Positions 1 to 40,635 of a stretch of DNA of 40,635 nt are shown here, piece after piece. Source of the DNA: a virus (taxonomy: Duplodnaviria > Heunggongvirae > Uroviricota > Caudoviricetes). The DNA lies in IMG/VR virus record IMGVR_UViG_2541047850_000015. The stretch is one strand, 5' to 3'. A model generated the notes under the pieces. The model did no database searches. It was not told the DNA's origin and saw nothing but the letters and a program-made list of their open reading frames with translations. Positions within the stretch are counted from its first letter, which is position 1; each line of letters begins with the position of its first letter. The translations under genes were made by a program, and so were the position numbers.

Positions 1-70
1 GAGTCTTGAGTCTTGAGTCTTGAGTCTTGAGTCTTGAGTCTTGAGTCTTGAGTCTTGAGTCTTGAGTCTT
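1..70. repeat. Perfect tandem heptanucleotide repeat (GAGTCTT)x10 on plus strand (AAGACTC on minus), truncated by the window edge
   Basis: Directly visible: ten identical 7-nt units from position 1 to 70. Confidence 0.97.
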
Positions 71-75
71 GACAT
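1..75 (-). CDS. neuO: 5' end (partial) of leftward gene whose reading frame runs into the heptad repeats; neuO-like phase-variable polysialic acid O-acetyltransferase candidate
   Basis: Minus-strand ATG at about 73-75 preceded by AGGA about 8 nt upstream, reading ATG TCA AGA CTC AAG ACT C... into the repeats; position just downstream of an endosialidase tailspike matches the described CUS-3 neuO locus. Rest of gene is outside the window. Confidence 0.5.
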   Translation of the reverse strand, partial: MSRLKTQDSRLKTQDSRLKTQDSRL

Positions 76-228
76 GTTAGTATCCTACGTTATTTTACCA
101 CTAGTTACTTTTCTTGTCATTAAAAAGCATTTAAATTTTTATATTTAATTTCGTTGACGTCAATGTTTTTTGCCAATGTACTTACTTCTTTATGTGAGCA
201 GTTCATATTTTTGACGCCAACGAAACAT

Positions 229-3174
229 TTAGTGCTTCCCTTCTATTAAGTCTAACCTAGCTTTTATTCTTTCTATTTCTCTGCGCTGCCATGCCGCCTC
301 GATATAGAATAAGAGATCAGGTCTGACCCCCCATCTAGATCCTGCTGGCGTTATTTCAACGCGCTCAATGATGTCTTCTATTACCATCACTGGATTATCA
401 TCCTCATCAACAATGATGCTCCCGTCATTATCAGTCAGCGGCATTTCCCTTTGGCCAGTAATGACGTCATCATATACTGCGGGATAATCGTCATAGCAAA
501 GAAAGGCATAGCGGCATGTTGTGCTTTCTTCTTCCATGAGTCCGTGAGAAATAAGAACATCACGAAGTTGCTGCGCGATTACACCATGATGTATCCTCGC
601 CCCTTCTTCCCCCTTTATAGCGACAGCGTTCAGCCATTTATAAGCGATATACCTGACGTCACCCCAGGCATCCAGCAATGCTTCGTCAGGAGAGACCGGC
701 TCTGTCTTTAATGTTCCGTCACTGGTAACCACAGGATTGGAGCCAAGATAAACTGTCGAGAACCTGTTTCCCGGACCACCAAGAGCATTTACATTATCAA
801 GATAAGGTTTAACATCTCCGTTCTCAAAAAGATGTTCGAGTGCGTTATATACCGCGCGACGTGGAGTACTGCTTCCGGAACCATGCAACGTTATCATTGC
901 ACCATCTGCTGAAGACGTTGTTTCACCGCCGCTAACGATTAATCTCTGAGCGGTAACATCATCAGACGGTACTTTCTTCGCAATAATGGCGTAATTACCC
1001 TCAAGTTTGACTTCCGCGCGAACTTGTCCTGATGTACCTGCATGGACAGTCAGTGACTGGACGGCAACATCATCTGTGAAATCAACGGGTACAGGAACCG
1101 TCCTCACGCCTGACGTCGACATAAAAGTAGGAAGCGTTCTGTTAGGAGTGGCTCCGTAGACAAAATCCCTTGAAACAAATTCTTCCTGTTTAATTTTCAC
1201 CCTGAAACAATACAAATCAGCCGGGTGACCATCGTGAACATAAGGATATTTTCTGTTGTTATCCCCTATGCTCCATGGGTTTAGAAAATCTTCCCCACCG
1301 AAAATGTAGTACAGCCAGTTGTCTTTGATACAAACTGAACCAACACCAACCGCAGAGTTAACTATTCCGCCCTGATAAATCTGATCAGTAACATTAACCC
1401 ACTCTACATTATCCAGACTCCACTCATTGACGTTAACTCTGGTCATAAATGTTCTTGGATAATTTCCTGCATAACGGTTATCAGGTTCTCCTCCTTCCCA
1501 CTCACCAAATGCGCGCTCACTGCCAAAAATAACCAGCTCATCGCCAACTTTGGCAAAAGGAAGGTTTGAGTGATGAACATTATTTGGGAAGCGAAGAGAA
1601 TTCCATGATGTACCTAAATCAGAGCTTCTGTGCAATGAACTACCGGGTTGAGTACTTAATGTCCCCCTGGTCGTCAGATACAGAATGCCATCATAATATT
1701 TTACACATGGCTCAGATGCATTCGCCTCATATTCTGCAGGTATGCGTCTGCGAACAAAGCTACCAGGAGAACCGAAAGCATCAGAGAAATAGAGTATCCC
1801 AAGCTCGCGTGGACCAATATCACCATTATGGTAGCCAACAGCAAAACTGTTATCGCTAATCGTCGCAAAACTGTGAATCTCAGTAACAGGAGTGCTTCCG
1901 TCAACAAAAGAAGGAATAGTTCCAAGACTGGTTTTTCTCCATGGTGACGAGTGAAATGATGTGCCAAAACTCCAGTATCTACCCTCGTTATTCTGATCCA
2001 CATCCTGGGTATTTTGCGTCGTAACTGTAAAGGTATTTTTATCAATAACAGTAGTCACCGTCATATTCCCGGTAACATCTGTAACACCAGAGTTTGAGAA
2101 GTTGACAAAATCACCAGCAAATAATCCGTGATCAGTAATGCGAATATAAGCGACTTGCTGATTTGCTGCTTTCGTTATACCACCATAAACGCGAAGGCTG
2201 CGACTCATTGGGCGATCCCACAACTCTGCAACCTGCAGTTTATTTCCTCTCACGGTCCGCGTCTCAATTACAGCAAAAAGGCGATTTCTGACAACCCCCA
2301 TACTCATGCAGTGATAGTTAACTGTGGGATAGTTTTCATGTAAATCTGTAAGCCATTCCGGCGTTGTCCAGGTCTTCCCGTCATCTCCTGAGCGAACCCA
2401 TGCAACATGGAGGTTATTTACACCATGGCGGTCTCCAGCCATAAAAGGCGCATAGATGACATTGTCATATACAAACGTTTTATCCTGCGTCCAGGCGTTG
2501 TACCACGGTGTATCTGTAATTTTAAATAACTCTCCCTGGATAAAATCTTCAGAAGCATAAAAAAGAGGCTGACCCGGTATTCTCTCAAATAAAAAACGAG
2601 CATTTTTAAATCGACTGACATCTGGAAGAGTTGATACTTTAAAAGTAAGCCCTCGCCCATCTATCTTTTCACCACCTGTTGCAACAGAAAGTAATTCTGA
2701 TAGAGCTGATGTATCATCATGAACACCATCACCAATAGCCCCCCAACCTCTTACATCATAACTGTCTCTCCATCTTGCTATCTGAAGTTTTGGGTATTTA
2801 TTCGCTCCATCTGGGTCTTCTAATTGCTGCCGTAGTTGATCTGGGTCATACTTCAGCACATTAGGAAAATAGAACTGCTGCGCACCATACGCATCATAAA
2901 CAGCCATAGAATGGCCTTGCACGGTAACGAATTTGGCAATCTGTCCGTTATATACAGGATATCCAGCAGCGTTAATGATGATTGGTTGAGAAACAGGAAC
3001 GTGAGAACCGTCTTCGTTCTCCACATAAGCCTGAATCTGGTTTTCAGGATTTACAGGGTCAGTATCAATTTTACCGATATAAATTTTGCCATTAGCTACG
3101 GCTTTAAAAGAACGCGCCATAGTGAAGAGTTGCGAAGGCATCGATACAATCACATTGGCTGTAATGTCTGTCAT
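229..3174 (-). CDS. Tailspike: P22 gp9-type N-terminal head-binding domain fused to an endo-N-acetylneuraminidase (endosialidase) domain with C-terminal intramolecular chaperone domain
   Basis: N-terminus [10 protein letters not shown]...[11 protein letters not shown]...VLKYDPDQ closely resembles P22 gp9 N-terminus; two Asp-box motifs ([16 protein letters not shown]) typical of sialidase beta-propellers; C-terminal about 150 aa resembles the self-cleaving chaperone domain of K1F/K5 tailspikes. Confidence 0.85.
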
Positions 3175-3232
3175 TTAATTTGCTCCAGATACAAGGAATC
3201 GCCGAAGCATGGCTACGGTGAATTTTGGGCAT

Positions 3233-3258
3233 AAAAAAACCCAGCCGAAGCTGGGTCG
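3233..3258 (-). terminator. Rho-independent terminator downstream of ant (CCCAGC-TTCG-GCTGGG followed by T-run on minus strand)
   Basis: GC hairpin plus run of 7 T on the minus strand between ant stop and tailspike start. Confidence 0.6.
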
Positions 3259-3296
3259 TTGCGTTGGTTATTGACCTACACTTTTCGTGCAGGTAG

Positions 3297-4220
3297 TTAA
3301 AGTTTTATTGAGTGGCACGCTCTATCACGTATCGCTGCGAATGAAGCTATCTCTTTAAGTGCCCAGCTTTGCTCAGCCATTAAATGGCGAAGTGCTTTTA
3401 GTTCAGCTCTTACTGCTGAAACGTCATACCCCGCTTTTGTCAGAATATTGATTAGTTTATACGCCGGACTGCATTCAACGAGTGCGCTGCGGTCAAGAGC
3501 AACAGTATCACCGCATTGCTGCCTGATAATGGCGTAAGGTGCATTTTCAGCAAACCATGAAATCGGGAAGTTAATATCCAGTTTTGGCGCTGGTAACTCT
3601 TCTTGTTTGCCAATGAACTCACCTTCAAGTGGAACTCGAGCTGCAAGTGACAGTGCTTCGGTGAACTGCTCCTCACTGATTTCTTTGTACGAACATCCAA
3701 AATGGGATTTCAGTGAGGACCACATGGTGATCATCGCCTTAGCCTGTTTTTCTTTTGGCAGAGACTGACCGCGACTCATGACGAGTTGTTTAATGGCTTC
3801 CTGCTGTTCAGTGGTGATTTTACCCGGCAACGCCTTTTTAGCTTTGCGTGGGTTAACTACATGACCTTTAGTCCAGTACTCGTATAGCACATCGTCACAC
3901 TCTTCCTGATACTGGATTACCTTGTCGCGGATTTCAGGACGGACTTTGTTTGGCTGAATGCTTGAAAGCCAAGCCGCAAACTTACGAAAGGCAAGGCATA
4001 TCATTAACTGTTTACCGCCAGCAGAAGGTATTTCGATTTCCGAAATACCTTTGACAAATCTCTGTTTTAATTTAACAAATTGAGCAGCCCAAACCATACC
4101 CATGCCTTCTACAACGGGTTTCATAGGAACGTAAGGTTCATTGTTAATGCTGACCAAAAAGAGATTTGTTCCGTGGAATGGAACGTTGATTGTATGTTCT
4201 GCAATTGCTACACTCGTCAT
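3297..4220 (-). CDS. ant: Antirepressor Ant (P22 Ant-like, AntA N-terminal domain plus KilAC-like C-terminal region)
   Basis: 307 aa, position downstream of arc in immI, size and organisation like P22 Ant (300 aa). Confidence 0.8.
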   Translation of the reverse strand: MTSVAIAEHTINVPFHGTNLFLVSINNEPYVPMKPVVEGMGMVWAAQFVKLKQRFVKGISEIEIPSAGGKQLMICLAFRKFAAWLSSIQPNKVRPEIRDKVIQYQEECDDVLYEYWTKGHVVNPRKAKKALPGKITTEQQEAIKQLVMSRGQSLPKEKQAKAMITMWSSLKSHFGCSYKEISEEQFTEALSLAARVPLEGEFIGKQEELPAPKLDINFPISWFAENAPYAIIRQQCGDTVALDRSALVECSPAYKLINILTKAGYDVSAVRAELKALRHLMAEQSWALKEIASFAAIRDRACHSIKL

Positions 4221-4283
4221 GTCGTTAATTCCTATGCGTGGTTTTACGATACCGAAGCCCTGACTGTTACCGCAGTTGGGGCT

Positions 4284-4505
4284 TCACTGTTTTTGTAAGT
4301 CACTGTAGCTATAAAGCCACTGACCACTCATTTTTGATTTGATTGACTCTACTGAATCACGGCAAGGAATGATTCCGCCTGACATCATTCTGATCTCCGT
4401 AAATTCACCACTCCTTATCGATTCAATGCCATCAATGTTAACTAAAGATTTACCTCTACCAAGTGCATTCTCATAGCCAATCTCATCAACCTCAATAAAC
4501 CTCAT
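4284..4505 (-). CDS. Hypothetical 73-aa protein inserted between arc and ant, start overlaps arc stop (ATGA)
   Basis: ORF in track; GAGGGG upstream; translational coupling to arc. No recognisable family. Confidence 0.45.
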   Translation of the reverse strand: MRFIEVDEIGYENALGRGKSLVNIDGIESIRSGEFTEIRMMSGGIIPCRDSVESIKSKMSGQWLYSYSDLQKQ

Positions 4506-4660
4506 ACCGTTATCCCCTCTCTCTTCAGGCTGTCCAACACTCGCTTGTAAATCTCAGAGTTAACAGATCGCCCGTTCTCTTCCGCCACCTTACGCACCAA
4601 ATCCAATACTTCTTTAGGCCACCGCAAATTGAACTGCGGCATTTTGCTCATTCCTTTCAT
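4502..4660 (-). CDS. arc: Arc repressor (ribbon-helix-helix)
   Basis: MKGMSKMPQFNLRWPKEVLDLVRKVAEENGRSVNSEIY... is near-identical to P22 Arc; start moved to internal ATG (about 4660) because upstream ORF-track extension would cover the operators. Confidence 0.92.
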   Translation of the reverse strand: MKGMSKMPQFNLRWPKEVLDLVRKVAEENGRSVNSEIYKRVLDSLKREGITV

Positions 4661-4674
4661 ATTTACCTCACAAT

Positions 4675-4723
4675 ATAGGTCCACCGTGGACCTATTGAGA
4701 ATATAGTAGAGTGCTTCTATCAT
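4675..4723. promoter_or_regulatory. immI control region: Mnt operator palindrome (about 4675-4695, TAGGTCCACCGTGGACCTA) and Arc operator (about 4703-4723, ATAGTAGAGTGCTTCTATCAT) with divergent Pant/Pmnt promoters
   Basis: Perfect 19-bp palindrome seen in sequence; second site matches the P22 arc operator as I remember it; located between divergent arc and mnt starts. Confidence 0.8.
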
Positions 4724-4750
4724 GTCAATACACTAACTTGGGGTGATGGC

Positions 4751-5005
4751 ATGGCTAGAAACGATCCGCACTTTAACTTCCGTATGCCTTTGGAAGTAAG
4801 AGAAAAATTGAAATTAAGAGCAGAGGCTAACGGAAGGTCAATGAACTCTGAGTTATTACAAATCGTTCAGGATGCTCTCTCAAAGCCATCACCGATTGCA
4901 GGCTATCGAGACGAAGCTGAACGCTTGGCTGATCAGCAAGCAGAGCAGTTCAAGGCCGTTGTGTTTGAGACACTTAAAAAGATTTATGGCAAGGATGATA
5001 AATAA
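4751..5005 (+). CDS. mnt: Mnt repressor
   Basis: MARNDPHFNFRMPLEVREKLKLRAEANGRSMNSELLQIVQDALSKPSP... is near-identical to P22 Mnt. Confidence 0.92.
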   Translation: MARNDPHFNFRMPLEVREKLKLRAEANGRSMNSELLQIVQDALSKPSPIAGYRDEAERLADQQAEQFKAVVFETLKKIYGKDDK

Positions 5006-5541
5006 TGCTGCACACAATTCATTTCTTATGCCCCGTTAACACTGCCACTGTTGGGCAACTTCAGAACCACTGTCTCACCGCATTATCTCAAGGCGCAACT
5101 GAATTAAATATCCATATATCAAGTCAGGGAGGGGAAACTGCCGCTGGCTTTACTGCGTATAACTTTCTTAAGTCACTCCCTGTTACCGTTAGAACTCACA
5201 ACATAAGCAATGTTGAATCCATAGCTAATATCGTTTTCCTGGCTGGCTCAGAACGTTTCGCAAACCCATTATCAAGATTCCTGTTACATCCTCTATTATG
5301 GTGCTTTGCCTCCCCAGCCGCCGACCATGCCAGATTGAGAGAGTACGGGAAATGCCTCGATAACGATCTTGATCGCTTCGTTGAGACGTTCAATATCGAC
5401 ATCGGAACCCATATTAGGTGGGCATCCCTGATAGCAGACTCGACCATTTTGGATGCTAACAAGGCTCTTGAGCATGGCATAATTAATTCCATAAAAACCG
5501 CAAGGCTGGCATCCAATCAGGCAAACTGGTGGGTTGTTTGA
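5005..5541 (+). CDS. ClpP-like serine protease-domain protein (178 aa), translationally coupled to mnt (TAATG overlap)
   Basis: Alignable by eye with ClpP: ISSQGGETAAGFTAY / VSTIC..S..A / RF..P.SR...H; candidate Ser-His-Asp triad positions retained (ESIAN, LLHPL, ADSTILDA). Not in the head module. Confidence 0.55.
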   Translation: MLHTIHFLCPVNTATVGQLQNHCLTALSQGATELNIHISSQGGETAAGFTAYNFLKSLPVTVRTHNISNVESIANIVFLAGSERFANPLSRFLLHPLLWCFASPAADHARLREYGKCLDNDLDRFVETFNIDIGTHIRWASLIADSTILDANKALEHGIINSIKTARLASNQANWWVV

Positions 5542-5566
5542 TGGGTAAATCATGAATACTCCTTAT

Positions 5567-5597
5567 AAAAAACCCGCGATTAAGCGGGTTTGATTAG
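5567..5597. terminator. Bidirectional hairpin terminator between convergent ClpP-like gene and ORF6N gene (CCCGC-GATTAA-GCGGG flanked by A/T runs)
   Basis: Hairpin with T-rich tracts on both strands in the 75-nt convergent intergenic gap. Confidence 0.5.
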
Positions 5598-5616
5598 CAA
5601 TAATCTATCCTTTTGG

Positions 5617-6474
5617 TTAAAAAAGTTTTCGAAGATCTACGCCATACACAGCAAGCCAAGCATCGCGAGGCCATGACTTAACTGAGCCAAAGCGTGGGTC
5701 GTTGACATCATGTGGGGTGACGTCATTCTCCCGGCACCACTTGCGAAGAGGCTGCCATTTGAATTTCTGCCCCAGCTTCTTTTCTACCGGGATAATGGCG
5801 GCGTAGTTCTTTCCTTCCCCTACCCGTTCAGCTAATTTGTTTTTGGCGCGGACGGCTGCTGATGCGGTAGCCATTGCTGTAGCTTCGCGTTTTGCTGCAA
5901 TCCACAACTTTTCTTTTACCGCTCTGTCGCGCTGTTGCTCAAGAAGCCGATTCTCTTTGACCTTTAGAAGTAAATCTTCCAGAGCCTGCTCGTATGTCTG
6001 CGGTAGGATGCTTTTTACCAAGGGACGGAAGTAAGCATTTTCCAACCGTTCGAAGAAAGACCATGCTTCGTCTGTATCGACAATTTTCGACATCCGCGCT
6101 GCGCCCTTCTCCGTCCACAAAACAATTGAACGAGCTTTGTTCGAAATTTGTGCGTGACTATTAGTCACTCGCAAATTCTTCAACTCTTGGCCTTTAATAG
6201 TGAAGATGTGAATTCCTTCAATGAAGCGTCCAGCATTGCGTGACAGGTTTTTCCGAATGTTAGCCTCATCCGTACCATAACCTGAAGCCAGCGTTTCAGT
6301 CGTAACAACACGTAAACCCTCCCATTCAATCACTGGAAGCGGCTGGGGATCGACATTTGGCTCATGAACTGCTAAATTTAATAAAGTCATTGGTTGGACC
6401 CTTATGACAAGTTTCAATGAAAGCCGGTAGCTCGTAACTGTCGGCTTTTCTTTTTGCACCGTCCTGTGCGTCAA
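5617..6474 (-). CDS. Antirepressor-like protein with ORF6N-type N-terminal domain
   Basis: Motif LPVIEWEGLRVVTTETLASGYGTDEANIRKNLSRNAGRFIEGIHIFTIKGQEL typical of ORF6N domain; track start is TTG, an alternative ATG lies about 6390. Confidence 0.6.
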   Translation of the reverse strand: MTHRTVQKEKPTVTSYRLSLKLVIRVQPMTLLNLAVHEPNVDPQPLPVIEWEGLRVVTTETLASGYGTDEANIRKNLSRNAGRFIEGIHIFTIKGQELKNLRVTNSHAQISNKARSIVLWTEKGAARMSKIVDTDEAWSFFERLENAYFRPLVKSILPQTYEQALEDLLLKVKENRLLEQQRDRAVKEKLWIAAKREATAMATASAAVRAKNKLAERVGEGKNYAAIIPVEKKLGQKFKWQPLRKWCRENDVTPHDVNDPRFGSVKSWPRDAWLAVYGVDLRKLF

Positions 6475-7206
6475 TCAGTGAATCCATTCCTCACCGCGAA
6501 GCATTGCCAACATTGGCTGCGCATGCTTCACGACAATATTGCTGTTATCCAGTTCCTGTACTTCACGAAGCAGGATCTTCTTGGTTTCCACAGTCATATA
6601 ACGAATGTCGTGGGCGATGTCGTATAGCATCCCTGCGTATTCTGACTTAGCCTGTTTCATTGCCGGGTAAAGTTGCTGGCTAACCCGCTGGCTCTTTTCC
6701 ATCCAGAGCTGGAGATAGCAAAGGCTGATTAACTCATCATCTGTGAACTGTTTGGCGATCGGTGAATCCGTGGCTTCACGATCCAAAATATCCAGCACCC
6801 AACGGCGGAACTCTTTGGCCTTGGGCGTAGAAGCAAACATCGCCACCAAGTGAGCGCCTCGGAGTGAGTAAACTCTGACCGATTTGTTACGTAAGCTATT
6901 GTTTATCCCGTTGACACTCATATTGAGGGTCAATGACATTGAGTCGGAAAACTCATCAGCATTACGGGCATAAATTTGGCTGATGGCATCAGTTTTTTTA
7001 TAGCCGAGAGCCTTAGCTAGTTCGGTGGAGGTAAACCAGATAGACCCGCCCTCTGTTACTGGGTTAAAGGTGAATCCTTGGAAGTTGTAATCTGATTTTG
7101 CTACAATATTCATATCGATATTTCCGTCGTAGGATTTGTTCGATACCGAAGCCTGACGGTCTAGCCACCGTTGGGCTTCAACGTTTTTAATGGATGATAA
7201 TTTCAC
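6475..7206 (-). CDS. Bro-N domain antirepressor-like protein (probable true start at ATG about 7113)
   Basis: FTSTELAKALGY...VRVYSLRGAHLVAMFASTPKAKEFRRWVLDIL matches Bro-N domain; track start is GTG at 7206 and would overlap the upstream small ORF. Confidence 0.6.
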   Translation of the reverse strand: MKLSSIKNVEAQRWLDRQASVSNKSYDGNIDMNIVAKSDYNFQGFTFNPVTEGGSIWFTSTELAKALGYKKTDAISQIYARNADEFSDSMSLTLNMSVNGINNSLRNKSVRVYSLRGAHLVAMFASTPKAKEFRRWVLDILDREATDSPIAKQFTDDELISLCYLQLWMEKSQRVSQQLYPAMKQAKSEYAGMLYDIAHDIRYMTVETKKILLREVQELDNSNIVVKHAQPMLAMLRGEEWIH

Positions 7207-7360
7207 CTTTCTTCTCCATATCCATGACCTTAGCCATAAAGAAATCGATCATCCCCTGAGTCGAGCGGTAGCTTTTAGCTGCGTTACTTTCCAAAAACTC
7301 ACGCACTTCAGCACTTGGGCGGTAGGAGATAGGCTTGATATCTTTTTTCTTCTGTTCCAT
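7187..7360 (-). CDS. Small 57-aa protein, predicted ribbon-helix-helix-like regulator (first gene of the antirepressor operon)
   Basis: Hand-translated MEQKKKDIKPISYRPSAEVREFLESNAAKSY...; GAGGTG RBS 5 nt upstream of ATG; strand-helix-helix pattern by eye. Below ORF-track size cut-off. Confidence 0.4.
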   Translation of the reverse strand: MEQKKKDIKPISYRPSAEVREFLESNAAKSYRSTQGMIDFFMAKVMDMEKKGEIIIH

Positions 7361-7457
7361 TATTCACCTCATGTAGTTTTGTTATTCAATTGCTCAATCT
7401 TCAACATTAGGTTAGTACCAGACTAATATTGAGTCAATGATTTTTTAAGGTGCAAAT
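7361..7457. promoter_or_regulatory. Divergent promoter/operator region of accessory switch; imperfect inverted repeat CAATTGCTCAAT ... TATTGAGTCAATG
   Basis: 97-bp gap between divergent starts; inverted repeat seen by eye. Confidence 0.35.
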
Positions 7458-8318
7458 ATGAGTTTTGATGATTCTTTTTCTAAACGAGTTGCCATAGCGC
7501 GCAACTCCATCGGTTTGACTCAATCCGAGCTTGCTAAGAAAGTAGGCGTGGTATCCAGACAGATCGCTGCTTACGAGGGCGGGGAAGCCAAGCCAAGAGA
7601 AAAGGCACTTCAAAACCTTGCGGCTGCATTGGGAACTACCACTGAATGGCTTACGCAAGGGAAAGGAGATGGCCCTGACGTTAGCAGTGTCAAGAGAACT
7701 GTTACTGTGCGCGAGATTCCTGTGCTAACACACGTACAGGCAAGATTTGAATCGCTAGATGATTTACTAAAGACTGCTGCTATAAAGGACTTTATTCCAG
7801 CCCCTCCTGAAGCCAATGAATACTGTTTTGCCGTTGAAATACAAGGAGACTCCATGTCTTCCGGTGATGGGATTAGCTTTCCTCCTGGAACAATCGTAAC
7901 TTTCGATTCATCGCTAGAGGCTGTTTCTGGTGACTTTGTGATGTGTGTGCTGAATGATGATTCTGAGGCTACATTTAAGCAGCTTATACTGGATCAGCGC
8001 CAAATCTACCTTAAGCCACTTAACCCTTTATACCCTATGTTCCAACCTGATTTTATCGAGGTTGTTGGCGTGGCTATTCATTCTCAGTTCCGAATAAAGA
8101 GGGAAAAACTTATCTCTCCAATGCCGCATAGCGAAGTAGAGAAACTGGTTGAAGAAGCACACAAGGTTAGCCAAGATTTTTGGTCAAATGCAAAATTTGA
8201 CAAGAATACACCCTTTGACGAACGTCTTAAGCGACTAGATGAAATTGCTGAGCGCCTTGAGAAATTTGCTAACTACAGCCTTTCACAGGCCCGTTATAAA
8301 CACTCACCAGACAAGTAA
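7458..8318 (+). CDS. cI/LexA-like repressor: N-terminal HTH (XRE) plus S24 peptidase domain with about 75-aa C-terminal helical extension
   Basis: HTH segment GLTQSELAKKVGVVSRQIAAYEGG; S24 motifs GDSM and FKQL...KPLNP; AAGGTG RBS. Confidence 0.7.
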   Translation: MSFDDSFSKRVAIARNSIGLTQSELAKKVGVVSRQIAAYEGGEAKPREKALQNLAAALGTTTEWLTQGKGDGPDVSSVKRTVTVREIPVLTHVQARFESLDDLLKTAAIKDFIPAPPEANEYCFAVEIQGDSMSSGDGISFPPGTIVTFDSSLEAVSGDFVMCVLNDDSEATFKQLILDQRQIYLKPLNPLYPMFQPDFIEVVGVAIHSQFRIKREKLISPMPHSEVEKLVEEAHKVSQDFWSNAKFDKNTPFDERLKRLDEIAERLEKFANYSLSQARYKHSPDK

Positions 8319-8402
8319 TAAGCACAAAATCACTTAACCAACCCGGGTAGGCTGCGCTCCCTTGAGTCACATGGTATCCTGCACAAAACTAAGGAGGTTG
8401 GT

Positions 8403-8753
8403 GTGAATACTCAGTCTGTCATCATGGTTTTCCTTGGGCTGATTGTCGCAAAACTATATCCAGACTGGTGGAAAGGGGCATTAGCTACTGTCGCCATCTA
8501 TTTGCTTTTATCCATCGTTAAGCGATCACTCGCTGAGACCGTAAATCAAGCAAAACGTTTCTCATTTAAGAGTTTAATAAACTATGTTACTGGGCTTATT
8601 TTTTGCCTTTCAATTCTGATCGCTTCGGCTTTTTTGCCCGTATCAATAGCTAATTTTTTTGGCGCACCATATGAGGTAGGTTATCTATTCTCTGTTTCCT
8701 GTCTTGCCATTGCTCTTCTTTCCCTGTGGACGAGATCAAAGAATAAAAATTAG
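8403..8753 (+). CDS. Small integral membrane protein (about 4 predicted TM helices), GTG start with AAGGAGG RBS
   Basis: Four hydrophobic stretches of about 20 aa; lysogen-direction strand, convergent with gp16 homologue; position equivalent to P22 sieA. Confidence 0.5.
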   Translation: MNTQSVIMVFLGLIVAKLYPDWWKGALATVAIYLLLSIVKRSLAETVNQAKRFSFKSLINYVTGLIFCLSILIASAFLPVSIANFFGAPYEVGYLFSVSCLAIALLSLWTRSKNKN

Positions 8754-8770
8754 CCATCCGTGGCTGCCAG

Positions 8771-10786
8771 TTATTGAGCTTCTTTTTGTGATGCCTGTGC
8801 GACTCTGGTGAGCGATTGTGTGACCGTACTGATCGCTCTGTCATATGCTGTGCTACCTTTTGGCGTATTTGCCAGACGTAACAAGGCATTTCGTATAACA
8901 GGGCTTTCGTATGCCTTCGCTGCTCCTCCTACGACACCAGCAGCAGGAACAACAAACGCAGCCGTTTTTAGCATCCCCGCTAATACTGCTGCGTTTATGA
9001 TGCCACCACCAACTAACAATCCATAAAGCTGCTGACCATTTAAGTTTTGAACGTTCGCTTTTGCCGCGTGTCTTGTATCGTTGAGGTATTTAATAACGCC
9101 GTCCAGTTCCTTTCCATGTACGCCTTTAAAGAAAGTTGCTGATTGCTTCCTGTTCCGGTGTAACGCATTAATAAACTTTTCAACACTAATATTTCCAGAC
9201 GGATCAGTCGCCTTATCTACAGCATTCTGAACTATGGCTGCTCGTGCGTTTTGCCTACCATTGTCATCCAGAAGCCTGTAAAGCTGAGAACGTTCTGATG
9301 GGTTTTGGCTAAAAACGAGTTTTGTTACATCCTCAGGTGTAGCCTTGCCGCTGGCTATTGCCTTTTGAACGCGCGTTCTTCCCATCATGTCATTGAATCT
9401 AGCCCATGAGCGATCAACCCTAGACATATTGGCAGCTTCTTCTGAGCCTAGTTTTTGGGATACTGCTTTTTTCATATCCGCTGTATATGCCTTGTAGACA
9501 ATATCGCTGGCTTTCTGGAGCGTATCTTTATCAACAGTGTCAGATGACGCCATAAATCGCTTTCGAAGATCGGTTCTGTTTTCCCTCGCCAGACGCAGGT
9601 CATTGGGTCCGCTGGTGATATCGTCTTTAAATTGCTGCAAGACTTTTACCGCGGCTCTATCCTGAGATTTGCCCGGGCGGCTTAACACGGCAATCTGATT
9701 GTCGATAGCTTTTACCGTGTTTGAGAGATCGACAGGGGTATCCCCCATAGCGTCAATTATGCGGTTATATCGCTTTCCTGCTGCCTCAATGAATTTTTGC
9801 TGCCCTTTAGTCGCAGACTCATAAAGCTGTTTATCTGAAATTCCCCCCAGACCATCGCTAAATGTTCTGACTAAATTTTCTCGTGCTTGTTGTTGATTCA
9901 GTCGGTTCTTACCGGTTCCAAAAAAAGGAACTCTTTCGCCTAATGTTTGGGTCTGCCCCTGCATAAAGGTTTTATCTTTCAGTGTGTCACTGGTCATTAA
10001 CGGCAGGTTTCTTTCCGACGCAAAATCGACAGCAGCCTTTGCTTCCGGTGACATCTCACCGCGAACAGCCCTGGAAACCGCACTAACTGTATTTTCCAGC
10101 CCCTTGCCAACACCACCAATGCCAGCAGAAATTACCGTTTGTGCAGGATCAATATCTTCTCCGCCAGCAAGGCTGGTGCCACCCTGTAGTGCTAAATCTG
10201 TAGCAGCTGATTTCCCTATGGCACCAAGCACCGTTCCAGCCCTGCCCGCTGGTGTGAACGCTAACGCATTAGCAAGAAACGAAGTCAGGTCTTGCGGTGA
10301 TAAACCTGGCTTGTTCAGGGCATAATCACCGGATGGCAGGGAAACGATAGTGTTACCCTTCTCATCCTGCCTTAATTTCGCCCCCATGCTCTGAAGAATC
10401 TTTTCCTGAGACGCGTCGGAGCCGAAAAGTTGAGACCATCCAGCCTTCAGGGCATCCATGCTTAGTGAGTTCAACTCAGGGGCAGCCCCAACATTTTGCA
10501 GTCTCTCCATTTCTGGTGTCATTCGGCTTTCACCGGTAACGGCATCGCGCATTGCAGCACCTAAAACAGCCCCTTGCTCAGCAGAGCGATCTAGTCCTTC
10601 CTTCTGCTGAGTGGCAAGCTGTGCATATCCTGATGCAAGTGAGTTGTCTGCTGGCGATTGCTGAACACCTTGTTGTGTTGGCGCTGACTGACCAGCAAAA
10701 TACTCATCAATGGCGGCCCCAATATCTTCCGTGCTCGTACCATCAGGAAAGGTAAATGTCTTACCATTTGCAGTTACTTTCATCAT
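8771..10786 (-). CDS. Ejection (DNA transfer) protein, P22 gp16 homologue by synteny
   Basis: 671 aa at the position and size of P22 gp16, following gp20/gp7 homologues. Confidence 0.65.
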
Positions 10787-12234
10787 TCCACCGTAAATTG
10801 AATGCCTGATTTTGACGTGTAGCTACCTCCTGCTGATTGCTGAGTAGCTGGCTGTTGCCTTGATGATTTCTTCCCGCTATTACCAACATTAACGTTATAT
10901 TGCTGGTTGTAATTGTCGGTATATTGCTGAATGTCGCGCATTGATTGTTGCAGCGCTTCAGGACTTGAGAAATCAGGCTTTGGCATACCCTGAAAATACC
11001 TATTGGCCTCTGCTTCGGTGTTGATGCCAGATGCCCCCATATCTCGGGCTGCTGCAATCCCCTGATTTTGCATTTTGCCCATGATTCGCTGTGCAGCGTT
11101 GTATAGCCTCCTCTCCTCAACACCAGATGCCCGGCTACGAATATCTGCACCAAGAGCAAAAGAACCTGAAGAACCTGTAATACCTGTCATGAAGCCAAGA
11201 TCGTCAATTGATGCGCCAGAAATTGCATCAAGATCTTTCTTCATTTCGTAATTCTGTGCATTAGCTGCCGATGTAGCCGGAGCAGCAATAGAACTGGCGG
11301 GGACGCGAATCATATTGCCCTCGTTGTCTATTCCTTCGTAGAACGCGTTAGCACCAGCGCCGTGAAGCTTCCTACCAACCGTTACCGTTCTGCCATCTGC
11401 CAGTTGCACAACATTCTCCCCGCCAGCACCAGGACGGCCTCGAACACGAAGATATGTCTTTTGTTGCTCTGGAGACAGGCTGTTGAAATATTGATATTCT
11501 TTAACAGATGCAGGAACAGCACCTCCAGCAGTGCGCAGGGAGTTTTCACGGCTAACAGCAATGCTTTGCGCCTTTAAACCTTCCCCAGCTTTATTGCTGC
11601 GAATCGTCTCTGCCAACTTGCCACGCTCAATATCCCGACCTTCCATTTGATCTTTGATATCGAAATACTTCTCATGACCGAGAGAAAATAGTGCCAGATT
11701 ACCTGCGAAGTGCTGGAAGCCCTGCGGGTCATTAACCTGCATTTCCGCAATAGTTTCTGGAGGGATACCTAAACGACGCATCTCCTTTTCGTTATCCATC
11801 ATGAACCTGCCAAATGCACCCGGACCAAGCGACGAAGCTACCTGAGCCTTGAGCGCCAGATTGCCAAAATCATTCCGCTGGGCGTCATCGACATACCCCA
11901 TGCCTTTACGGACTTCCTCAAACTCTTCGGGGAATGCTGTAATAAGATTACGCATCTGCTCCCTGTCGCCGGACGCATAAGCATCCGCATAACCTTTCTG
12001 GAATGCCGCTTTACGCTCCTGCTGTTGCTGCTGCTTATAAATATCAGCAACTCCAGCCAGACCACGTAACGCGGTCAGACCAACGTTATTTGCACCTGAT
12101 CGAGCCAGTTCATTGTTTTCGCGAATCAGACCAAGCGTTGCGTTAATGTCGCTTGCCTTTGGCGCATTCTCATTTTGCGCACCAATTCCAGCCAGAAAAC
12201 CACCAGAATTAATACCCTGTTGCCACGTAGCCAT
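10783..12234 (-). CDS. Ejection protein, P22 gp20 homologue by synteny
   Basis: 483 aa (P22 gp20 is about 471 aa), low-complexity Gln/Ala/Gly-rich, overlapping stop/start with neighbours. Confidence 0.65.
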
Positions 12235-12244
12235 TGATTACCCC

Positions 12245-12934
12245 TTAAAACAACGAGCCAAGCAGACCAAGACCAGCACCGATACCAGCACCCCACGGAG
12301 TTGATAGCTCGAGAGCACTGGCTATGCCACCACCCAAAAGCGCACCGGATGCAGCACCACTAACACCCTGCCGCAATGCTGACGGTCGGTTGGCGTTTGC
12401 CGCTGCAAGAGCCGCGCTTTGCTGTGAAATCTGGCTCATGTTGTTGGCATATGTCTGCCCGGCGTTTGCCTGCCCCTGAAGAGCGCCAAGACCGATATTT
12501 GCCAGGTTGTTGTAATTGTTCATTTGTCCAGACAGCCATTGCTGACCAAGCGTTGGTGCGATTGTTGCTAACTGATTACTGGTTGCGGTGGAACCCAATC
12601 CACCTGTTGCTTCCGCTGCCGCCAGACTCTGATAGCGAGCCTGACCAGCAAGATCTTTGTACTGCTGAGAGTTGTAATACTGGTTAAGTGCCTGACCTTG
12701 CCCTTCCAGAGACGATAAGTTCTCAAGGCTGCCGACATACTTCCCAGCCAGAGGAGTAAACGGCTTCAGGTTGTTCATGATGGTATTGAACTGCTGATTT
12801 TGCAGGTCTGCGGCATACTTCTGAGCTTCTGCGGCATACTTTGCACTTTTATCAGAGCCACCTTTCCCGCCTTTTTCAGGGCAATAAGGTTCCTCGCCGC
12901 GCAGTTTTCTGCCCAGCTTAAATGCATATAACAT
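12245..12934 (-). CDS. Ejection protein, P22 gp7 homologue by synteny
   Basis: 229 aa, same length and position as P22 gp7. Confidence 0.65.
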   Translation of the reverse strand: MLYAFKLGRKLRGEEPYCPEKGGKGGSDKSAKYAAEAQKYAADLQNQQFNTIMNNLKPFTPLAGKYVGSLENLSSLEGQGQALNQYYNSQQYKDLAGQARYQSLAAAEATGGLGSTATSNQLATIAPTLGQQWLSGQMNNYNNLANIGLGALQGQANAGQTYANNMSQISQQSAALAAANANRPSALRQGVSGAASGALLGGGIASALELSTPWGAGIGAGLGLLGSLF

Positions 12935-12936
12935 GG

Positions 12937-13392
12937 CTATCTCCCGTGATTCAGGAAGTCGATTAGTTCTTCACGTGTGGCGCTGTAAAACGTCACGTCA
13001 TCCACGCCCTTGAAGTATTTCTTGATGGTTCCGACACGCTTAAGGCCAATCATTGCGCAGTACATCTGCCCGTGGCGGAATTTGCGTGCAGCGAACGATG
13101 TGACGCACTGAACGGTGGTGTTAGTCAGAATGTATCGCCAGAACGCCAGCCCGATTTCCTTGCTGAATCCGCGAACCTCTGGCAGGTACATGGCGTGGCA
13201 ATCGAATGTAAGCGGCTGAATCTCCTGATAGTAAACAATGCCGCCAAACTGACCGTGCACGTTAACCTCAAAGTAACGGCATTCAGGCTTGTAGTCGTAT
13301 CCATCACCGTTGTTGCTCCCGGCAATAATGTCAGGGTGATTTCCTACTGCTTCGATCAGGTCGATGTTTCGCGTTGGTTTGAATGTAATCAT
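12937..13392 (-). CDS. Virion accessory protein, P22 gp14 position
   Basis: 151 aa between tail-needle and gp7 homologues; assignment by gene order only. Confidence 0.5.
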   Translation of the reverse strand: MITFKPTRNIDLIEAVGNHPDIIAGSNNGDGYDYKPECRYFEVNVHGQFGGIVYYQEIQPLTFDCHAMYLPEVRGFSKEIGLAFWRYILTNTTVQCVTSFAARKFRHGQMYCAMIGLKRVGTIKKYFKGVDDVTFYSATREELIDFLNHGR

Positions 13393-14093
13393 CAGTCAAT
13401 CAGCCCATGTAATCTAAGTGCCGTTTCAAGCGCCAGAATACGCTGCCGCGCCTGCTGCAAACCTGTAGCGAGAGCTGCGACTTCGGATTGTGTGTACGTA
13501 GTGCCGACCGTGTATGACTGGTTAGCGTTGAATGAGCCAAGAAGAGGTGTACCTGTGGCTGCAGTCCATCCGGTATTTCTTGCTCCAACAACCTGAATTC
13601 CATCAACTGAATATGATGTTTTTACATCCAGCGGTGACGCAAGAGACTGCAATTTGGTTACGGTTTTCGATACGTAATCACTCTTAATGTCAGATACATC
13701 GCTTTCTACGCCATCCAGTCTTTTGTCAACAGTGACCAGATGCGCCTGAATATCGATAACCTCATCCAGCAAGTAATCAACATCGCTACGCAGTACGACT
13801 ATCTTCCCTTCGGCGGTTGTTAACCTGACCTCAAGGAGATTTATCGCTTTTGTGTTTGCGGTGATTCTTGAATCGTGATCTGCCAGTTCGACGTCCTGTT
13901 CATCGTTTTTCACCTGAGCATCGTAAGCGCCCTGACCAGCCTGATTTGCCTTCCCGGCAATTGCGCCGACATCAGCCCCCTGATTAATGACATACAGCAG
14001 GTAAGACTGGCTGAATATATTGCGTGGAAGGATTGATGTATCGAGCCGCGTCGCCTGCACAATAACAGGGGTGTTGAGATTCGAATCAGCCAT
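13392..14093 (-). CDS. Tail needle protein (P22 gp26-like), start moved to [10 protein letters not shown] (TAATG overlap with upstream gene)
   Basis: [73 protein letters not shown]... and C-terminus ...[19 protein letters not shown] resemble P22 gp26; 233 aa. Confidence 0.85.
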
Positions 14094-15511
14094 TACTCGA
14101 TCCTTATCTGAGCGCCAGACAGAGTGACAGGTGACTTCGTGATAACGCGCAATTTGAAGCCGACATTTTTCCTGATGCGCCCTACTCGCTTCCACAAAAC
14201 GCGTTTGTCGTAAACGAACGGTTCATTCTGCTCAATCATCTGCTCTTTTCCCCAATTGATGCCGTCAGTGGTTGCAGAGAGGAACAGGCGGTCAGCGTAC
14301 TGAGCGACACCAGTCGATGATTCAACTTCCAGATCAAAACATCTGGCGTTCTCAGCTTTGAAGAGTGGTGTAAACAACAGGTGTTCTTGCTGTAGCCCAT
14401 ACTGGCTGCTGATATCGAACTGCAATTTGCCGATAACCGATTCCAGCTTATCTCCGCACGTTATCTGATTGCCTTCGTAAATGAAGTCGATAGCGCGGTA
14501 CACATCGTCATACAAGCCTGTTTTCAGCACACACCATTGCGGACCATTGGCGCTTGAAGATGCGTCGTACACGAGAACATGGCGCGGAAGGTGGATAATC
14601 AGCAACTCATGAGCATCAAAGCGCAACGATTCCATCACGCCATCAGCCAGTTCATCAGCAGTGTAGGAGCGGAGGATTTTCTCAATGCTCGCGCTGGCGA
14701 TTGGTGACACCTGACCGGAGCCGATGATGTACACAGACGGCGCACCTGTTGCCGGATTGCTGATGAACGCATACGAATCAGCAAACGGCGTTTTGCAGTA
14801 GGTTCCGGCGATGCCTTTCTGCACCATCAGCGATGGCTGGGCGACATACAAAGCGGCACCAACAATGGTTGCGCCCGTCAGGGAGAAATATTCAATCGTC
14901 GATGAGCCAAAGCAGACGATGAAGTCTCGCCATGTTCCGATGCCGATGATGCCGTCCGGCTGCGATTCTGCGCGATATTGTGCGCTGTAGCGGTCAGGAT
15001 GAGATTCGTCTTCAAGGTCAGTGATAAACCATGAATCAGTACCGTCTTTTGACCACGCATAACGCCCACGTAATCGCGTAATGTCGCGGACTGAGCCTAA
15101 CTCATACTGCGTGAATCCGCTGTCTGTAGGCCAGTTTGAGACGGTTTTAACCGTACCATCATAGCGATACTCGACCAGTTGACCATTAACGCCTACAGCC
15201 TGAGATGTTCGACCATGCGCCATTGATACGCGACCACTTCCGGCGACGTCACCGACTTCACTTTCTCCTTTGTACAGCTTACCACCACATACGCGATAAA
15301 CAGCATTCTGCGCCATGTTGTACTCGACGCCCCGCGATACGCCGTTCACATCAGAACGTTTGGCAATGCCCGGGAATGAGCGAAGATATCCGCTGCTGTT
15401 GAGTATTTCTTTGGGCGTAGCCAGCATATTCACTGGCAGATAGTCGATATAGTCGGCGTTTCGAAAGTCTTTGCCGACACCTTTCATAAGCGGAAGTTGC
15501 TGAATCGGCAT
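14093..15511 (-). CDS. Tail accessory / head completion protein, P22 gp10 homologue
   Basis: 472 aa, identical length and position to P22 gp10. Confidence 0.8.
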
Positions 15512-15520
15512 TTATTCACC

Positions 15521-15982
15521 TCACGTACTCGGATCATCTTTCTCGATGTAAAACCGATTCCACGTAAACGCGCTTTTTAACCCCGCCCCGCGAGGCATAT
15601 CATTTCGCCGCTCAAGTGGTGGTATTTTGGTTAAAGCGATACAGATTGTTTGATATGCACTGTCAGCAGCGGTAAGGAGAGCGTCTGACGGCTGAATGAC
15701 GTTATCCATGCACACTTGCACAGCGAGTTTCAAAGCGACGCCATCATTTGCCCATGCAGGGATACCTGAATCATCGTCAGGTAACGGCATGATGCCGTTT
15801 TCTGTATCAGCAAACTGATATCCAAGCTCGATACCTTTAGCCTGCCATGCTGCCATCATGTCTTCGAGGTCATTAATGGCATCTTCAATTGCCTGAGGGT
15901 CAGCATCTGTCAACGTGGCATTGGAATACAGCCCGGCTTTTCGTAAAGCCTTTAGAACGAGATCACCCTTCGTTTTCGCCAT
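15521..15982 (-). CDS. Head-tail adaptor, P22 gp4 homologue
   Basis: 153 aa between coat region and gp10 homologue. Confidence 0.7.
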   Translation of the reverse strand: MAKTKGDLVLKALRKAGLYSNATLTDADPQAIEDAINDLEDMMAAWQAKGIELGYQFADTENGIMPLPDDDSGIPAWANDGVALKLAVQVCMDNVIQPSDALLTAADSAYQTICIALTKIPPLERRNDMPRGAGLKSAFTWNRFYIEKDDPST

Positions 15983-16151
15983 CTTCTTCCGCCTTAGCCA
16001 CTTTTTGCTTCGTTGCGGTTTCTTCAGGAGTTTTTACCCAGCCTTTTTTCAGGTGAGATTTAACTTCTTCGTCATCAACGATGATGTAATCCAGCGAGTG
16101 GGGGCCGCAGGTGATCATCGATCCCGGCTTATAAAGCATGATTTGAGACAT
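15963..16151 (-). CDS. Small hypothetical protein (about 62 aa, start MSQIMLYKPG...) between coat and gp4
   Basis: GGAG RBS then ATG immediately after the coat terminator; track ORF extended upstream through the terminator. Confidence 0.45.
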   Translation of the reverse strand: MSQIMLYKPGSMITCGPHSLDYIIVDDEEVKSHLKKGWVKTPEETATKQKVAKAEEDGENEG

Positions 16152-16160
16152 TTCGATCTC

Positions 16161-16188
16161 CAAAAAAAAAGAGGGGCCGAAGCCCCTT
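16161..16188 (-). terminator. Rho-independent terminator after coat gene (GGGGCTTCGGCCCC then T9 on minus strand)
   Basis: Perfect GC hairpin with TTCG loop followed by nine T on the coding strand. Confidence 0.8.
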
Positions 16189-16191
16189 GGA

Positions 16192-17451
16192 TTACTGGTT
16201 AGCCAATACCAGGCCGGTGAATTCCGGGACCAGTACGCTTGCGCCAGCCAGCGTGGTGAAGCGAGTCCACGTTTTGCCAGATTTAGCGTCGAATTGGTAA
16301 GCCATGATGATGGTCGCACCCTGCTCGGTCGTTGCGGTCATAACCTGCGGACCCTGGCCGGTAGGGAATGCCAACTTGCCATACATCAGCTCAACAGAAC
16401 CCTCAGCGAAGAAGATGTTGGAAGCCGCAGCCTTCTTGTTGAGGATGGTGATCGCCGCGTTTGCCACCGGATTGGCGGTAACGTTCTGGTAAGGAATAGA
16501 CGCCTTATCCGCGTTGTCTGGTGGCAGAATTTTCGGGCTGATGGTAACGGTAGTGCCATTTACTGCCAGGACGCGGAATACCTGCGGCTTACCTGTATCC
16601 ACCTTCTTGATCATGTGGACACTGTTAACGCCTGCGATAGTGAATGCATCGCCGACAGCCAGTACGCCAGCAGTGGATACGGTGATGTCACCCTGGCGGT
16701 TATCGGTAGGCGCGCCGTTGGAATCCATCGCGGTAACTTTGTGTTTTACTGCGCCGCCGAGAGTTACAGCGGTAGCTGAACCAGCCTTCATTGCGCCAGC
16801 ATAATCAACGCGGAAACTGTCGAAGGATGCCACAGGTGGAATCTGAGCTTTCTCATAGGCTGTCAGAGTTGCACCGACCGCATATGCGCGAGAGCCAAGC
16901 TCCTTAGCCAGGTCTTTGTAGTTGAACGGGTTGTAGAACGCCTTGCGCTGACCACCCTGAGGCACACCAATGGACAGCATCATTGCATCAACGTCAGCCG
17001 ATGCGTTCCAGAGTTCTTCGCCGAGAGTGCTACCGGTGGACGCCGATTTAATGGTGACCACGTTGGTGGAGCGAGCGACCACCTCATCGACGATCATGTT
17101 ATCAACCCACGCCGCCAACTGGCGACCCGCCGCCTTGCCAGCCTGCTCTTTGTGCCACGGATCGCGCATTTCTTTTGCGTCCAGTTCGTAGATGACGTTC
17201 TCTGGCTCGCGGAAGCGAGCAGGCACCTGACGCTGAACGAGTGAGTTTGCAGTGGCCGAAGTCAGATCAAGTCCGCTCACGGTTTTCAGGTGGTAGCCCT
17301 GAGGGCGATAAACAACGTCGCCAGCGCGCTGCATTTCAATGTCGCCCGGTCGGAACTTGCTGCACTCGCGGGAAACGACATTGGACGCCTCAAAACTATC
17401 AATGACGCTCTCAAAGAGGATTTCGAGGTCTTTTGTTAACTGGTTAGACAT
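16192..17451 (-). CDS. Major capsid (coat) protein, P22-like phage cluster
   Basis: 419 aa at coat position between scaffold and gp4, followed by strong terminator. Confidence 0.8.
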   Translation of the reverse strand: MSNQLTKDLEILFESVIDSFEASNVVSRECSKFRPGDIEMQRAGDVVYRPQGYHLKTVSGLDLTSATANSLVQRQVPARFREPENVIYELDAKEMRDPWHKEQAGKAAGRQLAAWVDNMIVDEVVARSTNVVTIKSASTGSTLGEELWNASADVDAMMLSIGVPQGGQRKAFYNPFNYKDLAKELGSRAYAVGATLTAYEKAQIPPVASFDSFRVDYAGAMKAGSATAVTLGGAVKHKVTAMDSNGAPTDNRQGDITVSTAGVLAVGDAFTIAGVNSVHMIKKVDTGKPQVFRVLAVNGTTVTISPKILPPDNADKASIPYQNVTANPVANAAITILNKKAAASNIFFAEGSVELMYGKLAFPTGQGPQVMTATTEQGATIIMAYQFDAKSGKTWTRFTTLAGASVLVPEFTGLVLANQ

Positions 17452-17471
17452 AGGTATTTAGCTCCGATGGA

Positions 17472-18368
17472 TTATTTTTTAGCTTTGTTCTTCGCCGCCC
17501 GGTATTCGGTGTAATCACCGGTGTCGCGCGCTTTTTCGAGAAGTTTGTCGAGGTTATTGATTACTGCGCCGTTGCTCCCCTTAACTGTCGGGGTTGTGGC
17601 TGCCGTGGTTTTTGCTTTTGGCATGATTCTGGCCTTCGATTCGATACGTTCCAGCAGACGACCAATTGCTACGGGGTTGGTAGCTTCTGCCAGTTGCTTG
17701 CGCAGTTCAGCGTTGCGACCGAGTGCCAGAACAACGATTTCCGGCTTCTCTGACTCAAGAAGGATCATGTCCTGAATGTGAACAGGAACATCTTCGCGTA
17801 CAGCCTGCTCTGCATCCTGGTAACCAGCCACTTTCAGTGCTTTTACTCTATGCATGTAATTGGCTGCTTTCTGCTGAAGCGTTGCGGTACGCGCCTCTTC
17901 CTCTCGTTTCCGCTCTCGTACTTGCTCCTGGTATTTGCCGTTGTCCTCCGCCCACTTAGCCATGCGTTGCTGGTAGATTTCTTCATCGAAACCGATGTCC
18001 TCATCATCCAGTTTTGGCATTCGCGGTGGTTGAGTGATTACCGGCTGCTGCTCGACGGGTTTCTGGGACTGACGCATCAGCTCTTTCAGCTCGCGGTCTT
18101 TCTCTTTAATCGTCTTGCGCAGGTGTTTTACCAGTCCATGCTCAGCGCCATCTTCGCTGGTTGGCGAATCCAGCTTTTCGTCACCAAAGTAGAATTCCTG
18201 TTCTGATTCGTCGTCATCAGTTTCAGTAGCTTCCTCTGCATCATTGCCGGAGGACTCACTGCCATCTTCTGTTTCGACTTCTTCAGCCAGTTCGACATCA
18301 TCAGGAATCTGCTCTGATGTATCGGTTTCTATTTCAACTTCTGGTGTGTTTTCTGCCATCTGGTCCAT
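17472..18368 (-). CDS. Scaffolding protein (P22 gp8-like)
   Basis: 298 aa, acidic N-terminus, charged coiled-coil middle, basic C-terminal helix-turn-helix-like tail; position between portal and coat. Confidence 0.8.
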   Translation of the reverse strand: MDQMAENTPEVEIETDTSEQIPDDVELAEEVETEDGSESSGNDAEEATETDDDESEQEFYFGDEKLDSPTSEDGAEHGLVKHLRKTIKEKDRELKELMRQSQKPVEQQPVITQPPRMPKLDDEDIGFDEEIYQQRMAKWAEDNGKYQEQVRERKREEEARTATLQQKAANYMHRVKALKVAGYQDAEQAVREDVPVHIQDMILLESEKPEIVVLALGRNAELRKQLAEATNPVAIGRLLERIESKARIMPKAKTTAATTPTVKGSNGAVINNLDKLLEKARDTGDYTEYRAAKNKAKK

Positions 18369-18458
18369 TTGTTACCCCTGTTTACTCGATGTTCAGCCCA
18401 TCGGAAGGCAATAGGGTGCCAGGCCTCATAAAGACAGCCATTGCACGTTATTGGTTAA

Positions 18459-20657
18459 TTACTGCTGTGGTTGTTGCTGGGTTGATTTTTGCAGGATGCT
18501 GCTGATGTCCATTCGTTGTGCATGGCCCTGTGCCTGACTTTTCAGGACAAGCTCTGCATCAGCACGGGCGTTATCTCCTTGCTGTTGCTGGAACTGTCCG
18601 AGCAGTTTCAGAGCCTCGCGGATATCAGATTTCTGCTGGCTATCGGCAGATGCGAGGATTTTCACAACATTTGCCGCAGCAACCTGAGCATCCGTCTGTG
18701 CCTGGAATGCTTTAACCTGAATAGCTGCCTGTTCGTTCTGCGCTTTCTGCAATTCAGCCTGACCAGCAAGAAGTTGACCTTGCGCTGCAACCATAGCCGG
18801 ATCTGGCTGACTGGCCTGTTGTTGTTTCGCCTGTTCAACCATCTGCTGTTCTTCAGGCGTTCTCGGCTTGATAACGCCAGACAGAAGCAACTGATTGCGG
18901 TTGTATTCTTTAAGGTCGTCCATCCCTTCGCCGTCCATATTGTCGAGAATCATCGACGATACAAGGTCGTGCTTCTGCGTTCCTGGTGGGATAAGTGCCA
19001 GCATGGAAAGTAACGACTTAACCGTTGCATCACGGCGAGTAGCGAACGACTGACCGACATCGACAGTCACTTCATAGTTGCCCTGCGAAAGGTCATTAAG
19101 CGCGATAACCTGCCCTGTCTGACGGTCAACCACTTCACCAGTCATCAGCGCCACGTCATCGCTGCCGTCCTCATTAACGATACGCATCGGCGTATCACTG
19201 CCATAGACCTCACGCGCCATAGAAAGCCACACAACGCCAGCGCGGCGCATGGATTTAGCCATGTTGTCCATGTAGATATAGGACTGCGTGTCCATCCGGT
19301 TAAAGATGCTATCAACGGTATCGGTGGCGACGTTGCTCGGCATGTTCTCAAACTGCGACGCACCTGTAATTTGCTGAATAGCCGTTCCGGTGTACTGCAA
19401 TAGCCCGGCAAGAGCTGGAGGCATTTGTGTCGGAGGTGTATAACTGCTGACCTGAGCCTGCGCAGTAATATCTCCGTTTTTGTTTTTCAGACTGACCATC
19501 GGCAGGAACGCCGGGCGCTTTTTGTTGCGCTCCGCCCAATGAGTGGCAAGAGGACCAGGAATCATGTCAACATCAACTACAGGAATGCCATCACCGCCAG
19601 CCTGAGTAGCGTTATCTGCAATCATGGAAACCATCAGGTTCTCAAGACGCTGTGCATCCATCGCTTTTGCTGCGTGGCCTTCGATTCGCTCCTGATTATC
19701 AACAAATGAACGACGCCCATATACCGGGATGAGAGGAATATGTTCGCCCGGAATACGCTTCGGTTCTTCCAGCCATTCAGCGCCAGACAGAAGGCCGCAA
19801 TAAACGCGGCGTTTCTTCACCGTTCGCTCACCAATCAGTTCGAATGCGCCATCGGTTAGCTCGTCGACAATATCTTTGATTTGATCTTCATCATAGATTG
19901 CCGTTTCTCCGCTAACAGGGTTGCGCCACGCCGTGAGCTTCACCTTCTCTATGCGGACTTCGTAGTAACGTCCAACATAGATGGCATCTGGCGTTGACCA
20001 GTCATATTGAGTGCCAGTGTCATCACGAGAAAGGCTTGCCGCGATGGAATCAGGGTATTCAGCCTCGAACGCTTTAGGCGTCATGGAGAACATTTCCATA
20101 GCCCACATAGCATCAGAGCGGTCATATTGCTTGCTGTCCTGATCAAAGAAGACGCATGTCGCTGGGTCGTAAACAGGAAGAAGGCTGATGCGGCGCTGCT
20201 CGTTACTCGGATCCATTTCATCTTCGTAATCGGCACACATGCGGAAACAACCGAATCCACCCGTTACGGCATCATCAAATGCGTTATCACACGCTTCGCC
20301 ACCGGATGTTTCCTGATAGTCAGCGCGGAATTTGCCGTTCATTTTTTCGGCTAAAGCTTCCGATGCCTTGTCATCCTTCGGCCTGAATTTAACGCTGATG
20401 CGATTCTGTCGATACTCGCCAATGATGCGATCACATTCACGGGAAATCTTATTCAGTTCAAAACGCGGATAATGCTCAAACCTGCCTTCATCAAATGAGT
20501 AACCAGCGTTTGTGCTGCCTTCCCACTGTGCGCCGGACACCCGGACGAAACGCTGAGCCTCAATAATCTGCTCACGCATATCCTGCGTTGCTGACCAGGC
20601 ATTATCAAAGTTGCACAGCACCTTGCGATGCCAGTCAGTCATCTTTTTTTCTGCCAT
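18459..20657 (-). CDS. Portal protein (P22 gp1-like)
   Basis: 732 aa with Gln-rich C-terminal coiled-coil barrel region; follows terminase large subunit. Confidence 0.85.
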   Translation of the reverse strand: MAEKKMTDWHRKVLCNFDNAWSATQDMREQIIEAQRFVRVSGAQWEGSTNAGYSFDEGRFEHYPRFELNKISRECDRIIGEYRQNRISVKFRPKDDKASEALAEKMNGKFRADYQETSGGEACDNAFDDAVTGGFGCFRMCADYEDEMDPSNEQRRISLLPVYDPATCVFFDQDSKQYDRSDAMWAMEMFSMTPKAFEAEYPDSIAASLSRDDTGTQYDWSTPDAIYVGRYYEVRIEKVKLTAWRNPVSGETAIYDEDQIKDIVDELTDGAFELIGERTVKKRRVYCGLLSGAEWLEEPKRIPGEHIPLIPVYGRRSFVDNQERIEGHAAKAMDAQRLENLMVSMIADNATQAGGDGIPVVDVDMIPGPLATHWAERNKKRPAFLPMVSLKNKNGDITAQAQVSSYTPPTQMPPALAGLLQYTGTAIQQITGASQFENMPSNVATDTVDSIFNRMDTQSYIYMDNMAKSMRRAGVVWLSMAREVYGSDTPMRIVNEDGSDDVALMTGEVVDRQTGQVIALNDLSQGNYEVTVDVGQSFATRRDATVKSLLSMLALIPPGTQKHDLVSSMILDNMDGEGMDDLKEYNRNQLLLSGVIKPRTPEEQQMVEQAKQQQASQPDPAMVAAQGQLLAGQAELQKAQNEQAAIQVKAFQAQTDAQVAAANVVKILASADSQQKSDIREALKLLGQFQQQQGDNARADAELVLKSQAQGHAQRMDISSILQKSTQQQPQQ

Positions 20658-20658
20658 A

Positions 20659-22074
20659 TCAACCTACACCACAAGGAATTGAGTAACTGGAATAGTCGGG
20701 TTGCGCAGCCGACTCCGGGCAATGCATACACATCATCAGCGCATCAGCCAGGTTAGGAGATGGAATACCGAGCTTCTGCTTCATTTCGACCTTAGTCATT
20801 AGCTCCAGCTTCCCGTTGTTATTGAATTTGCGCTGAATCTGCGTCAATTCTGCAAACAGCTTCTCCAGCATCTTCTCGCCTATCGCTTCTTTGTCGAAGC
20901 TCAGCATGTCGTCGGGGTCTGCATACTCACCGTAGACAACCGCCCGATATGTCAGATACAGCCTGTCAGCCAGCGCGTAATAGAATTGTGCTCGCTTATT
21001 GCGGAACACATCGCCAATAGTGCGAACGTTGTCACCCTGTACGACTTCATCAGCCCATGCTCCGGCTTGATACGGTGCATCTTCATCGAATGGCGATTCG
21101 CTGCCCTTGAACATCGTGGCGGTGATTTTCTTGCCGGAAAACGCTTCCGTTGTCTGTCTGCGTAGCCCGGCACCAACACCATCACCATCCCACAGGTAAT
21201 GGTCAGCGCCGTCTTCAATCGCCAGCGAAGTAGCCCAGTCAGCACCCTCGTTGATGTCCATCAGCAGACCTTCGGCAATGCGCTTAACTACCGAACCGTG
21301 ACGCGATGCATAACCTTTAGCATCTGGCCCTGTATCTGATGGGTCATGCGCAGAGACAACAGCGCCTTTCGCTTTCCATCCGAGTTTCTTGTGCGCATCG
21401 GTTGCGGCTTCAAGCCATTCACGTTTGATAATTGCCATATCACTTGCGCTCACTGGCTCACCAAGCCAGATGTGACGATACAGTGTCGGATTTCTGCGTT
21501 TACACTCTTCCATCTCCAGACGGAGAACTTCAGGAAAGTGCGGGTTGTCGGTGTAGTTCACCGTCAACAGGCAAATATCATCAGGAGGATTTACGACGAA
21601 TCGCTGATAGGTATCGTCGAGTATGTTCTTCGGGTTAAAGCTCACCCATATTTCAGAGAACGGCTTACGGATGGTTGGTATCAGGATATCCCATGATTCC
21701 TTCGTTACCGCTTCCGCTTCTTCCACCCAGCAGATATCAATACCTTCGAGCGATTTAATCTTCGTCGGGTTGTTTTTGATGCCGTAGAACATGAATTCAG
21801 CATTCGTTCCGAGATGACGAATCATTGAACGCTGAATTTCAAACTCAGCCGAATATCCTTCACGCTCGATGGTGTCTTCAAGCAGCCGGATTACCGAATC
21901 GCTGATACTGTTTTGCAGTTCACGAGCGCAAAGAATACGCACTGGCTGACGACGCGCCGCTTCAACAAGCAGCCTCGCAATTGCCCATGATTTACCGCTA
22001 CCTCGACCGCCTTTGGCGACTTTGTAGCGATGCGCCTCAATGAACGGTTCAAAGATAGGATTAATCGAGGTCAT
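20659..22074 (-). CDS. Terminase large subunit
   Basis: 471 aa; Walker A-like KGGRGSGKS near N-terminus; overlaps small subunit stop. Confidence 0.88.
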   Translation of the reverse strand: MTSINPIFEPFIEAHRYKVAKGGRGSGKSWAIARLLVEAARRQPVRILCARELQNSISDSVIRLLEDTIEREGYSAEFEIQRSMIRHLGTNAEFMFYGIKNNPTKIKSLEGIDICWVEEAEAVTKESWDILIPTIRKPFSEIWVSFNPKNILDDTYQRFVVNPPDDICLLTVNYTDNPHFPEVLRLEMEECKRRNPTLYRHIWLGEPVSASDMAIIKREWLEAATDAHKKLGWKAKGAVVSAHDPSDTGPDAKGYASRHGSVVKRIAEGLLMDINEGADWATSLAIEDGADHYLWDGDGVGAGLRRQTTEAFSGKKITATMFKGSESPFDEDAPYQAGAWADEVVQGDNVRTIGDVFRNKRAQFYYALADRLYLTYRAVVYGEYADPDDMLSFDKEAIGEKMLEKLFAELTQIQRKFNNNGKLELMTKVEMKQKLGIPSPNLADALMMCMHCPESAAQPDYSSYSIPCGVG

Positions 22075-22511
22075 TTTCCGAACAGAGTGCTCATCGGTGA
22101 TGTTTCAATCTGAATTGCGCCGCCGTCTTTGCCTGTTAGCTCGTGATCAACCTTGTCGCGCCATTTATCCTTCTGTCGGTTCTTAAGCCAGAAGATGGCG
22201 GCAGTTGTATCAGGCGGGTAATACTTCTCAAGCGGAGTTTCGACAATTCTGTTTTCAATAACACGAATATCGATGTCTGGAGCCACGAAGCCCATAGCGC
22301 GTTGATAAAGACGGTCACTAACTTCTGCATCAGCGACGGCCTTACCCTTTTTTATGGACTCCGAAAACTCAGGATAATCAAGCTTCCACTTGTTAATAGT
22401 TGACTCACTGACTTCGAAGAAATCAGCAAGCTCTGCATCGGTGTAGCCCAGCAAGCACAGTTTGCGTGCCTGTTCGGCATACGCCTCTTGATACTTTGTT
22501 GGGCGCGCCAT
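22071..22511 (-). CDS. Terminase small subunit (Sf6 gp1-like)
   Basis: 146 aa; N-terminal HTH-like segment; C-terminus ...GKDGGAIQIETSPMSTLFGK matches Sf6-type small terminase as I remember it. Confidence 0.75.
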   Translation of the reverse strand: MARPTKYQEAYAEQARKLCLLGYTDAELADFFEVSESTINKWKLDYPEFSESIKKGKAVADAEVSDRLYQRAMGFVAPDIDIRVIENRIVETPLEKYYPPDTTAAIFWLKNRQKDKWRDKVDHELTGKDGGAIQIETSPMSTLFGK

Positions 22512-22513
22512 GT

Positions 22514-22756
22514 TTATGCTCCGGTGGTGAACAGGTATAACGCTTCCTTCGATTTACGCACCGCTTCGATAGTGCGGGTAGTGATATCTGAATTAGCGCC
22601 GCCTGACTGGAAGTGAATTTTGAATAGCTCAAGCTTCAACTCGTCAGTGCCAATGAATTGAAATGCTTCTTCTGCGGCTGCGTTCTGGTTCATGACCAGT
22701 TTGTAAATCTCTAACTGGAATTTCTGTTCTTCAGTCATGGGAATAATCTCTGCCAT
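22514..22756 (-). CDS. Hypothetical 80-aa protein upstream of terminase
   Basis: ORF in track, same strand, 2-nt gap to terS. Confidence 0.45.
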   Translation of the reverse strand: MAEIIPMTEEQKFQLEIYKLVMNQNAAAEEAFQFIGTDELKLELFKIHFQSGGANSDITTRTIEAVRKSKEALYLFTTGA

Positions 22757-22919
22757 TGTTGGCTCCGTTTATCCGTTAAAAGGGATATCAGTTAAGTTAT
22801 CCCGTGTAGGGTATAAGCCATTATCAAGCCCACCCGTAGATAGGCTTTGTAATGGATAACCGTTGCTCAGTTCTCGTAATGCTTTGATTTTTTTCGATAA
22901 CGCAGTTTTGCGTTTGCCA

Positions 22920-23441
22920 TCAGCACGCGATATCGAGAGTCAACTGCAGTTGCTCACGCCAGTACTCGACATTTGCTTCAATAACCGGCTTATCCCATCG
23001 CCAGCGAGCCATCTCTCTTGCCCCATTGCTGGCTTTTGATTTCCGGTCATCGCGAATGCGACATGCTTGCTCATATTTCTGCTGCTCAGTCAGTTCACCG
23101 CGAAGCAGACTATCAATGTGCAGGTCGCACCATACGGAGAATTTCGGATCGCACCATCTTGCAAAGGCAACTGATAACTTTGGATGCAGCCATGTTCCGC
23201 CGCCCCTGTCCTTTCGTGCCTTGCTTGTTTTTACATACCCGGAATCACGGGTATGTAGAATTTTCGATGGTTCACCTGAATAAACCTCATCCAGAGCTCT
23301 AACGTATTCGAGAGTTTCAGCGTTGGACAACCAGTGATCCAGACGCTTCCCGAAACGTTTTGCAATATCAGTGGCATTAATCCAGCCATCAGTATTGAAG
23401 CGGATAGGTTCGCCTTTGTAATTTAGTGGAACGATATTCAT
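22920..23441 (-). CDS. KilA-N domain protein
   Basis: N-terminus IRFNTDGWINATDIAKRFGKRLDHWLSNAETLEY... typical of KilA-N DNA-binding domain. Confidence 0.65.
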   Translation of the reverse strand: MNIVPLNYKGEPIRFNTDGWINATDIAKRFGKRLDHWLSNAETLEYVRALDEVYSGEPSKILHTRDSGYVKTSKARKDRGGGTWLHPKLSVAFARWCDPKFSVWCDLHIDSLLRGELTEQQKYEQACRIRDDRKSKASNGAREMARWRWDKPVIEANVEYWREQLQLTLDIAC

Positions 23442-23586
23442 AGCGTCTTACCTTTTAGAAAGATGAGCCTGTTCGCACAGAAAAGCCGCCCCGAGATGGT
23501 CGCCACCATATACGGCAGTTCTCAGGCTCAGCTTTCTGAAAGACTCGGGATTGTTACGCGCTGCGATGCGCGGTTTACTGCAGATG

Positions 23587-23611
23587 TAAAAAAGCCCCGC
23601 AAATGCGAGGC
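23587..23611 (-). terminator. Candidate rho-independent terminator downstream of Rz (GCCTCGCA-TTT-GCGGGGC then T6 on minus strand)
   Basis: Hairpin with one G-U pair followed by T-run. Confidence 0.45.
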
Positions 23612-23785
23612 TAAATCCTGGTATTTGTAATGACTGGCTCTTATCTCAACGCAGCCCCTTACCGCGCGCCAGATGCTCAATATCAAGCATCAGCAATGAG
23701 ATGTTTAATCTGGATTTACTCCAGAAGTGATCACCACCCTGTCTACAGAGCCAGATGTGAAGGATGATGAGTAAAATTATCGCTA

Positions 23786-24223
23786 TCATCGAAGGCATTG
23801 CGTCCTGATGTATTCCTGCAGGTAGTTAACCTGCGCGGTTATCTTGTCGATTCCACTTCGGAGACGGTAATAATTGAGTTCAGCATCTGCTGTAAGTCTT
23901 GGGCTTTCTCCATTGCCCATGCTGCTGGCTCCGGTCGTTGACTTTGCACAGGTGGCGGCGACTTGCAGGCGCTTACGACCAGCAGAAACATCAGCACGGA
24001 GACTTTCGATAGTCGCGTTAGCATCAGCAAGCTCCTTTGTGTATCTGGCGTCGAGTTCTGCTACATCACGTTGACGCTTCTGCATGTCAGCAATTGTGGA
24101 TGCGGCCTTATCGCGCTGCTCTTTGTAGGCGATGGCGTTATCACGGTAGTGATTAACAGCCCATGACAGGCAAACGATGATGCAGATAACCAGAGCGGAG
24201 ATAATCGCGGTTACTCTGCTCAT
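23786..24223 (-). CDS. Rz: Spanin inner-membrane subunit Rz
   Basis: 145 aa with N-terminal TM segment, coiled-coil rest, directly after endolysin; embedded Rz1 frame. Confidence 0.85.
23839..24030 (-). CDS. Rz1: Spanin outer-membrane lipoprotein Rz1 embedded in Rz (+1 frame)
   Basis: Signal peptide with lipobox (LVVSAC) followed by proline-rich segment; entirely inside Rz. Confidence 0.7.
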
Positions 24224-24696
24224 ACCTCAATCTCTCTGACTGTTCCGCCAGCTTCTTTGAATTTTGTAATCAGGCTGTCAGCCTTATGCTCGAACTGACC
24301 ATAACCAGCGCCCGGCAGTGAAGCCCATATATTGCTGCAACGGTCGATAGCCTGACGGATATCACCGCGATCAATCATCGGTAAAGCGCCACGCTCTTTA
24401 ATCTGTTGCAATGCCACAGCGTCCTGGCTTTTCGGAGAGAAGTCTTTCAGGCCAAGCTGCTTACGATAGGCATCCCACCAACGGGAAAGAAGCTGGTAAC
24501 GTCCGGCTGCTGTTGATTTGAGTTTGGGGTTTAGCGTGACAAGTTTGCGAGGGTGATCAGAGTAATCAGTGAATAGCTCTCCGCCAACAATGACGTCATA
24601 ACCATGATTTCTGGTTTTCTGACGTCCATTATCAGTTCCCTCTGACCACGCCAGCATATCGAGGAACGCCTTACGTTGATTATTGATTTCCACCAT
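24220..24696 (-). CDS. R: Endolysin, lambda R-type lytic transglycosylase
   Basis: [51 protein letters not shown]... near-identical to lambda R as I remember it. Confidence 0.93.
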
Positions 24697-25003
24697 CTTC
24701 TACTCCGGCTTTTTTAGCAGCGAAGCGTTTGATAAGCGAACCAATCGAGTCAGTACCGATGTAGCCGATGAACACGCTCGTTATATAAGCGAGATTGCTA
24801 CTTAGTCCGGCGAAGTCGAGAAGGTCACGAATGAACCAGGCGATAATGGCGCACATCGTTGCGTCGATTACTGTTTTTGTAAACGCACCGCCATTATATC
24901 TGCCGCGAAGGTACGCCATTGCAAACGCAAGGATTGCCCCGATGCCTTGTTCCTTTGCCGCGAGAATGGCGGCTAACAGGTCATGTTTTTCTGGCATCTT
25001 CAT
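24680..25003 (-). CDS. S: Holin, lambda S-type
   Basis: [64 protein letters not shown]... near-identical to lambda S. Confidence 0.93.
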
Positions 25004-25401
25004 GTCTTACCCCCAATAAGGGGATTTGCTCTATTTAATTAGGAATAAGGTCGATTACTGATAGAACAAATCCAGGCTACTGTGTTTAGTAATCAGATTT
25101 GTTCGTGACCGATATGCACGGGCAAAACGGCAGGAGGTTGTTAGCGCGACCTCCTGCCACCCGCTTTCACGAAGGTCATGTGTAGAAGGCCGCAGCATAA
25201 CTATCACTGATGAATTCAGGATAGCCAGTGGCTACGGCTCAGTTTGGGTTGTGCTGTTGCTGGGCGGCGATGACGCCTGTACGCATTTGGTGATCCGGTT
25301 CTGCTTCCGGCATTCGCTTAATTCAGCACAACGGAAAGAGCACTCGGTGCATTTAAGACAAGCTCCATAAGGGAGAATGCTCTTACCTGTTACACAGATA
25401 T

Positions 25402-25461
25402 AAAAAATCCCGAAACCGTTATGCAGGCTCTAACTATTACCTGCGAACTGTTTCGGGATTG
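25402..25461 (-). terminator. tR'-like terminator ending the short late leader (6S RNA-like) transcript
   Basis: Minus strand CCCGAAAC...GTTTCGGG followed by ATTTTTTAT, in the position and form of lambda tR'. Confidence 0.75.
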
Positions 25462-25600
25462 CATTTTACAGACCTCTCAGCCTGCGATGGTTGGAGTTCC
25501 AGACGATACGTCGAAGTGACCAACTAGGCGGAATCGGTAGTAAGCGCCGCCTCTTTTCATCTCACTACCACAACGAGCGAATTAACCCATCGTTGGGGCA

Positions 25601-25629
25601 AATTTACCCAACTTTATTCAAAAAGTCAA
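25601..25629 (-). promoter_or_regulatory. Late promoter pR' (TTGACT-17 bp-TAAATT) with downstream qut region
   Basis: Minus-strand TTGACTttttgaataaagttgggTAAATT immediately downstream of Q stop. Confidence 0.75.
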
Positions 25630-25671
25630 TATCATGCCGTTAATATGTTGCCATCCGTGGCAATCATGCTG

Positions 25672-26295
25672 CTAACGTGTGACCGCATTCAAAATGTTGT
25701 CTGCGATTGACTCTTCTTTGTGGCATTGCACCACCAGAGCGTCATACAGCGGCTTAACAGTGCGTGACCATGTGGGTTGGGTAAGGTTGGGGATTAGCAT
25801 CGTTACAGCGCGATATGCGGCGCTTGCTGGCATCCTTGAATAGCCGACGCCTTTGCATCTTCCACACTCTTTCTCAACAACTCTCCCCCACTGCTCTGTT
25901 TTGGCAATATCAACCGCACGGCCTGTACCGTGGCAATCTCTGCATCTTGCGCCCGGCGTCGCGGCACTACGGCAATAATCCGCATAAGCGAATGTTGCGA
26001 GCACTTGCAGTACCTTTGCCTTAGTATTTCCTTCGAGCTTTGCCACACCACGATATTTCCCCGATACCTTGTGTGCAAATTGCATCAGATAGTTGATAGC
26101 CTTTTGTTTGTCATTCTGGCTGAGTTCGTGCTTGCCGCAGAATGCAGCCATACCGAATCCGGCTTGTGATTGCGCCATCCCCATAGCAGCCATCACATCA
26201 GTACCGGAAAGAGAGTCAGAAGCCGTAGCCCGTGGTGAGTCACTCATCATTGGGCTTTTTGGCGAATGAAATTTAGCTACGCTTTCGAGTCTCAT
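25672..26295 (-). CDS. Q: Late antiterminator Q (lambda Q-like)
   Basis: 207 aa MRLESVAKFHSPKSPMMSDSPRATASDSLSG... near-identical to lambda Q. Confidence 0.93.
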   Translation of the reverse strand: MRLESVAKFHSPKSPMMSDSPRATASDSLSGTDVMAAMGMAQSQAGFGMAAFCGKHELSQNDKQKAINYLMQFAHKVSGKYRGVAKLEGNTKAKVLQVLATFAYADYCRSAATPGARCRDCHGTGRAVDIAKTEQWGRVVEKECGRCKGVGYSRMPASAAYRAVTMLIPNLTQPTWSRTVKPLYDALVVQCHKEESIADNILNAVTR

Positions 26296-26480
26296 GGCCT
26301 TCCCCTTTTGCCCTGTTTGACCATCAGGACGCCGTTAACTATTACGTGACGCTCGCCTTTGCTGTCTCGGTTGTACTTGAGCACTGTTCCTCTTGCGCAG
26401 GAAAGCATCCTTGCCACTTCGGTCTGATTGCCTCGTGTCTGGATAAGAAGCTCTGGTATCGTTTGAATTGTGGCGTTCAT
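26292..26480 (-). CDS. NinH-like small DNA-binding protein
   Basis: 62 aa with HTH-like GNQTEVARMLSCARGTVLKY; immediately upstream of Q. Confidence 0.5.
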   Translation of the reverse strand: MNATIQTIPELLIQTRGNQTEVARMLSCARGTVLKYNRDSKGERHVIVNGVLMVKQGKRGRP

Positions 26481-26839
26481 GCGTTCTCCAGTTCGGTGAT
26501 TTTTATTCCAAGCCTTCCGCCTGGTACTTTCACGCCACGAATTACGCGAATGTCATCGAATTGCTCGTCGTCTTCCGCAAATCCGGCGTGGATAAGGGAG
26601 TCGAGTAAACCTTTCAGGATGTTGTCGAGGTCGCGACGGCGGGAGTCCGGAACGTCTGCGATGACTTTGATACGGAGTCGTGATTTGGTGAAAATGTCTA
26701 ACTTGAGTTGGCGGATGATTTGCTGAACGTCTTTTCGGTATTTCTGGCCTTTGTCGCTTATGTAATATTGGCTTCCCCGTCTTCGCCAGTAGGTATTCAC
26801 CGACGGCGGGTATGGGAGCACAAACTGATATTCGTTCAT
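26477..26839 (-). CDS. rusA: Holliday junction resolvase RusA
   Basis: 120 aa; N-terminus FVLPYPPSVNTYW and acidic C-terminal region typical of RusA family. Confidence 0.8.
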   Translation of the reverse strand: MNEYQFVLPYPPSVNTYWRRRGSQYYISDKGQKYRKDVQQIIRQLKLDIFTKSRLRIKVIADVPDSRRRDLDNILKGLLDSLIHAGFAEDDEQFDDIRVIRGVKVPGGRLGIKITELENA

Positions 26840-27126
26840 GACTTAATCTTCCCCTCCTTCAGCAGTATCGCCTGCGTCCTGATCACGCCTTCGAGGTGGT
26901 AAAGTCTGGCGTCTTTGTTGTCGAGATTATGGGTGCGTCGGTCGATTTCATCGTGACACGCGCTACAAGCCCATGCGCCGATCAGGTCGTCAGGCTTCAT
27001 TCCCGTTCCGCAAATTCCAGCCATCCGGTAATGTGCCAGAACTGTAGTTTCAGGATTGCCATTGCATACGCCGTAAATACGTACCTGGCATTCTCTGCCG
27101 CGCGCTTCTTTGCGTAGGTTAGCCAT
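26836..27126 (-). CDS. YbcO-like (DUF1364) Cys-rich putative nuclease of the nin region
   Basis: 96 aa with Cys cluster (CQVRIYGVCNG...CGTGMKPDD...CSACHDEID), position between ninE-like region and rusA. Confidence 0.5.
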   Translation of the reverse strand: MANLRKEARGRECQVRIYGVCNGNPETTVLAHYRMAGICGTGMKPDDLIGAWACSACHDEIDRRTHNLDNKDARLYHLEGVIRTQAILLKEGKIKS

Positions 27127-27331
27127 TTACCTTCCCTCGCAATTGAAGAATTGACTGAAGGTCTTTTTTAATAAATATGCGAGTGCGAATTGAGCAGTAG
27201 TTTTCCTTCATTCTGGCGTAGTAATAGTCTTTTCTTTGCTTAAGCTTGTTGGCATCCGCTGTCATCCAGTCTTTTACAGCAAACTTAATTAACCAGCGGT
27301 GGCAGAGATACCATTTCAGGTAATCACTCAT
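27119..27331 (-). CDS. Hypothetical 70-aa nin-region protein
   Basis: ORF in track; start overlaps NinF stop. Confidence 0.4.
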   Translation of the reverse strand: MSDYLKWYLCHRWLIKFAVKDWMTADANKLKQRKDYYYARMKENYCSIRTRIFIKKDLQSILQLRGKVNG

Positions 27332-27500
27332 CGTCTTCTTCCTCGTACATTGAGCTATTCGGATCGCTCATCAGTTCTGCGCAGCAGTGCTCACACACGT
27401 GAACTTCCAGCACATGCAGCTTCTGACCGCAGTTAGCGCACGTTAAAGCTCGCTCGACGCTTTCTTTCTGGTATTGAATGGATTGGGATGGGCTAAGCAT
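27324..27500 (-). CDS. ninF: NinF
   Basis: Hand-translated [58 protein letters not shown], matching lambda NinF as I remember it. Below ORF-track cut-off. Confidence 0.7.
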   Translation of the reverse strand: MLSPSQSIQYQKESVERALTCANCGQKLHVLEVHVCEHCCAELMSDPNSSMYEEEDDE

Positions 27501-27858
27501 TATTGGCGTCCTGCATCATGAGAAAGACAATCATGGCAGCGCGGAGTGGGTTTTCATCTTGAGTCATATGATATGGGGTACTATCACCGCCAACTTTTCT
27601 ATGCGCTGCCTTCCATAATCCATTTTCTGGTGCTGGAATAATTCCAATTCTGTTCTCTACGATAATCGGCTCTGCGTCTGATGGGCTTTTACAGTAATCA
27701 ACCGTTTTTATTGCATAACCAGTTTCGTCATCCCACTCAACACCAACGATTGATGTTCCCAACTTTGCGATTTCGCAATCTTCGGGAGCAAATCCACAGC
27801 AAATTGCCACTCGCTTGTTAATTTCAAAATCACTTAACTGTGAATAATCCATTGTCAT
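27493..27858 (-). CDS. NinX-like protein (start moved to ATG overlapping NinE stop)
   Basis: Position between ninE and ninF as in P22 ninX; identity by synteny only. Confidence 0.45.
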
Positions 27859-28028
27859 TTCCTCGCACGATGTCTTAGCCACCGGATATCCCACAGGTGA
27901 GCCGTGTAATTGAAGGTTTTTACGTCAGATTCTTTTGGGATTGGCTTGCGTTTATTTCTGGAGCGTTTCGTTGGAAGGTATTTGCAGTTTTCGCAGATGA
28001 TGTCGGTGATACTTCGTCGCTGTCGCAT
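27855..28028 (-). CDS. ninE: NinE
   Basis: [57 protein letters not shown] resembles lambda NinE; track ORF extended upstream. Confidence 0.7.
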
Positions 28029-28555
28029 CATGCCGCTCTCCTGACGCCCCGCCCGATCGTCATCAATGTCGCTTTGGATACGGTAGTAAACATCCGTCGA
28101 GGACTGATGAACGGTCGCCAAATCAGCAGCATGGAACCTTTGCTGTTTCCCTTCTTCTCCAACCCTGTCGATGGTTCGATAAAATTAATCCGTCCATCAG
28201 TAATGATGCGAACTTCGTCAACACTCTCCAGAGCCTTGCTGAACCATCCGACAGACATATCCTCTGGCACAAGCATCACTATCGTCTGTCGCTGTTGTAT
28301 GCACTGCTCAGCGGCTTTTTCCACCCACGGCCTGATATTGCTGTACGGTGGGTTATTCCAGATTGCACCGTGGCTTTCCCACTCAGAATTGAGCGCGTCG
28401 TCGGCCTCAGTTAGCCAGTGAGCACACAGAGCATTTTTGTCGCTCGCTGCCGAATCCAGCCAGAATCCAAACTCAATATCCAGTGCATCAAAAAGCCAAA
28501 GCGGCGTTTGCCAGCAGTCCTTGTCGTGTGCTGGCGTATTTGATTTGATAGTCAT
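28028..28555 (-). CDS. DNA N6-adenine methyltransferase (phage Dam-type)
   Basis: NPPY motif (IWNNPPYSN); probable start [18 protein letters not shown]... overlapping NinB stop (ATGA). Confidence 0.7.
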
Positions 28556-28992
28556 GCTGCCCGATCTCCCCATCGCGTTTTCCATTCGAGAGCCAGTCGC
28601 GCTTCGTCTGACCACTTAACGCCACGCTCTGTACCGAATGCCTGTATAAGCTCTAATAGCTCCGCAAATTCGTTTACACGCATCCTGCTGGTTGACTGGC
28701 CTATTACCACAAAGCCATTCCCGGCAAGGTTAGGAACAACGTCCTGCTGCTTTAATGCTGCGGTAAACACACACTTCCAGCTTTCTGCATCCAGCCAGCG
28801 ACCATGCCATTCAACCTGACGAGAGACGTCACCAAGGCAAGCCCAAAGCTTTCGATTCTGGTCTAAGCTGCGGTTGCGTTCCTGAATGGTTACTACGATT
28901 GGTTTGGTTGGGTCTGGAAGAATTTGCTGTACCGCGTGAATAGCGTTTTGCTGATGTGCTGGAGATCGAATTTCAAAGATTAGTTTTTTCAT
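28552..28992 (-). CDS. ninB: NinB (Orf-family recombination mediator)
   Basis: MKKLIFEIRSPAHQQNAIHAVQQILPDPTKPIVVTIQERNRSLDQNRKLWACLGD... near-identical to lambda NinB; start moved to MKKL. Confidence 0.88.
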   Translation of the reverse strand: MKKLIFEIRSPAHQQNAIHAVQQILPDPTKPIVVTIQERNRSLDQNRKLWACLGDVSRQVEWHGRWLDAESWKCVFTAALKQQDVVPNLAGNGFVVIGQSTSRMRVNEFAELLELIQAFGTERGVKWSDEARLALEWKTRWGDRAA

Positions 28993-29068
28993 GACTTCCC
29001 TCTCCCCCAAATAAAAAGGCCTGCGATTACCAGCAGGCCTGTTATTAGCTCAGTGATGTAGATGGTCA

Positions 29069-30520
29069 TCAGAATCCTCCTTTCTTCTTGGACTGCGGTT
29101 CCTCGCGTTCACGGCGGCGCATTTCAGCAGACTGTTGGTCTGTGTCATAAATAGCGCCATTTGCCTGAATGCAATACACCGTGCCGGTATTGCCATGACG
29201 ATTGAGACGAAGGATTAGTTCGGTTTCACCAGGTGGAACACTGTCATCAAAAGCACCTTCACGATGGATCCCCACCCAATAATCGCAATCCTGTTCAATC
29301 TGCCCTGTATCTCGTGAGTCACTTGGTAATGGGCGTTTATTGGTTCGGCTTTCCAGTGCGCGGTTAAGCTGTGTCAGAAGCACAACAACGCAATCAAGCT
29401 CTTTGGCAAGGTTCTTCAGTCCTTTGGTGATCATGCCGTAAGCAAGGTCGTTGCGATCGGCCTTTTCAGCGGTCATTAGTGTCAGGTAATCGACCAGAAT
29501 CATGCCAACACATCCTTTTTCTCGCTTGATTCGACGGCTTTCGCTGACGATTTGAGCCAGAGATAATCCCGGCGTGTCGTCGATGTAAAGCATGTCGATT
29601 TCACTCAAGCGATTGGCTGTTTCGATCGCCCTGTTGAAGTCACCATCGTAATCACCCTGATAGCCGTCATCGGCGTCATTTGTCGCCGGAAGGTAAAAAA
29701 TATTCGGGTTAACACCAGACTTCTGCCCTACCAGTTTTTCCAGTATCTGATCACCTGGCATTTCAAGGCTGAACATCAATGCGGGCTTTTTCTCATGCAC
29801 TGCGCAATTGATTGCCATCTGGCTGTATAGCGTCGTTTTCCCCATCTTAGGGCGAGCGCCAATGACAAACAGAGAGCCTTTCACCAGACCTTTCGGTGAC
29901 AGCATCCTGTCCAGCGATGGGATCCCTGTGCTCATTCCTCGTTGTTCGCCTGACGGGTCAAATCGCTTCTCAAGGTCGCTAACCCAGTCTTCCATGACCT
30001 CACCAAATGAGCGAAGGCCGCGACGCGATCCGGTTTTTGCATGGTCTGTCAGTTGCGTGAAAATCGCCTGAATAGCTTCGTACTTCTGCGTTGCAGTCAT
30101 TCCGTTGCGGGAATAGAGCAATTCCGTCGCTTCAGTCATGCGGTTGATGGCGTAGCGTTCCATTGCGGTTTCACGAACCTGCATTGCATAGGCAACGATG
30201 TTTGCGGCGCTTGGCGTGTTCTTTGCGATCTCAGCGATATAAGCAAAACCGCCAACAGACGCCGTTAACGATTTACGCTCCAGTTCATCGAAAAGCGTCA
30301 GGCCATCTACTGGCTTTTGCTCCCGGTGCATTCTGGTTATTTCTTCGAAAAGGATTTTGTGTGGCCGGCTGTAAAATGAGTCAGGCTTCAGCATCGCCAG
30401 AACTTTCTGGACGCGCTCACTGCTGTCATCATCCAGAAGCAATCCACCAATCACCGCCTGCTCTGCCTCGATGCTATGGGGCGGCGCATAAAAATTATCG
30501 GTCATCGTGTTCACCCTCAC
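29069..30520 (-). CDS. Replicative DNA helicase (DnaB family, P22 gp12-like)
   Basis: Walker A GARPKMGKTT, DnaB-type N- and C-terminal regions; overlaps upstream initiator stop. Confidence 0.88.
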   Translation of the reverse strand: MRVNTMTDNFYAPPHSIEAEQAVIGGLLLDDDSSERVQKVLAMLKPDSFYSRPHKILFEEITRMHREQKPVDGLTLFDELERKSLTASVGGFAYIAEIAKNTPSAANIVAYAMQVRETAMERYAINRMTEATELLYSRNGMTATQKYEAIQAIFTQLTDHAKTGSRRGLRSFGEVMEDWVSDLEKRFDPSGEQRGMSTGIPSLDRMLSPKGLVKGSLFVIGARPKMGKTTLYSQMAINCAVHEKKPALMFSLEMPGDQILEKLVGQKSGVNPNIFYLPATNDADDGYQGDYDGDFNRAIETANRLSEIDMLYIDDTPGLSLAQIVSESRRIKREKGCVGMILVDYLTLMTAEKADRNDLAYGMITKGLKNLAKELDCVVVLLTQLNRALESRTNKRPLPSDSRDTGQIEQDCDYWVGIHREGAFDDSVPPGETELILRLNRHGNTGTVYCIQANGAIYDTDQQSAEMRRREREEPQSKKKGGF

Positions 30521-31385
30521 GAACTTTCAGGTAGGTATTATCGTTAAGCAGGAAATCAAATCCCTTTTTGTGCCAGACGGTTCCGCGTTGATGGTTTGTG
30601 CGCTCTTCGAACATCCATCGGCAATTTTCGCCAACGTAGCTCAAATAATTTCTCCAGTCCTGCATCGTGAACCCATGCCCGTCAAGCTGGCGGGTTATCA
30701 CTCCGGCTTTGCGCCAGAACGTTCGGATCTGGTTTTTACGCTTGTCATTCAGTGCGCGGATTCTTGGCGCTTCAGGAAGGATTTCGTGGTAAGCATCGAC
30801 AACATCCTGACAGCTAACGGAAGGTTTTTTCTTGTCAGACTTTTTGTCTGCTGTGGCACTCTCTAATACGTCAGTATTAGAGATATTATTTATATTATTG
30901 TTTATGGACAACCGTTGGACAACCGTTGGACAATCTCCGCTGAGAGCCGCGCCATTACTGGTGTTTGCGTTGGACAACCGTTGGACAACCGTTGGACAAT
31001 TTTTTGCCTGAAAATCGTCATATTTAACGATTGTAAACAGGCTAAATTTCTTCCCCATCGAGCAAATATTAAGCATACCTTTCGACTCAAAAGTCCGTAA
31101 TAAGCTCCGAACTTTGTTGTCGGGGATGAATGTTTCTCTGACCAGCGACGGGCGTCCAGTTATCATCTGACCGCGATCAACAGTTATCGGACCGATATCC
31201 GTATTGACGACAGTAGATTCGTGATTAGCCTTGAGGATTAAGTGAAGCCAAAGATGTACTGCCTGAGAGTCCTTATAGAGCCTGCTGTCCATAAACTGGC
31301 GGTGTATAGAGACATACCCCATACTGGATGCCTCCTGATGTTGTACAGGGTTATGCCTGTAATCAGCTAACTTAACGACGCCCAT
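30495..31385 (-). CDS. Replication initiator (O-like / replisome organiser) containing the origin iterons; probable true start at internal ATG about 31321 with AGGAGG RBS
   Basis: Position between cII and helicase; internal DNA repeats produce repeated peptide CPTVVQRLSN; start ambiguity noted. Confidence 0.75.
   Translation of the reverse strand: MGVVKLADYRHNPVQHQEASSMGYVSIHRQFMDSRLYKDSQAVHLWLHLILKANHESTVVNTDIGPITVDRGQMITGRPSLVRETFIPDNKVRSLLRTFESKGMLNICSMGKKFSLFTIVKYDDFQAKNCPTVVQRLSNANTSNGAALSGDCPTVVQRLSINNNINNISNTDVLESATADKKSDKKKPSVSCQDVVDAYHEILPEAPRIRALNDKRKNQIRTFWRKAGVITRQLDGHGFTMQDWRNYLSYVGENCRWMFEERTNHQRGTVWHKKGFDFLLNDNTYLKVREGEHDDR
30870..31000. repeat. Origin-like iteron cluster: about six direct copies of an 11-bp unit (TGGACAACCGT) in two blocks plus adjacent AT-rich tract, inside the initiator gene
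   Basis: Seen directly at about 30905-30932 and 30971-31000; AT-rich segment about 30871-30900. Confidence 0.75.
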
Positions 31386-31533
31386 GTTTCACTCCTGCTT
31401 TGGCTAGTCTGTAAACACCAACAAGGCGCTCTGCGAACGCCCTGTTATTTGCTGCGGCTACCACTAATCCCTCAGGTGAATCAGGGTGTCGAATCTCTTC
31501 TTTTTCCTGGTATTTCTTACGACGTTTTGTCAT
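31372..31533 (-). CDS. Small basic 53-aa ORF between cII and initiator (hypothetical)
   Basis: Hand-translated MTKRRKKYQEKEEIRHPDSPEGLVVAAANNRAFAERLVGVYRLAKAGVKHGRR; AGGAG RBS 5 nt upstream. Confidence 0.3.
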   Translation of the reverse strand: MTKRRKKYQEKEEIRHPDSPEGLVVAAANNRAFAERLVGVYRLAKAGVKHGRR

Positions 31534-31565
31534 AATGACTCCTGTGGATTGATCCAGTAATTACC

Positions 31566-31865
31566 TCAGAATTCCATCTGGATTTGTTCAGAACGCTCGG
31601 TCTTGCACACCGGGCGTTTTTTATTGGTGAGTCCATCAAGCGCATACTTAAAAGCCCTGCTAATCGGACTGATGTCTGATGCCATTCCGAAAGCACACAA
31701 GACCGAAGCAATAAATCTCCAGTCCGTTCTGCTTATCTTCGATTCATGACATCCAATCATCTTTGCCAGACCGCGCTGGGTAAGCGTTGACAGGTTGATG
31801 AGTAAATCTGTTTCTGCGCGATCAACGTCGCGCTGTGATAGTTTGCTGTAACTTGTTTGTTCCAT
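31566..31865 (-). CDS. cII: CII transcriptional activator
   Basis: C-terminus ...LTNKKRPVCKTERSEQIQMEF matches lambda CII tail; HTH segment present. Confidence 0.85.
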   Translation of the reverse strand: MEQTSYSKLSQRDVDRAETDLLINLSTLTQRGLAKMIGCHESKISRTDWRFIASVLCAFGMASDISPISRAFKYALDGLTNKKRPVCKTERSEQIQMEF

Positions 31866-31929
31866 TTCTTACTATTTCCATAGGTAAATAATCACTAATA
31901 CTCATCTTTCGATGAGTGATTAATTAGTT

Positions 31930-31963
31930 ACCGCGTTGTCGGCGGTGCAGATTGATAAAGAGC
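31930..31963 (-). promoter_or_regulatory. nutR (boxA CGCTCTTTATC and boxB hairpin ACCGCCGACAACGCGGT on minus strand)
   Basis: boxA-like element followed by boxB stem-loop between cro and cII, as in P22 nutR. Confidence 0.7.
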
Positions 31964-31974
31964 GGATCCGCTTA

Positions 31975-32190
31975 TTAAGCGGCTTTGTGTTCCGGTGGGA
32001 ACACGTCATCAAGACTGACTTTTGCGCCTAACTTGTTTAGGCACGCAACAAGAGCACGGCATGTTTTAAGGTCTGGGAAGCGACGACCAGATTCCCAATG
32101 TCCGATAGCTCCCTGTGTGCATCCAACCGCCTTAGCAAGTGTTGTTTGAGAGATATTCAGTGACTCTCGATATTTTCGTAGGTTGCTCAT
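31975..32190 (-). CDS. cro: Cro-like repressor (HTH, 71 aa)
   Basis: MSNLRKYRESLNISQTTLAKAVGCTQGAIGHWESGRRFP...; GGAGGG RBS; recognition helix TQGAIGHW mirrors that of the divergent cI (TQGGIGHW). Confidence 0.8.
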   Translation of the reverse strand: MSNLRKYRESLNISQTTLAKAVGCTQGAIGHWESGRRFPDLKTCRALVACLNKLGAKVSLDDVFPPEHKAA

Positions 32191-32307
32191 ATGCCCTCCA
32201 TAGTAACCATGAAACAATAATACGATATGTACTTTTGGAATGCAAACAAAAAATACATCTTGTGCATGGATGGTTTTAGTACAGAGCGTAATAATAAGGA
32301 TATGAAA
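32191..32307. promoter_or_regulatory. OR region with divergent pR/pRM promoters and operators (individual operator sites not resolved)
   Basis: 117-bp AT-rich gap between divergent cro and cI starts. Confidence 0.6.
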
Positions 32308-32961
32308 ATGAAATGGTATGAACTGGCTAGATCCAGAATGAAAGAACTCGGCATAACTCAAGAGAAGTTAGCTGAAGAGCTTGGTATGACGCAGGGTGGA
32401 ATTGGTCACTGGTTGCGCGGATCTCGTCATCCATCTCTTGACGAGATTGGTGTGGTGTTTAAATACCTTGGTATTGATAACGTCTCATTCAACCACGACG
32501 GTACATTTTCACCTGTTGGCGAATACTCATCTGCCCCGTTAAAAAAACAATATGAGTACCCTGTTTTTTCTCATGTTCAGGCCGGGATGTTCTCGCCTGA
32601 GCTTAGAACCTTTACCAAAGGCGATGCGGAGAGATGGGTCAGCACAACCAAAAAAGCCAGTGATTGTGCGTTTTGGCTTGAAGTTGAAGGTAATTCCATG
32701 ACCGCACCAACAGGATCCAAGCCAAGCTTTCCTGACGGGATGTTAATTCTCGTTGACCCTGAGCAGACTGTTGAGCCAGGTGATTTCTGCATAGCCAGAC
32801 TTGGTGGTGACGAGTTTACCTTCAAGAAACTGATCAGGGATAGCGGTCAGGTGTTCCTACAACCACTAAACCCGCAATATCCAATGATCCCATGCAATGA
32901 TAGCTGTTCCGTAGTAGGGAAAGTTATCGCCAGCCAGTGGCCTGAAGAGACATTTAGTTAA
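32308..32961 (+). CDS. cI: Prophage repressor cI (P22 C2-like, HTH plus S24 autopeptidase domain)
   Basis: C-terminal domain [13 protein letters not shown]...[28 protein letters not shown] resembles P22 C2; start chosen at second ATG (MKWYEL) with AAGGA spacing; track start 32227 is probably too long. Confidence 0.88.
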
Positions 32962-32992
32962 CAGCCTCACCACTCTAAAACACACAACAATA

Positions 32993-33022
32993 ACCCGACC
33001 TTAGCGTCGGGTTTTCTTTTTC
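32993..33022 (+). terminator. Rho-independent terminator after cI (CCCGACC-TTAGC-GTCGGG then T-run)
   Basis: Hairpin plus TTTTCTTTTT directly after cI stop. Confidence 0.75.
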
Positions 33023-33086
33023 CAAAATATAAATCAATAAAATACAAAGTGTTATAAAAAACTAACCGCATTTAGAACATTTTGTA

Positions 33087-33115
33087 TTGACTCAATAAAG
33101 TACACATCGTACTAT
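33087..33115 (+). promoter_or_regulatory. pL-like promoter (TTGACT-17 bp-TACTAT)
   Basis: Near-consensus sigma70 hexamers with 17-bp spacer upstream of nutL and N. Confidence 0.7.
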
Positions 33116-33161
33116 TTAGCCATCAGCAGGAAGCTGGAAGCCAAACGGAACAGATTGGCAG

Positions 33162-33195
33162 GCTCTTTAACTTCGATGGGGCGCTGACAAAGCGC
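33162..33195 (+). promoter_or_regulatory. nutL (boxA GCTCTTTAAC, boxB GCGCTGACAAAGCGC)
   Basis: boxB hairpin matches the P22 nutL boxB as I remember it. Confidence 0.8.
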
Positions 33196-33374
33196 AAACA
33201 GATACCAAACGAGATGGGTTTGGCGGTGTGGTGAAGGGTTCATGGACGGGAATATGTCGCACGTAAAGCGGCGAGGCCTGCGGGACTATTGCCGAATTGA
33301 AGTAGGCCGAAACAGGTCGAAATGGGTCTCCCACCTACCACACCACCAAAGCCATTTCACATGAGGAAAACATC

Positions 33375-33683
33375 ATGACGGTAATCGTATGCGGGAAATC
33401 AACATTTGCAGGAAATGCCAAAACTCGCCGTCATGAGCGGCGCAGAAAGCTGGCTATTGAGCGTGATGCTATCTGTAACATCATTGATTCTATCTTCGGC
33501 ACAGACAGTGAGGAACCTGTTCAGAAAGGCACGAGAAAGCGTTTAAGCCTTTCTGAAAAAGCAATATCACTCGGCAACATTCGTAACCAAAATACCGACG
33601 AATGCAGTGGAAGTATTTGCCTGCCAAACGTAGCTCTTTACGCAGCAGGCTACCGGAAATCAAAACAACTGACAGCGAGGTGA
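33375..33683 (+). CDS. N: Antiterminator N (P22 gp24-type)
   Basis: Arginine-rich motif GNAKTRRHERRRKLAIERD near N-terminus, as in P22 N peptide. Confidence 0.9.
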   Translation: MTVIVCGKSTFAGNAKTRRHERRRKLAIERDAICNIIDSIFGTDSEEPVQKGTRKRLSLSEKAISLGNIRNQNTDECSGSICLPNVALYAAGYRKSKQLTAR

Positions 33684-33704
33684 CGATCCCCCGCCGTCGA
33701 GGAA

Positions 33705-34244
33705 CTAAATTAGCTCATCAGCTTTACCAGCAAAGCGCATATAACACTCATGGAACCAGACGTCAGGTATAACAAATTTCTCTTTACCTGACGCGCTGTA
33801 AGTCACACCTGAGCGATGGAGAAGGCCTTTTCTCATAAGAGATAAAGCGACCGGATCGCCGTGCTTAAGTACGATTTTGTTATTTGCCATAACAGCAAAT
33901 GCTAAAACCTCTTTTTCCTGAATACCCAGAGAATTGAACAGGCGCTCAGTCTCCACAATTACTTTGGCCTCATCTCTCTTACTGAGATATTTTTTATATC
34001 TGTCTGAAGATGCCAGAAATATAAACTCCATCACCCTGTTCAGAACATAACTGATACACAAAAGCATTGCGTAATACATCCAGTGATCTGGAAGTATTTC
34101 GGGGTTCCTTATATCTACCCACTCTTTAATTGATGCTGGGGTGATTATTATCAAGGCAATTAAAATAATAAGCATATGAATTAACTGTTGTAGCGTAAGA
34201 CCACGCAGGAAGAAACGTAACAGTTCCTGCCACCAGTTACTCAT
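33705..34244 (-). CDS. sieB: Superinfection exclusion protein SieB (start moved to MSNWWQELLRFF...)
   Basis: N-terminal MSNWWQ..LLRFFLRGLT and TM segments typical of SieB; track ORF has long upstream extension. Confidence 0.7.
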   Translation of the reverse strand: MSNWWQELLRFFLRGLTLQQLIHMLIILIALIIITPASIKEWVDIRNPEILPDHWMYYAMLLCISYVLNRVMEFIFLASSDRYKKYLSKRDEAKVIVETERLFNSLGIQEKEVLAFAVMANNKIVLKHGDPVALSLMRKGLLHRSGVTYSASGKEKFVIPDVWFHECYMRFAGKADELI

Positions 34245-34522
34245 CGGTGAATCTCCATCATTCTCTCTGTAGGGGGGTGAATAGAGTTTATCCGATTTCT
34301 CGCTGTAGGGGTACACGAGAACCACCGAGCCTGATGTGGTTAAAAGACAGGCACAATCTTTACTACAGCAAGCCACGCAGTGAAATGGGTGTGACTTGTG
34401 TTGGTCGCCAGAAAATGAAATTAGGCAGCAAACCACTTATTTGAGGTGAGATATGGAAGAAGAATTTGAAGAGTTCGAAGAGCATCCGCAGGATGTGATG
34501 GAACAATACCAGGACTATCCGT

Positions 34523-34723
34523 ATGACTACGACTATTGATAAAAATCAATGGTGTGGACAATTCAAACGATGCAATGGATGCAAGCTGCAATCGGAATGC
34601 ATGGTTAAGCCTGAAGAAATGTTTCCTGTAATGGAAGATGGGAAATATGTCGATAAATGGGCAATACGAACGACGGCAATGATTGCCAGAGAACTTGGTA
34701 AACAGAACAACAAGGCTGCCTGA
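34523..34723 (+). CDS. ral: Restriction alleviation protein Ral
   Basis: 66 aa MTTTIDKNQWCGQFKRCNGCKLQSECMV... matches lambda Ral as I remember it. Confidence 0.75.
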   Translation: MTTTIDKNQWCGQFKRCNGCKLQSECMVKPEEMFPVMEDGKYVDKWAIRTTAMIARELGKQNNKAA

Positions 34724-34859
34724 TGGTGGCCTTCATTTTTGGCATAAACAACAGAATAAATACTGCACTGTGTATTCATTCCAACGAGTGAATACACGGA
34801 GCAATGTCGCTCGTAACTAAACAGGAGCCGACTTGTTCTGATTATTGGAAATCTTCTTT

Positions 34860-34887
34860 GCCCTCCAATGTGAGGGCAATTTTTTAT
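34860..34887 (+). terminator. Rho-independent terminator between ral and ea10-like gene (GCCCTC-CAATGT-GAGGGC then T-run)
   Basis: Hairpin followed by AATTTTTTA. Confidence 0.6.
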
Positions 34888-34905
34888 CTATGAGGATATG
34901 AACAG

Positions 34906-35274
34906 ATGTCAAACATCAAAAAATACATCATTGATTACGACTGGAAAGCATCAATAGAAATTGAAATCGACCATGACGTAATGACAGAGGAAAAACTTCA
35001 CCAGATTAATAATTTCTGGTCAGACTCTGAATACAGACTCAAAAAACACGGCTCTGTATTAAATGCTGTATTAATCATGCTAGCGCAACATGCTCTGCTT
35101 ATAGCAATTTCAAGCGACTTAAATGCATATGGTGTTGTGTGTGAGTTCGACTGGAATGATGGAAATGGTCAGGAAGGATGGCCTCCAATGGATGGTAGCG
35201 AAGGAATAAGAATTACCGATATCGACACATCTGGAATATTTGATTCAGATGATATGACTATCAAAGCCGCCTGA
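34906..35274 (+). CDS. Early-left hypothetical protein (lambda Ea10-like by size and position)
   Basis: 122 aa, acidic; same size and neighbourhood as lambda ea10. Confidence 0.5.
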   Translation: MSNIKKYIIDYDWKASIEIEIDHDVMTEEKLHQINNFWSDSEYRLKKHGSVLNAVLIMLAQHALLIAISSDLNAYGVVCEFDWNDGNGQEGWPPMDGSEGIRITDIDTSGIFDSDDMTIKAA

Positions 35275-35349
35275 GCGCGGCTTTACCGCATACCAATAAC
35301 GCTTCACTCGAGGCGTTTTCGTTATGCAATCAAACAGAAGGAGCATCCT

Positions 35350-35520
35350 ATGCAACAGTTCGCTATTGCAGGGGCGGCATCGGTTCGCCCTTTCAACCCG
35401 ATTTTATCGGTACAGCATTCACGAAAAAACATTCTAACCGGAGCAGACTTTAAACAACCAAGAATGAAAAGTTTGCTCGAAAAGCTTTGGGATATTTTGA
35501 AACAACAAGGCCGCCCATGA
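35350..35520 (+). CDS. cIII: CIII-like small protein
   Basis: Hand-translated MQQFAIAGAASVRPFNP...KSLLEKLWDILKQQGRP; N-terminus resembles lambda CIII (MQYAIAG...); AGGAG RBS. Below ORF-track cut-off. Confidence 0.5.
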   Translation: MQQFAIAGAASVRPFNPILSVQHSRKNILTGADFKQPRMKSLLEKLWDILKQQGRP

Positions 35521-35601
35521 GTTTTACAGATAACTGGTCAGACGAAGAATTCATTCGTCAGATGAACAAAATGCTCAATCAGCACAAAGAACAGGAGAAA
35601 G

Positions 35602-35913
35602 ATGATGATTCTGACTCTGAATGATAAGCGTGAAATATCGCAAATCATCGCAAGTTTTACTGATGAAGATTACGAACGAATCAACAGTGAAGTTGATCGC
35701 CTCTGCAAACGCTGCGACCCAATAAGCGAAATGCTTCGCTCATATAAGCCAGATGAACACACTAAGGACGCTATCGACTGGCTGGAAGATGATGACTGTG
35801 ACTATCAGGAAAAAGCCGCTGAATGGTTCTGGGATGCAATAACCGAAAGAGTTAAGGCTGAATATGCCTTCGCAATATTCAAACGCAGACACATTTATGG
35901 AGAAGCAGCATGA
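35602..35913 (+). CDS. Hypothetical 103-aa acidic protein upstream of recT
   Basis: ORF in track with strong RBS (ACAGGAGAAAG ATG); stop overlaps recT start. Confidence 0.5.
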   Translation: MMILTLNDKREISQIIASFTDEDYERINSEVDRLCKRCDPISEMLRSYKPDEHTKDAIDWLEDDDCDYQEKAAEWFWDAITERVKAEYAFAIFKRRHIYGEAA

Positions 35914-36812
35914 GCAATATCGTTGAATTCGTTAAACAGCAGGAGCAGTTATTCTGCGGAGCATTGACTGAACAGACGGTGACATGGGCTAAGGAAAGCC
36001 AGTTTGCAATTCAGTATTTCCAGAAAAATGATTACCTGGCTAAAACGGCACTGGCAAATCCAACCAGCGCACAGAACGCCATCATCAATGTTGCGGCGAT
36101 CGGCATCACATTAAACCCGGCCAGCAAACTTGCTTATCTAGTTCCGCGCGACGGCATGGTTTGCCTTGATATCAGCTATATGGGATTACTTCACCTTGCA
36201 CAGTCGACAGGATCAATTAAGTGGGGGCAATGTAAACTGGTGTACTCAAACGACACCTATGAATCAAACGGCCTTGATTCAGCGCCAACCCACAAATACA
36301 ACGCATTTGGTGAGCGAGGCTCTATTGTTGGTGGTTATTGCACGGTTAAAACAGCAGATGGTGACTACCTGACTGAAGAAATGAGTCTGGCAGAAATTAA
36401 AGCTGTGGAAGCAACGAGCAAGGCAAAGAATGGACCGTGGAAGACATTCTGGGAAGAGATGGCGCGTAAAACAATAGTTAAACGCGCCAGCAAATACTGG
36501 CCTAAAGCCCAGCGACTGGATAATGCCATTCACCTGCTTAACGAAGATGAGGGTATGCATCAGGAACCGGTTATGCCGCACAAATCAGAGGAAGATATCC
36601 GCGAAGATGAACGGAAACGCCAGCAGGAAATAATGGAAAAAGCACAACTTCTTTGTGATGAAATGGCTCAGGCTGAAAACATGGATGATTTGAAGAGATA
36701 TTTTGCAGAAGCATATCGCCTGACATCTGGAATGAAATTGCAGCAGAACGTACAAGCCATTTACGCAGAATGCAAAGCGAAACTGGAGGTTGCCAGTGAG
36801 CAAACTGTATGA
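35910..36812 (+). CDS. recT: RecT-family single-strand annealing recombinase
   Basis: Motif NGPWKTFWEEMARKTIVKRASKYWP matches the conserved RecT region (GPW..HWEEMAKKT). Confidence 0.8.
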   Translation: MSNIVEFVKQQEQLFCGALTEQTVTWAKESQFAIQYFQKNDYLAKTALANPTSAQNAIINVAAIGITLNPASKLAYLVPRDGMVCLDISYMGLLHLAQSTGSIKWGQCKLVYSNDTYESNGLDSAPTHKYNAFGERGSIVGGYCTVKTADGDYLTEEMSLAEIKAVEATSKAKNGPWKTFWEEMARKTIVKRASKYWPKAQRLDNAIHLLNEDEGMHQEPVMPHKSEEDIREDERKRQQEIMEKAQLLCDEMAQAENMDDLKRYFAEAYRLTSGMKLQQNVQAIYAECKAKLEVASEQTV

Positions 36813-37278
36813 AATTGCCAATGAATACGCAAAGCTGATAGATTCAGATTTAGAGCCAGAGATGATTGCTGACACAATAGAAGGCATGGAAGGAGAATTT
36901 ACCGATAAAATAGAGCAACTTCTTGCCATTATTAAAAATGAATCTGGTTATGCTGAACGCCTCAAGGAAGAGGCACAGTCACTAAATGAGCGAGCCGCAG
37001 TAATTCAAAATAAGATTGACAGCATTATGGCGTATATAGCGTCATCGCTTGAAATGGTTGGCAAGAAAAAGATTCGAGCAGGTATTCACCAGGTAACAAT
37101 CCGCAAACCGTCAGAAACTGTAGAAATCATCGACTCAAGCGCCCTTCCTCCTGAATACGTTGAGTTTGAAACGACAATTAAAGCCGACAAACTGGCAATC
37201 AAACACCAACTAAAAGCAGGAATAAATATCCCCGGCGCTCAACTCAAAGTTGGGAAACCTTCACTTCTTATCAAATAA
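36796..37278 (+). CDS. Coiled-coil protein, possibly Sipho_Gp157-like (RecT-associated)
   Basis: 160 aa, GTG start with GGAGG RBS; family assignment from memory only, low certainty. Confidence 0.4.
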   Translation: MSKLYEIANEYAKLIDSDLEPEMIADTIEGMEGEFTDKIEQLLAIIKNESGYAERLKEEAQSLNERAAVIQNKIDSIMAYIASSLEMVGKKKIRAGIHQVTIRKPSETVEIIDSSALPPEYVEFETTIKADKLAIKHQLKAGINIPGAQLKVGKPSLLIK

Positions 37279-37289
37279 CGGTATCGCCT

Positions 37290-37604
37290 ATGAAAAAGAC
37301 TCCATGGGAGAAATGGGAAGTCGATTTCTTGCGCGAAGTAGCGGCGACAATGCCAGTTGGAGTTATCGCTGAAAAACTGGAAAGGACTGAAAAAGCAGTA
37401 ATGGCGAAAGCAACAAGGATTGGCGCTGACATTGTTAGCCGACTTCGTGGAAGACGATGGACAAGAGCCGAAGTATCACTTTTCGGTAAGTTCTCCGCAG
37501 AAGAAATAGCAATTGCAACCTGCCGCTCAATTTATTCGGTAAGGGCTATGCGATACAAGCTAAAAAAACTCGATGAAAAAAGAGCAGGCATACAAATAAA
37601 TTAA
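37290..37604 (+). CDS. Hypothetical protein
   Basis: 104 aa ORF, same strand, tight spacing in early-left operon. Confidence 0.5.
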   Translation: MKKTPWEKWEVDFLREVAATMPVGVIAEKLERTEKAVMAKATRIGADIVSRLRGRRWTRAEVSLFGKFSAEEIAIATCRSIYSVRAMRYKLKKLDEKRAGIQIN

Positions 37605-37620
37605 CATGGAGTAATTAACA

Positions 37621-37902
37621 ATGAAGCTAAACATCGACCTCGGTAAATACGTTATTACTGGAACAAAACACGACCTGATTCTTAATGAAAGAGGAATTAT
37701 CAAAGAAGGTGAGAATGCAGGGAAAGAAACACTAAGCCGTATCGGTTATTACAGCAAGTTTGAGCATCTGGTCAAAGAGTTATGCAACCGTGAAATCCTG
37801 TTATCTCAGGCGCAGACGCTACAGGATATTCAGCAGCATATCGAAACTTTAGGTATGTCACTTAGCATGGCTATTGACCAGTTCGTGGAGAGTAAATCAT
37901 GA
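37621..37902 (+). CDS. Hypothetical protein
   Basis: 93 aa ORF; stop overlaps next small ORF (ATGA). Confidence 0.5.
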
Positions 37903-38066
37903 GAGGACTTGCATACAATCCCGGCATTCTTCCAGCAGAAATGATTATTCGCCAACGCGTAAAGCCAATGCCATCGAGAGAGGAATTACTTAAGCGAAAC
38001 TCATTTCCATCAGTGAATCAAAACAAACATCTGAATGCGATGTGGCGCAAAGGAGGCGACCAGTGA
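37899..38066 (+). CDS. Small hypothetical protein (55 aa)
   Basis: Hand-translated [34 protein letters not shown]...; coupled to flanking genes. Confidence 0.35.
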
Positions 38067-38560
38067 GCAAGATTGACTATCAGGCACTGCGTGAAGAATT
38101 TCAATACATGCAGGAGCATTACAGCGATCCTGCGGATCGTGAAAAACAGGAACTTTATATTTACGCAGAAACGTTGCTGTATGAACTGGATAAAAGCCAG
38201 CAATACATAAAACGCCGCGACCAGGAGAACGAGGATATTGCGCTAACGGTTGGGAGGCTGCGTGTTGAGCTGGAAGCAGCAAAAAAGCGCATAGCAGAAC
38301 TGGAAGCCGAACCTGTAAGCCAAACTTACAAGTTGAACGAGCTGTCGGGCAACTATCCGGTAACTCCGGATGGTTGGATAAGCTGTAGTGAGCGAATGCC
38401 CGCTCAAGATGATTGGATTTTAATTTATTCAAAGCACGGCGAGTATATGGCAGGACAGGTACAAGGGGAATACGTGGAGTTGAGCGACGGCACTTTATCG
38501 TGGTTAGGGAACGCCTTGTACTGGATGCCTCTACCGGAACCGCCGCAGGAGGTTAATTGA
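38063..38560 (+). CDS. DUF551-domain protein (coiled-coil N-terminus, Trp-rich C-terminal domain)
   Basis: GTG start with AGGAGG RBS; C-terminus ...[18 protein letters not shown]...WMPLPEPP resembles DUF551. Confidence 0.5.
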
Positions 38561-38836
38561 TGGTCTCCTTCGCGAAATATACGATTATTGACTGGATAGC
38601 ATTCATTCAGGTTTTGCTCATCTGGTTTTATATGGCTTACAGGAGTGGACAGTGGATTGTCAGTGTAGCCTGTAGCAATGGATGGCGTTGGTAGAACCGA
38701 AAGAATAAAAAAGCGCTGGCCTTGGCTTCGTTTTACGAAGCATTCAATCTTAACAGTCTTCAGCCTGGTTCTGTCGTTGTAGTCACCACTCAAAGCGGCA
38801 TGACGATACAAATTCACAAGCCAAAGGAGGAAGGTC

Positions 38837-39121
38837 GTGGCTAACCTGCAACTTGCCGTTAAAGGTGAATACTTCGATGCCATGATTCGCGGAGAGAAAA
38901 CGGAAGAGTATCGCCTGTGTAATGACTACTGGAATAAGCGAATTATGTTCCGCGAGTATGACCGCCTGATTATCACAAAGGGATATCCGAAGCGCGACGA
39001 TTCCAGCCGCAGAATTGACGTCCCGTATGAAGGGTATGAAATCAAGACAATCACACATCCGCACTTCGGCGATAAACCGGTAAAGGTTTACGCGATAAAG
39101 GTAAATATCGGCAATAAATAA
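38837..39121 (+). CDS. Small ASCH-like (DUF3850-type) domain protein
   Basis: 94 aa, GTG start with AAGGAGG RBS; family assignment tentative. Confidence 0.45.
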   Translation: MANLQLAVKGEYFDAMIRGEKTEEYRLCNDYWNKRIMFREYDRLIITKGYPKRDDSSRRIDVPYEGYEIKTITHPHFGDKPVKVYAIKVNIGNK

Positions 39122-39163
39122 CAATCCTCGCACTCGCGGGGATTTCTTTTATATGGGGATAAT

Positions 39164-39964
39164 ATGACCATCCACTTTCACGGCAGCCCAATATGGGGGG
39201 ATGAGCATGCCCCTACAGATATGCTGATTAAAGCCCTTTACCGTGATGGTGGGGCTTTTGTTTCATTTGCCAGACCAGAGCAGATGAAAAAGATTGCCAT
39301 GTTCCCTTGTGATATACGCCTTGATAACGGCGCTTTTAGCGACTGGATGAAAGCATTAAAGAAAGGCACTCCGGTAGACTGGAGTAAGAGACGAGCAAAA
39401 TTCTACGACTTTGTTGGGAAGTGGTTCAGCAGAATTGAATGGTTTCTTATACCTGACGTTATCGAAGGGACAGAGGCAGAAAACGACGAGCAGATTGAGT
39501 GTGTTCCTGATTGGCTAAAATCAAAAGCGGTTCCTGTCTGGCATACCGACGAATCAATTGAACGTCTTTTACGCCTTTCTGGCAAATTTGAATGGGTGGC
39601 GATTGGATGCTGCGGCCCACACAGGCACATACGCTCTAAATGGTGGGAACAGAGAATGGATGAAGTTTTCACTGAACTTTATATCAATCGTAATTTGAAA
39701 GTGAAAATTCATGGTCTTCGAATGCTCGACGTGAGAGTTCTTGGTATGTATCCGTTCGCCAGTGCGGATTCTACTAATGTTGCTGTTAACGTACCGAAGA
39801 CAGAGAAGCGATTTCCTGAGATTACCGACAAACTGGCACGTACAGCTGTACTTCGCGCTGCTATTGAAAAGGTGCACCCGCCATCGATATCAGCATGGGT
39901 AGACAGAAAGATGAGAGAGCCGGCGCAAGCCGGTTTTTTATTTGAATTCACCGACGCCGCTTAA
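39164..39964 (+). CDS. Hypothetical 266-aa protein with conserved Cys/His cluster (function unknown)
   Basis: ORF with RBS; IGCCGPHRH motif; followed by hairpin terminator. Confidence 0.55.
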   Translation: MTIHFHGSPIWGDEHAPTDMLIKALYRDGGAFVSFARPEQMKKIAMFPCDIRLDNGAFSDWMKALKKGTPVDWSKRRAKFYDFVGKWFSRIEWFLIPDVIEGTEAENDEQIECVPDWLKSKAVPVWHTDESIERLLRLSGKFEWVAIGCCGPHRHIRSKWWEQRMDEVFTELYINRNLKVKIHGLRMLDVRVLGMYPFASADSTNVAVNVPKTEKRFPEITDKLARTAVLRAAIEKVHPPSISAWVDRKMREPAQAGFLFEFTDAA

Positions 39965-39984
39965 TGCGGATTTCTTTTATCTGA

Positions 39985-40009
39985 ACTCGCTACGGCGAGT
40001 TTTGTTTTA
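39985..40009 (+). terminator. Hairpin terminator after 266-aa gene (ACTCGC-TACG-GCGAGT then TTTTGTTTT)
   Basis: Seen in sequence. Confidence 0.55.
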
Positions 40010-40021
40010 TGGAGATGATAA

Positions 40022-40189
40022 ATGCACTTCCAAGTCACAGGTGAATGGAATGGAGAGCCATTCAACAGGGTTATCGAAGCAGAGAACATCAACGACTGCT
40101 ATAACCACTGGATGATATGGGCGCAGATAGCGCATGCAGACGTAACCAATATTCGAATTGAAGAACTGAAAGAACACCAATCCGCCTGA
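40022..40189 (+). CDS. Small hypothetical protein (55 aa)
   Basis: GGAG RBS, ATG, hand-translated MHFQVTGEWNGEPFNRVIEAENINDCYNHWMIWAQIAH...; followed by terminator. Preferred over overlapping minus-strand track ORF. Confidence 0.45.
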   Translation: MHFQVTGEWNGEPFNRVIEAENINDCYNHWMIWAQIAHADVTNIRIEELKEHQSA

Positions 40190-40202
40190 TGGCGGTTTTT
40201 TA
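40182..40202 (+). terminator. Rho-independent terminator (CCGCC-TGAT-GGCGG then T6)
   Basis: Hairpin overlapping the stop codon followed by TTTTTTAT. Confidence 0.6.
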
Positions 40203-40246
40203 TTACCTGATTTGCAGGTTCGATTCCCTATTCGGAGATAGCACTC

Positions 40247-40447
40247 ATGCAACACGAACTACAGCCTGATTCCCTGGTTGATTTGAAATTCATCATGGCT
40301 GATACTGGCTTTGGTAAAACCTTCATCTACGACCGGATTAAGTCCGGCGACCTGCCAAAAGCCAAAGTTATCCACGGTCGAGCAAGATGGTTATATCGTG
40401 ACCATTGTGAATTCAAAAATAAGCTCTTAAGCCGCGCCAATGGGTAA
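40247..40447 (+). CDS. AlpA-family excisionase/regulator-like protein (HTH)
   Basis: 66 aa; LVDLKFIMADTGFGKTFIYDRIKSGDLPKAKVIHGRARWLYRD resembles AlpA/Xis HTH_17 proteins; position at prophage end. Confidence 0.55.
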   Translation: MQHELQPDSLVDLKFIMADTGFGKTFIYDRIKSGDLPKAKVIHGRARWLYRDHCEFKNKLLSRANG

Positions 40448-40635
40448 AATAGCGGGTAAAATATTTCTCACATCTAAAAAACACCATTCCAATCAATCCC
40501 CTGCTGCTTCAAGTAGATGTCTGCAGGGGACACCATTCTTGTGTTTATCCCTAAAACCACGTAAAAACCGTAAATTATTAAATTCGCACTAGCAATGCCG
40601 AATAAGGCACACCAGGAACTCGTGGTCTTATTCAT

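Follow-up and report, generated by a model that had tools for sequence, protein, structure and literature searches.

The left end of the window, by which we mean the whole stretch of viral DNA that was analyzed (40,635 nt; IMG/VR record IMGVR_UViG_2541047850_000015), was identified with a probability of about 97% as the 5' end of neuO, a polysialic acid O-acetyltransferase gene that belongs to the cargo of a CUS-3-like, P22-type prophage inserted at argW beside dsdC in E. coli. The assignment of the heptanucleotide repeat tract found there to the published neuO contingency locus is supported by all comparisons reported below; the locus is already known and represents no new biology. Recognizing neuO at this position provides the correct annotation of the left end of the window. 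It also places there a textbook mobile contingency locus, through which a prophage supplies E. coli K1 with a stochastic and graded switch of capsule O-acetylation. The present analysis shows which locus this is, how it is built, how copy number sets the frame, and that copy number is hypervariable among genomes; for the mechanism of slippage, the activity of the enzyme, and the phenotypes we rely on the literature (PMC3046976, PMC9659370, PMC13001214).

Repeat tract and start signals

Ten perfect GAGTCTT units, which read AAGACTC on the minus strand, occupy positions 1–70 and are followed by GA at 71–72. TRF called the tract at 1–72 with a period of 7, 10.3 copies, and 100% matches, and the 14-mer GAGTCTTGAGTCTT, a double unit, occurred nine times, always within 1–70, compared to no occurrence in 100 dinucleotide-preserving shuffles. 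Every unit contains TGA on the plus strand, which excludes plus-strand coding of the tract, and therefore only the minus strand is able to code. On this strand the AAGACTC tract is free of stop codons in all three frames up to the window edge. The minus-strand reading is ...ACGTAGGATACTAAC ATG TC (AAGACTC)n, with an AGGA at 86–83 that is separated by a 7-nt spacer from the ATG at 75–73, and AAGACTC units from 2 nt after the neuO start are thus present at the left edge of the window. PGAP places the start of the in-frame acyltransferase CDS of E. coli GN06667 at the ATG homologous to 75–73, and the AGGA Shine-Dalgarno (SD) sequence is kept across the other neuO loci that were aligned. The tract is a perfect, non-triplet tandem repeat in a coding region with a polymorphic copy number, as is characteristic of phase variation by simple sequence repeats (SSRs). 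The ten visible copies are a lower bound, as the tract extends past the edge of the window. A preliminary description made from the sequence had noted ten perfect units reaching the window edge and a minus-strand ATG with an AGGA ribosome-binding site that runs into them, and both were confirmed by direct reading, by TRF and the shuffles for the tract, and by the coordinates given above for the start signals. The features of the left end of the window are as follows.

1..70, minus strand: neuO poly-psi VNTR, the ten ATG-proximal AAGACTC units, which would encode RLKTQDS heptads if in frame (TRF, shuffles)
71..75, minus strand: neuO start ATG (75–73) and the TC preceding the VNTR (sequence; PGAP CDS start in GN06667)
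83..86, minus strand: AGGA Shine-Dalgarno sequence, 7 nt upstream of the ATG (sequence; conserved in aligned neuO loci)
92..120, minus strand: candidate sigma-70 promoter, ATGACA-17 nt-TAAAAT with extended TG, 10/12 (consensus match only)
135..163, minus strand: second candidate promoter, TTGACG-17 nt-AAAAAT, 9/12 (consensus match only)
149..226, minus strand: inverted repeat with a 16-bp stem and a loop of about 45 nt (complementarity and folding)
229..3174, minus strand: endosialidase tailspike, siaK1 homologue, 981 aa (Pfam; 99% DNA identity to CUS-3 siaK1)

Tailspike gene and intergenic region

The tailspike gene lies upstream of neuO on the same strand, separated by 153 nt from the ATG side of neuO. 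Its product combines a P22-type head-binding domain with endosialidase N-terminal, beta-barrel, beta-propeller, and tailspike domains and a C-terminal chaperone, and the Pfam model End_beta_propel matched with E = 1.4e-232. The region in between (76–228) is almost invariant among the aligned neuO loci, the candidate promoter region included, in an alignment from which the row of L022 was left out. A hairpin is located directly past the tailspike stop codon, with 15-nt arms at 149–163 and 211–225 that are 93% complementary and form a 15–16-bp stem. Its minimum free energy is -22.6 kcal/mol (z = -4.08; 0 of 200 shuffles equally stable), and its 3' arm shares bases with the TTGACG box, a candidate -35 element. 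This hairpin is conserved and sited between the tailspike stop codon and the candidate neuO promoters, and it may form or stabilize the 3' end of the late transcript, act as terminator of this transcript, or occlude a promoter. A plus-strand gene or a structured RNA at 1–228 was rejected as candidate on account of the TGA in each unit and of the Rfam search, which found no structured RNA at 1–228 and gave only sub-threshold chance matches elsewhere.

A role of the tract and its upstream region that goes beyond toggling the frame appears improbable. It would consist either in the hairpin coupling neuO to read-through of the late operon or in DsdC binding within neuO and altering slippage. Transcription of neuO depends on DsdC, a host regulator encoded beside the attachment site, and the possibility that DsdC binding within neuO modulates the slippage rate has been raised as speculation (PMC9659370). 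If true, either reading would add a deterministic layer to a switch that is regarded as purely stochastic.

Correspondence to phage CUS-3 and genomic location

The interpretation of the tract as the 5' end of a frame-switched neuO agrees with the sequence of Enterobacteria phage CUS-3 (CP000711), to which positions 1–3271 of the window are 99.0% identical. At the homologous spot, CP000711 is annotated with a neuO poly(psi) domain of 19 AAGACTC copies beside the siaK1 endosialidase, which supports the earlier suggestion that AAGACTC repeats in the 5' end of neuO next to an endosialidase tailspike reproduce the CUS-3 arrangement. PMC3046976 and PMC9659370 credit the description of the neuO poly-psi locus of CUS-3 from E. 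coli K1 RS218 to Deszo et al. (2005) and King et al. (2007). Both loci share the AAGACTC unit 2 nt past the ATG, an identical SD sequence, 153 nt of upstream sequence with hardly a base changed, the position downstream of the endosialidase tailspike and beside int/attL at argW, and the NeuO body with its multiple-of-three rule. The CUS-3/RS218 record differs in codon 2 (TTA, compared to TCA here) and, two bases ahead of the ATG, in a C/T change. The number of units is also different, at 19 in RS218, at least 10 visible in the window, and 52 in the identical genome of E. coli B2.3. The prophage backbone is mosaic in comparison to CUS-3 and aligns only in patches at 85–99% identity, the alignable parts being the neuO-tailspike module and portions of the structural, lysis, and nin regions.

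Positions 1–1200 of the window have a match in 194 of 5,426 complete E. coli genomes. The entire window is identical (40,635 of 40,635 positions) to the chromosome of strain B2.3 (NZ_CM185023.1, 4803119–4843753), and 99.995% identical, with two SNPs, to that of strain CU37RT-2. The gene order in the matching genomes is mlaA, yfdC, tRNA-Arg (argW), intS, neuO, tailspike, P22-like prophage, a torI/xis-like gene, and dsdC. The left end of the window falls inside the tract and its right end is the last base of dsdC, and the locus thus has the location known for neuO, in a P22-like prophage at the argW site, downstream of the tailspike and with dsdC adjoining. A circular permutation that would place the neuO body at the right end of the window was rejected, as recombination genes, the torI/xis-like gene, attR, and dsdC are found there.

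Gene body and reading frame

In strain B2.3 the tract consists of 52 perfect units, 42 of which lie to the left of the window edge and are followed by the neuO body; the gene body and the total copy number are thus located beyond the window, as the preliminary description had noted. At n = 52 the neuO body is not in frame with the ATG, and the ORF ends at 126 aa as MS(RLKTQDS)17RLVFH*, so that the gene is OFF as assembled. Modelled product sizes for this locus are 335 aa at n = 51, 126 aa at n = 52, and 143 aa at n = 53. Strain CU37RT-2 (n = 35) is likewise OFF with a product of 101 aa, and CUS-3/RS218 (n = 19) yields 49 aa. In contrast to these, strain GN06667, with at most two SNPs over 40.6 kb separating its prophage from the window, has n = 27 and is ON, encoding a protein of 279 aa. 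Full-length products were accordingly obtained only where n is a multiple of 3 (27 versus 19, 35, and 52). The acetyltransferase body that follows the tract comprises 216 aa and is in phase when n is divisible by 3. In OFF alleles, PGAP calls just a C-terminal 'acyltransferase' fragment of 111 aa.

The 279-aa protein of GN06667 scored 40.5 bits against the Pfam Hexapep family, for which the cut-off is 27. It matched the crystal structure of NeuO (3JQY) with E = 2.9e-160 and approximately 99% identity, the two sequences differing at 2 of 242 residues, both conservatively. As read in the identical and near-identical genomes, the ORF past the tract thus encodes the hexapeptide-repeat (LbH) polysialate O-acetyltransferase NeuO. 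The preliminary description had proposed that a 7-nt unit toggles the frame and that a hexapeptide-repeat acetyltransferase should be sought to the left, with termination right after the repeats in all frames as the opposing outcome. Three-frame translation gave a full-length product only at n divisible by 3, the acetyltransferase was found in the matching genomes (by both Pfam Hexapep and 3JQY), and one frame continues into NeuO.

Copy-number variation among isolates

Copy numbers were determined by searching with a 1,551-bp query that covers neuO and both flanks, and by comparing the span of the match with the query length in the 60 best genomes. In 59 of these, the span differences were exact multiples of 7, the exception being strain CE10 at -62. 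The 59 complete genomes carried 14–60 units in 27 distinct values, and in 24 of the 59 genomes n was divisible by 3. Copy numbers of 10 and 26 came in addition from a separate earlier search. The values derived from the spans were validated by direct counts in CU37RT-2 (35), GN06667 (27), and B2.3 (52), and the value obtained for MS7163 (n = 21) equals the published one (PMC13001214). A comparison of repeat counts among isolates, as recommended in the preliminary description, thus revealed wide differences. A published survey of 64 complete K1 genomes reported 3–53 repeats and 65.6% OFF alleles (PMC13001214), and the 59-genome sample is consistent with these figures. Four prophages that are at most 2 substitutions apart in 40.6 kb had n = 27, 27, 35, and 52, and the poultry isolates 729_xx_1_3_yolk (5,232,647 bp) and 729_021014_1_4 (5,232,657 bp), which have near-identical names and genome lengths, had n = 14 and 19. 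Such differing copy numbers in near-identical prophages and isolates indicate that the tract changes far faster than by point mutation, as slipped-strand mispairing would predict.

In IMG/VR, 16 of the 19 contigs that contain (AAGACTC)x4 represent neuO loci, and 7 of these 16 terminate within the tract with 9–13 units visible. The copy count at a sequence edge is consequently a lower bound only, and copy numbers should not be relied on when they come from a short-read contig or a truncated window. The frequent breaking of assemblies at this repeat, and the start of the window itself within the tract, could also be taken to mean that the tract at the edge is an artefact of assembly or of the cutting of the window, with the repeat collapsed or chimeric where the contig ends. 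This is very unlikely, however, as in complete genomes with the identical sequence the tract runs on and the neuO body behind it is intact, none of the units is imperfect, and the flank shows 100% identity; the cut explains only the visible count of ten. An assembly break at the window edge is plausible in general but is not needed here, where B2.3 is identical over the whole window and its tract continues.

One IMG/VR contig, L009 (IMGVR_UViG_3300007747_000060; minus strand, approximately 960–1075), contains a neuO allele that lacks the 12 bases TACTAA(C/T)ATGTC, including the start codon, and in which 13 units follow straight after ...AACGTAGGA. This allele is either a locked-OFF deletion or an assembly error.

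AAGACTC arrays in other genomes

Arrays of at least four AAGACTC units were observed in more than 100 genomes of unrelated species among the matches listed (loci L025–L144), often several per genome; examples are L030:5609–5719, L039:1327–1398, L040:6131–6179 (minus strand), and L128:6769–6895. The organisms include Acidobacteriota, Planctomycetota, Phycisphaerae, Balneolaceae, and a Methylococcales sponge symbiont. Most of these arrays are intergenic, and several are situated just upstream of or just inside gene starts. A total of 352 period-7 arrays of 139 unit classes was counted in these loci. The possibility that the (AAGACTC)n arrays of other phyla are relatives of neuO or represent a special motif was rejected, given their unrelated flanks and the 139 period-7 unit classes. 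They look like the generic heptamer-SSR phenomenon that has been described for other units (PMC4679880).

The exact occurrence of (AAGACTC)x4 in so many unrelated genomes and the dominance of period 7 among the tandem repeats of those loci would fit a generic, dispersed heptanucleotide SSR of intergenic or 5'-UTR location that has no role in frame switching, but the chance that the tract is one is negligible, as it starts 2 nt after an ATG with a proper SD sequence and is in phase with the 216-aa acetyltransferase body at n divisible by 3, the sequences flanking the other arrays bear no relation to neuO, and RLKTQDS-bearing NeuO protein has been purified and crystallized (PMC3046976). NeuO with heptads from an ON clone has also reportedly been detected by mass spectrometry or Western blotting.

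AAGACTC units were also seen in viral sequences outside neuO. In the contigs L014 (3097–3131) and L015 (minus strand, 4427–4461) five AAGACTC units are followed by an AAGCCTC array, and L023 (minus strand, 8479–8520), a viral contig of 242 kb, has six units in AT-rich surroundings.

Mechanism and comparison with other systems

For the neuO contingency locus the expected layout would be ATG-TC-(AAGACTC)n-GTTTTCCATTGATGAT..., with the neuO body after it. The length of the AAGACTC tract would change through slipped-strand mispairing in replication, in agreement with the description of a VNTR of 2–93 copies that begins 2 nt after the start codon, slips in replication, and gives active enzyme only at copy numbers that are multiples of three (PMC3046976). 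As a 7-nt unit is not divisible by 3, the left-handed beta-helix acetyltransferase is in frame (ON) only at values of n that are, and with other values translation ends a few codons past the tract (OFF). In the ON state, each three further units add one more RLKTQDS heptad at the N-terminus. Three units have been reported to correspond to one such heptad and catalytic efficiency to be linear with heptad number, and the heptad domain was disordered in the NeuO crystal (PMC3046976). As catalytic efficiency reportedly rises with the number of heptads, the tract would serve as both switch and dial for the O-acetylation of the K1 capsule. Protection against K1 phage by neuO has been described (PMC9659370), and in other K1 strains single clones reportedly switch the O-acetylation of their capsule reversibly ON and OFF (PMC13001214). 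O-acetylation would alter the susceptibility of the cell to K1 phages, neutrophils, and serum, and the significance of the switch lies in the altered resistance to these agents.

Non-triplet SSRs in 5' coding regions are also found in the lic genes of Haemophilus influenzae, with (CAAT)n, and in the opa genes of Neisseria, with (CTCTT)n. These loci resemble neuO in that a frame change by slipped-strand mispairing leads to stochastic ON/OFF switching of a surface-modifying function. They differ in that the unit of neuO is a heptamer, the gene is carried by a prophage, and enzyme activity scales with the length of the translated repeat (PMC3046976).

The next-best solved homologue of the 279-aa protein was OatWY of N. 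meningitidis W-135/Y (PDB 2WLC, E = 6.6e-31), which is likewise a left-handed beta-helix hexapeptide acyltransferase acting on a sialic acid capsule. In contrast to NeuO, however, OatWY has neither the N-terminal heptad domain nor a VNTR, and it is encoded chromosomally in the capsule locus and not on a prophage (PMC3046976). The TAACTGA repeats of the Beggiatoaceae (PMC4679880) resemble the neuO tract as tandem 7-nt units that are often located at or just upstream of gene starts and frequently cause assembly breaks. Such dispersed heptamers are mostly intergenic, occur in many copies per genome, and have an at most putative regulatory role, whereas the neuO tract is a single-copy coding switch.

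Further observations on the prophage

The sole differences between the window and the CU37RT-2 prophage are located at positions 38003 and 38693, both A in the window and G in CU37RT-2. Position 38693 lies in a DUF4752 gene that is annotated in B2.3 as a pseudogene with an internal stop codon. Immunity and accessory genes at 5005–5541 and 7458–8318 (according to the annotation of L004) had no DNA match in the alignment to the CUS-3 reference, and the genes lacking a CUS-3 match include those of a ClpP-family protease subunit and a second LexA-family repressor. Two perfect 11-nt arrays, TGGACAACCGT (2.6 copies) and CGTTGGACAAC (2.9 copies), are present 35 nt apart at 30905–30999. The gene that contains them precedes that of the DnaB-like helicase and corresponds to the lambda O position, and the arrays look like the iterons of a lambdoid origin.

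Follow-up and report, generated by a model that had tools for sequence, protein, structure and literature searches.

The tailspike gene at one end of a 40,635-nucleotide stretch of viral DNA (IMG/VR record IMGVR_UViG_2541047850_000015, Caudoviricetes; the whole stretch is called the window below) raises the question of which structure on the host surface its product recognizes and from which sources the parts of this product were put together. The gene is a single uninterrupted open reading frame on the minus strand (229..3174), which starts with ATG, runs for 981 codons and ends with a stop codon at 229-231. The initial annotation had placed a tailspike exactly at this intact reading frame but left its strand unstated. 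The gene is a complete allele of siaK1, the tailspike gene of Enterobacteria phage CUS-3, and its 981-residue product is the RefSeq protein WP_021548176.1. The observations described below make it very probable that the protein is the receptor-destroying endosialidase tailspike of a CUS-3-type prophage (P22-like, Lederbergvirus) of E. coli K1.

The tailspike is preceded by the antirepressor gene ant (3297..4220, minus strand), and the sequence GGAG is found 10 nt 5' of the tailspike ATG. Between ant and the tailspike start there is a terminator-like element on the minus strand, a GC hairpin followed by U7 (3238..3257). In the CUS-3 record, the region between these two genes carries the label 'bsq1 boundary sequence'. 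Gene 9 of P22 is expressed by antiterminated late transcription. The hairpin is probably the terminator of ant, which is read through by late transcription as in P22, and the tailspike would then be expressed as part of the late operon by antiterminated read-through of this upstream element, in the same way as P22 gene 9. The possibility of a broken or inactive tailspike gene was considered and rejected; there is no frameshift and no catalytic residue is lost.

The domain structure of the protein was analyzed by searching Pfam with hmmscan at the curated gathering thresholds, and all six domain matches lie far above the cut-offs. The extreme N-terminus (aa 1-113; 2836..3174) is occupied by the Head_binding domain (PF09008), which provides the P22-type attachment to the tail hub. 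The match has an E-value of 6.9e-66 and a score of 220 bits against a cut-off of 24, and it covers the full 113-position model. A linker, or neck, follows at aa 114-145 (2740..2835). The next part of the chain consists of the endosialidase N-terminal extension End_N_terminal (PF12218, aa 146-212, 2539..2739, E 7.6e-37), the six-bladed beta-propeller catalytic domain End_beta_propel (PF12217, aa 213-662, 1189..2538, E 1.4e-232, 771.6 bits), the End_beta_barrel domain, which is nested in the propeller and is putatively involved in polysialic acid binding (PF12195, aa 324-406, 1957..2205, E 1.6e-45), and the trimeric beta-helix stalk End_tail_spike (PF12219, aa 663-817, 724..1188, E 7.4e-78). These four models constitute the GH58 endosialidase set and are matched end to end, with scores of 125-772 bits against cut-offs of 24-35. 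A match to Peptidase_S74 (PF13884, 'chaperone of endosialidase'; aa 818-878, E 1.6e-10, 41.6 bits against a cut-off of 22) begins directly after the stalk. Together with a match to the structure 3gw6, it assigns aa 818-981 (232..723) to a C-terminal intramolecular chaperone, which is predicted to be self-cleaving. All these segments are encoded on the minus strand. The generic sialidase model BNR_2 gives a sub-threshold match only, because the dedicated endosialidase models capture the same region. The profile search has therefore found all the domains that had been predicted from the letters of the DNA, namely the P22 N-terminal domain, the sialidase fold and Peptidase_S74.

The N-terminal part of the protein is similar to known tailspike structures of two phages: aa 1-118 match Sf6 gp14 (7sg7) with an E-value of 1.5e-66, and aa 1-117 match P22 gp9 (8tvr) with an E-value of 5e-52 (the range for 8tvr and 1lkt is 5e-52 to 4e-46). 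The initial annotation had regarded about 110 N-terminal residues as a close likeness of P22 gp9. The likeness itself is borne out by PF09008 and by 8tvr, but the domain is nearer to Sf6 gp14 and to other E. coli P22-like tailspikes, and the proposed length is too short, as the shared module reaches about aa 145-150. The remainder of the chain resembles endosialidase F (endoNF) of phage K1F. Residues 145-817 match the structures of the endoNF catalytic fragment (1v0e and 3gvl) with E = 0, and the identity to 1v0e is 65% over 672 aa. The sole insertion in this alignment relative to K1F is the seven-residue segment FVDGSTP at aa 423-429 (1888-1908). Residues 698-979 match 3gw6, the structure of the endoNF stalk and chaperone domain with the S911A mutation, with an E-value of 6e-96.

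A regular-expression scan of the protein for the pattern S-x-D-x-G-x-x-W has exactly two hits, the Asp-boxes SGDDGKTW at aa 262-269 (2368-2391, minus strand) and SSDLGTSW at aa 517-524 (1603-1626, minus strand). The two Asp-boxes of a sialidase propeller that had been noticed earlier are thus present within the PF12217 domain. A chance origin of the Asp-boxes or of the chaperone likeness was also considered, and it was rejected by the E-values.

The endoNF numbering is converted into that of the tailspike by an offset of -100 before the FVDGSTP insertion and of -93 after it. The residues H350, R549, E581, R596 and R647 of the K1F enzyme, which are listed as catalytic or substrate-binding (PMC12632334), correspond to H250, R456, E488, R503 and R554 of the tailspike, and all of them are conserved. 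The supporting residues Q230, D231, H434, S435, K492 and N606 are conserved as well. A single difference was noted among the mapped residues: in the stalk, Met760 occupies the position of endoNF Q853, which is presumably a polySia contact.

The cleavage site is equally well preserved. In endoNF, S911 and K916 form the autoproteolytic Ser-Lys dyad, and R897 of the stalk completes the cleavage centre (PMC8326128); the corresponding residues S818, K823 and R804 of the tailspike are all conserved. In the crystal structures, the mature chain of endoNF stops at the residue that is aligned with T817, and the maturation cut is therefore predicted to fall between T817 and S818. Autoproteolysis, if it proceeds as in endoNF, would split the protein into a mature chain of 817 aa and a C-terminal fragment of 164 aa. 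The proposal of a K1F-type intramolecular chaperone at the C-terminus is confirmed by PF13884, by the 3gw6 match, which extends to aa 979, and by the presence of S818, K823 and R804.

The border between the two kinds of sequence in the protein can be located with the help of another P22-like phage, Gally. The tailspike of Gally shows 91% identity over aa 1-159, beyond which its receptor-binding domain is unrelated, and the similarity to K1F starts at aa 145-146. The linker at aa 114-145 therefore belongs to the N-terminal module. Judging by these alignments, the GAIGDG motif at about aa 145-160 marks the module junction. The tailspikes of CUS-3, HK620, Sf6 and P22 share a conserved N-terminal domain, and the endosialidase catalytic domain of CUS-3 also occurs in K1F, whose N-terminus is of the T7 type (PMC5380687). 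The same tailspike architecture has also been described in PMC3046976. According to a passage of PMC5380687, which cites Stummeyer et al. (2006), the case of CUS-3 and K1F 'clearly demonstrate[s] evolution through horizontal transfer'. The earlier view that the gene displays horizontal exchange of receptor-binding modules is correct, and this exchange is already a textbook example (PMC5380687). The chimera of a P22 anchor, an endosialidase and a self-cleaving chaperone was published in 2006 and has been repeated in reviews, and its description here is no conceptual advance.

The gene itself is also known already, being an allele that encodes a characterized protein and having its exact sequence in RefSeq. 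A megablast search of phage records shows that its DNA is 99.0% identical to siaK1 of CUS-3 (CP000711) over the full 2,946 nt. The reference papers for CUS-3 SiaK1 are reportedly those by Stummeyer et al. (2006) and King et al. (2007). CUS-3 has E. coli RS218 as its host, and its record describes the siaK1 product (ABQ88383.1) as 'endosialidase tailspike protein'. The GenBank note on the gene reads 'endo-alpha-sialidase activity, Evidence IDA, PMID 16689790'. The two proteins are both 981 residues long and align without indels, with 970/981 residues identical (98.9%). The 11 substitutions, written from the window to CUS-3, are P43T, A49V, P121T, A207V, R309S, D366G, V548I, G767R, T807I, A832T and I932M, and none of the 11 positions is among the mapped catalytic, cleavage or binding residues. 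The codon differences between the two alleles comprise 17 synonymous and 11 non-synonymous changes. The endosialidase domains, the conserved residues and the 99.0% identity to CUS-3 siaK1 support the earlier prediction that the receptor would be polysialic acid, the K1 capsule.

Copies with 100% identity to the gene are found in four E. coli chromosomes, including NZ_CP082774.1. The O16:H6 strain CU37RT-2 is among the strains with such a chromosome, and its tailspike is annotated as the same RefSeq protein. Among 5,426 complete genomes of E. coli, 181 contain 80% or more of the gene. The carriers include the named K1 strains RS218, O7:K1 CE10 and APEC O18 and many isolates designated 'serovar:K1'. 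In a related prophage, phiv205-1, the gene is split by an insertion sequence.

The CU37RT-2 chromosome also makes it possible to place the window in its surroundings. Positions 1-7174 of the window are identical to this chromosome base for base, and the final 39 bases of the window have an exact match in it, at the offset expected under full collinearity. In CU37RT-2, the prophage is located at tRNA-Arg, and the tailspike is followed by a remnant of neuO (acyltransferase), intS and tRNA-Arg, in this order; the far end of the window is situated just beyond torI, adjoining dsdC. The window therefore represents a prophage of the CUS-3 type that lacks its integrase end. A tRNA scan of the window found no tRNA gene, which fits a window that ends short of the attachment-site tRNA. 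The RefSeq annotation of the collinear genome contains the P22-like virion genes for the portal, for the gp4-family and gp10 stabilization proteins, for a capsid protein of the P22 major capsid family and for the ejection proteins, and a complete P22-like set of morphogenesis, lysis, replication and immunity genes is annotated along the window. The closest phages belong to Lederbergvirus. CUS-3 covers only 63% of window positions 1-25000, at 95% identity, and the early region is nearer to lambdoid phages of the HK106 and 683R2 types. The window is related to CUS-3 as a mosaic and represents a different genome.

The gene neuO, which codes for a polysialate O-acetyltransferase, lies directly downstream of the tailspike, and the window edge cuts it so that its 5' end only (1..75, minus strand) is included. 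The ATG at 73-75 is followed by TC and then by 10 AAGACTC heptads, after which the array is truncated by the window edge, and this start region aligns with the poly-psi region of the CUS-3 neuO. The initial annotation had linked the tailspike to a neuO-like locus; the poly-psi array is indeed directly downstream, but only a margin of the locus falls within the window. This layout agrees with the published one, in which two nucleotides separate the start codon of neuO from the inserted poly-psi array (PMC3046976), and the phase of the gene is set by a divisible-by-three rule on the number of heptads (PMC13001214). As the neuO of CU37RT-2 has 35 AAGACTC heptads, it is phase-off, which fits the fact that RefSeq calls only a short acyltransferase remnant in this chromosome.

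By analogy with the homologous proteins, the following sequence of events can be proposed for the tailspike. Each chain would carry three modules: the anchor with its linker (aa 1 to about 145), the GH58 endosialidase (aa 146-817) and the C-terminal chaperone. The chaperone domains would help three chains to fold together, nucleating the triple beta-helix stalk. With R804 positioned, the chain would be cut by the S818/K823 dyad and the 164-aa domain would be released. The mature trimer would then plug into the P22-type tail hub, the genes of which are present in the window, by means of its head-binding domains. The sites in the barrel and in the stalk would hold the K1 capsule's alpha-2,8 polysialic acid, and the active site of the propeller would cleave it endolytically, and in this way the virion could tunnel as far as the outer membrane. 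In the lysogen, the phase-variable neuO directly downstream would O-acetylate the same polysaccharide.

This last step leads to a different idea of the substrate. The enzyme might have a shifted preference, so that it tolerates or even requires O-acetylated polySia, or cuts alpha-2,9 or mixed-linkage (K92) polymers. Such a preference would match the neuO-modified capsule of the phage's own lysogens, and O-acetylation reportedly lowers the susceptibility to lytic K1 phages (PMC13001214). The enzyme region differs from endoNF by 35%, it contains the lineage-specific FVDGSTP insertion and it has Met at the stalk position of Q853; in the deep mutational scanning of K1F, the stalk and the barrel loops tune host discrimination (PMC12632334). 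However, the endo-alpha-sialidase activity of the nearly identical CUS-3 enzyme is on record as assayed, the active-site residues are all unchanged and CUS-3 occurs specifically in K1 strains (PMC3046976), and a shift of this kind is very improbable. The gene might, on the other hand, be a relic in a defective prophage, with no use in a virion, or it might have been kept as a factor with which the host binds or trims its capsule. The phiv205-1 copy that is split by an insertion sequence, the phase-off state of the CU37RT-2 neuO with its 35 heptads and the mosaic relation of the window to CUS-3 (63% of the first 25 kb covered) would agree with such decay, but the reading frame is full-length, every functional residue is kept, the change relative to CUS-3 is mostly synonymous (17 versus 11) and the P22-like set of morphogenesis, lysis, replication and immunity genes is complete by annotation, making a relic hardly credible.

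A more far-reaching proposal combines two suppositions: that the enzyme of the CUS-3 lineage, the present allele included, has become adapted to the O-acetylated K1 capsule made by its own neuO, and that the endosialidase cassette of phage vB_EcoP_ZX5 represents a very recent transfer between podovirus genera. The candidates for such adaptive features would be the seven-residue insertion in the propeller, the methionine at the Q853 position of the stalk and the 11 differences from CUS-3. The proposal is improbable. If it were true, the tailspike and neuO would be a matched pair, consisting of a receptor modifier and a recognizer of the modified receptor, and neuO would not simply exclude K1 phages.

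Taken as an endosialidase tailspike directed at the K1 capsule, which is the preferred reading, the gene characterizes the window as a prophage of the CUS-3 type with specificity for K1 and is useful for annotation. The predicted receptor is the capsule of polysialic acid that surrounds neuroinvasive and uropathogenic E. coli. Endosialidases of this type are polysialic acid probes and candidate anti-capsule therapeutics.

The tailspike may be compared with four known systems. The closest is CUS-3 SiaK1, the gene of which has the same flanks, with ant upstream and neuO with its poly-psi array downstream, followed by the integrase; the remaining prophage differs, the window being mosaic relative to CUS-3. 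The gp17 endoNF of the T7-like phage K1F (PDB 1v0e, 3gvl and 3gw6) has the catalytic module, the stalk and the chaperone domain in common with the tailspike. However, its N-terminal adaptor is of the T7 tail-fibre type and takes the place of the P22 head-binding domain (PMC5380687), it is without the FVDGSTP insertion and its distal chaperone domain is of a different length.

The tailspikes of P22 (gp9), Sf6 (gp14) and HK620 share the head-binding domain (aa 1-113), and the tailspike gene of P22-like podoviruses is found at the same place, downstream of immI (ant/mnt/arc). The receptor-binding part of the P22, Sf6 and HK620 proteins is a right-handed beta-helix with O-antigen endoglycosidase activity and without a released chaperone domain, whereas that of the window tailspike is a GH58 propeller with a Peptidase S74 domain.

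The temperate phage vB_EcoP_ZX5 (Uetakevirus, epsilon15-like; MW722083, QTH80017.1) has the same endosialidase and chaperone cassette in its tail fibre, with 99.5% DNA identity over tailspike nt 522-2914 (aa 174-971). Its N-terminus of about 190 aa is unrelated, however, and its last 10 residues differ too. The authors of the ZX5 study described an N-terminus of the T7-like tail-fibre type and noted the endosialidase domains (PMC9782041).

The prophage (window 1-40635) is a mosaic relative of phage CUS-3, distinct from CUS-3 itself. Only 63% of window 1-25000 is covered in the comparison with CUS-3 (CP000711), at 95% identity, and the best matches of the early and replication region (25001-40635) are lambdoid phages of the HK106, mEp506 and vB_EcoP-683R2 type. 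Within the gene adjoining that for a DnaB-like helicase, two adjoining arrays of an 11-bp direct repeat occupy positions 30905-30999 (TGGACAACCGT / CGTTGGACAAC), with 2.6 and 2.9 copies and 100% matches. These arrays look like origin iterons in a replication-initiator gene. The immI-like region (4284-8400) is expanded compared with that of P22. According to the RefSeq annotation of the collinear genome, it contains two Arc/Mnt-family ORFs, a ClpP-like protease subunit ORF (5005-5541, + strand), an ORF6N-domain gene, an antirepressor-type gene with the P22AR C-terminal domain and a LexA-family gene.

The tailspike gene is flanked by two structured elements, both on the (-) strand. Between the antirepressor gene (ant) and the tailspike start, and within the stretch annotated in CUS-3 as the boundary sequence bsq1, lies a strong terminator-like hairpin (3238-3257) with an 8-bp GC-rich stem, a UUCG loop and U7. 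It is probably the ant terminator, through which the late transcripts must read. Directly 3' of the tailspike stop codon, a long imperfect inverted repeat (~149-226; TTTCGTTGGCGTCAA ... TTGACGTCAACGAAA) has a folding z-score of -3.8 against shuffles. It is located upstream of a neuO promoter-like site, ATGACA-17-TAAAAT (120-92, - strand). The neuO gene itself is represented by its 5' end (1-75, - strand), in which the ATG (73-75) is followed by 10 AAGACTC heptads before the window edge cuts the poly-psi array, inside which the window starts. The E. coli chromosome NZ_CP082774.1, which has 100% identity, carries 35 heptads (L002, its region of this locus, 7105-7349). As 35 is not divisible by 3, its neuO would be phase-off, and RefSeq annotates there only a 336-nt acyltransferase remnant.

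In phiv205-1, a CUS-3-like prophage of an APEC strain (MN340231, L005 844-6239), an insertion with two transposase ORFs interrupts the tailspike gene after ~nt 207. The two remaining pieces are a 71-aa stub called 'bifunctional tail protein' and a 'tail fiber protein' encoded separately. Two parts of the window tailspike match PDB 9vvr, an 843-aa 'tail spike protein': the linker, aa 113-145 (window 2740-2835, - strand; E 1.5e-7), and the stalk-chaperone junction, aa 786-910 (E 3.6e-34). These matches hint at a reuse of the neck and chaperone modules together with yet another receptor-binding domain.

The same endosialidase and chaperone cassette is found in vB_EcoP_ZX5 (MW722083, L004 2542-5661), a temperate epsilon15-like Uetakevirus, with 99.5% DNA identity across tailspike nt 522-2914. 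In ZX5 the cassette follows an N-terminus of ~190 aa that is unrelated. The crossover points, at aa 174 and aa 971, are inside the coding sequence and off the domain borders. This pattern would imply that the endosialidase genes of two different podovirus genera recombined recently.

Follow-up and report, generated by a model that had tools for sequence, protein, structure and literature searches.

The immI region of phage P22 is a textbook regulatory circuit that consists of the repressors Arc and Mnt, the antisense RNA sar and an antirepressor. In P22 lysogens, Mnt represses the Pant promoter; Arc shuts Pant off after a burst, sar blocks the translation of the antirepressor gene ant, and transcription of the late operon crosses the immI region in the sense direction (PMC2629481, PMC11016777, PMC13397905). 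The same genomic position in P22-like phages has been described as the 'ant moron' region, a place of high mosaic exchange with ten types among sixteen genomes, in which whole genes (ant, arc, sieA, hkc) are present, absent or replaced (Villafane et al. 2008, PMC2629481). In this work, we analysed an immI region of P22 type in which an additional small gene lies inside the arc-ant operon itself.

A P22-type immI region with an additional gene

The window, that is, the whole analysed stretch of 40,635 nucleotides, carries a P22-type immI region at 3297..5005, read on the minus strand. As in P22, it is flanked by the DNA-transfer genes on one side and by the tailspike gene on the other, and we found Arc and Mnt repressors on divergent, overlapping promoters with an antirepressor gene downstream of arc. 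The protein-coding part of the region and its promoters are as follows.

4751..5005, plus strand: mnt, 84 aa; Pfam Arc E 3.4e-27 and Repressor_Mnt E 3.8e-12
4695..4723, plus strand: Pmnt promoter, TTGAGA, 17-nt spacer, TATCAT; 10 of 12 consensus positions
4700..4728, minus strand: Pant promoter, TTGACA, 17-nt spacer, TATATT; 11 of 12 consensus positions
4502..4660, minus strand: arc, Arc ribbon-helix-helix repressor of 52 aa; Pfam Arc E 5.9e-26
4514..4519, minus strand: GAGGGG, Shine-Dalgarno-like motif of orf73, within the last arc codons
4502..4505, minus strand: ATGA overlap of arc stop and orf73 start, with the geometry of translational coupling
4284..4505, minus strand: orf73, ATG start, 73 aa; PHROG 11805; WP_001210981.1
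3297..4220, minus strand: ant, antirepressor of 307 aa and last gene of the Pant operon; P22_AR_N E 6.9e-40, PHROG anti-repressor Ant E 1e-68

The two promoters were located by a consensus promoter scan, and the DNA of the promoters and operators hardly differs from that of P22, with nearly every aligned base shared. The likeness thus extends over Pmnt and Pant with their operators, Arc, Mnt, a two-hairpin sar and an Ant with a P22_AR_N domain. Four differences stand out: an extra gene of 222 nt between arc and sar, an Arc C-terminus that reads ...SLKREGITV here and ...SFKKEGRIGA in P22, a better U-tract at the sar terminator, and an ant allele whose product shares only about 40% identity with the Ant protein of P22.

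The preliminary description of this locus had reported an ORF of 73 aa, joined to arc through an ATGA overlap and absent from P22, and all of this was confirmed. The ATG of orf73 at 4503-4505 overlaps the TGA of arc at 4502-4504, the GAGGGG motif stands 8-10 nt upstream of this start, and in P22 arc is followed by a 68-nt spacer and then by ant. The same description had called the ORF unrecognised, which needs correction: orf73 is a full-length match to PHROG 11805 (E 2.8e-53, positions 1-73 of 73), and it is labelled 'orf73' in the GenBank record of Salmonella phage vB_SemP_Emek and as a hypothetical protein in Escherichia phage vB_EcoP-611R6 and by PGAP. Literature searches with the accessions, the PHROG identifier and the name of phage Emek found no paper on orf73. 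The GC content of the gene is 38.7%, compared with 47.2% for the window.

The sar RNA is retained downstream of orf73

It had been proposed that the ORF occupies the interval in which P22 encodes sar and that it may displace control of the sar type. We found instead an intact sar on the opposite strand, directly downstream of the ORF.

4222..4288, plus strand: sar antisense RNA, Rfam RF00262, model positions 1-68 of 68, two hairpins
4254..4296, plus strand: sar terminator, a 14-bp hairpin at 4254-4285 followed by ACTGTTTTTG
4186..4214, plus strand: candidate Psar, TTGATT, 17-nt spacer, TACACT; from sequence reading and alignment with P22

The Rfam score of 77.7 bits (E 7.6e-16) is well above the gathering threshold of 43, and the match covers the full length of the model. 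On the strength of this match, we rejected the displacement of sar. The RNA is complementary to the ribosome-binding region of ant and abuts the ant ATG at 4218-4220, while its 3' end overlaps the stop codon of orf73. In all ten ORF-bearing relatives scanned with Rfam, sar was likewise present directly after the ORF, and it is also present in P22. Four of its base pairs, in stem 1 and the predicted inner extension of this stem, show compensatory changes among 8 relatives, and the terminator stem is nearly invariant across the eight sar sequences. When the window, P22, Emek and vB_EcoP-611R6 were aligned, the extra DNA appeared as a clean block that runs from the 3' end of arc to the conserved hairpin GAAGCCCCAACTGCGGTAACAGTCAGGGCTTC. 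The Rfam match and the alignment together indicate that sar is retained and that orf73 is inserted between arc and sar, upstream of the latter.

It had been suggested to look for an antisense promoter within 4220-4284, where we found none; the position equivalent to Psar of P22 falls at approximately 4186-4214, inside the 5' end of ant. The candidate at this position agrees with the consensus at 8 of 12 positions, which is below the threshold of the promoter scan, so that it was not called. The candidate lies within the first ant codons, and its -10 hexamer is at the position that TATACT takes in P22 relative to the ant ATG.

The tail of the sar terminator is the reverse complement of the final orf73 codons, CAA AAA CAG TGA. 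After the terminator hairpin, the window reads ACTGTTTTTG (4286-4296, plus strand) and P22 reads AACTTTACGC (approximately 2036-2046 of the P22 locus, L003). Small-RNA reads of P22 run 104 nt, past the terminator and into arc (PMC13397905), and with its stronger U-tract, the terminator of the window may reduce antisense transcription running on into the inserted gene. As a minor observation, weak Rfam matches to AaHKsRNA82 and anti-hemB fell below threshold, both on terminator-like hairpins. The latter (18 bits) is a chance match to a strong terminator-like hairpin with a U-tract at 3238-3257 on the minus strand, between ant and the tailspike gene.

Distribution and conservation of orf73

To survey the distribution of the gene, we searched 5,426 complete E. 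coli genomes and found orf73 in 51 of them (approximately 1%), at 95.5-100% identity. Each carrier holds a single copy, of full length and adjoining a gene of the Arc family, and all 16 IMG/VR contigs with the gene likewise keep it intact at 73 codons. The same protein, in the same arc-orf73-ant order, is encoded by phage Emek (AFM54340.1, 100%) and phage vB_EcoP-611R6 (URC09203.1, 96%), although the alleles of the neighbouring arc, ant and tailspike genes are not the same.

Outside this set of close copies, relatives were very few. An exhaustive phmmer search of 1.84 billion representative proteins returned a single true relative, P0008, a protein of 84 aa with 65% identity, together with P0007, which is a deletion variant of the family, and P0009, a spurious repeat protein. 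P0008 matches PHROG 11805 (E 4.7e-28), and on its contig (L020), the homologue overlaps the arc stop by GTGA and is accompanied by mnt and arc on one side and by sar and the beginning of ant on the other. A phmmer search that started from P0008 gave no protein other than P0008; the scan of species-representative genomes gave no relatives of orf73, plasmids gave no match, and a word-indexed protein search gave only clusters of at least 90% identity, apart from the internally deleted P0007. On these searches, the family is extremely narrow and belongs to P22-like phages and prophages (Lederbergvirus) of E. coli and Salmonella.

Among seven nucleotide haplotypes of orf73, pN/pS was mostly 0.1-0.6, at a low divergence. 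Between orf73 and the L020 homologue, dN/dS was 0.20 with a dS of 1.23, which is near saturation, and these estimates rest largely on this one divergent homologue, the family being tiny and nearly invariant. Across the family, 41 residues are invariant, and the other five frames of the L020 homologue hold 3 to 12 stop codons each. These values indicate that the orf73 frame is under purifying selection. Conservation of the frame among relatives thus extends from the 51 genomes and 16 IMG/VR loci to a homologue at 65% identity in the same arc-X-sar-ant context. Since the ORF is of full length in all carrier genomes and loci, is annotated in phages, has a low dN/dS and leaves the other frames closed, it is not a chance ORF, and as far as sequence can tell, orf73 is a real small protein-coding gene that had already been catalogued as hypothetical.

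We also observed rare variants (P0002, P0006 and P0007) that are frameshifted, truncated or internally deleted. One variant is extended to 90 aa by reading on into the sar hairpin, one is truncated to 48 aa, and one, of 45 aa, has an in-frame internal deletion and occurs on 9 contigs.

A polymorphic slot at the arc-sar junction

For the survey of this junction, we searched the E. coli genomes with a 67-nt sar segment. The sar-terminator hairpin gave a match in 855 genomes, 114 of which had a match over at least 80% of the segment. Four unrelated small genes were found at the junction, and one or another of them is present in at least 177 of the 855 genomes.

orf73: 51 genomes
57-aa protein, PHROG 17642: 93 genomes (L023 1534-1707); also phage phiv205-1
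74-aa CxxC...CxxC protein: 23 genomes (L026 1534-1758)
Stand-alone ClpX C4-type zinc finger, 60 aa, PF06689 E 7.6e-11: 10 genomes (L022 2063-2245)

The start of each of the four genes overlaps the arc stop by 4 nt and is preceded by the same GAGGGG motif; GTGA replaces ATGA at this overlap in L020 and L023. All four also end in the same way, with the last two bases of the stop codon being the first two of the sar-terminator hairpin, and three of the four end in an identical AAA CAG TGA, which on the opposite strand is the U-tract of the sar terminator. P22 has no gene in the slot; the TAA of its arc is followed by 4 nt and then by the hairpin.

We then compared the genes that flank orf73 at 20 loci. 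Its neighbours include Arc alleles that are plainly distinct, with the recognition strands PQFNLRWP, ILVRMPQ or KTLRMPE, and at least four types of ant, while the arc alleles beside it share their last codons, DSLKREG[IV][TA][VA], and the overlap. The idea that orf73 is tied to a particular Ant or Arc partner was therefore rejected, given that it is combined with several alleles of each. Because the arc ends and the overlap are common to loci with differing arc and ant alleles, the mobile unit is best described as the 3' end of arc, the inserted gene and the sar terminator. The last ~35 nt of arc form the left boundary of this exchangeable module, and the tail of the sar terminator forms the right one. 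Taken together, the junctions indicate a variable cargo position whose recombination boundaries are fixed and of which orf73 is one allele. The slot differs from the exchange of whole genes in the 'ant moron' region in that it lies inside the arc-ant operon, and an internal arc-sar slot with fixed boundaries was not found described in that study (PMC2629481).

Predicted fold of the orf73 protein

The protein is acidic, with a pI of 5.0 and a net charge of -2.5. AlphaFold2, run with a shallow alignment, gave a pLDDT of 85 and a pTM of 0.73, with three of the five models confident and two poor. The predicted structure has strands at residues 2-8, 19-23, 27-32, 36-40 and 45-48, and helices at 52-60 and 67-72. 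The run for P0008 reached a pLDDT of only 41, and the fold of orf73 is thus without independent replication.

Several comparisons pointed to the family of the flagellar protein FlbD. When the model was searched with Foldseek against viral models, the top entries were phage proteins annotated as 'flagellar and swarming motility protein' (E 1.7e-3, TM 0.6-0.8). The only Pfam match of orf73 was FlbD (PF06289, 14.6 bits, E 0.025), below the gathering threshold of 24.7 bits, and the only Pfam match of P0008 was the same family in the same register (14.0 bits, E 0.038), also below threshold. Against an HMM of FlbD proteins, orf73 outscored all but 7 of 3,000 shuffles (P approximately 0.002-0.004). 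Like FlbD proteins, which have a median pI of 5.3, orf73 is acidic. Other comparisons weaken the assignment or gave little: hhalign aligned orf73 to FlbD with a probability of only 5% (E 0.0076), Foldseek against the PDB returned nothing significant, with RemA at rank 39 (TM 0.50), a profile search of PDB sequences returned only a chance match to FAIM1 (E 0.15), and PADLOC and NCBIfam gave no match. On the strength of the model and these individually weak matches, we consider a fold of the SwrD/FlbD/RemA type to be fairly likely for orf73.

Proteins with the SwrD/FlbD/RemA fold form hexameric or octameric rings. They resemble orf73 in size and in having a five-stranded core followed by a helix (SwrD/FlbD, PF06289; RemA, PDB 7BM2 and 7BME). 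For SwrD, which belongs to the FlbD family, a fold like that of RemA and hexameric rings have been reported; it is also reported to lack the insertion between beta3 and beta4 in which RemA carries the DNA-binding residues Arg51 and Arg53 (2026 preprint, PMC13232269). The tail of SwrD is charged (PMC13232269), whereas the tail of orf73 is aromatic and conserved (MSGQWxYSYxDL). The genomic setting also differs, as orf73 is not located in a flagellar (fla/che) operon and belongs instead to a phage immI operon.

In view of this fold, we considered whether orf73 may act as a DNA-binding co-regulator of immI, similar to RemA or LytTR proteins, whose DNA-wrapping rings would alter the activity of Pant, Pmnt or some other promoter of the phage. 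The properties of the protein make such a role unlikely. RemA is strongly basic, with a pI of 10.1, and BLASTP gave no alignment between it and orf73. In addition, only about 12 residues separate the relevant strands of orf73, compared with about 28 in RemA, so that orf73 has no counterpart of the insertion bearing Arg51 and Arg53 (PMC13232269). The arrangement of the slot also argues against a co-regulator, as the gene occurs with Arc alleles and operators that differ in specificity, and the slot may hold unrelated proteins or nothing. DNA binding by orf73 is accordingly unlikely.

Proposed role of orf73

The evidence leans toward orf73 being exchangeable cargo, not a core regulator of immI, since the gene accompanies circuits of differing specificity and the slot in which it lies holds unrelated proteins or none. 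We therefore favour, if only by a little over even chances, the view that orf73 is genuine exchangeable cargo in an otherwise complete P22-type immI circuit, made together with Arc and escaping sar; less certainly, its product would be an acidic, beta-rich protein with a fold of the SwrD/FlbD/RemA type, acting on a protein partner and not as a component of the switch. By analogy with P22, orf73 would be made from every transcript that carries arc, including those on which ant is silenced. As it lies upstream of the target of sar, the ribosome-binding site of ant, it would escape the sar block. Its expression would come in a brief burst from Pant after infection or upon the loss of Mnt, and orf73, having the same orientation as the late operon, is probably also made by late read-through. 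Instead of DNA, the product would bind a protein of the host or of a resident prophage, and our committed guess is a ring-forming, protein-binding factor.

The preliminary description had offered 'moron' as one label for the gene. A moron in the strict sense is an independently expressed insert in a phage operon, with its own promoter and terminator and with expression from the prophage. We found no promoter-like site between Pant and the ORF and no sense-strand terminator after it, and since orf73 has no promoter of its own, the strict label does not apply.

A more ambitious version of the cargo view, which we regard as possible but rather doubtful, is that the arc-sar junction is a dedicated, hot-swappable effector slot and that orf73 is a new ring-forming effector acting on a target in the host or a resident prophage. 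In this case, the slot effectors (orf73, the ClpX-type zinc fingers and others) would be produced alongside Arc during the first minutes of an infection, and their escape from sar would be deliberate. Possible targets of orf73 include the flagellar stator, a protease or adaptor, and a defence or immunity protein. The occupancy of the slot points to an overlooked site where temperate phages park small, early, repressor-controlled proteins. If the slot proteins are indeed effectors, their co-expression with the antirepressor gives a defined time and context for testing. If orf73 is merely a mosaic hypothetical gene, the practical outcome is a corrected annotation that keeps sar and places the insertion upstream of this RNA.

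Apart from the RemA-like regulator discussed above, a role in which the translation of the ORF matters, and not its peptide, was considered. A ribosome that terminates at the sar-terminator hairpin could tune the translation of ant, the stability of the mRNA or the pairing of sar, and the peptide would be incidental. The stop codon overlaps the base of the hairpin by exactly 2 nt in four of four cargo types, and in P22 a gap of 4 nt separates the arc stop from the hairpin downstream, so that a translated ORF ending there is a conserved geometry. However, P22 obtains this geometry with arc alone, for which the extra ORF is not needed, and a dN/dS of 0.20 with 41 invariant residues indicates selection on the protein sequence. 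We thus consider this explanation improbable.

Still less credence is due to the idea that arc and orf73 form a pair resembling a type II toxin-antitoxin or abortive-infection system, even though the gene order and the 4-nt overlap resemble operons of a ribbon-helix-helix antitoxin and its toxin. No match to a toxin, toxin-antitoxin or defence family was found in Pfam, NCBIfam or PADLOC, Arc is a 52-aa repressor of P22 type with operators and has no C-terminal toxin-binding extension, and the same Arc tail stands ahead of unrelated cargo proteins. With no toxin signature and an Arc tail that is not specific to the cargo, this pairing was rejected. Finally, that orf73 is a decaying, non-functional remnant or a spurious ORF called by the pipeline is hardly credible, as the extremely narrow family (one true relative and a deletion variant in 1.84 billion representative proteins), the few disrupted variants and the GC content below that of the window are outweighed by an intact gene in 51 of 51 genomes at 95.5-100% identity, an excess of synonymous over non-synonymous changes, a frame and coupling kept in the homologue at 65% identity, in which every other frame is closed, a good Shine-Dalgarno-like motif and a confident AlphaFold2 fold.

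Other features of the prophage

On the other side of the immI promoters, a gene for a ClpP-like protease of 178 aa lies at 5005-5541 on the plus strand (PF00574, E 2.2e-11; all NCBIfam matches below cutoff). It starts on the stop codon of mnt (TAATG) and is probably co-expressed with Mnt in the lysogen. An identical protein (WP_000903306.1) follows mnt in a prophage of E. coli ATCC 11775. Its place beside mnt is curious, given that the arc-sar slot of another prophage holds the gene of a ClpX zinc finger.

Downstream of ant, 229-3174 on the minus strand encodes an endosialidase tailspike of 981 aa with P22 head-binding, endosialidase beta-propeller, tailspike and Peptidase_S74 chaperone domains, which identifies the prophage as P22-type, CUS-3-like and specific for the K1 capsule. 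Over this region, the prophage is 100% identical to E. coli O16:H6 CU37RT-2.

Between immI and the DNA-transfer genes, we also found a second set of antirepressor-like genes at 5617-7206 on the minus strand, with an ORF6N domain and with Bro-N plus P22_AR_C. This set adjoins a divergent gene of 286 aa at 7458-8318 on the plus strand, whose HTH and Peptidase_S24 domains are LexA/CI-like, and together they may represent an additional antirepressor module linked to the SOS response.

Follow-up and report, generated by a model that had tools for sequence, protein, structure and literature searches.

A short ClpP-family subunit carried in the mnt operon of a P22-like prophage, putatively an accessory partner of host ClpP

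The clp gene of a P22-like E. coli prophage encodes a stripped-down ClpP subunit and is optional prophage cargo. The gene was analyzed within a 40,635-bp stretch of Caudoviricetes DNA (IMG/VR record IMGVR_UViG_2541047850_000015), hereafter called the window. By analogy with Pseudomonas plecoglossicida ClpP1 (PpClpP1), the clp product may be an accessory ClpP subunit, similar in type to PpClpP1, that is made in the lysogen and pairs with the ClpP of the host, a reading to which we give about an even chance. ClpP homologues of tailed phages are normally read, and automatically annotated, as prohead proteases; clp clearly is not one. It defines a prophage-borne clade of reduced ClpP subunits across Enterobacterales prophages and, in E. 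coli, forms a fixed part of the operon that encodes the maintenance repressor Mnt. The following features of the locus were recorded (window coordinates):

3297..4220, minus strand: ant, the antirepressor gene repressed by Mnt (Pfam P22_AR_N, E 6.8e-40)
4502..4660, minus strand: arc, first gene of the divergent Pant operon, assigned from the ORF and its similarity to P22 arc
4695..4728, both strands: divergent overlapping promoter-like pair from a consensus scan, plus TTGAGA-17-TATCAT (Pmnt-like) and minus TTGACA-17-TATATT (Pant-like)
4751..5005, plus strand: mnt, 84-aa ribbon-helix-helix maintenance repressor, first gene of the operon
4962..5575, plus strand: mosaic cassette of about 610 bp with the last ~14 mnt codons (including the clp Shine-Dalgarno sequence), clp and a 22-34 bp 3' flank, delimited by blastn against 41 loci
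4991..4995, plus strand: clp Shine-Dalgarno sequence AAGGA, read from the sequence, inside the mnt reading frame, 9 nt 5' of the ATG
5005..5541, plus strand: clp, N-terminally truncated ClpP-family peptidase subunit of 178 aa, with Ser72 and His95, Ser146 at the Asp position and a C-terminal NWWV
5570..5591, no strand assigned: GC-rich hairpin AACCCGCG...CGCGGGTT, common to the convergent minus-strand antirepressor gene, candidate bidirectional terminator

The ORF call for clp was confirmed, and its product is present in RefSeq as WP_000903306.1, 'ATP-dependent Clp protease proteolytic subunit'. The mnt product, labelled 'Arc family DNA-binding protein' in RefSeq, matched the Pfam families Arc (E 3.4e-27) and Repressor_Mnt (E 3.8e-12), and its gene is about 85% identical at the DNA level to P22 mnt. 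The mnt stop codon TAA (5003-5005) and the clp ATG (5005-5007) overlap by one base in the sequence TAATG, and this overlap is retained in an 80%-identical allele too. The sequence-only reading had described clp as translationally coupled to mnt and opposite in strand to the morphogenesis genes. Both descriptions were borne out: the two genes share their orientation as well as the stop/start overlap, and the tailspike, ejection, coat, scaffold and portal genes all lie on the minus strand. The promoter-like pair has the same arrangement as the annotated Pmnt, Pant and operators of P22, from which its function as Pmnt and Pant is presumed by analogy. The hairpin downstream of clp has a calculated RNA folding energy of -18.8 kcal/mol (z -2.6), with an A run before it and TTT after it; it was not called by a simple terminator scan and is probably a bidirectional terminator. 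The G+C fraction of clp (0.456) is like that of its neighbours (0.42-0.47), so composition provides no evidence for a foreign origin.

According to the P22 annotation, orf59a is co-transcribed after mnt, and sieA is located beyond t_mnt with a promoter of its own; clp therefore sits at the orf59a position, inside the wider slot from mnt to gene 16. The earlier assignment of clp to the sieA slot holds for the wider interval, the exact position being that of orf59a. Where P22 carries sieA, the window has a LexA-family gene together with a second antirepressor module, and three antirepressor-type genes lie close to clp. The P22 immI cargo genes orf59a and sieA share with clp the mnt-to-ejection-gene interval and the mnt orientation, yet have no sequence or fold relationship to it. 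They are expressed in the lysogen, and clp would be expressed likewise by analogy.

The location also bears on the prevailing annotation. The clp protein matches PHROG 94, 'head maturation protease' (E 7e-21), and the NCBIfam model Clp_rel_HeadMat (E 5e-13), and the GenBank entry of phage phiv205-1 annotates a head protease. The ClpP-related prohead proteases of phages (NF045542, PHROG 94/133) do belong to the same superfamily and include the best PHROG matches of clp. However, its scores are far below the cutoffs of NF045542 (49.3 against 120) and NF045540 (49.4 against 475). The gene is located outside the head module, on the opposite strand and at least 10 kb away from the coat, scaffold and portal genes, and, unlike prohead proteases, is neither fused to nor beside scaffold or capsid genes. 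The window phage has a P22-type coat and portal with a separate scaffold; clp is missing from P22, epsilon34, CUS-3 and almost every other relative sequenced, its cassette occurs also between the lambdoid tail genes L and K, and some alleles are disrupted. A head-maturation (prohead) protease, as named in the phiv205-1 entry and in the PHROG families, has a negligible probability, being effectively refuted by profile scores, location, strand and optional presence. This agrees with the sequence-only reading, which had excluded a head-maturation enzyme; nor is clp a conserved structural component of this phage group.

The only significant Pfam match of the clp protein was CLP_protease (PF00574), which covered residues 24-165 and scored 44.4 bits (E 2.2e-11; gathering cutoff 20.2). 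Its AF2 model (pLDDT 94.4, pTM 0.90) was compared using Foldseek and gave TM values of 0.80-0.85 to the canonical ClpPs of E. coli, S. aureus, Listeria and Mycobacterium tuberculosis, so that profile and model together identify the predicted structure as a genuine ClpP fold, as had been proposed by eye. Ser72 and His95 align with Ser97 and His122 of E. coli ClpP and are invariant across 52 homologues, and the GG oxyanion-loop motif of ClpP is retained. The third member of the triad claimed by the sequence-only reading did not hold. E. coli Asp171 aligns with Ser146, a position occupied by S, A, G or P across the clp family, and the adjoining E. coli Arg170 is replaced by Asp in clp. This residue, Asp145, is probably what the earlier reading had taken for the catalytic Asp; it was rejected as such, being one position off in three independent alignments and variable among homologues (D/N/S/A/T/Y).

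The clp protein begins where Lys39/Glu40 of the E. coli ClpP precursor align, and its AF2 model opens with a strand at residues 2-7. Compared with mature canonical ClpP, about 24 N-terminal residues are absent, and with them the axial loops that form the pore gate and the unfoldase contact. The hydrophobic pocket which receives the IGF/LGF loops of ClpX and ClpA is absent as well. Its residues in E. coli ClpP, which we take from the ClpP literature to be Y60, Y62, F82, I90, L114 and L189 and whose identities were confirmed on the MG1655 sequence, correspond to the polar N35, H37, S57, H65, N87 and K164 in clp. As judged from these substitutions, the loss of the pocket is consistent with an inability to bind ClpX. 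The C-terminal NWWV motif is conserved in the prophage clade of the window; this motif, like the His65 that is invariant where the docking pocket used to be, could indicate another partner.

The nearest solved structure is PpClpP1 (PDB 9UXT), with a TM of 0.94, 38% identity and a phmmer E-value of 1.6e-35. Both proteins have about 180 residues, start straight at the first beta strand without axial loops, keep the Ser and His, have a non-acidic third triad position (Pro in PpClpP1, Ser146 in clp) and carry polar residues in the docking pocket. By length, truncation, residue pattern, sequence and modelled structure, clp thus fits the PpClpP1-type short ClpPs. PpClpP1 assembles as a tetradecamer whose pore measures 42.7 A (PLoS Pathog 2026; PMC12900304). 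Its peptidase activity is weak, 13-fold below that of the canonical paralogue, and requires the Ser and His, the third residue being dispensable; it does not bind ClpX and alone degrades neither casein nor GFP-ssrA, whereas with canonical ClpP it forms a 7+7 heterocomplex whose enhanced activity exceeds that of the homocomplexes (PMC12900304). The ClpP2 of P. aeruginosa works solely via hetero-oligomers that modulate ClpXP assembly (PMC13056064). A full-text literature search retrieved these PpClpP1 and PaClpP2 papers and nothing on a prophage short ClpP. The sequence-only reading had matched the gene to no described system, which is correct for the role in prophages but not for the protein subfamily, given the cryo-EM and biochemistry available for PpClpP1 since 2026.

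The two lineages differ in their genomic setting. PpClpP1 and more than 200 relatives from Pseudomonas, Azotobacter and Stutzerimonas are chromosomal and adjoin genes for KGG stress proteins and DUF6555; PpClpP1 itself was considered as a prophage gene and rejected on these grounds. In contrast, clp and its relatives of 51-100% identity are found in prophages, without the KGG/DUF6555 chromosomal setting, and form a clade of Enterobacterales and Chromobacterium with an NWWV C-terminus of its own. Canonical E. coli ClpP shares the barrel-subunit fold with clp, yet at only about 20% identity. In the accessory paralogues of other bacteria (P. aeruginosa ClpP2, Listeria ClpP1 and Mycobacterium ClpP1P2) an atypical second ring joins the canonical one and adjusts the assembly or activity of ClpXP; structures of the Listeria and Mycobacterium proteins were among the Foldseek matches of clp. 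These paralogues are host-encoded, longer and mostly keep the Asp or an Asn, whereas clp is phage-encoded and its pairing putative.

Presence of clp is polymorphic: it was detected in 128 of 5426 complete E. coli genomes, always on the chromosome, and in 6 of 50,697 phage records, and most P22-like phages do not have it. When the window was compared with 41 loci by blastn, the left ends of the shared segment clustered at 4962-4967, some reaching 4918/4925, and the right ends fell at 5575, inside the hairpin, in 27 loci and at 5563 in seven. The left boundary is only 40 bp 5' of the clp ATG, which leaves no room for a promoter. The same cassette occurs in a P22-like phage and in a lambdoid phage, and the Mnt alleles upstream of the cassette range from 36 to 100% identity. 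Homologues of 51-75% identity are lone genes with opposite-strand flanks in other prophages, where they occupy sites between lysis and terminase, N and erf, Q and lysis, or tail fibre and lysis genes, or inside tail clusters. Neither Mnt, Arc nor Ant was found within 4 kb of these homologues, and blastp at E 1e-3 revealed no Mnt/Arc gene upstream of the distant ones. Promoter scans of the lone homologues gave matches at chance level. At the Klebsiella-type loci, same-strand upstream ORFs have faint sub-threshold matches to Abi_2 (E 0.042) and REase_II (E 0.045), which are not relied on.

From this arrangement and from the immI biology of P22, a sequence of events in the lysogen can be proposed. 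In this E. coli lineage clp appears to have no promoter of its own and is joined to the 3' end of mnt, so that, transcribed from Pmnt, it would be expressed together with the maintenance repressor at all times, hence in the lysogen. With the catalytic Asp, the gating loops and the ClpX/ClpA pocket lost, the protein alone should have an open pore and little peptidase activity at best, and folded proteins could not be fed into it. The 'standalone' protease of the sequence-only reading finds no support in PpClpP1, which by itself leaves casein and GFP-ssrA undegraded, nor in clp, where axial loops and docking pocket are equally missing. Instead, following the example of PpClpP1 and of ClpP2 in P. 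aeruginosa, a ring of phage subunits may stack on a ring of host ClpP, and such mixed rings may alter the activity or assembly of host ClpXP and ClpAP in lysogens. Candidate phenotypes would include exclusion of other phages, prophage stability and a fitness effect through stress or proteostasis. The low identity to E. coli ClpP noted above speaks against pairing; PpClpP1 co-evolved with its partner within one genome, which weakens the analogy, and at the identity observed between PpClpP1 and clp the biochemistry may not carry over.

The stronger proposal, that a foreign phage ring on host ClpP re-programmes ClpXP and ClpAP proteolysis for as long as Mnt is made, is possible but rather doubtful. 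If it is true, the payoff could be the blocking of superinfecting phages that are Clp-dependent or Clp-sensitive or, alternatively, a tuned stability of the repressor and antirepressor proteins of the prophage, and clp would represent a new class of lysogenic conversion targeting the host degradation machinery. Pairing with host ClpP would itself mean that phages edit the central regulated protease of the host during lysogeny, which could have consequences for competition among phages, for the induction of prophages and for how ExPEC/K1-type strains behave under stress or in virulence. Should no measurable effect be found, clp would still be a correctly re-annotated accessory gene.

The coupling to mnt would be explained directly if clp were a dedicated regulatory protease of immI that clears leaky Ant or Arc and so prevents accidental induction. 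Intact E. coli alleles (at least 97% identity) and the 80%-identical allele all come immediately after an Mnt-like gene and have ant/arc next to them, and the antirepressor-type genes near clp in the window are in keeping with this role. However, the homologues of 51-75% identity have no such gene within 4 kb, and near-identical cassettes are found behind Mnt alleles that share only 36-45% identity and next to Ant proteins of unrelated types, which argues against co-adaptation to one substrate. As the protein also has no evident means to select or unfold a folded substrate, we consider this role very unlikely.

A superinfection-exclusion or anti-phage effector was a role proposed by the sequence-only reading. 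Here the barrel would degrade proteins of an infecting phage, Ant or unfolded ejection proteins for instance, by itself or by recruiting host ClpP or ClpX. The predicted lysogen-type expression behind mnt in the interval where P22 has sieA fits such an effector, and so do the wide open pore of the homologue, which could let in unfolded polypeptides, and the variable accessory-gene sites occupied by clp homologues in many prophage types; but these sites also house virulence and fitness genes, and location does not discriminate. No family among the 5027 models of PADLOC-DB 2.0 matched clp at E up to 1, a PADLOC scan of clp and its neighbours returned nothing for clp, and the full-text search yielded no report of a prophage short ClpP in defence. 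Moreover, PpClpP1 alone fails even on casein, the cassette contains no sensor or partner gene, and the chromosomal sister clade adjoins stress genes and not defence genes. Defence is compatible with the hetero-oligomer mechanism, and a defence role for clp is neither supported nor excluded by these data; as an explanation in its own right, the exclusion effector appears unlikely.

The dN/dS of clp was about 0.08 against the 80%-identical allele, synonymous sites being saturated in more distant pairs, and this value indicates strong purifying selection at the sequence level. Selection of this kind bears on whether the phage subunit might be a poison or decoy that caps host ClpP rings, lowers Clp proteolysis and stabilises a phage or host protein. 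The lost docking pocket and axial loops, the absence of ClpX binding in PpClpP1, the missing Asp and the low intrinsic activity of the homologue all accord with a cap. Against it, the invariance of Ser72 and His95 together with the purifying selection suggests that catalysis matters, and the PpClpP1P2 heterocomplex is more active than the homocomplexes; a decoy seems quite improbable. Disrupted alleles at four loci (L045, L047, L048 and L060) show that clp is dispensable. The gene is therefore optional cargo, a 'moron', polymorphic in presence and carried by several phage types at several sites, in agreement with the accessory, lysogen-type gene of the sequence-only reading. Morons usually form transcription units apart from the lytic operons, with their own promoter and terminator and antisense to the genes around them. 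At clp an antisense orientation and a hairpin at the end are seen, but its promoter would be Pmnt and not one of its own.

In the P22-like E. coli prophage, the clp gene directly follows mnt. The operon comprises the following features (window coordinates):

4695-4728, both strands: divergent promoter-like pair, TTGAGA-17-TATCAT (+) and TTGACA-17-TATATT (-)
4751..5005, plus strand: mnt, directly upstream of clp (Pfam Arc, E 3.4e-27; Repressor_Mnt, E 3.8e-12)
4991-4995: clp Shine-Dalgarno AAGGA, read from the sequence, 9 nt 5' of the ATG
5005..5541, plus strand: clp, ORF of 178 aa
5570-5591: GC-rich hairpin downstream of clp (-18.8 kcal/mol, z -2.6)

The mnt stop codon (5003-5005) and the clp ATG (5005-5007) overlap by one base (...GAT AAA TAA TG...), and the minus strand holds the tailspike, ejection proteins, and P22-type coat, scaffold, and portal. 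The ORF, its coupling to mnt, and its orientation opposite to the morphogenesis genes were thus correctly described in the sequence-only reading. The mnt genes of P22 and the window share ~85% DNA identity, and the promoter-like pair is arranged as in the annotated Pmnt/Pant layout of P22. The hairpin is common to clp and the convergent minus-strand gene.

The clp product is a true ClpP-fold protein, as had been proposed by eye. It scored 44.4 bits against Pfam CLP_protease (cutoff 20.2), and its AlphaFold2 model, obtained with 52 homologues as input, had a pLDDT of 94.4 and a pTM of 0.90. According to Foldseek, the model matched PDB 9UXT (ClpP1 of Pseudomonas plecoglossicida, PpClpP1) with a TM of 0.94 and canonical ClpPs (E. 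coli, S. aureus, Listeria, and Mycobacterium) with a TM of 0.80-0.85. The catalytic site is canonical only in part. Of the Ser-His-Asp triad suggested earlier, Ser72 and His95 fall at the catalytic positions and do not vary across 52 family members, whereas E. coli ClpP Asp171 aligns with Ser146, where the family has Ser, Ala, Gly, or Pro. The residue probably taken for the triad Asp is the adjacent Asp145, which the family does not conserve.

The N-terminus of the protein aligns with residues 39-40 of the E. coli precursor, and its model opens with a beta strand, so the N-terminal axial loops, which in ClpP serve pore gating and unfoldase contact, are missing. The hydrophobic pocket receiving the IGF/LGF loops of ClpX/ClpA, which from the ClpP literature we take to be formed by Y60, Y62, F82, I90, L114, and L189 of E. 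coli ClpP (identities checked on the MG1655 sequence), is replaced by six polar positions (N35, H37, S57, H65, N87, and K164, respectively). Within the prophage clade, His65, at the Ile90 position of this former docking pocket, is nearly invariant, and a C-terminal N-W-W-V motif (residues 173-178), modelled as a beta strand, is conserved; either feature may point to another binding partner.

PpClpP1 is the closest characterised relative of the clp protein (phmmer E 1.6e-35; 38% identity). This ClpP is truncated at its N-terminus and has Ser-His-Pro as its 'triad'; it assembles into a tetradecamer whose pore measures 42.7 A, and its peptidase activity is 13-fold lower than that of the canonical paralogue; Ser and His are essential, and the third residue is dispensable (PMC12900304). 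Alone, it neither binds ClpX nor degrades casein or GFP-ssrA, and together with canonical ClpP it forms a stable 7+7 heterocomplex, which has higher activity and functions with ClpX (PMC12900304). Likewise, P. aeruginosa ClpP2 hetero-oligomerises with ClpP1 and modulates ClpXP assembly (PNAS 2026, PMC13056064). By homology at 38% identity, the best-supported mechanism is that the phage protein would form an accessory ring pairing with host ClpP, which would alter ClpXP/ClpAP function in the lysogen. The 'standalone' protease proposed previously is unlikely because the protein has none of the features by which an unfoldase could hand it substrates and its closest relative alone is inert on proteins.

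PpClpP1 was rejected as a prophage gene: its Pseudomonas clade (>200 clusters, every one 183 aa) is chromosomal, and in loci L090-L094 the short ClpP genes consistently have small genes for KGG-repeat stress proteins and a DUF6555 gene as neighbours. These flanks hint at a stress-response role of the chromosomal branch, absent from the discussion in PMC12900304.

The window matches the prophage of E. coli O16:H6 CU37RT-2 at tRNA-Arg adjoining yfdC, whose clp protein is WP_000903306.1 (RefSeq 'ATP-dependent Clp protease proteolytic subunit'). Among 5426 complete E. coli genomes, 128 carry clp at >=95% identity; every copy is chromosomal, and almost all adjoin an 'Arc family' gene. The gene is rare among phage records (6 out of 50,697). 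It was not found in P22, epsilon34, or CUS-3, though all carry mnt. P22-like phage phiv205-1 has the same cassette in the order ant-arc / mnt-clp, as do the lambdoid PhiR12 phages, within the tail cluster between tail genes L and K. Among 1.84 billion representative proteins, 8 clusters matched at E <=1e-30 and 524 at <=1e-10, many of them 180-190 aa.

Comparison of 41 loci revealed sharply bounded conserved DNA, from 4962-4967 (~40 bp inside mnt) to 5563 or 5575, within the hairpin. The cassette therefore has its own ribosome-binding site and no promoter, and would rely on Pmnt. The Mnt proteins upstream were just 36-100% identical to that of the window, and the one-base overlap was kept by every intact allele and by an 80%-identical allele. 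Against the latter, dN/dS was ~0.08; in more distant pairs synonymous sites were saturated (pN 0.18-0.34). A few alleles are frameshifted or shortened (L045, L047, L048, and L060 in IMG/VR; H69 and H70 in E. coli), which indicates that the gene is dispensable and sometimes decaying. These findings fit a cargo gene that is optional for the prophage, maintained by selection, and expressed from a lysogenic promoter. The decayed copies carry a frameshift or have lost ~55-60 codons at the 5' end; in L048, the leftover fragment lies ~1.5 kb from mnt, suggesting an insertion.

Homologues with 51-75% identity occur in Klebsiella, Proteus, Chromobacterium, and other hosts, mostly Enterobacterales, as lone genes with opposite-strand phage genes on both sides (lysis cassette/terminase, N/erf-ssb, Q/lysis, tail fibre/lysis, or inside tail clusters), and no Mnt, Arc, or Ant was found near them. 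A role specific to immI, the P22 region with mnt, arc, and ant, is disfavoured, since homologues occur without it and the cassette occurs regardless of which Mnt or Ant allele adjoins it. The location of clp is compatible with a defence or exclusion effector, but its protein has no PADLOC match, the cassette lacks a partner gene, and stress genes accompany the sister clade.

In Klebsiella-type prophages (L071-L078, L053, and L065), same-strand cargo ORFs of 182, 170, and 232 aa precede clp by ~80-700 bp between lysis and terminase genes, one with a faint sub-threshold Abi_2 match (E 0.042); the interval is a possible hotspot for variable cargo or defence genes. The public gene call in Klebsiella L004-L006 (5001-5717, 238 aa) and the 186-202-aa variants are apparently over-extended N-terminally, the conserved homologue starting at M-I-H-T-V-H-F, ~52 codons downstream of the called start.

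A prohead protease was rejected on the NF045542 score (49, cutoff 120), position and strand, phyletic pattern, and the presence of a P22-type scaffold/coat system, which bears out the initial view that clp is not a head-maturation enzyme. Its product belongs neither to the virion nor to the assembly machinery, and the label 'head maturation protease' on the phiv205-1 gene (MN340231.1, 10718-11254, 98% identical) is almost certainly wrong.

The short-ClpP subfamily has already been described structurally and biochemically (2026), and the gene is already listed as a Clp subunit in RefSeq. Full-text literature searches found no description of the prophage-borne clade, its behaviour as a moron (accessory prophage cargo gene), or its operon fusion to Mnt. 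The finding would be weightier if host ClpP pairing or Ser72-dependent phage exclusion were demonstrated.

Other genes of the window are as follows:

229..3174, minus strand: tailspike, a chimera
3297..4220: ant
4284..4505, minus strand: 73-aa ORF between arc and ant, its start overlapping the arc stop
5617..6474, minus strand: ORF6N-type antirepressor gene, in tandem with the next
6475..7206, minus strand: Bro-N/P22_AR_C-type antirepressor gene
7187..7360, minus strand: 57-aa ORF
7458..8318, plus strand: HTH_3 and Peptidase_S24 LexA-family protein, 286 aa, divergently transcribed
8403..8753: 116-aa orphan ORF after the LexA-family gene

A second antirepressor module (5617..8753) lies where P22 has PsieA-sieA, giving the phage three antirepressor-type genes (ant and the tandem pair) under two different repressor systems. 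The 73-aa ORF, at the position of the sar antisense RNA region in P22, is a 'hypothetical protein' in RefSeq and had no match in Pfam and PADLOC scans. The tailspike joins a P22 head-binding domain, endosialidase domains (N-terminal extension, beta-propeller, beta-barrel, and tail-spike), and an S74 chaperone, a make-up indicating a CUS-3-like tailspike specific for the K1 capsule. IntS and an acyltransferase gene are also present in the RefSeq prophage that the window matches.

Follow-up and report, generated by a model that had tools for sequence, protein, structure and literature searches.

A putative second immI-type antirepressor control cassette with an HTH-S24 repressor-like protein in a P22-like Escherichia coli prophage

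What role could a third repressor-like gene, back to back with antirepressor-like genes, have in a prophage that already carries the immC and immI circuits? This question is raised by a block at positions 5617-8318 of IMG/VR record IMGVR_UViG_2541047850_000015, a stretch of 40,635 nucleotides (hereafter the window) that we found to be a P22-like E. coli prophage. An initial annotation, made from the sequence alone, described the block as an extra immunity-like switch and suggested that it could sense SOS damage or act in exclusion. We confirmed the open reading frames and domains of this arrangement, in which an HTH plus S24 gene is divergent from genes for RHH-like, Bro-N and ORF6N proteins, and the two sides are separated by exactly 97 bp (7361-7457), as had been claimed. 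Both other circuits were also located in the window: the gene for the cI-like repressor of immC ends at 32961, and the canonical immI comprises mnt (4751-5005), arc (4502-4723), sar (4222-4288) and ant (3297-4220), approximately 3 kb from the block. In P22-like phages, the "ant moron" is defined as the segment flanked by an ejection-protein gene of the gene 16 type and by the tailspike gene (PMC2629481). The block was found in this position, with ejection-protein genes (starting at 8771, minus strand) on one side and the canonical immI and the tailspike gene on the other.

The gene on the plus strand (7458-8318) encodes a lambda-cI-like protein of 286 aa, in which Pfam detected HTH_3 (E = 6.7e-10) and Peptidase_S24 (E = 3.8e-16). 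The protein is composed of an HTH domain (residues 1-67), a conserved linker, an S24 fold (86-210) and a helical C-terminal extension (approximately 215-286). It has the DNA-binding N-terminal domain and C-terminal S24 fold of the LexA/lambda cI class. The AlphaFold2 model had a mean pLDDT of 82.7, and the closest solved structures were those of lambda cI (3bdn, 2hnf, and 8gmu). The HTH domain is like those of lambda cI, 434 cI and P22 c2 (434-like, E = 8.8e-9), while the S24 fold is 38-40% identical to the lambda cI C-terminal domain, with GDSM (Ser132) and FKQ (Lys174) aligned to the GNSM and FKK of lambda cI. Among 91 family members, the Ser and Lys of this dyad were found in 87 and 81, respectively. 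The 286-aa protein differs from lambda cI, 434 cI and P22 c2 in its conserved linker and an extra helical tail of approximately 70 aa, and it would govern an accessory operon rather than the lytic promoters. The tail had been noted as unusual, and it is real: the S24 fold stops at about residue 210, and AlphaFold2 predicted two helices beyond it (224-243 and 253-281) with low to moderate confidence. A known domain was rejected for this extension, for which a Pfam search gave no match and a search of 1.84 billion representatives matched only five fragments of the family itself, so the tail appears specific to this repressor family. In many family members the tail terminates in KKPT or basic residues.

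The first gene of the divergent operon (7187-7360, minus strand) encodes a 57-aa protein of phrog_10182 (PHROG E = 8.6e-34). No Pfam model, including the RHH and Arc models, matched this protein at its cut-off. Below threshold, RHH_5 was detected in 7 and Arc in 4 of 14 family members. An hhalign comparison with the window's own Arc gave an E-value of 1.2e-4 at a probability of 55%. The AlphaFold2 model (pLDDT 86) has an extended N-terminus followed by two helices, and nearly all of its top Foldseek matches were RHH proteins, Arc included, with weak E-values of 0.4-5. The position and size of the protein fit Arc. These comparisons agree with the initial description of the small gene as RHH-like and suggest that its product is an Arc-like protein with an RHH fold.

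The two genes that follow encode the putative antirepressor-type cargo. The first is a protein with Bro-N and P22_AR_C domains (open reading frame 6475-7206, minus strand), which matches PHROG anti-repressor Ant families. RefSeq places its start at GTG 7206, giving 243 aa. The start is most likely ATG 7113 instead (6475-7113, 212 aa), because of the position of the antisense RNA described below and because homologues begin with MNIVAKS or MNIVARS. The second cargo gene (open reading frame 5617-6474, minus strand) encodes an ORF6N protein of 257 aa from ATG 6390, the start also given by RefSeq (5617-6390; Pfam ORF6N E = 9.2e-20; phrog_4936 E = 8e-100). The antirepressor role of Bro-N and ORF6N proteins comes mostly from annotation (PHROG), and to our knowledge such activity has rarely been demonstrated for them. 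An intrinsic-terminator-like hairpin read from the sequence (ACCCGC-TTAATC-GCGGGT followed by TTTTT; 5567-5589, minus strand) closes the operon; it was not listed by the terminator and promoter scan.

We found that the start of the Bro gene is overlapped by a sar-like RNA unit on the plus strand (7078-7192). Its promoter (TTGGAA-18-TACAAT, 7078-7107) has a Psar-like extended -10 and is conserved across related cassettes, and the scan reported promoter-like and terminator-like sites here. The RNA (7114-7192, approximately 79 nt) would form two hairpins, with a T-run behind the terminator hairpin (7148-7179). This RNA lies antisense to the ribosome-binding site of the Bro gene and abuts the start codon (7113-7111), with a geometry identical to that of sar in immI, two bases from the start codon. 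The Rfam sar model RF00262 matched the block at 7115-7183 over the full model length with 40.0 bits (E = 1.2e-5), 3 bits below the gathering score of 43 and so a narrow fail by the curated cut-off alone; the canonical immI sar scored 77.7 bits. With a purpose-built covariance model, the RNA of the block scored 99 bits. When the sar-like regions were aligned with MAFFT alone, indels put the stems out of register and RNAalifold returned no structure, which was instead derived from single-sequence folds and a covariance-model alignment. Across the 17 distinct sequences of this alignment, pairing holds in 90.9% of cells and compensatory changes occur at 15 of 20 pairs; the covariation score was reached by none of 500 shuffles. 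This argues for an antisense RNA of the sar type at the start of the Bro gene. Opposite the ORF6N start there is probably a second antisense RNA (6350-6455, plus strand), with a promoter-like sequence at 6350-6378, a hairpin at 6420-6448 and a T-run to 6455. Its fold z-score in the window was -2.4, and the hairpin and T-run are kept, with compensatory stem changes, in five cassettes that have a Bro-to-ORF6N junction.

The divergent control region was then compared among cassettes, in all of which the spacer measures 97-107 bp. A putative Pant-like promoter on the minus strand (7409-7437) combines a -35 element TTGACT (7437-7432), a 17-bp spacer and a -10 element TAACCT (7414-7409). The -10 element is weak in the window, and a consensus promoter scan of the window alone did not flag this promoter. 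A TTGAC(A/T) element, 17 bp and a TAnnnT-type hexamer are kept in 18 cassettes, when these are anchored on that element. The imperfect inverted repeat that had been reported in this region is present (7386-7440; arms 7386-7401 and 7425-7440, 75% complementary), and its arms bracket the -10 element and start site of the leftward promoter. It does not stand above chance on its own, as its score was reached by 56 of 200 shuffles, and we rejected the repeat of the window alone as evidence for an operator. The repeat is meaningful only because related cassettes have an equivalent one at this promoter: in 14 cassettes we counted 18 total mismatches against 34.3 expected, partly co-varying, in a pattern recognised post hoc. 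The arms are candidate operator half-sites. For rightward transcription of the S24 gene, inspection by eye gave only a weak candidate promoter (TCAACA 7401-7406, 17-bp spacer, TAATAT 7424-7429), which was unflagged by the scan and rejected.

To what extent is this block particular to one prophage? The same chassis was found in every one of approximately 24 loci examined, in podovirus, siphovirus and myovirus prophages of Enterobacterales. The order is invariable: about 100 bp separate the HTH-S24 gene from the small gene, and antirepressor-type cargo follows after some 73 nt. The cargo is shuffled and always drawn from P22_AR_N, Bro-N, KilA-N, ORF6N, pRha or ANT domains; in many cassettes the genes under its control encode genuine P22_AR_N Ant homologues. 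The cassettes of E. coli A10 and phage JEP4 are located at this ant-moron site as well, without an annotated arc gene, and the A10 cassette carries a P22-type ant as cargo. The arrangement described in the initial annotation is real, and it is a widespread portable cassette homologous to immI and not peculiar to one prophage. The view of the block as a third repressor/antirepressor-type circuit in this prophage is upheld, and the S24 protein is very probably the repressor of the divergent operon: all related loci examined have its gene back to back with this small gene and antirepressor-type cargo.

The block resembles P22 immI in its ant-moron position, a divergent gene in the place of the maintenance repressor, a putative strong promoter directed leftward, an RHH-like small protein encoded first, a sar-type RNA starting two bases from the next start codon, and antirepressor-type cargo. 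It differs from P22 immI in several components. Mnt is an RHH protein with a C-terminal tetramerisation helix. The repressor of P22 immI is this RHH tetramer, whereas the block has the 286-aa lambda-cI-like HTH-S24 protein, which would occupy the Mnt slot; the Mnt homologue of the window (4751-5005) belongs to the canonical module. The Arc-like protein comes from another family (phrog_10182), Bro-N/P22_AR_C and ORF6N cargo takes the place of P22 Ant, the block probably has a second antisense RNA, and cassettes of this type also occur in the tail-gene regions of siphoviruses and myoviruses. A related arrangement, known from annotation, was found in Salmonella phage SPN3UB (gp19-gp22). Its Bro-N/P22_AR_C and ORF6N cargo has 77% nucleotide identity to that of the block, and it likewise has a sar-like RNA and a first gene for an Arc-like protein of 57 aa. 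The repressor is again divergent but differs from that of the block in being a Mnt-like RHH protein of 108 aa. A direct comparison of the block's 57-aa protein with the SPN3UB Arc-like protein detected no sequence similarity. Since SPN3UB places the same cargo and a sar-like RNA under a Mnt-type RHH repressor, the repressor slot appears to be exchangeable. We consider the block to be a self-contained paralogue of the immI circuit of P22. No description of the cassette was found in a full-text literature search; the closest remark is that some ant morons lack arc and hence need other control (PMC2629481).

The reading that we consider probable is that the block is a second, self-contained immI-type control cassette in the hypervariable ant moron, in which an S24 repressor controls an anti-immunity operon. 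For binding, expression timing, cargo targets and oligomeric state we infer the following scheme. In the lysogen, the HTH-S24 protein would occupy sites overlapping the -35 element and just downstream of the start site and keep the operon off, probably as a higher oligomer formed through the S24 domain and a C-terminal amphipathic helix. It would most likely be a stable lysogenic repressor of an operon used at infection. Upon infection of a cell without this repressor, the strong leftward Pant-like promoter would briefly fire the operon of Arc-like RHH, Bro-N/P22_AR_C and ORF6N genes, and the Arc-like protein would then shut it off. The sar-like RNA, whose promoter lies inside the first Bro codons, would cover the Bro ribosome-binding site and throttle Bro translation, and the second antisense RNA would probably do the same for ORF6N. 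The antirepressor-type proteins may inactivate the repressors of resident prophages, giving anti-immunity or prophage cross-talk, and would complement the P22-type Ant of the canonical module, which lies at a distance of 3 kb.

An alternative is that the cassette responds to DNA damage, with activated RecA (RecA*) stimulating self-cleavage of the S24 protein, so that the operon is derepressed and the antirepressors induce this or co-resident prophages. The lambda-cI-like fold and the intact, largely conserved Ser132/Lys174 dyad are in line with such a route, which we nevertheless regard as unlikely. Repressors of the LexA/lambda cI class have an Ala-Gly (or Cys-Gly) scissile bond. Ala111-Gly112 of lambda is aligned to Ala95-Arg96 of the 286-aa protein (HVQAG versus HVQAR), Gly occurs at this P1' position in only 3 of 91 relatives, and the shorter outgroup repressors retain Ala-Gly. 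LexA G85D (deposited as 1jhf) is a non-cleavable mutant. In the short cassette repressors of JEP4 and of loci L021, L022 and L027, the catalytic Ser is replaced by Ala while the whole architecture is retained. The immC repressor of the prophage itself has a canonical cleavage site (HVQAGMF) and is already of the directly cleavable type; the lambda and P22 repressors, too, cleave at Ala-Gly (PMC3121763). Antirepressors under SOS control do have precedent, through host LexA: those of Gifsy-1/3, Fels-2 and 186 Tum, and N15 AntC are, as the cargo of the block would be, trans-acting, prophage-encoded, silenced by an S24 protein and capable of cross-talk (PMC3121763). They are controlled by host LexA at a LexA box, whereas the block has a phage-encoded repressor, no box and no canonical cleavage site. 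A search from 3506 to 15801 for the LexA box CTGT-N8-ACAG with up to one mismatch gave no match, and host LexA control of the operon was rejected. With Ala-Arg in place of Ala-Gly, the 286-aa protein probably does not sense SOS damage by cleaving itself under RecA stimulation, and the SOS-sensing module of the initial annotation found little support. The conserved Ser/Lys dyad suggests that some proteolytic activity is still selected, and cleavage at a non-canonical site is possible. It is conceivable, if rather doubtful, that the cassette HTH-S24 proteins form a distinct repressor class that kept an active protease, abandoned Ala-Gly and RecA coupling and gained the tail, and that is inactivated on a non-damage signal by non-canonical cleavage or by tail-dependent proteolysis or sequestration. 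If so, the cassette would be an SOS-independent trigger by which polylysogens set free a shuffled set of antirepressors.

The cargo might also act on the host rather than on repressors, with Bro-N and ORF6N proteins as growth inhibitors or DNA-binding regulators that stay silent until a trigger causes abortive infection or exclusion. Overexpressed Bro/KilA-type proteins can inhibit growth (PMC5944126), and the largely annotation-based antirepressor function of these domains leaves room for this reading. We hold it to be improbable: the P22_AR_N Ant homologues driven by the same chassis and its homology to immI argue against it, and the block contains no trigger-sensing feature that we could find. 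The damage-triggered exclusion switch proposed initially found no specific support. Finally, the block could be an inert passenger, a recombinational leftover without a current role, given that the ant moron turns over fast and commonly contains degraded genes (PMC2629481) and that complete E. coli genomes rarely contain the full block (6 of 5426). This is very improbable. All four open reading frames are intact, and the promoter, antisense RNAs and terminator are preserved. The compensatory changes in the sar-like RNA, together with protein families kept down to approximately 40% (S24 protein) and 25% (small protein) identity, point to purifying selection.

Taken as an immI-type control cassette, the block indicates that the logic of P22 immI, in which a maintenance repressor, a small shut-off protein of the RHH type and an antisense RNA are combined with an antirepressor, is a portable chassis and not an oddity of P22. 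Its repressor slot may hold an RHH or an HTH-S24 protein and its cargo slot at least six antirepressor-type domain families, and it has spread over the tail and late regions of podovirus, siphovirus and myovirus prophages of Enterobacterales. This would provide function-level annotation for families labelled "hypothetical" (phrog_10182) or "LexA family protein", the latter a label that does not equal SOS responsiveness, and it adds unannotated sar-like RNAs. With two such circuits and a cleavable-type cI in one prophage, this phage would be a handy system for studying the role of antirepressors in polylysogeny.

We found all four ORFs described in the initial annotation in the block at 5617-8318. 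The HTH-S24 gene (7458-8318, + strand) matched the Pfam models HTH_3 (E 6.7e-10) and Peptidase_S24 (E 3.8e-16). It faces three genes on the - strand: a 57-aa ORF (7187-7360) with no Pfam match at threshold, a Bro gene (6475-7206; Bro-N and P22_AR_C) and an ORF6N gene (5617-6474; ORF6N). The operon is closed by a terminator, a hairpin with a T-run at 5589-5567 (- strand). AlphaFold2 modeled the S24 protein (mean pLDDT 82.7) with an HTH at residues 1-67 and an S24 fold at 86-210. The reported C-terminal helical extension of about 75 aa was confirmed as two predicted helices (224-243 and 253-281), with low to moderate confidence only. A conserved amphipathic helix, LDERLKRLDEIAERLEKF, forms part of this tail, which is family-specific, with only 5 matches among 1.84 billion representatives; we infer a role in oligomerisation. 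Many tails in the family end in KKPT.

The window is 100% identical to a prophage of E. coli O16:H6 CU37RT-2, which adjoins a tRNA-Arg gene and intS and whose coat, ejection, and tailspike genes are of P22 type. The block is flanked by ejection-protein genes (from 8771, - strand) and by a canonical immI region comprising mnt (4751-5005), arc (4502-4723), sar (4222-4288; 77.7 bits, Rfam), and ant (3297-4220; P22_AR_N). The block occupies the region called the "ant moron" in P22-like phages, which is hypervariable (ten types in sixteen genomes), and certain ant morons lack arc and were suspected to be under a different control (PMC2629481). The primary immC repressor (32227-32961, + strand) has a lambda-cI-type C-terminal domain with a canonical HVQAGMF site; it is a mosaic, in which this domain is near-identical to that of lambda cI and the N-terminal HTH domain is a different one.

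Several neighboring genes were also observed. A 73-aa ORF (4284-4505, - strand; phrog_11805, unknown function) lies between arc and sar/ant of the canonical immI; P22 is not known to have a gene there. A ClpP-like gene (5005-5541, + strand; 178 aa; Pfam CLP_protease, E 2.2e-11) has a start codon overlapping the mnt stop codon (ATGA), so the two are probably co-expressed in the lysogen. Its relatives are labeled "head maturation protease" by PHROGs and one phage record, and it sits in the ant moron, away from the head genes. Several E. coli phages, phiv205-1 and EC.P3 among them, match its last 142 bases and the 34 that follow with 97-98% identity. Directly downstream of the S24 gene and on the same strand is a gene for a 116-aa predicted membrane protein (8403-8753, + strand), without a match in Pfam or PHROG, at the site where P22 carries sieA. 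About 36 bp 5' of this gene match the region upstream of Salmonella phage "superinfection exclusion protein" genes.

We also examined loci from E. coli A10, Lonsdalea, Yersinia, Klebsiella, Providencia, Morganella, and Salmonella, 15 IMG/VR contigs, and phage JEP4. In every locus, the HTH-S24 gene faces a small gene over 97-107 bp, followed by a gap of about 73 nt with a sar-like element and then one or two antirepressor-type genes. The S24 protein of the window is a member of a family of Enterobacterales proteins, 255-302 aa long and labeled "LexA family". Carriers of the cassette include P22-like podoviruses, with the cassette at the ant moron, siphoviruses, between the tail-chaperone and tape-measure genes, and myoviruses, among baseplate genes. 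E. coli A10, whose cargo is a P22-type ant, and the isolated Lederbergvirus JEP4 carry it at the same ant-moron position, with no arc gene annotated. The full block was found in only 6 of 5426 complete E. coli genomes (2 more have a variant with other cargo), and a family member in only 2 of 50,697 phage records. In Salmonella phage SPN3UB, the same Bro and ORF6N cargo (77% identical in nucleotides) is likewise accompanied by a sar-like RNA, but is under a Mnt-like repressor of the RHH type and a 57-aa Arc-like protein that is unrelated to the one in the window. This comparison of sequences argues that the repressor slot is exchangeable and that the HTH-S24 protein fills the Mnt role.

The 97-bp intergenic region (7361-7457) contains the one inverted repeat noted previously, with 16-nt arms that are 75% complementary; it was not above chance, as 56 of 200 shuffles reached its score. 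A putative leftward promoter was identified by comparison only, from 18 cassettes sharing TTGAC(A/T), 17 bp, and a TAnnnT-type hexamer; in the window it consists of TTGACT (7437-7432), a 17-bp spacer, and TAACCT (7414-7409) on the - strand. In 14 distinct cassettes, the 7-mer overlapping the -35 is matched, 38-49 nt downstream, by an inverted partner, with 18 mismatches in total versus 34.3 expected in a post hoc test. The arms partly co-vary (ACTCAT with ATGAGT; ACACA with TGTG). These partnered arms fit two candidate sites for a repressor, one on each side of the -10 and the start site, whichever protein binds there.

The 57-aa protein belongs to phrog_10182 (108 clusters), in which all clusters with a source-named organism are from Enterobacterales and a few are named Arc family by NCBI or UniRef. 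Its residues 6-38 aligned with residues 5-37 of the window Arc (hhalign, E 1.2e-4, probability 55%), and the RHH_5, Arc, and ParD-like Pfam models matched members below threshold only. AlphaFold2 predicted an extended N-terminus and two helices (pLDDT 86), and the top Foldseek matches were nearly all RHH proteins (CopA, AtaR, Arc, and CopG), with weak E-values of 0.4-5. We take this protein to have an RHH fold and to play an Arc-like role; it is a candidate member of the Arc family.

In the gap separating the 57-aa and Bro genes, the Rfam sar model matched 7115-7183 (+ strand) over its full length with 40.0 bits (E 1.2e-5), under the gathering score of 43. The element has an extended -10 promoter-like site (7078-7107, + strand) and a terminator-like hairpin with a T-run (7148-7179, + strand). 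It starts two bases from ATG 7113, the same offset as that of the canonical sar from the ant ATG. This geometry favors ATG 7113 (212 aa) as the likely Bro start in place of GTG 7206; Bro homologues of other cassettes start at the same MNIVAKS/MNIVARS. A covariance model built on five sar-like sequences found the element in all cassettes examined. An alignment of 17 distinct sequences, fitted to that model, had pairing in 90.9% of cells and changes on both sides in 15 of 20 pairs. The covariation score was 0.526, versus 0.225 in shuffles (0 of 500 reached 0.526) and at most 0.129 with partners slid. Independent single-sequence folds gave the same two hairpins. The Psar-like TGnTACAAT lies over codons 2-5 of cargo genes that are otherwise unrelated, so cargo swapping seems to occur downstream of it.

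A possible second sar-like antisense RNA lies opposite the ORF6N start, with a promoter-like site (6350-6378) and a hairpin with a T-run (6420-6455), both on the + strand; Rfam scans matched no family to 6350-6455. The hairpin is kept with compensatory stem changes in five cassettes having the Bro-to-ORF6N junction, and the promoter-like site and the terminator-like hairpin with its T-run are conserved, with compensatory changes, in SPN3UB, Providencia, Morganella, and one IMG/VR cassette. The IMG/VR cassette L020 has a weak second sar-like match (2444-2525, + strand; 16.8 bits, E 0.74) ahead of its second cargo gene, a P22_AR_N ant. An individual cargo gene may bring its antisense RNA along when it moves.

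The initial annotation had suggested that the block could sense SOS. The closest solved relatives of the S24 protein are lambda cI structures (C-terminal domains 38-40% identical), and the lambda and P22 repressors are cleaved at Ala-Gly via a Ser/Lys dyad (PMC3121763). In the alignment, lambda Ala111-Gly112 falls on Ala95-Arg96, and the P1' column is Gly in only 3 of 91 family members; shorter outgroup repressors retain Ala-Gly. The tail-less short repressors of JEP4 and the cassette loci L021, L022, and L027 have GEAM or GDAM and keep the full cassette despite loss of the catalytic Ser. Together with the lack of a LexA box in the block, this makes canonical RecA-stimulated self-cleavage unlikely and speaks against the proposal. 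Ser132 and Lys174 are kept in 87 and 81 of the 91 members, so the retained dyad leaves room for non-canonical proteolysis. We regard SOS-triggered release as an unlikely explanation. Elsewhere in the family alignment, linker residues 68-88, GKGDGPDVSSVKRTVTVREIPVL, are unusually conserved (G68, G70, P73, T81, and P88 invariant in 91 sequences), and variation is high in the segment that directly follows the former cleavage site.

The cargo domains found were P22_AR_N, Bro-N with or without P22_AR_C, KilA-N with or without ANT, ORF6N, pRha with ANT, and ANT alone. That the block is a toxic or exclusion module appears still less probable, and that it is an inert leftover very improbable. We lean towards an immI-type circuit with antirepressor-type products. 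The component ideas (immI, ant moron, and antirepressor cross-talk) are already known; the specific cassette, combining a cI-like repressor without Ala-Gly, a phrog_10182 RHH protein, sar-like RNA(s), and shuffled antirepressor cargo, was not described in the literature searched. In such an immI-type circuit, the HTH-S24 protein would silence expression in the lysogen, and the circuit would fire when the phage enters a cell that is naive or heteroimmune. Damping by the Arc-like protein and the antisense RNAs would follow, and the antirepressor-type products would widen the range of resident repressors that the phage can neutralise.

Follow-up and report, generated by a model that had tools for sequence, protein, structure and literature searches.

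ORF116, a predicted inner-membrane protein gene in the sieA position of a P22-like Escherichia coli prophage

Phage P22 carries sieA next to gene 16, in the order 16 - sieA - orf59a - mnt - arc - ant - 9, and two points about this gene were left open by Leavitt et al. (2024; PMC10883804): the content that replaces sieA in 44 of 66 P22-like phages, and the recognition by SieA of highly divergent ejection proteins. Here we asked what a small gene at the corresponding position, ORF116, encodes and what its product might do. The window that we analyzed (40,635 nucleotides; IMG/VR record IMGVR_UViG_2541047850_000015) is an E. coli P22-like prophage read in reverse, and its positions 7300-8900 are 100% identical to E. 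coli strain CU37RT-2. A sequence-only reading had offered two proposals for ORF116, namely a superinfection-exclusion protein that blocks DNA entry, or a membrane effector under the control of the S24 repressor-like gene upstream. The features of the locus are collected in Table 1.

Table 1. Features of the window around ORF116 and elsewhere in the prophage
Feature	Position	Strand	Description
Ant gene	3297-4220	-	immI module (3297-5541 region)
sar RNA	4222-4288	+	Rfam, 77.7 bits
Arc-family gene	~4502-4660	-	immI module; coordinates transferred from the CU37RT-2 annotation
Mnt-like Arc-family gene	~4751-5005	+	immI module; coordinates transferred from the CU37RT-2 annotation
ClpP-like protease gene	5005-5541	+	abuts the Mnt-like gene
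HTH_3 + Peptidase_S24 (LexA/CI-like) repressor gene	7458-8318	+	Pfam: HTH_3 6.7e-10, Peptidase_S24 3.8e-16
5' expression joint, 34 nt	8372-8405	+	TGgTATCCT (TG 8372-8373, TATCCT 8375-8380), leader, Shine-Dalgarno AAGGAGG (8391-8397), 5-nt spacer, GTG (8403-8405)
ORF116 gene	8403-8753	+	116 aa, GTG start; ORF listing and translation
3' hairpin	8752-8765	.	AGCCA-TCCG-TGGCT; overlaps the TAG stop (8751-8753); between convergent ORF116 and gp16 genes
gp16-type DNA-ejection protein gene	8771-10786	-	671 aa; PHROG 770 'DNA transfer protein', E=2.8e-171
Putative lysis-cassette ORFs	23786-25003		by size and position only

The ORF116 gene and its predicted product

The direction of ORF116 transcription is the reverse of that of the late operon, and the gene converges with the gp16 gene across a gap of 17 nt, beyond which gp20-like and gp7-like genes follow. 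The strand, the adjacency to the DNA-ejection genes and the GTG start with a strong ribosome-binding site had all been claimed from the sequence alone, and all three claims held. In homologs with 37-40% identity, an ATG occupies the exact position of the window GTG, and the length, the start, the Shine-Dalgarno sequence, an N-terminal MNxQ and an invariant VAKLYP are kept. Comparison of ORF116 with its Yersinia homolog gave a dN/dS of 0.12-0.15 (dS ~1.3), and the gene is under purifying selection. At the DNA level, ORF116 is full length in 227 of the 229 E. coli copies. Public annotations of its start are in conflict, giving 109, 116 or 130 aa. The 109-aa version of PGAP begins at an internal ATG at 8424 that has no Shine-Dalgarno sequence (annotated at L004:4125-4454), and this start is probably wrong; the 130-aa annotations, which come from the divergent-allele group (L005/L006:4962-5351), use an ATG farther upstream and look like over-extensions. 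Because both homology and the Shine-Dalgarno sequence point to the GTG, we favor the 116-aa version.

We found ORF116 in 229 of 5426 complete E. coli genomes (~4%), in two allele groups; the ST95 ExPEC strains S88 and APEC O1 are among the carriers. An exhaustive profile HMM search revealed seven representatives of the family among 1.84 billion proteins and contributed only four distant members, with no more found by a profile word search. In a word-indexed protein database the family comprised 24 clusters, all of them annotated as 'hypothetical', and the named sources were E. coli, Salmonella, Yersinia enterocolitica and Edwardsiella tarda. ORF116 had no significant match in Pfam, PHROGs, NCBIfam or PADLOC (in PHROGs and PADLOC none at E ≤ 1), no sequence match in the PDB by HMM, and no fold match in the PDB or BFVD by Foldseek. 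The Pfam library that was scanned did not include PF26849 and PF26808, and P22 SieA and gp16 were also unmatched by it; since this library misses P22 SieA itself, its nulls are uninformative on SieA, and hhalign and precomputed Pfam assignments were used for that comparison. Among GenBank phages, tblastn gave no ORF116 match even at E ≤ 10, and since this null was possibly weakened by low-complexity masking of a transmembrane protein, the search was repeated with blastn-distant, which gave no match either. A protein-pattern scan of the GTDB species-representative genomes found no relatives of ORF116, and a literature search by ORF116 protein accessions found no mention. Matches to back-translated AKLYPDWW in Bacteroidota and cyanobacteria lay in unrelated loci and were rejected as chance.

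Four hydrophobic helices had been read from the sequence earlier, and the topology predictions agreed: Kyte-Doolittle analysis gave four hydrophobic segments (aa ~4-17, 25-39, 58-83, and 92-109) and AlphaFold2 predicted four helices (aa 3-18, 22-47, 55-85, and 90-115), with a modest confidence that was reflected in a pLDDT of 56.7 for 7 sequences and 66.4 for 11. The short TM1 and TM2 have 13-15 hydrophobic residues; rather than crossing the membrane twice, they could make a re-entrant hairpin. The K/R charge is +5 in the loop at aa 40-57 and +3 in the tail at aa 110-116; these counts place the loop and the tail in the cytoplasm and therefore predict an N-in/C-in topology, and the turns LYPDWW (aa 18-23) and GAPYEVG (aa 87-93) are predicted to be periplasmic. 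ORF116 consists almost wholly of membrane helices, arranged as two helical hairpins with a longest loop of 18 aa, and we found in it no enzymatic or sensor domain. Residues V15, K17-L-Y-P20, F53, Y61, G64, L65, F67, P79, L108, and R111 are invariant in the family alignment. From these predictions we infer that ORF116 is an inner-membrane protein.

A 5' joint common to sieA and ORF116 and the cassette site behind it

The position of ORF116 had been proposed to be equivalent to that of P22 sieA, and this equivalence turned out to extend to the nucleotide level. Window positions 8370-8405 (36 nt) are 100% identical to the 5' leader and start of P22 sieA; the identity runs through the Shine-Dalgarno sequence and the GTG and ends at the start codon. 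Among 50,697 phage records searched with megablast, this P22 sieA 5' end was the sole match within the ORF116 locus. The joint is common to P22, the window, E. coli S88 and E. coli CP159170, with unrelated flanks on both sides: in P22 it precedes sieA, in S88 it precedes ORF116 and lies behind a YafO-type toxin-antitoxin pair, and in CP159170 it has the same S24 gene upstream as the window and a 62-aa ORF downstream. The sieA-B gene of prophage HS1 carries a diverged copy of the joint leader. Because the leader, the Shine-Dalgarno sequence and the GTG are shared with sieA, and because the adjacency to gp16 is invariant, the assignment of ORF116 to the sieA slot is strengthened.

The TGgTATCCT sequence resembles an extended -10 element, and its conservation suggests that it may function as a promoter; a consensus scan upstream of ORF116 found no canonical sigma-70 -35/-10 pair, and the folding energy of the leader was nothing exceptional. 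TGGTATCCTG, at positions -31 to -22, was 95-100% conserved in 94 unique IMG/VR instances among the matches listed, at positions that fell outside the search pattern, and identity across those 94 joints dropped off 5' of -32 and 3' of +3. For P22 sieA, an 85-bp upstream fragment that includes the joint is enough for single-copy function (Leavitt et al., 2024; PMC10883804), and lysogens express the gene, carrier cells doing so more strongly (PMC4697819). These results and the diverged HS1 leader are consistent with the extended -10 reading.

An IMG/VR scan for the exact 22-nt sequence CAAAACTAAGGAGGTTGGTGTG returned at least 120 loci (L016-L135), and the ORFs that begin at the joint GTG fell into at least 12 unrelated clusters, SieA included. 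Among the matches listed, these were a 107/109-aa type with an N-terminal TM segment and a coiled coil (n = 27), a 129-aa type with a signal peptide (n = 24), a 62-aa two-TM type (n = 13), the 164-aa SieA-A (n = 10), ORF116 (n = 9), a 75-aa multi-TM type (n = 9), a second 109-aa type (n = 8), a 106/103-aa type (n = 6), a 99-aa type (n = 5), a soluble 140-aa type (n = 5), a 149-aa type (n = 5), and a 68-aa type (n = 2). An N-terminal TM segment or a signal peptide was present in 10 of the 12 types among the matches listed. The cassettes other than SieA and ORF116 match PHROGs with no assigned function, except for the 140- and 149-aa types, which match no PHROG. In each cassette representative that we inspected, a convergent gp16 gene followed and then gp20. 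The 62-aa two-TM ORF of CP159170 (MKKKFVNVAKCAIFIFF...; PHROG 21338; L003:5104-5292) is unannotated, and the RefSeq interval is empty.

At the other end of the cassette, the hairpin (A)GCCATCCnTGGC(T) after the stop codon was present at every locus of the ORF116 family, the 37%-identity members among them, and it also follows most of the unrelated cassettes (62, 68, 99, 109, 140, 149, and, for SieA, 164 aa). It is likely the 3' boundary of the cassette. In the window, the hairpin was scored as terminator-like on the minus strand by a terminator scan and its folding energy was unexceptional; it is a possible terminator for gp16 transcripts.

The link between ORF116 and gp16 extends beyond E. 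coli. The two genes lie tail to tail in E. coli, Yersinia, Edwardsiella and four metagenomic loci (37-40% identity members), and the gp16 beside each member of the family is 62-99% identical to the window gp16, whereas the identity of the window gp16 to those of P22, HS1 and CP159170 is ~30%. Among the matches listed, ORF116 pairs with the gp16 C-terminal type G3 in nine of nine cases, the P22 gp16 type G0 pairs with SieA-A, the 62-aa, the 129-aa and one 109-aa cassette, and the overall pairing is nearly one-to-one, with each cassette going with roughly a single gp16 C-terminal type (G0-G5). Since the sample is partly clonal, physical linkage alone could explain this pairing. The mutations that escape SieA are located in the C-terminal parts of gp16 and gp20 (PMC10883804). 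An exception to the adjacency is a remnant in O111:H8, in which there is no gp16 gene and ORF116 is intact beside ykgL; an intact copy in such a remnant is expected of a gene that benefits the host.

Two of the elements that carry the divergent alleles, at 92-93% DNA identity, are the one in E. coli O111:H8 (L005) and one in E. coli U15A that lies beside yicG (L006). Both have no tailspike on that side and have PerC-family, HTH and Doc-toxin genes upstream, and they look like defective P22-like prophages; the O111:H8 element has lost the gp16, gp20 and gp7 genes altogether. In Edwardsiella tarda (L008), gp16 and gp20 are followed directly by SSB and DUF927/Toprim primase genes, rather than by gp7 and the remainder of a P22 late operon, and this element is an unusual mosaic or satellite-like.

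ORF116 has the marks of a moron: it occupies a fixed variable site, brings its own promoter-like element, Shine-Dalgarno sequence and start codon, is transcribed in the opposite direction, and has a GC content of 39.9% in comparison to 47.2% for the window. The region between genes 16 and 9 has been described as the 'ant moron', a place of rapid gene flux with unnamed genes of many non-identical functions, and diagrams of it have been published for the APEC-1 and UTI-1 prophages (Villafane et al., 2008; PMC2629481). ORF116 falls in that hypervariable region, and ORF116 DNA is found in APEC O1; the difference is that the earlier work, to the extent that we could find, describes flux of gene content, and not a bracket of joint and hairpin or a pairing of cassettes with gp16 types. 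Thus 'ant moron' flux (PMC2629481) and small membrane superinfection-exclusion proteins as a kind are already known, and three things appear to be new: the ORF116 family, a bracketed layout in which the cassettes share one joint, and the correspondence between cassette and gp16 type. We tentatively suggest that the sieA slot may be a dedicated site for exclusion-allele cassettes matched to ejection-protein variants, and that ORF116 may be a minimal blocker tuned to the gp16/gp20 conduit of the window type. The portable 34-nt joint and the 3' hairpin would then bracket at least 12 unrelated envelope proteins, each co-inherited with one gp16 type. Since no sister cassette has a known function, SieA is the sole basis for the exclusion theme of this slot.

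Candidate functions of ORF116

Judged by its position, its predicted membrane location and the analogy with SieA, superinfection exclusion is the most economical function for ORF116, and we give about an even chance to the specific proposal that ORF116 is a prophage-expressed inner-membrane protein that blocks the entry of P22-like phage DNA as SieA does. In this proposal, ORF116 would replace SieA in the sieA slot as a non-homologous protein, would be transcribed from TGgTATCCT or on a transcript that continues from the S24 gene, and would reside in the lysogen's inner membrane. There it would stop the incoming gp7/gp20/gp16 conduit from completing DNA transfer across the inner membrane, and it might act on the conduit via its periplasmic turns or TM3. 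The occurrence of the joint at SieA-A and, in diverged form, at SieA-B of HS1 speaks for exclusion, as does the convergent linkage to gp16 down to 37% identity; against it, ORF116 has no homology to SieA of type A or B, does not have the SieA motif, and differs in architecture.

The idea that ORF116 is a SieA homolog was rejected in comparisons with SieA types A and B: BLASTP against P22 SieA gave E=0.32, and hhalign gave 0.7% for type A and 0.08% for HS1 type B. Precomputed Pfam assignments placed PF26849 on the SieA entries (except P0030, a 106-aa partial) and nothing on any ORF116-family protein. The FxRYPxEAxxFNK motif, which is cytoplasmic and C-terminal in SieA (PMC10883804), was found by regular expression in P22 SieA (FGRYPGEANGFNK), is visible in HS1 SieA-B (FNRYPGEARKFNK), and was absent from ORF116 in the same kind of search. 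SieA (PF26849; types A, B, and C) and ORF116 are alike in occupying the slot between genes 16 and 9 convergent with gene 16, in having an identical leader, Shine-Dalgarno sequence and GTG and a similar post-stop hairpin, and in being small, polytopic, single-gene, predicted inner-membrane proteins. They differ in that SieA has 162-212 aa and 3-4 TM segments, with a long hydrophilic loop separating TM1 from TM2, whereas ORF116 has 116 aa, no such loop, and a tie to another gp16 lineage.

T4 Imm, HK97 gp15 and lactococcal Sie2009 are short phage membrane proteins that each block DNA entry singly at the inner membrane, and some of them are morons (reviewed in PMC11436027). ORF116 resembles them as a short, phage-encoded, predicted inner-membrane protein; they have 1-2 TM segments in comparison to ~4 in ORF116, and belong to other phage groups with other injection machinery. 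As ORF116 has no PHROG match at E ≤ 1, it shows homology to none of the PHROG families, those that may represent these blockers included. Lambda RexB is a four-TM inner-membrane partner of RexA, and ORF116 is likewise a small, four-TM, apparently prophage-expressed inner-membrane protein; it differs from RexB in having no PADLOC match, no RexA-like partner in any context, and another genomic location. No conserved partner gene of any kind was found beside ORF116 across its contexts.

Position alone cannot fix the function of ORF116, because the genes of the 'ant moron' vary in function (PMC2629481), and ORF116 might be a membrane moron expressed in the lysogen for a purpose other than blocking P22-like injection, such as membrane-based abortive infection against unrelated phages, DicB- or Cor-like inhibition of a transporter or receptor, or a stress or colonization trait. 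We consider this rather unlikely, and the evidence falls on both sides. In addition to the general gene flux of the site, secreted and soluble sister cassettes are unlikely to be SieA-like, toxin-antitoxin and ClpP-like genes are neighbors in other prophages, ORF116 is kept in remnants without ejection genes, and it has no similarity to superinfection-exclusion families in PHROGs or PADLOC. However, ORF116 uses the exact joint and slot of sieA, is strictly tied to one gp16 lineage across deep divergence, and is nearly all membrane helices, with neither a partner nor a domain for catalysis or sensing.

It is improbable that ORF116 serves the phage's own cycle, be it as a holin-, antiholin- or pinholin-like protein or as a factor for the phage's own DNA entry or carrier state. 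Its small size and several TM segments would fit such a role, expression of P22 sieA goes up upon induction and in the carrier state, and there were non-significant holin echoes (Phage_holin_3_6 at E=0.06-0.16; 'holin' as the top BFVD hit at E=0.77). All holin matches are at noise level, though, with the best one far under the gathering score and Foldseek against BFVD giving E ≥ 0.77, and ORF116 as a holin was rejected. Moreover, lysis-sized ORFs, assigned by size and position only, lie elsewhere in the window and do not include ORF116, the transcription of ORF116 opposes the late operon, and the gene is intact in defective prophages.

For the content of the slot in sieA-less phages, the question left by Leavitt et al. 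(2024), the locus suggests an answer: the slot is filled by non-homologous membrane or secreted proteins that have the same start signals. If ORF116 does exclude phages, it would be a new, minimal injection blocker of 116 aa that is almost all membrane, the natural pairs of cassette and gp16 type would be a ready set for mapping the passage of the conduit through the inner membrane, and the result would bear on which P22-like or podophage therapeutics to choose for use against E. coli and Salmonella. Failing that, ORF116 is still an abundant and conserved prophage membrane protein of no known function.

The second proposal of the sequence-only reading, in which the HTH-S24 repressor upstream controls, or is functionally coupled to, ORF116 as a membrane effector, was not upheld and is very improbable. 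The S24 gene lies at the Mnt position, and since it is on the same strand as ORF116, is separated from it by 84 nt, and has no predicted terminator between the two, co-transcription in the window prophage is plausible; in HS1, too, sieA-B is preceded by an analogous HTH gene. The two genes occur together, however, in just 5 of the 229 ORF116-carrying E. coli genomes, a mosaic breakpoint at 8370-8372 separates them, the upstream neighbors of ORF116 in S88 are the toxin-antitoxin pair, the S24 gene of CP159170 precedes a different, 62-aa cassette, and the upstream genes are unrelated in the Yersinia, Edwardsiella and metagenomic homolog loci. The S24 gene is a context gene and no obligate partner of ORF116, and it is at most co-transcribed with ORF116 in the window prophage. 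The last alternative, that ORF116 is a chance or non-functional reading frame, might be suggested by its database label of 'hypothetical protein' and its conflicting starts (109, 116, or 130 aa), and is so improbable as to be effectively refuted by the conservation pattern, namely the low dN/dS at a dS of ~1.3, the start, Shine-Dalgarno sequence, length and motifs maintained down to 37% identity, and the near absence of truncated E. coli copies.

The S24 repressor itself has 286 aa, with GDSM (Ser) and FKQL (Lys) as catalytic motifs and an additional ~80 aa at the C-terminus; inspection of its linker revealed no obvious Ala-Gly cleavage site. A 213-aa relative of it precedes sieA-B in E. coli HS. 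Beyond the S24 gene lie genes for a 57-aa protein and two antirepressors (Bro-N/P22_AR_C and ORF6N), and the S24 repressor may connect antirepressor expression to SOS. Since a classical immI module, with genes for Ant, Arc-family and Mnt-like proteins and the sar RNA, is also present in the window, this prophage carries two antirepressor modules. The abutting pair of Mnt-like and ClpP-like protease genes in the immI region was also found in S88 and CP159170.

Follow-up and report, generated by a model that had tools for sequence, protein, structure and literature searches.

Which enzyme is encoded by a methyltransferase-like gene in the nin region of this phage, which site would it modify, and what would the phage gain from it? 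We analyzed the whole 40,635-nucleotide stretch of IMG/VR record IMGVR_UViG_2541047850_000015 (Caudoviricetes), here called the window. An earlier note, made from the sequence alone, had placed a Dam-type N6-adenine methyltransferase at 28028-28555, with an NPPY motif and coupled between ninB and ninE. These coordinates were exact, as verified by the ORF and its translation, and the motif was found at residues 68-71 of the product. Profile matches, 97% identity to VT2-Sakai orf32 and the predicted fold all agreed with an orphan N6-adenine methyltransferase in the nin region. The gene and its neighbors are located as follows.

28028..28555, minus strand: dam-like gene, 528 nt, 175 aa (PF05869 / TIGR01712; VT2-Sakai orf32 ortholog)
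28552..28992, minus strand: ninB (146 aa), upstream of the dam-like gene (PF05772, E 3.5e-54)
27855..28031, minus strand: ninE (58 aa), downstream of the dam-like gene (PF05322, E 2.9e-44)
27493..27858, minus strand: ninX (DUF2591), next after ninE (PF10765, E 1.3e-21)

The ORF list and the sequence showed an uninterrupted dam-like ORF on the minus strand, from the ATG at 28555..28553 to the TGA at 28030..28028. A 195-aa reading from a GTG at 28615 was rejected: its extension was found in no homologue and would overlap the end of ninB. Since all 34 aligned homologues begin near MTIKSNTP, within a few residues, this GTG is not used as a start. The coupling between ninB and ninE, both confirmed by Pfam, was borne out by ATGA overlaps at both ends of the gene. 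The ninB TGA overlaps the dam ATG (tcat on the plus strand, 28552-28555), and the dam TGA overlaps the ninE ATG (tcat, 28028-28031). The extent of NinE was corrected to 27855..28031, not ..28037. The ninE TGA and the ninX ATG also share an ATGA (tcat, 27855-27858). Three identical stop/start overlaps in a row are thus found in ninB, dam, ninE and ninX (27855-28992, minus strand), followed by an 8 nt overlap between ninX and ninF (NinF, Pfam E 1.8e-12). Overlaps chain all four genes from ninB to ninX together, as one would expect if their translation is coupled. Antisense to dam, a 174-aa ORF was present (27897-28421, plus strand), most likely a shadow ORF of the coding strand.

Homology to lambda was 95.6% through ninB and ended at the ninB stop codon. 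It resumed 13 nt into ninE, at 97%. In lambda, the same slot between ninB and ninE is occupied by ninC and ninD, the content of which is unrelated (NinC is PAPS-reductase-like, NinD is a small protein). Judged from these junctions, the dam-like gene is a precise replacement of ninC and ninD, a mosaic module swap at gene boundaries. Pectobacterium and Edwardsiella prophages carry a 73-79% identical gene, also of 175 aa, between the replication genes and the Q/lysis genes. These copies (3001-3528 of their loci) have different neighbors, DUF1367/NinF/NinG and RusA, which indicates that the dam module moves independently.

From the helicase to Q, the ORFs encode a DnaB-like helicase, NinB, Dam, NinE, NinX, NinF, a 70-aa protein, YbcO, RusA, NinH and Q. 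The 70-aa ORF between NinF and YbcO (27119-27331, minus strand) matched nothing in Pfam or PADLOC. Within 3 kb of the dam-like gene, every ORF large enough to encode a nuclease could be assigned, and none of its neighbors matched a PADLOC model. With no adjacent nuclease or defense-model neighbor, the gene is an orphan and not a component of a type II restriction-modification system.

Ahead of the nin operon, the interval that separates the helicase gene from ninB contains a strong putative terminator.

29017..29040, minus strand: tR2-like intrinsic terminator, with an 8-bp stem of 6 GC pairs, then TTTTATTT

It lies at the position of lambda tR2, from which we infer its function, and the sequence before ninB is 95.6% identical to that of lambda. 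The N gene (33375..33683), the cI-like repressor gene and the replication genes were all in their expected places. Being located after the tR2-like terminator, the dam-like gene should be delayed-early and dependent on N antitermination. It is thus probably a delayed-early lytic gene, by analogy with lambda. Published expression data, which agree with this, are available for the dam gene of Phi24B, whose product is listed as 100% identical to the VT2-Sakai protein. Five CMAT-identified genes, this dam among them, were followed by qPCR, and its expression changed significantly upon induction. Four of the five qPCR profiles were linked to the lytic cycle, and the exception described was CM18, not dam.

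Family membership was assigned by several profile collections. The protein matched PF05869 ‘DNA N-6-adenine-methyltransferase (Dam)’ with an E value of 1.7e-64 and 217 bits (cut-off 28.1), its residues 4-169 aligning to profile positions 1-167 of 169. The NCBIfam equivalog TIGR01712 ‘phage N-6-adenine-methyltransferase’ was matched over all of its positions (1-165 of 165), with 260.9 bits against a cut-off of 97.05. In PHROGs, the match was to phrog_111 (E 1.5e-86). The best PADLOC matches were to two ‘orphan methyltransferase’ models (E 1.4e-19 and 6.2e-17), and those to MTase_II were weak and partial (E 3e-7 and 4e-6). PF02086 (MethyltransfD12) was not matched, PF05869 being the only Pfam family reported at E values up to 0.01, and neither phmmer nor profile searches matched the PDB chains of EcoDam, T4Dam or DpnM. 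These alpha-class enzymes (E. coli Dam, T4 Dam and DpnM, PF02086) share about 10% identity with the phage protein over about 107 aligned residues. The term ‘Dam-type’ therefore holds for the name and the target, but not for the family, which is PF05869 (phage Dam of the T1/HP1/VT2 kind) and not the PF02086 of the E. coli and T4 Dam proteins. The likeness to the host Dam is one of common target specificity, not of family membership. No Pfam match to MT-A70 was obtained either, and the motif here is NPPY, not DPPW. The Stx ‘prophage-encoded rRNA methyltransferase’ (PMC10810198; M.EcoPA8orf6770P) was considered as an identity and rejected, that protein being of the DPPW, MT-A70 type.

Conservation was determined in an alignment of the dam-like protein with 34 homologues of 58-96% identity (35 sequences in total), in which 46 columns were invariant. 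Three segments stood out in the protein.

28343..28354, minus strand: catalytic motif IV, N68-P69-P70-Y71 (reverse complement AACCCACCGTAC = NPPY)
28442..28465, minus strand: motif-I-like segment F31-W-L-D34-S-A-A-S38, predicted first strand of the Rossmann-like sheet and presumed SAM-binding segment
28502..28519, minus strand: N-terminal family signature D13-C-W15-Q-T17-P18

The invariant columns of the 35 sequences included N68, P69, P70, Y71 and S72 in the catalytic motif, F31, L33, D34 and A36 in the motif-I-like segment, and T17 and P18 in the N-terminal signature, where D13 and W15 were conserved to at least 90%. Both the DxWxTP and the F-x-L-D-x-A-A segments are common to T1 Dam and M.Phi93DAM. 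By analogy with class I methyltransferases, F31-S38 is presumed to bind SAM. A profile search for a SAM-binding motif had been proposed as a check on the gene, and it came out in its favor: the profiles matched over the whole length, and the columns of the motif-I-like F-x-L-D-x-A and of NPPY were invariant. Some database clusters contained Dam fused to a neighbor, either to NinE (233-235 aa; 41 and 12 members) or to PF05269. These probably reflect a lost stop codon, a frameshift or a gene caller that read through the ATGA junction.

With the homologue alignment as input, AlphaFold gave a confident model (pLDDT 84.1, pTM 0.84), a single alpha/beta domain with the class I (Rossmann-like) SAM-methyltransferase fold. 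Residues 31-36 formed a strand with a pLDDT above 80, and NPPY followed the strand at residues 64-68. The nearest solved structures were N6-adenine methyltransferases. The closest was PCIF1, the eukaryotic cap m6Am writer, with M.TaqI, M.BseCI and EcoDam scoring almost as high, and MmeI, type I HsdM subunits and CamA lower in the list. Foldseek agreed with the methyltransferase matches. The predicted fold is that of a SAM-dependent N6-adenine methyltransferase. This assignment rests on the predicted model, because searches of the PDB with the sequence and with the 35-sequence profile gave nothing meaningful (best E 0.2-0.9, to designed proteins and SdiA). The same searches found no solved structure in the PF05869 phage Dam family.

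In the model, the first strand and the NPPY strand are only about 27 residues apart. The details of the SAM site are thus uncertain in the model, and there is no room for a target-recognition domain. The D12/Dam arrangement, with such a domain between the SAM-binding and catalytic halves, was absent. E. coli Dam, T4 Dam and DpnM do carry a target-recognition domain, for which the 175-aa protein has no room, and their structural similarity to the model was limited to about 105-107 core residues with 8-10% identity. The motif order (I before IV) and the match to M.TaqI suggest a gamma-like core without a recognition domain.

The protein was identical in 170 of 175 residues (97%) to orf32 of the Stx2 phage VT2-Sakai, the record of which carries the note ‘similar to DNA methylase’. 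There, orf32 sits between the homologues nin146 (ninB) and nin60 (ninE). Both proteins have 175 aa, and the two genes share the ninB-dam-ninE position, the overlaps and the Pfam family, with near-identical scores. The five differences from orf32 (E60V, I92V, T163A, T166A and R169Q) are conservative, and all fall outside the invariant columns. The carriers differ, a P22-like, K1-capsule-specific (CUS-3-like) phage here and an Stx phage for orf32, and the adjoining ninB allele is lambda-like here, not VT2-like. We take VT2-Sakai orf32 to be the cloned M.EcoVT2Dam, a near-identical ortholog reportedly cloned and characterized in 2001 by Radlinska and Bujnicki. Near-identical copies of M.EcoVT2Dam have been reported in 933W-type phages, Phi24B and HK97. 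According to PMC6602927, M.EcoVT2Dam ‘is known to target 5'-GATC-3'’, with Radlinska & Bujnicki 2001 cited as the source.

More distant relatives pointed to the same site. The Dam of phage T1 (M.EcoT1Dam, ST20) shares PF05869, DxWxTP, LDxAA and NPPY with the protein studied here, and the DNA of T1 and TLS is GATC-methylated. T1 Dam is only 34% identical, however, and longer (237 aa): it has about 45 additional residues at the N terminus, and extra sequence is inserted ahead of the last strands. T1 is moreover a virulent phage, with a genome not strongly depleted in GATC (observed/expected ratio 0.78, vs 0.47 here). M.Phi93DAM, from the Lactococcus 936-type phage Phi93, is likewise an orphan enzyme of PF05869 (E 6.3e-34) with NPPY, but has 32% identity and 140 aa and is located in the packaging module. 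Its G(m6A)TC modification and the resulting DpnII protection have been determined by SMRT sequencing and DpnI/DpnII digests. As DpnII-type systems can occur in the Phi93 host, which has no Dam of its own, a protective benefit is evident in that case but not in the present one. When cloned, the T1 Dam relative M.Btr190III modifies not only GATC but also significant fractions of related sequences. Taken from the 97% identity to a characterized enzyme and from these three more distant GATC-modifying members, GATC is strongly favored as the site of the target adenine. We are thus confident that the gene encodes an orphan SAM-dependent N6-adenine methyltransferase (PF05869/TIGR01712), an allele of the VT2-Sakai orf32 enzyme, which most likely converts GATC to G(m6A)TC.

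In the window, 96 GATC sites were counted; base composition predicts 157, and a Markov model 202 (observed/expected ratio 0.47). GGCC (0.43) and CTAG (0.44) were similarly depleted. The window remains GATC-depleted despite having its own methylase, which indicates that the phage has not relaxed GATC avoidance.

A possible course of events begins with lytic growth or induction, when Dam would be made from the rightward early operon through N-mediated antitermination past the tR2-like terminator. Translation of dam would be coupled with that of ninB, ninE and ninX through the ATGA overlaps. Catalysis would follow the M.TaqI and EcoDam/T4Dam structures, with the target adenine entering the NPPY pocket by base flipping and SAM donating the methyl group. 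The phage Dam may then supplement GATC methylation (the top-up model) where phage DNA replicates rapidly and is probably left under-methylated by the host Dam; packaged genomes would consequently be fully methylated. Full methylation could protect them from GATC enzymes blocked by m6A (DpnII/MboI type), and could avoid the consequences of unmethylated or hemimethylated GATC, such as MutH nicking and SeqA binding. In dam+ cells, lambda DNA becomes methylated only in part. Together with the lytic timing and the DpnII protection by M.Phi93DAM, this made us prefer the top-up model. If it is correct, the phage DNA of this element should be fully GATC-methylated, that is, sensitive to DpnI and resistant to MboI and DpnII.

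An anti-restriction or a regulatory role is plausible for the lambdoid enzyme. One paper describes what phage Dam enzymes do as ‘still not well understood’ (PMC7556043), and the EcoSal review calls the role of T4 Dam in vivo unclear. In a dam+ host, GATC methylation by the phage is inseparable from that of the host in methylomes (PMC6602927), and the prophage adds a second potential GATC methylase of this kind. As the host already methylates GATC and the share of the phage cannot be separated, the anti-restriction benefit in dam+ E. coli is unclear. The GATC depletion of the window likewise speaks against a simple anti-restriction role. The retention of the gene in lambdoid phages of Dam+ hosts, and the reading of GATC without a recognition domain, are matters of the whole family and not of this locus.

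Other readings concern the substrate. Specificity could be relaxed or broader than GATC, making the enzyme a general anti-restriction device that protects many sites. The off-target methylation by cloned M.Btr190III, the small single-domain model of 175 aa with no separate target-recognition domain, and the non-specific adenine methyltransferases of E. coli prophages (M.EcoGI/GII, from another family) would fit it. We consider it improbable, since the protein is 97% identical to an enzyme reported to be GATC-specific, and GATC is the main site of each of four family members that span 32-97% identity. Two VT2-type copies, which may be silent in the lysogen, also had no attributable extra methylome motif (PMC6602927). 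Similarly doubtful is that GATC is read in an unusual way, by a dimer or by the DxWxTP segment together with a loop at residues 121-140, or that there is a second substrate or a regulatory role. If true, this would explain why more than one E. coli genome in four retains a redundant-looking enzyme. RNA or single-stranded DNA, instead of duplex DNA, as the real substrate is very improbable. The top structural match is a cap methyltransferase, but M.TaqI, M.BseCI and EcoDam score almost equally; the rRNA methyltransferase of Stx prophages belongs to a different family (MT-A70, DPPW) and needs a partner subunit, and DNA modified by PF05869 members proved resistant to DpnII and sensitive to DpnI.

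With G(m6A)TC retained as the preferred product, its selected role might still be regulatory and not protective, if GATC methylation tunes lysogeny stability, induction frequency, replication or packaging. The protection argument is weakened by the fact that the usual hosts all have Dam already. Stable lysogeny of 933W reportedly depends on host Dam (Murphy et al. 2008, cited through PMC3342100), and the EcoSal review describes a need of P1 for Dam methylation at pac and a proposed function of many orphan methyltransferases as regulators of the viral cycle. Against this, GATC sites were not significantly clustered anywhere in the window, as they might be at an origin, a pac site or operators: the densest 1 kb, in the helicase gene, had 8 sites (P = 0.39 by simulation). 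A regulatory role tied to particular sites thus finds no support here. Moreover, from its place in the nin region the gene is predicted to be silent in the lysogen, the module is a dispensable, mosaic one, lambda having ninC and ninD in the same slot, and direct evidence was not found in the searchable literature. We therefore regard a regulatory role as rather unlikely. An inactive remnant carried along by mosaic recombination would agree with the dispensability of the gene for lambdoid phages in general (lambda lacks it) and with the truncated and fused variants among the database clusters. However, the protein has the full length of the characterized ortholog, with all 46 invariant columns intact. 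The dN/dS ratio against the VT2-Sakai allele was 0.15 (9 synonymous and 5 non-synonymous changes), and against the Pectobacterium and Edwardsiella genes the protein was strongly conserved (pN 0.14-0.18) at saturated synonymous divergence (pS ~0.75). The gene is under strong purifying selection, and we give very little credence to a remnant.

The gene was common in public genomes. At a threshold of at least 95% identity over 528 nt, it was found in 1562 of 5426 complete E. coli genomes, with up to five copies per genome, and a 100% identical copy was present in five E. coli genomes. PGAP annotates the E. coli copies as ‘phage N-6-adenine-methyltransferase’, between NinB and NinE. Among phages, the protein matched 1951 records, and the ninX-to-ninB segment (27800-29050) had nucleotide matches to 433, including Sf101, many lambda-like isolates and Stx phages. 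The gene is therefore already known: it is an intact copy of a common, characterized and pre-annotated phage gene in its usual location. As a discovery it carries little weight, because standard annotation names it automatically, and its use is in annotation.

The remainder of the window gave further information on the carrier. Both ral (34523..34723, plus strand; 66 aa, PF11058, E 1.6e-48) and sieB (33705..34244, minus strand; PF14163, E 1.5e-19), which the earlier note had named, were identified. Its view that the prophage has several anti-restriction or exclusion functions was upheld, as the element carries several restriction- or exclusion-related accessory genes. A 981-aa tailspike (229-3174, minus strand) combined a P22 head-binding domain, an endosialidase (beta-propeller, E 1.4e-232) and an S74 chaperone. 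By its tailspike domains, this is a K1-capsule-specific, CUS-3-like phage of the P22 type. In the right-hand 25 kb of the window, CUS-3 covered only 48% and no phage record more than 58%, so that the phage is a mosaic. No integrase-sized ORF was found at the right end of the window.

An immI-like accessory region (3297-8318) contained antirepressor-type genes at 3297..4220 (P22_AR_N), 5617..6474 (ORF6N) and 6475..7206 (Bro-N/P22_AR_C), as well as a ClpP-like ORF (5005..5541, plus strand). A second LexA/S24-type HTH repressor gene (7458..8318, plus strand) was present besides that of the cI-like repressor (32227..32961). The replication-initiator gene (30495..31385) had no Pfam match. Within it, at 30905-30999, two sets of perfect 11-bp direct repeats were found (TGGACAACCGT x2.6 and CGTTGGACAAC x2.9), which are probably origin iterons. 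At the left end, positions 1-77 consisted of a perfect heptanucleotide array, GAGTCTT x 10.3, reading ATG TC(AAGACTC)n on the minus strand (MSRLKTQDSRLKTQ...). We take it to be the phase-variable 5' repeat of neuO, the polysialic-acid O-acetyltransferase gene of the K1 prophage CUS-3. The left end of the window cuts this apparent phage neuO just after its start.

Follow-up and report, generated by a model that had tools for sequence, protein, structure and literature searches.

Among the DpdA proteins encoded by phages, the stand-alone ("singleton") forms from phages of γ-proteobacteria make up a cluster of their own, and their functional divergence was described as a matter for more work (Hutinet 2019). 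Phages of this DpdA-only kind infect hosts with a complete queuosine (Q) pathway. Modified DNA was detected by mass spectrometry in two phages that carry no pathway genes: Salmonella phage 7-11 (YP_004782407) contains 50 dADG per 10^6 nt, which corresponds to ~0.02% of G, and Pantoea phage MED16 (gp38) contains 354 dADG per 10^6 nt, which corresponds to ~0.13% of G, together with trace dPreQ0. MED16 showed no protection from the tried restriction enzymes that was attributable to dADG, and an anti-restriction role is therefore unproven. Apart from Hutinet 2019 and the MED16 paper, no experimental work on HK106 or on singleton or prophage DpdAs was found in the literature.

The DpdA of phage 9g has been experimentally validated: when acting alone in E. 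coli, it yielded 790 dPreQ0 per 10^6 nt in plasmid DNA (PMC6884629). The preQ0 transporter is YhhQ (Hutinet 2019). The active site has been described for the DpdA of S. Montevideo (Sm DpdA), where Asp95 is the general acid/base and Phe99 stacks on the base, Asp130 and His181 read the base, and the Gly206-Gly207 loop after β6 contacts its 7-substituent (PMC10164549). In TGT and DpdA alike, this Gly-rich β6-α6 loop contacts the 7-substituent (PMC10164549). In TGTs, it decides which 7-deazaguanine fits. The essential residues of Sm DpdA also include Leu236 and the nucleophile Asp256, the latter being essential by mutagenesis (PMC10164549).

Here we describe a gene in the IMG/VR virus record IMGVR_UViG_2541047850_000015, a 40,635-nt stretch of DNA that is referred to as the window. 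The gene probably encodes a minimal stand-alone phage DpdA, a TGT-like guanine transglycosylase that most likely swaps a small fraction of the guanines in phage DNA for a 7-deazaguanine supplied by the host. Both the singleton phage DpdA family and essentially the same protein, gp29 of phage HK106, have already been catalogued, and the finding is ordinary in novelty.

The gene and its expression signals

The open reading frame (39164..39964, + strand) starts with ATG and encodes 266 amino acid residues plus a stop codon. The start codon is backed by the homologues, the N-termini of which share MT[IV]H[FY]HG, and a Shine-Dalgarno-like GGGG(A) run is located 5 nt 5' of the ATG. Homologues are numerous, with 2230 proteins at E≤1e-3 in a 90%-clustered database and 1896 clusters at 50% identity when a 40-homologue profile was used. 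Among 5426 complete E. coli genomes, 82 carry the gene itself at ≥95% nucleotide identity, that of E. coli W being one of them, and its location was chromosomal in every case. It is therefore a genuine gene and not a chance open reading frame. The preliminary description had regarded it as a well-formed gene with a ribosome-binding site and a terminator, and the open reading frame, the GGGG(A) run and the hairpins (Table 1) bear this out. No sigma-70-like promoter was predicted upstream of the gene on the + strand, and its expression most likely depends on N-antiterminated transcription from pL.

The listed E. coli copies are all annotated as "hypothetical protein". This is an annotation gap: ~1.5% of complete E. 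coli genomes, including that of the laboratory and industrial strain W, carry a gene to which PGAP assigns this label, and the family of ~1900 clusters has no Pfam or NCBIfam model. A correct name is therefore useful.

Table 1. Positions of the dpdA-like gene, its predicted active-site elements and neighboring features in the window.
Feature	Position	Strand	Remark
CI-like repressor	32227-32961	+	
N-like antiterminator	33375-33683	+	
RecT	35910-36812	+	
Gam-like gene	36790-37278	+	
Terminator-like hairpin	39123..39144	+	Between ASCH-domain gene and dpdA; consensus scan
Left 13-bp direct repeat GGATTTCTTTTAT	39140..39152	+	Bounds dpdA cassette
dpdA-like gene	39164..39964	+	Minimal TGT-fold (β/α)8 barrel, 266 aa
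D54-N55-G56-A57-F58, predicted general acid/base Asp and base-stacking Phe	39323..39337	+	End of β3 (strand 50-54); aligns with 9g LDSGAFS
D98 (P97-D98), predicted base-recognition Asp	39455..39457	+	β4-α4 loop; putative topological counterpart of Sm DpdA Asp130
H127, conserved DpdA histidine	39542..39544	+	End of β5; VPVWH aligns with 9g LPCFH; counterpart of Sm DpdA His181
G148-C149-C150-G151-P152-H153-R154-H155, Gly-rich β6-α6 loop	39605..39628	+	Follows strand 144-148; aligns with 9g GGLVGA loop
D202-S203, predicted nucleophile Asp	39767..39772	+	End of β8 (strand 200-203); SADST aligns with 9g SCDSS; counterpart of Sm DpdA Asp256
Terminator-like hairpin	39914..39939	+	Within 3' end of the ORF, encodes part of the disordered C-terminal tail; consensus scan
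Right 13-bp direct repeat GGATTTCTTTTAT	39968..39980	+	Bounds dpdA cassette
Terminator-like hairpin	39983..40002	+	19 nt 3' of the stop codon; consensus scan
TorI-type Xis (excisionase)	40247-40447	+	

A discrete accessory cassette in a P22-like prophage

The window is an E. coli prophage of the CUS-3/P22 type, with the gene in its early-left operon, which is probably N-antiterminated. The left end of the prophage encodes an endosialidase-type tailspike and ant; O-like and DnaB-like replication genes and CII-like and CI-like regulators are also encoded in the window. The order of the genes on the + strand is DUF2528, RecT, Gam-like, DUF5405, DUF551/Ea22, DUF4752, ASCH-domain genes, the dpdA-like gene, a 55-aa open reading frame and the TorI-type excisionase, after which comes the prophage end that adjoins dsdC. 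An early-left position near the excisionase, as had been proposed before, is thus confirmed. In E. coli CU37RT-2, which carries a 100% identical copy, dsdC lies directly past the prophage end. Comparison with CUS-3 indicated that the window is missing only ~2.3 kb of the int end of the prophage. No tRNA genes were found in the window.

The closely related phage phiv205-1 aligned to window positions 38172-39155 and 39968-40635 with 97% identity and a 16-bp overlap. Therefore, exactly the segment 39156-39967 is absent from phiv205-1. The gene is bounded by two copies of a 13-bp direct repeat (Table 1), and dpdA is a discrete accessory cassette. HK106 contains the same cassette, with different genes upstream. 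A functional tie between the gene and the upstream ASCH-domain gene was rejected, because the dpdA of HK106 has other neighbors and phiv205-1 has the ASCH-domain gene without dpdA.

Assignment to the singleton phage DpdA family

The protein matched PHROG 887 (phrog_887), "queuine tRNA-ribosyltransferase", with an E value of 3e-102. The validated DpdA of phage 9g matched the same PHROG with an E value of 2e-98. When a 40-sequence alignment of the family was compared with 9g DpdA by hhalign, the probability was 95.3% and the E value 2.3e-8, and 9g DpdA scored 65.6 bits against an HMM of 118 diverse members of the family. The preliminary description had found no family that could be named. Such a family exists, as the protein is near-identical (98.5% at the protein level and 97.7% at the DNA level) to HK106 gp29 (YP_007151699), which bears the RefSeq name queuine tRNA-ribosyltransferase and is listed as a "singleton" DpdA in Supplementary Data 1 of Hutinet et al. 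2019. A tblastn search with the protein also recovered 7-11, PEAT2, SE131, SEN1, SPN3UB and BTP1, all of which are DpdA-only phages in Supplementary Data 1 (Hutinet 2019). Judged by these sequence relationships, a 7-deazaguanine transglycosylase-like role, which had been considered earlier and set aside, appears to have been right as to the family, namely that of the singleton phage DpdAs.

Other searches were negative. No Pfam family, TGT PF01702 included, matched the protein at E≤10, NCBIfam gave no match for it, and the PADLOC models matched neither the protein nor five of its relatives. Sequence searches of the PDB with the single protein and with the 40-sequence profile returned no meaningful match. 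These negatives say little, because a phmmer search of the PDB with the validated 9g DpdA found no relative either.

Predicted structure

The AlphaFold2 model that was built with an alignment (pLDDT 90.1, pTM 0.87) contains eight β-strands alternating with helices, and is a TGT-type (β/α)8 TIM-barrel, the fold that had been suggested as a check in the preliminary description. Residues 255-266 are disordered (pLDDT <50). The best structural match of the model was the DNA enzyme DpdA, followed by Cap10 (14.1), ArcTGT (13.6), TGT (13.4) and QTRT2 (12.3). The fold alone is not decisive, because unrelated TIM barrels scored close behind (PdxJ 13.7) and a Foldseek search of the PDB returned generic barrels only. 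In BFVD, Foldseek found 27 viral matches at E≤1e-3, and many of these were phage proteins that bear the name queuine tRNA-ribosyltransferase (E 1e-8 to 1e-5). The sequence identity of the protein was 15% to DpdA versus 10% to Cap10.

Active site and the Gly-rich loop

Conservation was assessed with 117 representatives that are 25-52% identical to the protein, giving 118 aligned sequences. The motifs of the protein align with LDSGAFS, LPCFH, VHGF and SCDSS of 9g DpdA. The predicted DpdA/TGT catalytic set (D54, F58, D98, H127, G148–G151 and D202; Table 1) appears to be present and near-invariant in distant relatives. D54, A57 and an aromatic residue (F/Y) at position 58 each occur in 98% of the 118 sequences, and D54 and F58 match Asp95 and Phe99 of Sm DpdA by position, as described in PMC10164549. 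Both D98 and H127 are present in 118 of the 118 sequences; for D98, the hhalign and HMM alignments placed the corresponding Asp of 9g DpdA 3 residues downstream. G148 was found in 97% and G151 in 71% of the sequences, D202 in 92% and S203 in 91%. In the model, D54, D98, H127, G148 and D202 are located at the C-terminal ends of β3, β4, β5, β6 and β8, in line with what is described for D95, D130, H181, G206/207 and D256 of Sm DpdA. L185, which follows β7, is a candidate stacking residue beside F58.

The CCGPHRH motif that had drawn attention in the preliminary description was found at residues 149-155 (nt 39608-39628). The emphasis placed there on its Cys and His residues did not hold, as only 1%, 4% and 8% of the 117 distant members retain C149, C150 and H153, respectively, and the consensus at this site is G-S-S-G-E-Y. 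A role of CCGPHRH as a metal site was rejected, because its Cys and His residues are not conserved and the protein has no Zn-binding module. As far as can be judged from the alignment, the motif would at most be a variant, specific to this lineage, of the Gly-rich loop that follows β6. A structural Zn2+ site was also not found elsewhere: the 64 residues between D202 and the C-terminus contain no Cys or His that is conserved. The validated 9g DpdA likewise has no Cys cluster, and the Zn site is therefore a defining feature of TGT and bDpdA rather than of phage DpdA.

Base supply and neighbors in relatives

[quoted passage not shown] A module of the Queuovirinae type, in which folE/queD/queE/queC or gat-queC cluster with dpdA, is absent. 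With neither preQ0 synthesis genes nor a transporter of its own, the phage would have to obtain the base (preQ0, or the related ADG of the QueC pathway) from the queuosine pathway of E. coli or through the YhhQ importer of the host.

The neighbors of dpdA in related phages are informative in this respect. At 21 of the 49 viral loci with a homologue <95% identical to the protein, a Vut_1 (PF02592, YhhQ-type) gene ends 0-6 nt before dpdA. The vut-dpdA pair occurs at every locus with 57-87% identity except that of phage 7-11 (L068, 58%), and the Vut gene is absent from all 30 of the 30 loci that carry the allele of the window. A homologue that is 76% identical to the protein is fused to Dam in lambdoid prophages, with a Vut_1 gene upstream, and this fusion was seen on at least 3 independent contigs. 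Fusions to a D12-class DNA adenine methylase and to QueD/PTPS were each seen in one relative. An apparent "fusion" to a tail baseplate domain (P0133) was disregarded, as it probably arose in assembly or gene calling. The transporter pairing and the fusions argue that the two substrates are DNA and a free 7-deazapurine base. The pairing of vut with dpdA in relatives is a modest new observation that supports base salvage.

Alternative functions

DNA modification was weighed against three other functions. The TGT fold may have been kept while the function diverged, so that the protein would be a base-removing DNA glycosylase, a binder or sequesterer of free 7-deazaguanine, or an enzyme without activity in E. 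coli, with no 7-deazaguanine in the phage DNA. Such a divergence would be consistent with the separate clustering of the singleton DpdAs, which may have diverged (Hutinet 2019), with the unmodified DNA of Mycobacterium phage Orion, a singleton phage, with the inactivity of phiSM DpdA1 in E. coli, and with the very low modification of 7-11 and MED16, which gave no restriction protection. We nevertheless consider it unlikely. Strong purifying selection keeps the full predicted catalytic set (both Asp residues of the double displacement, together with the Asp and His for base binding) in the 117 distant relatives, the coupling of a deazapurine-type transporter gene in 21 of the 49 relatives points to a free base as substrate, and dADG is present in the two nearest tested phages. 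The unmodified DNA of Orion is explained by its host, from which the preQ0 pathway is missing.

The RefSeq and PHROG family name, queuine tRNA-ribosyltransferase, would instead suggest an enzyme that acts on host or phage tRNA like bacterial Tgt and alters queuosine status and translation during infection. These database names reflect homology transfer, however, and a tRNA substrate is improbable for a protein of 266 aa that has no match to Pfam TGT PF01702 and lacks the Zn subdomain, the tRNA-binding insertions and the TGT lid. Its top structural match is a DNA enzyme, fusions to the DNA methylases Dam and D12 occur in relatives, the modification sits in the DNA of related phages, and the window is devoid of tRNA genes. 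A Cap10-like protein would handle protein-conjugated 7-deazaguanine, for example against type IV CBASS, rather than modify DNA. We give this function very little credence: the QueC-like Cap9 and CD-NTase partners were not seen in the window or among the neighbors, relatives have a small-molecule transporter and DNA methylases as their conserved partners, and the protein is less similar in sequence to Cap10 than to DpdA. DNA modification by a singleton DpdA thus remains the preferred function.

Proposed mechanism and expected product

If the protein modifies DNA, it would be transcribed early in lytic growth from pL, with N-antiterminated read-through of the flanking hairpins. The enzyme would bind double-stranded phage DNA after replication and flip out the target guanine. 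Asp202 would then attack C1', and guanine would be displaced with Asp54 as the general acid, which would give a covalent enzyme-DNA intermediate. A free 7-deazaguanine would be held by Asp98, His127 and the G148-G151 loop, and stacked by Phe58 and Leu185; once deprotonated by Asp54, this bound base would attack and resolve the intermediate. Phage DNA would then be packaged with sparse dADG and/or dPreQ0, amounting to no more than ~0.1% of G. Such sparse dADG and/or dPreQ0 is the best guess for the prophage, and derives from the DNA of 7-11 and MED16. The modified bases would presumably serve to blunt a host nuclease or defense system in the next host. If the enzyme is active, a single gene would let a temperate coliphage tap the host queuosine pathway and put 7-deazaguanines into its own DNA.

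A more specific role may be considered, although we regard it as speculative and rather unlikely. The stand-alone DpdAs of temperate enterobacterial phages might not be general anti-restriction devices, but could place a sparse, sequence-specific dADG mark by direct insertion of ADG. This mark might mimic the Dpd "self" mark, which would allow the phage to pass through Dpd-armed hosts, or serve as an epigenetic signal. Dpd restriction-modification islands occur in some E. coli and Salmonella. If ADG were inserted directly, DpdC would not be needed, ADG being an intermediate of the host QueC; vut-dpdA would be a two-gene salvage-and-insert module, and the allele in the window would be a reduced form that uses the host YhhQ and QueC.

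Comparison with known systems

With the bacterial and archaeal tRNA enzymes Tgt and ArcTGT (Pfam PF01702), the protein has in common the TIM barrel and, by prediction, the three catalytic Asp residues of the superfamily. In contrast to them, the protein has no Pfam match, no Zn site, no tRNA-binding elements and no dimer interface modules, and its predicted substrate is DNA. In the bacterial enzyme bDpdA of the Dpd restriction-modification island (S. Montevideo, PDB 7UI4), the active-site residues follow the same topology as those predicted for the protein: Asp residues come after β3, β4 and β8, a His comes after β5, and β6 leads into a Gly-rich loop. bDpdA also gives low-density dPreQ0/dADG. 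However, bDpdA is 413 aa long and has a structural Zn2+ site and four insertions, one of them the 128-residue Ins8; the protein has none of these. It also requires the ATPase DpdB, and DpdC makes dADG; neither of the two is evident among the neighbors of the gene, which are ordinary lambdoid early-left genes.

The DpdA1 proteins of Queuovirinae (9g gp03 and the DpdA of Escherichia phage CAjan) belong to the same PHROG as the protein. 9g DpdA and the protein share the motifs D-x-G-A-F, a conserved H, H-G-[LF] and [AC]-D-S-[ST], neither has a Zn-binding cysteine cluster, and 9g DpdA modifies DNA in E. coli without DpdB. The two differ in that they are only ~21% identical and that the protein has no pathway partners; moreover, its closest tested relatives carry ~0.13% of G or less as dADG, not as dPreQ0 or dG+.

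The closest systems are the singleton DpdAs of γ-proteobacterial phages (the third group of Hutinet 2019 and the "DpdA/TGT_1" cluster of the MED16 paper), which include HK106 gp29, 7-11, PEAT2, SE131 and MED16 gp38. The identity of the protein is 64% to PEAT2, 58% to 7-11 and 43% to MED16. These DpdAs and the protein are all ~250-270 aa long and are encoded by phages that lack preQ0 genes and infect hosts with the Q pathway. PEAT2 and most relatives with 57-87% identity have an upstream Vut transporter gene, whereas the gene described here has none. Compared to HK106 gp29 (98.5% identity), no difference of substance was found; the gene is located in a P22/CUS-3-like prophage, whereas HK106 is an HK97-like siphovirus.

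Borders and 3′ end of dpdA

The predicted stand-alone dpdA gene (7-deazaguanine transglycosylase family) is enclosed by two copies of a 13-bp direct repeat, GGATTTCTTTTAT, which coincide exactly with the borders of the dpdA absence in phage phiv205-1. The source of this repeat is the T-tract of a terminator-like hairpin, and the arrangement looks like a mosaic junction at which one gene can be acquired or lost. The hairpin within the dpdA ORF codes for a disordered tail of DpdA, REPAQAGFLFEF (pLDDT <50). In a Dam-fused relative, the equivalent of this tail peptide is read through, in the same frame, into the methylase domain.

Features of the window discussed in the text
Feature	Position (nt)	Strand	Remarks
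Tailspike	229-3174	-	981 aa
ant	3297-4220	-	Beside the variable block
ClpP-like protease	5005-5541	+	Within the variable block
ORF6N-domain protein	5617-6474	-	Within the variable block
Bro-N/P22_AR_C antirepressor-like protein	6475-7206	-	Within the variable block
Second HTH-plus-S24 LexA/CI-like repressor	7458-8318	+	Within the variable block
ASCH-domain protein	38837-39121	+	Upstream neighbour of dpdA; NCBI PGAP annotation; phrog_625
Direct repeat GGATTTCTTTTAT, 13 bp	39140-39152 and 39968-39980		Both sides of the dpdA cassette
Terminator-like hairpin + T-run	39914-39939		Within the final 50 nt of the dpdA ORF
Region with excisionase, to window end	40247-40635		Excisionase of TorI type (KplE1-like)

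Surroundings of dpdA and the left part of the window

No Pfam match at E ≤ 1e-3 was found for the product of the ASCH-domain gene. The linkage of this gene to dpdA is inconsistent: HK106 carries dpdA without an adjoining ASCH gene, and phiv205-1 carries the ASCH gene without dpdA. The prophage end adjoins dsdC, attR lies at most ~190 nt from the window end, and no tRNA genes were detected within the window.

At the left, the variable block (4944-8770) is not one that CUS-3 shares and may represent an additional immunity or antirepressor module next to ant. The tailspike gene shares ~96% DNA identity with the CUS-3 region that contains the K1-specific endosialidase tailspike, a sequence likeness that suggests a capsule-targeting prophage.

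dpdA in relatives

A DpdA homologue that is 44% identical is encoded in E. coli CP057104.1 (locus L013, 5001-5810), where it is flanked by the holin and endolysin of a different prophage, with a ParB_N-N6_N4 DNA methylase a few genes away. Such a late-region location is unusual for a DNA-modification gene.

One lineage of relatives carries, in addition to the upstream transporter gene described next, a dpdA-Dam methylase fusion (L007-L009, 5540-7383). A Vut_1/YhhQ-type transporter gene lies 5′ of dpdA, with a gap of 0-6 nt, in 21 of the 49 viral loci whose homologue is <95% identical to the target (relatives 42-87% identical; viral loci cited for the pairing, L041-L062, L065, and L076). YhhQ homologues were found to be uncorrelated with any phage group (Hutinet 2019), so the vut-dpdA pair, as a two-gene salvage-and-insert module, may be under-appreciated.
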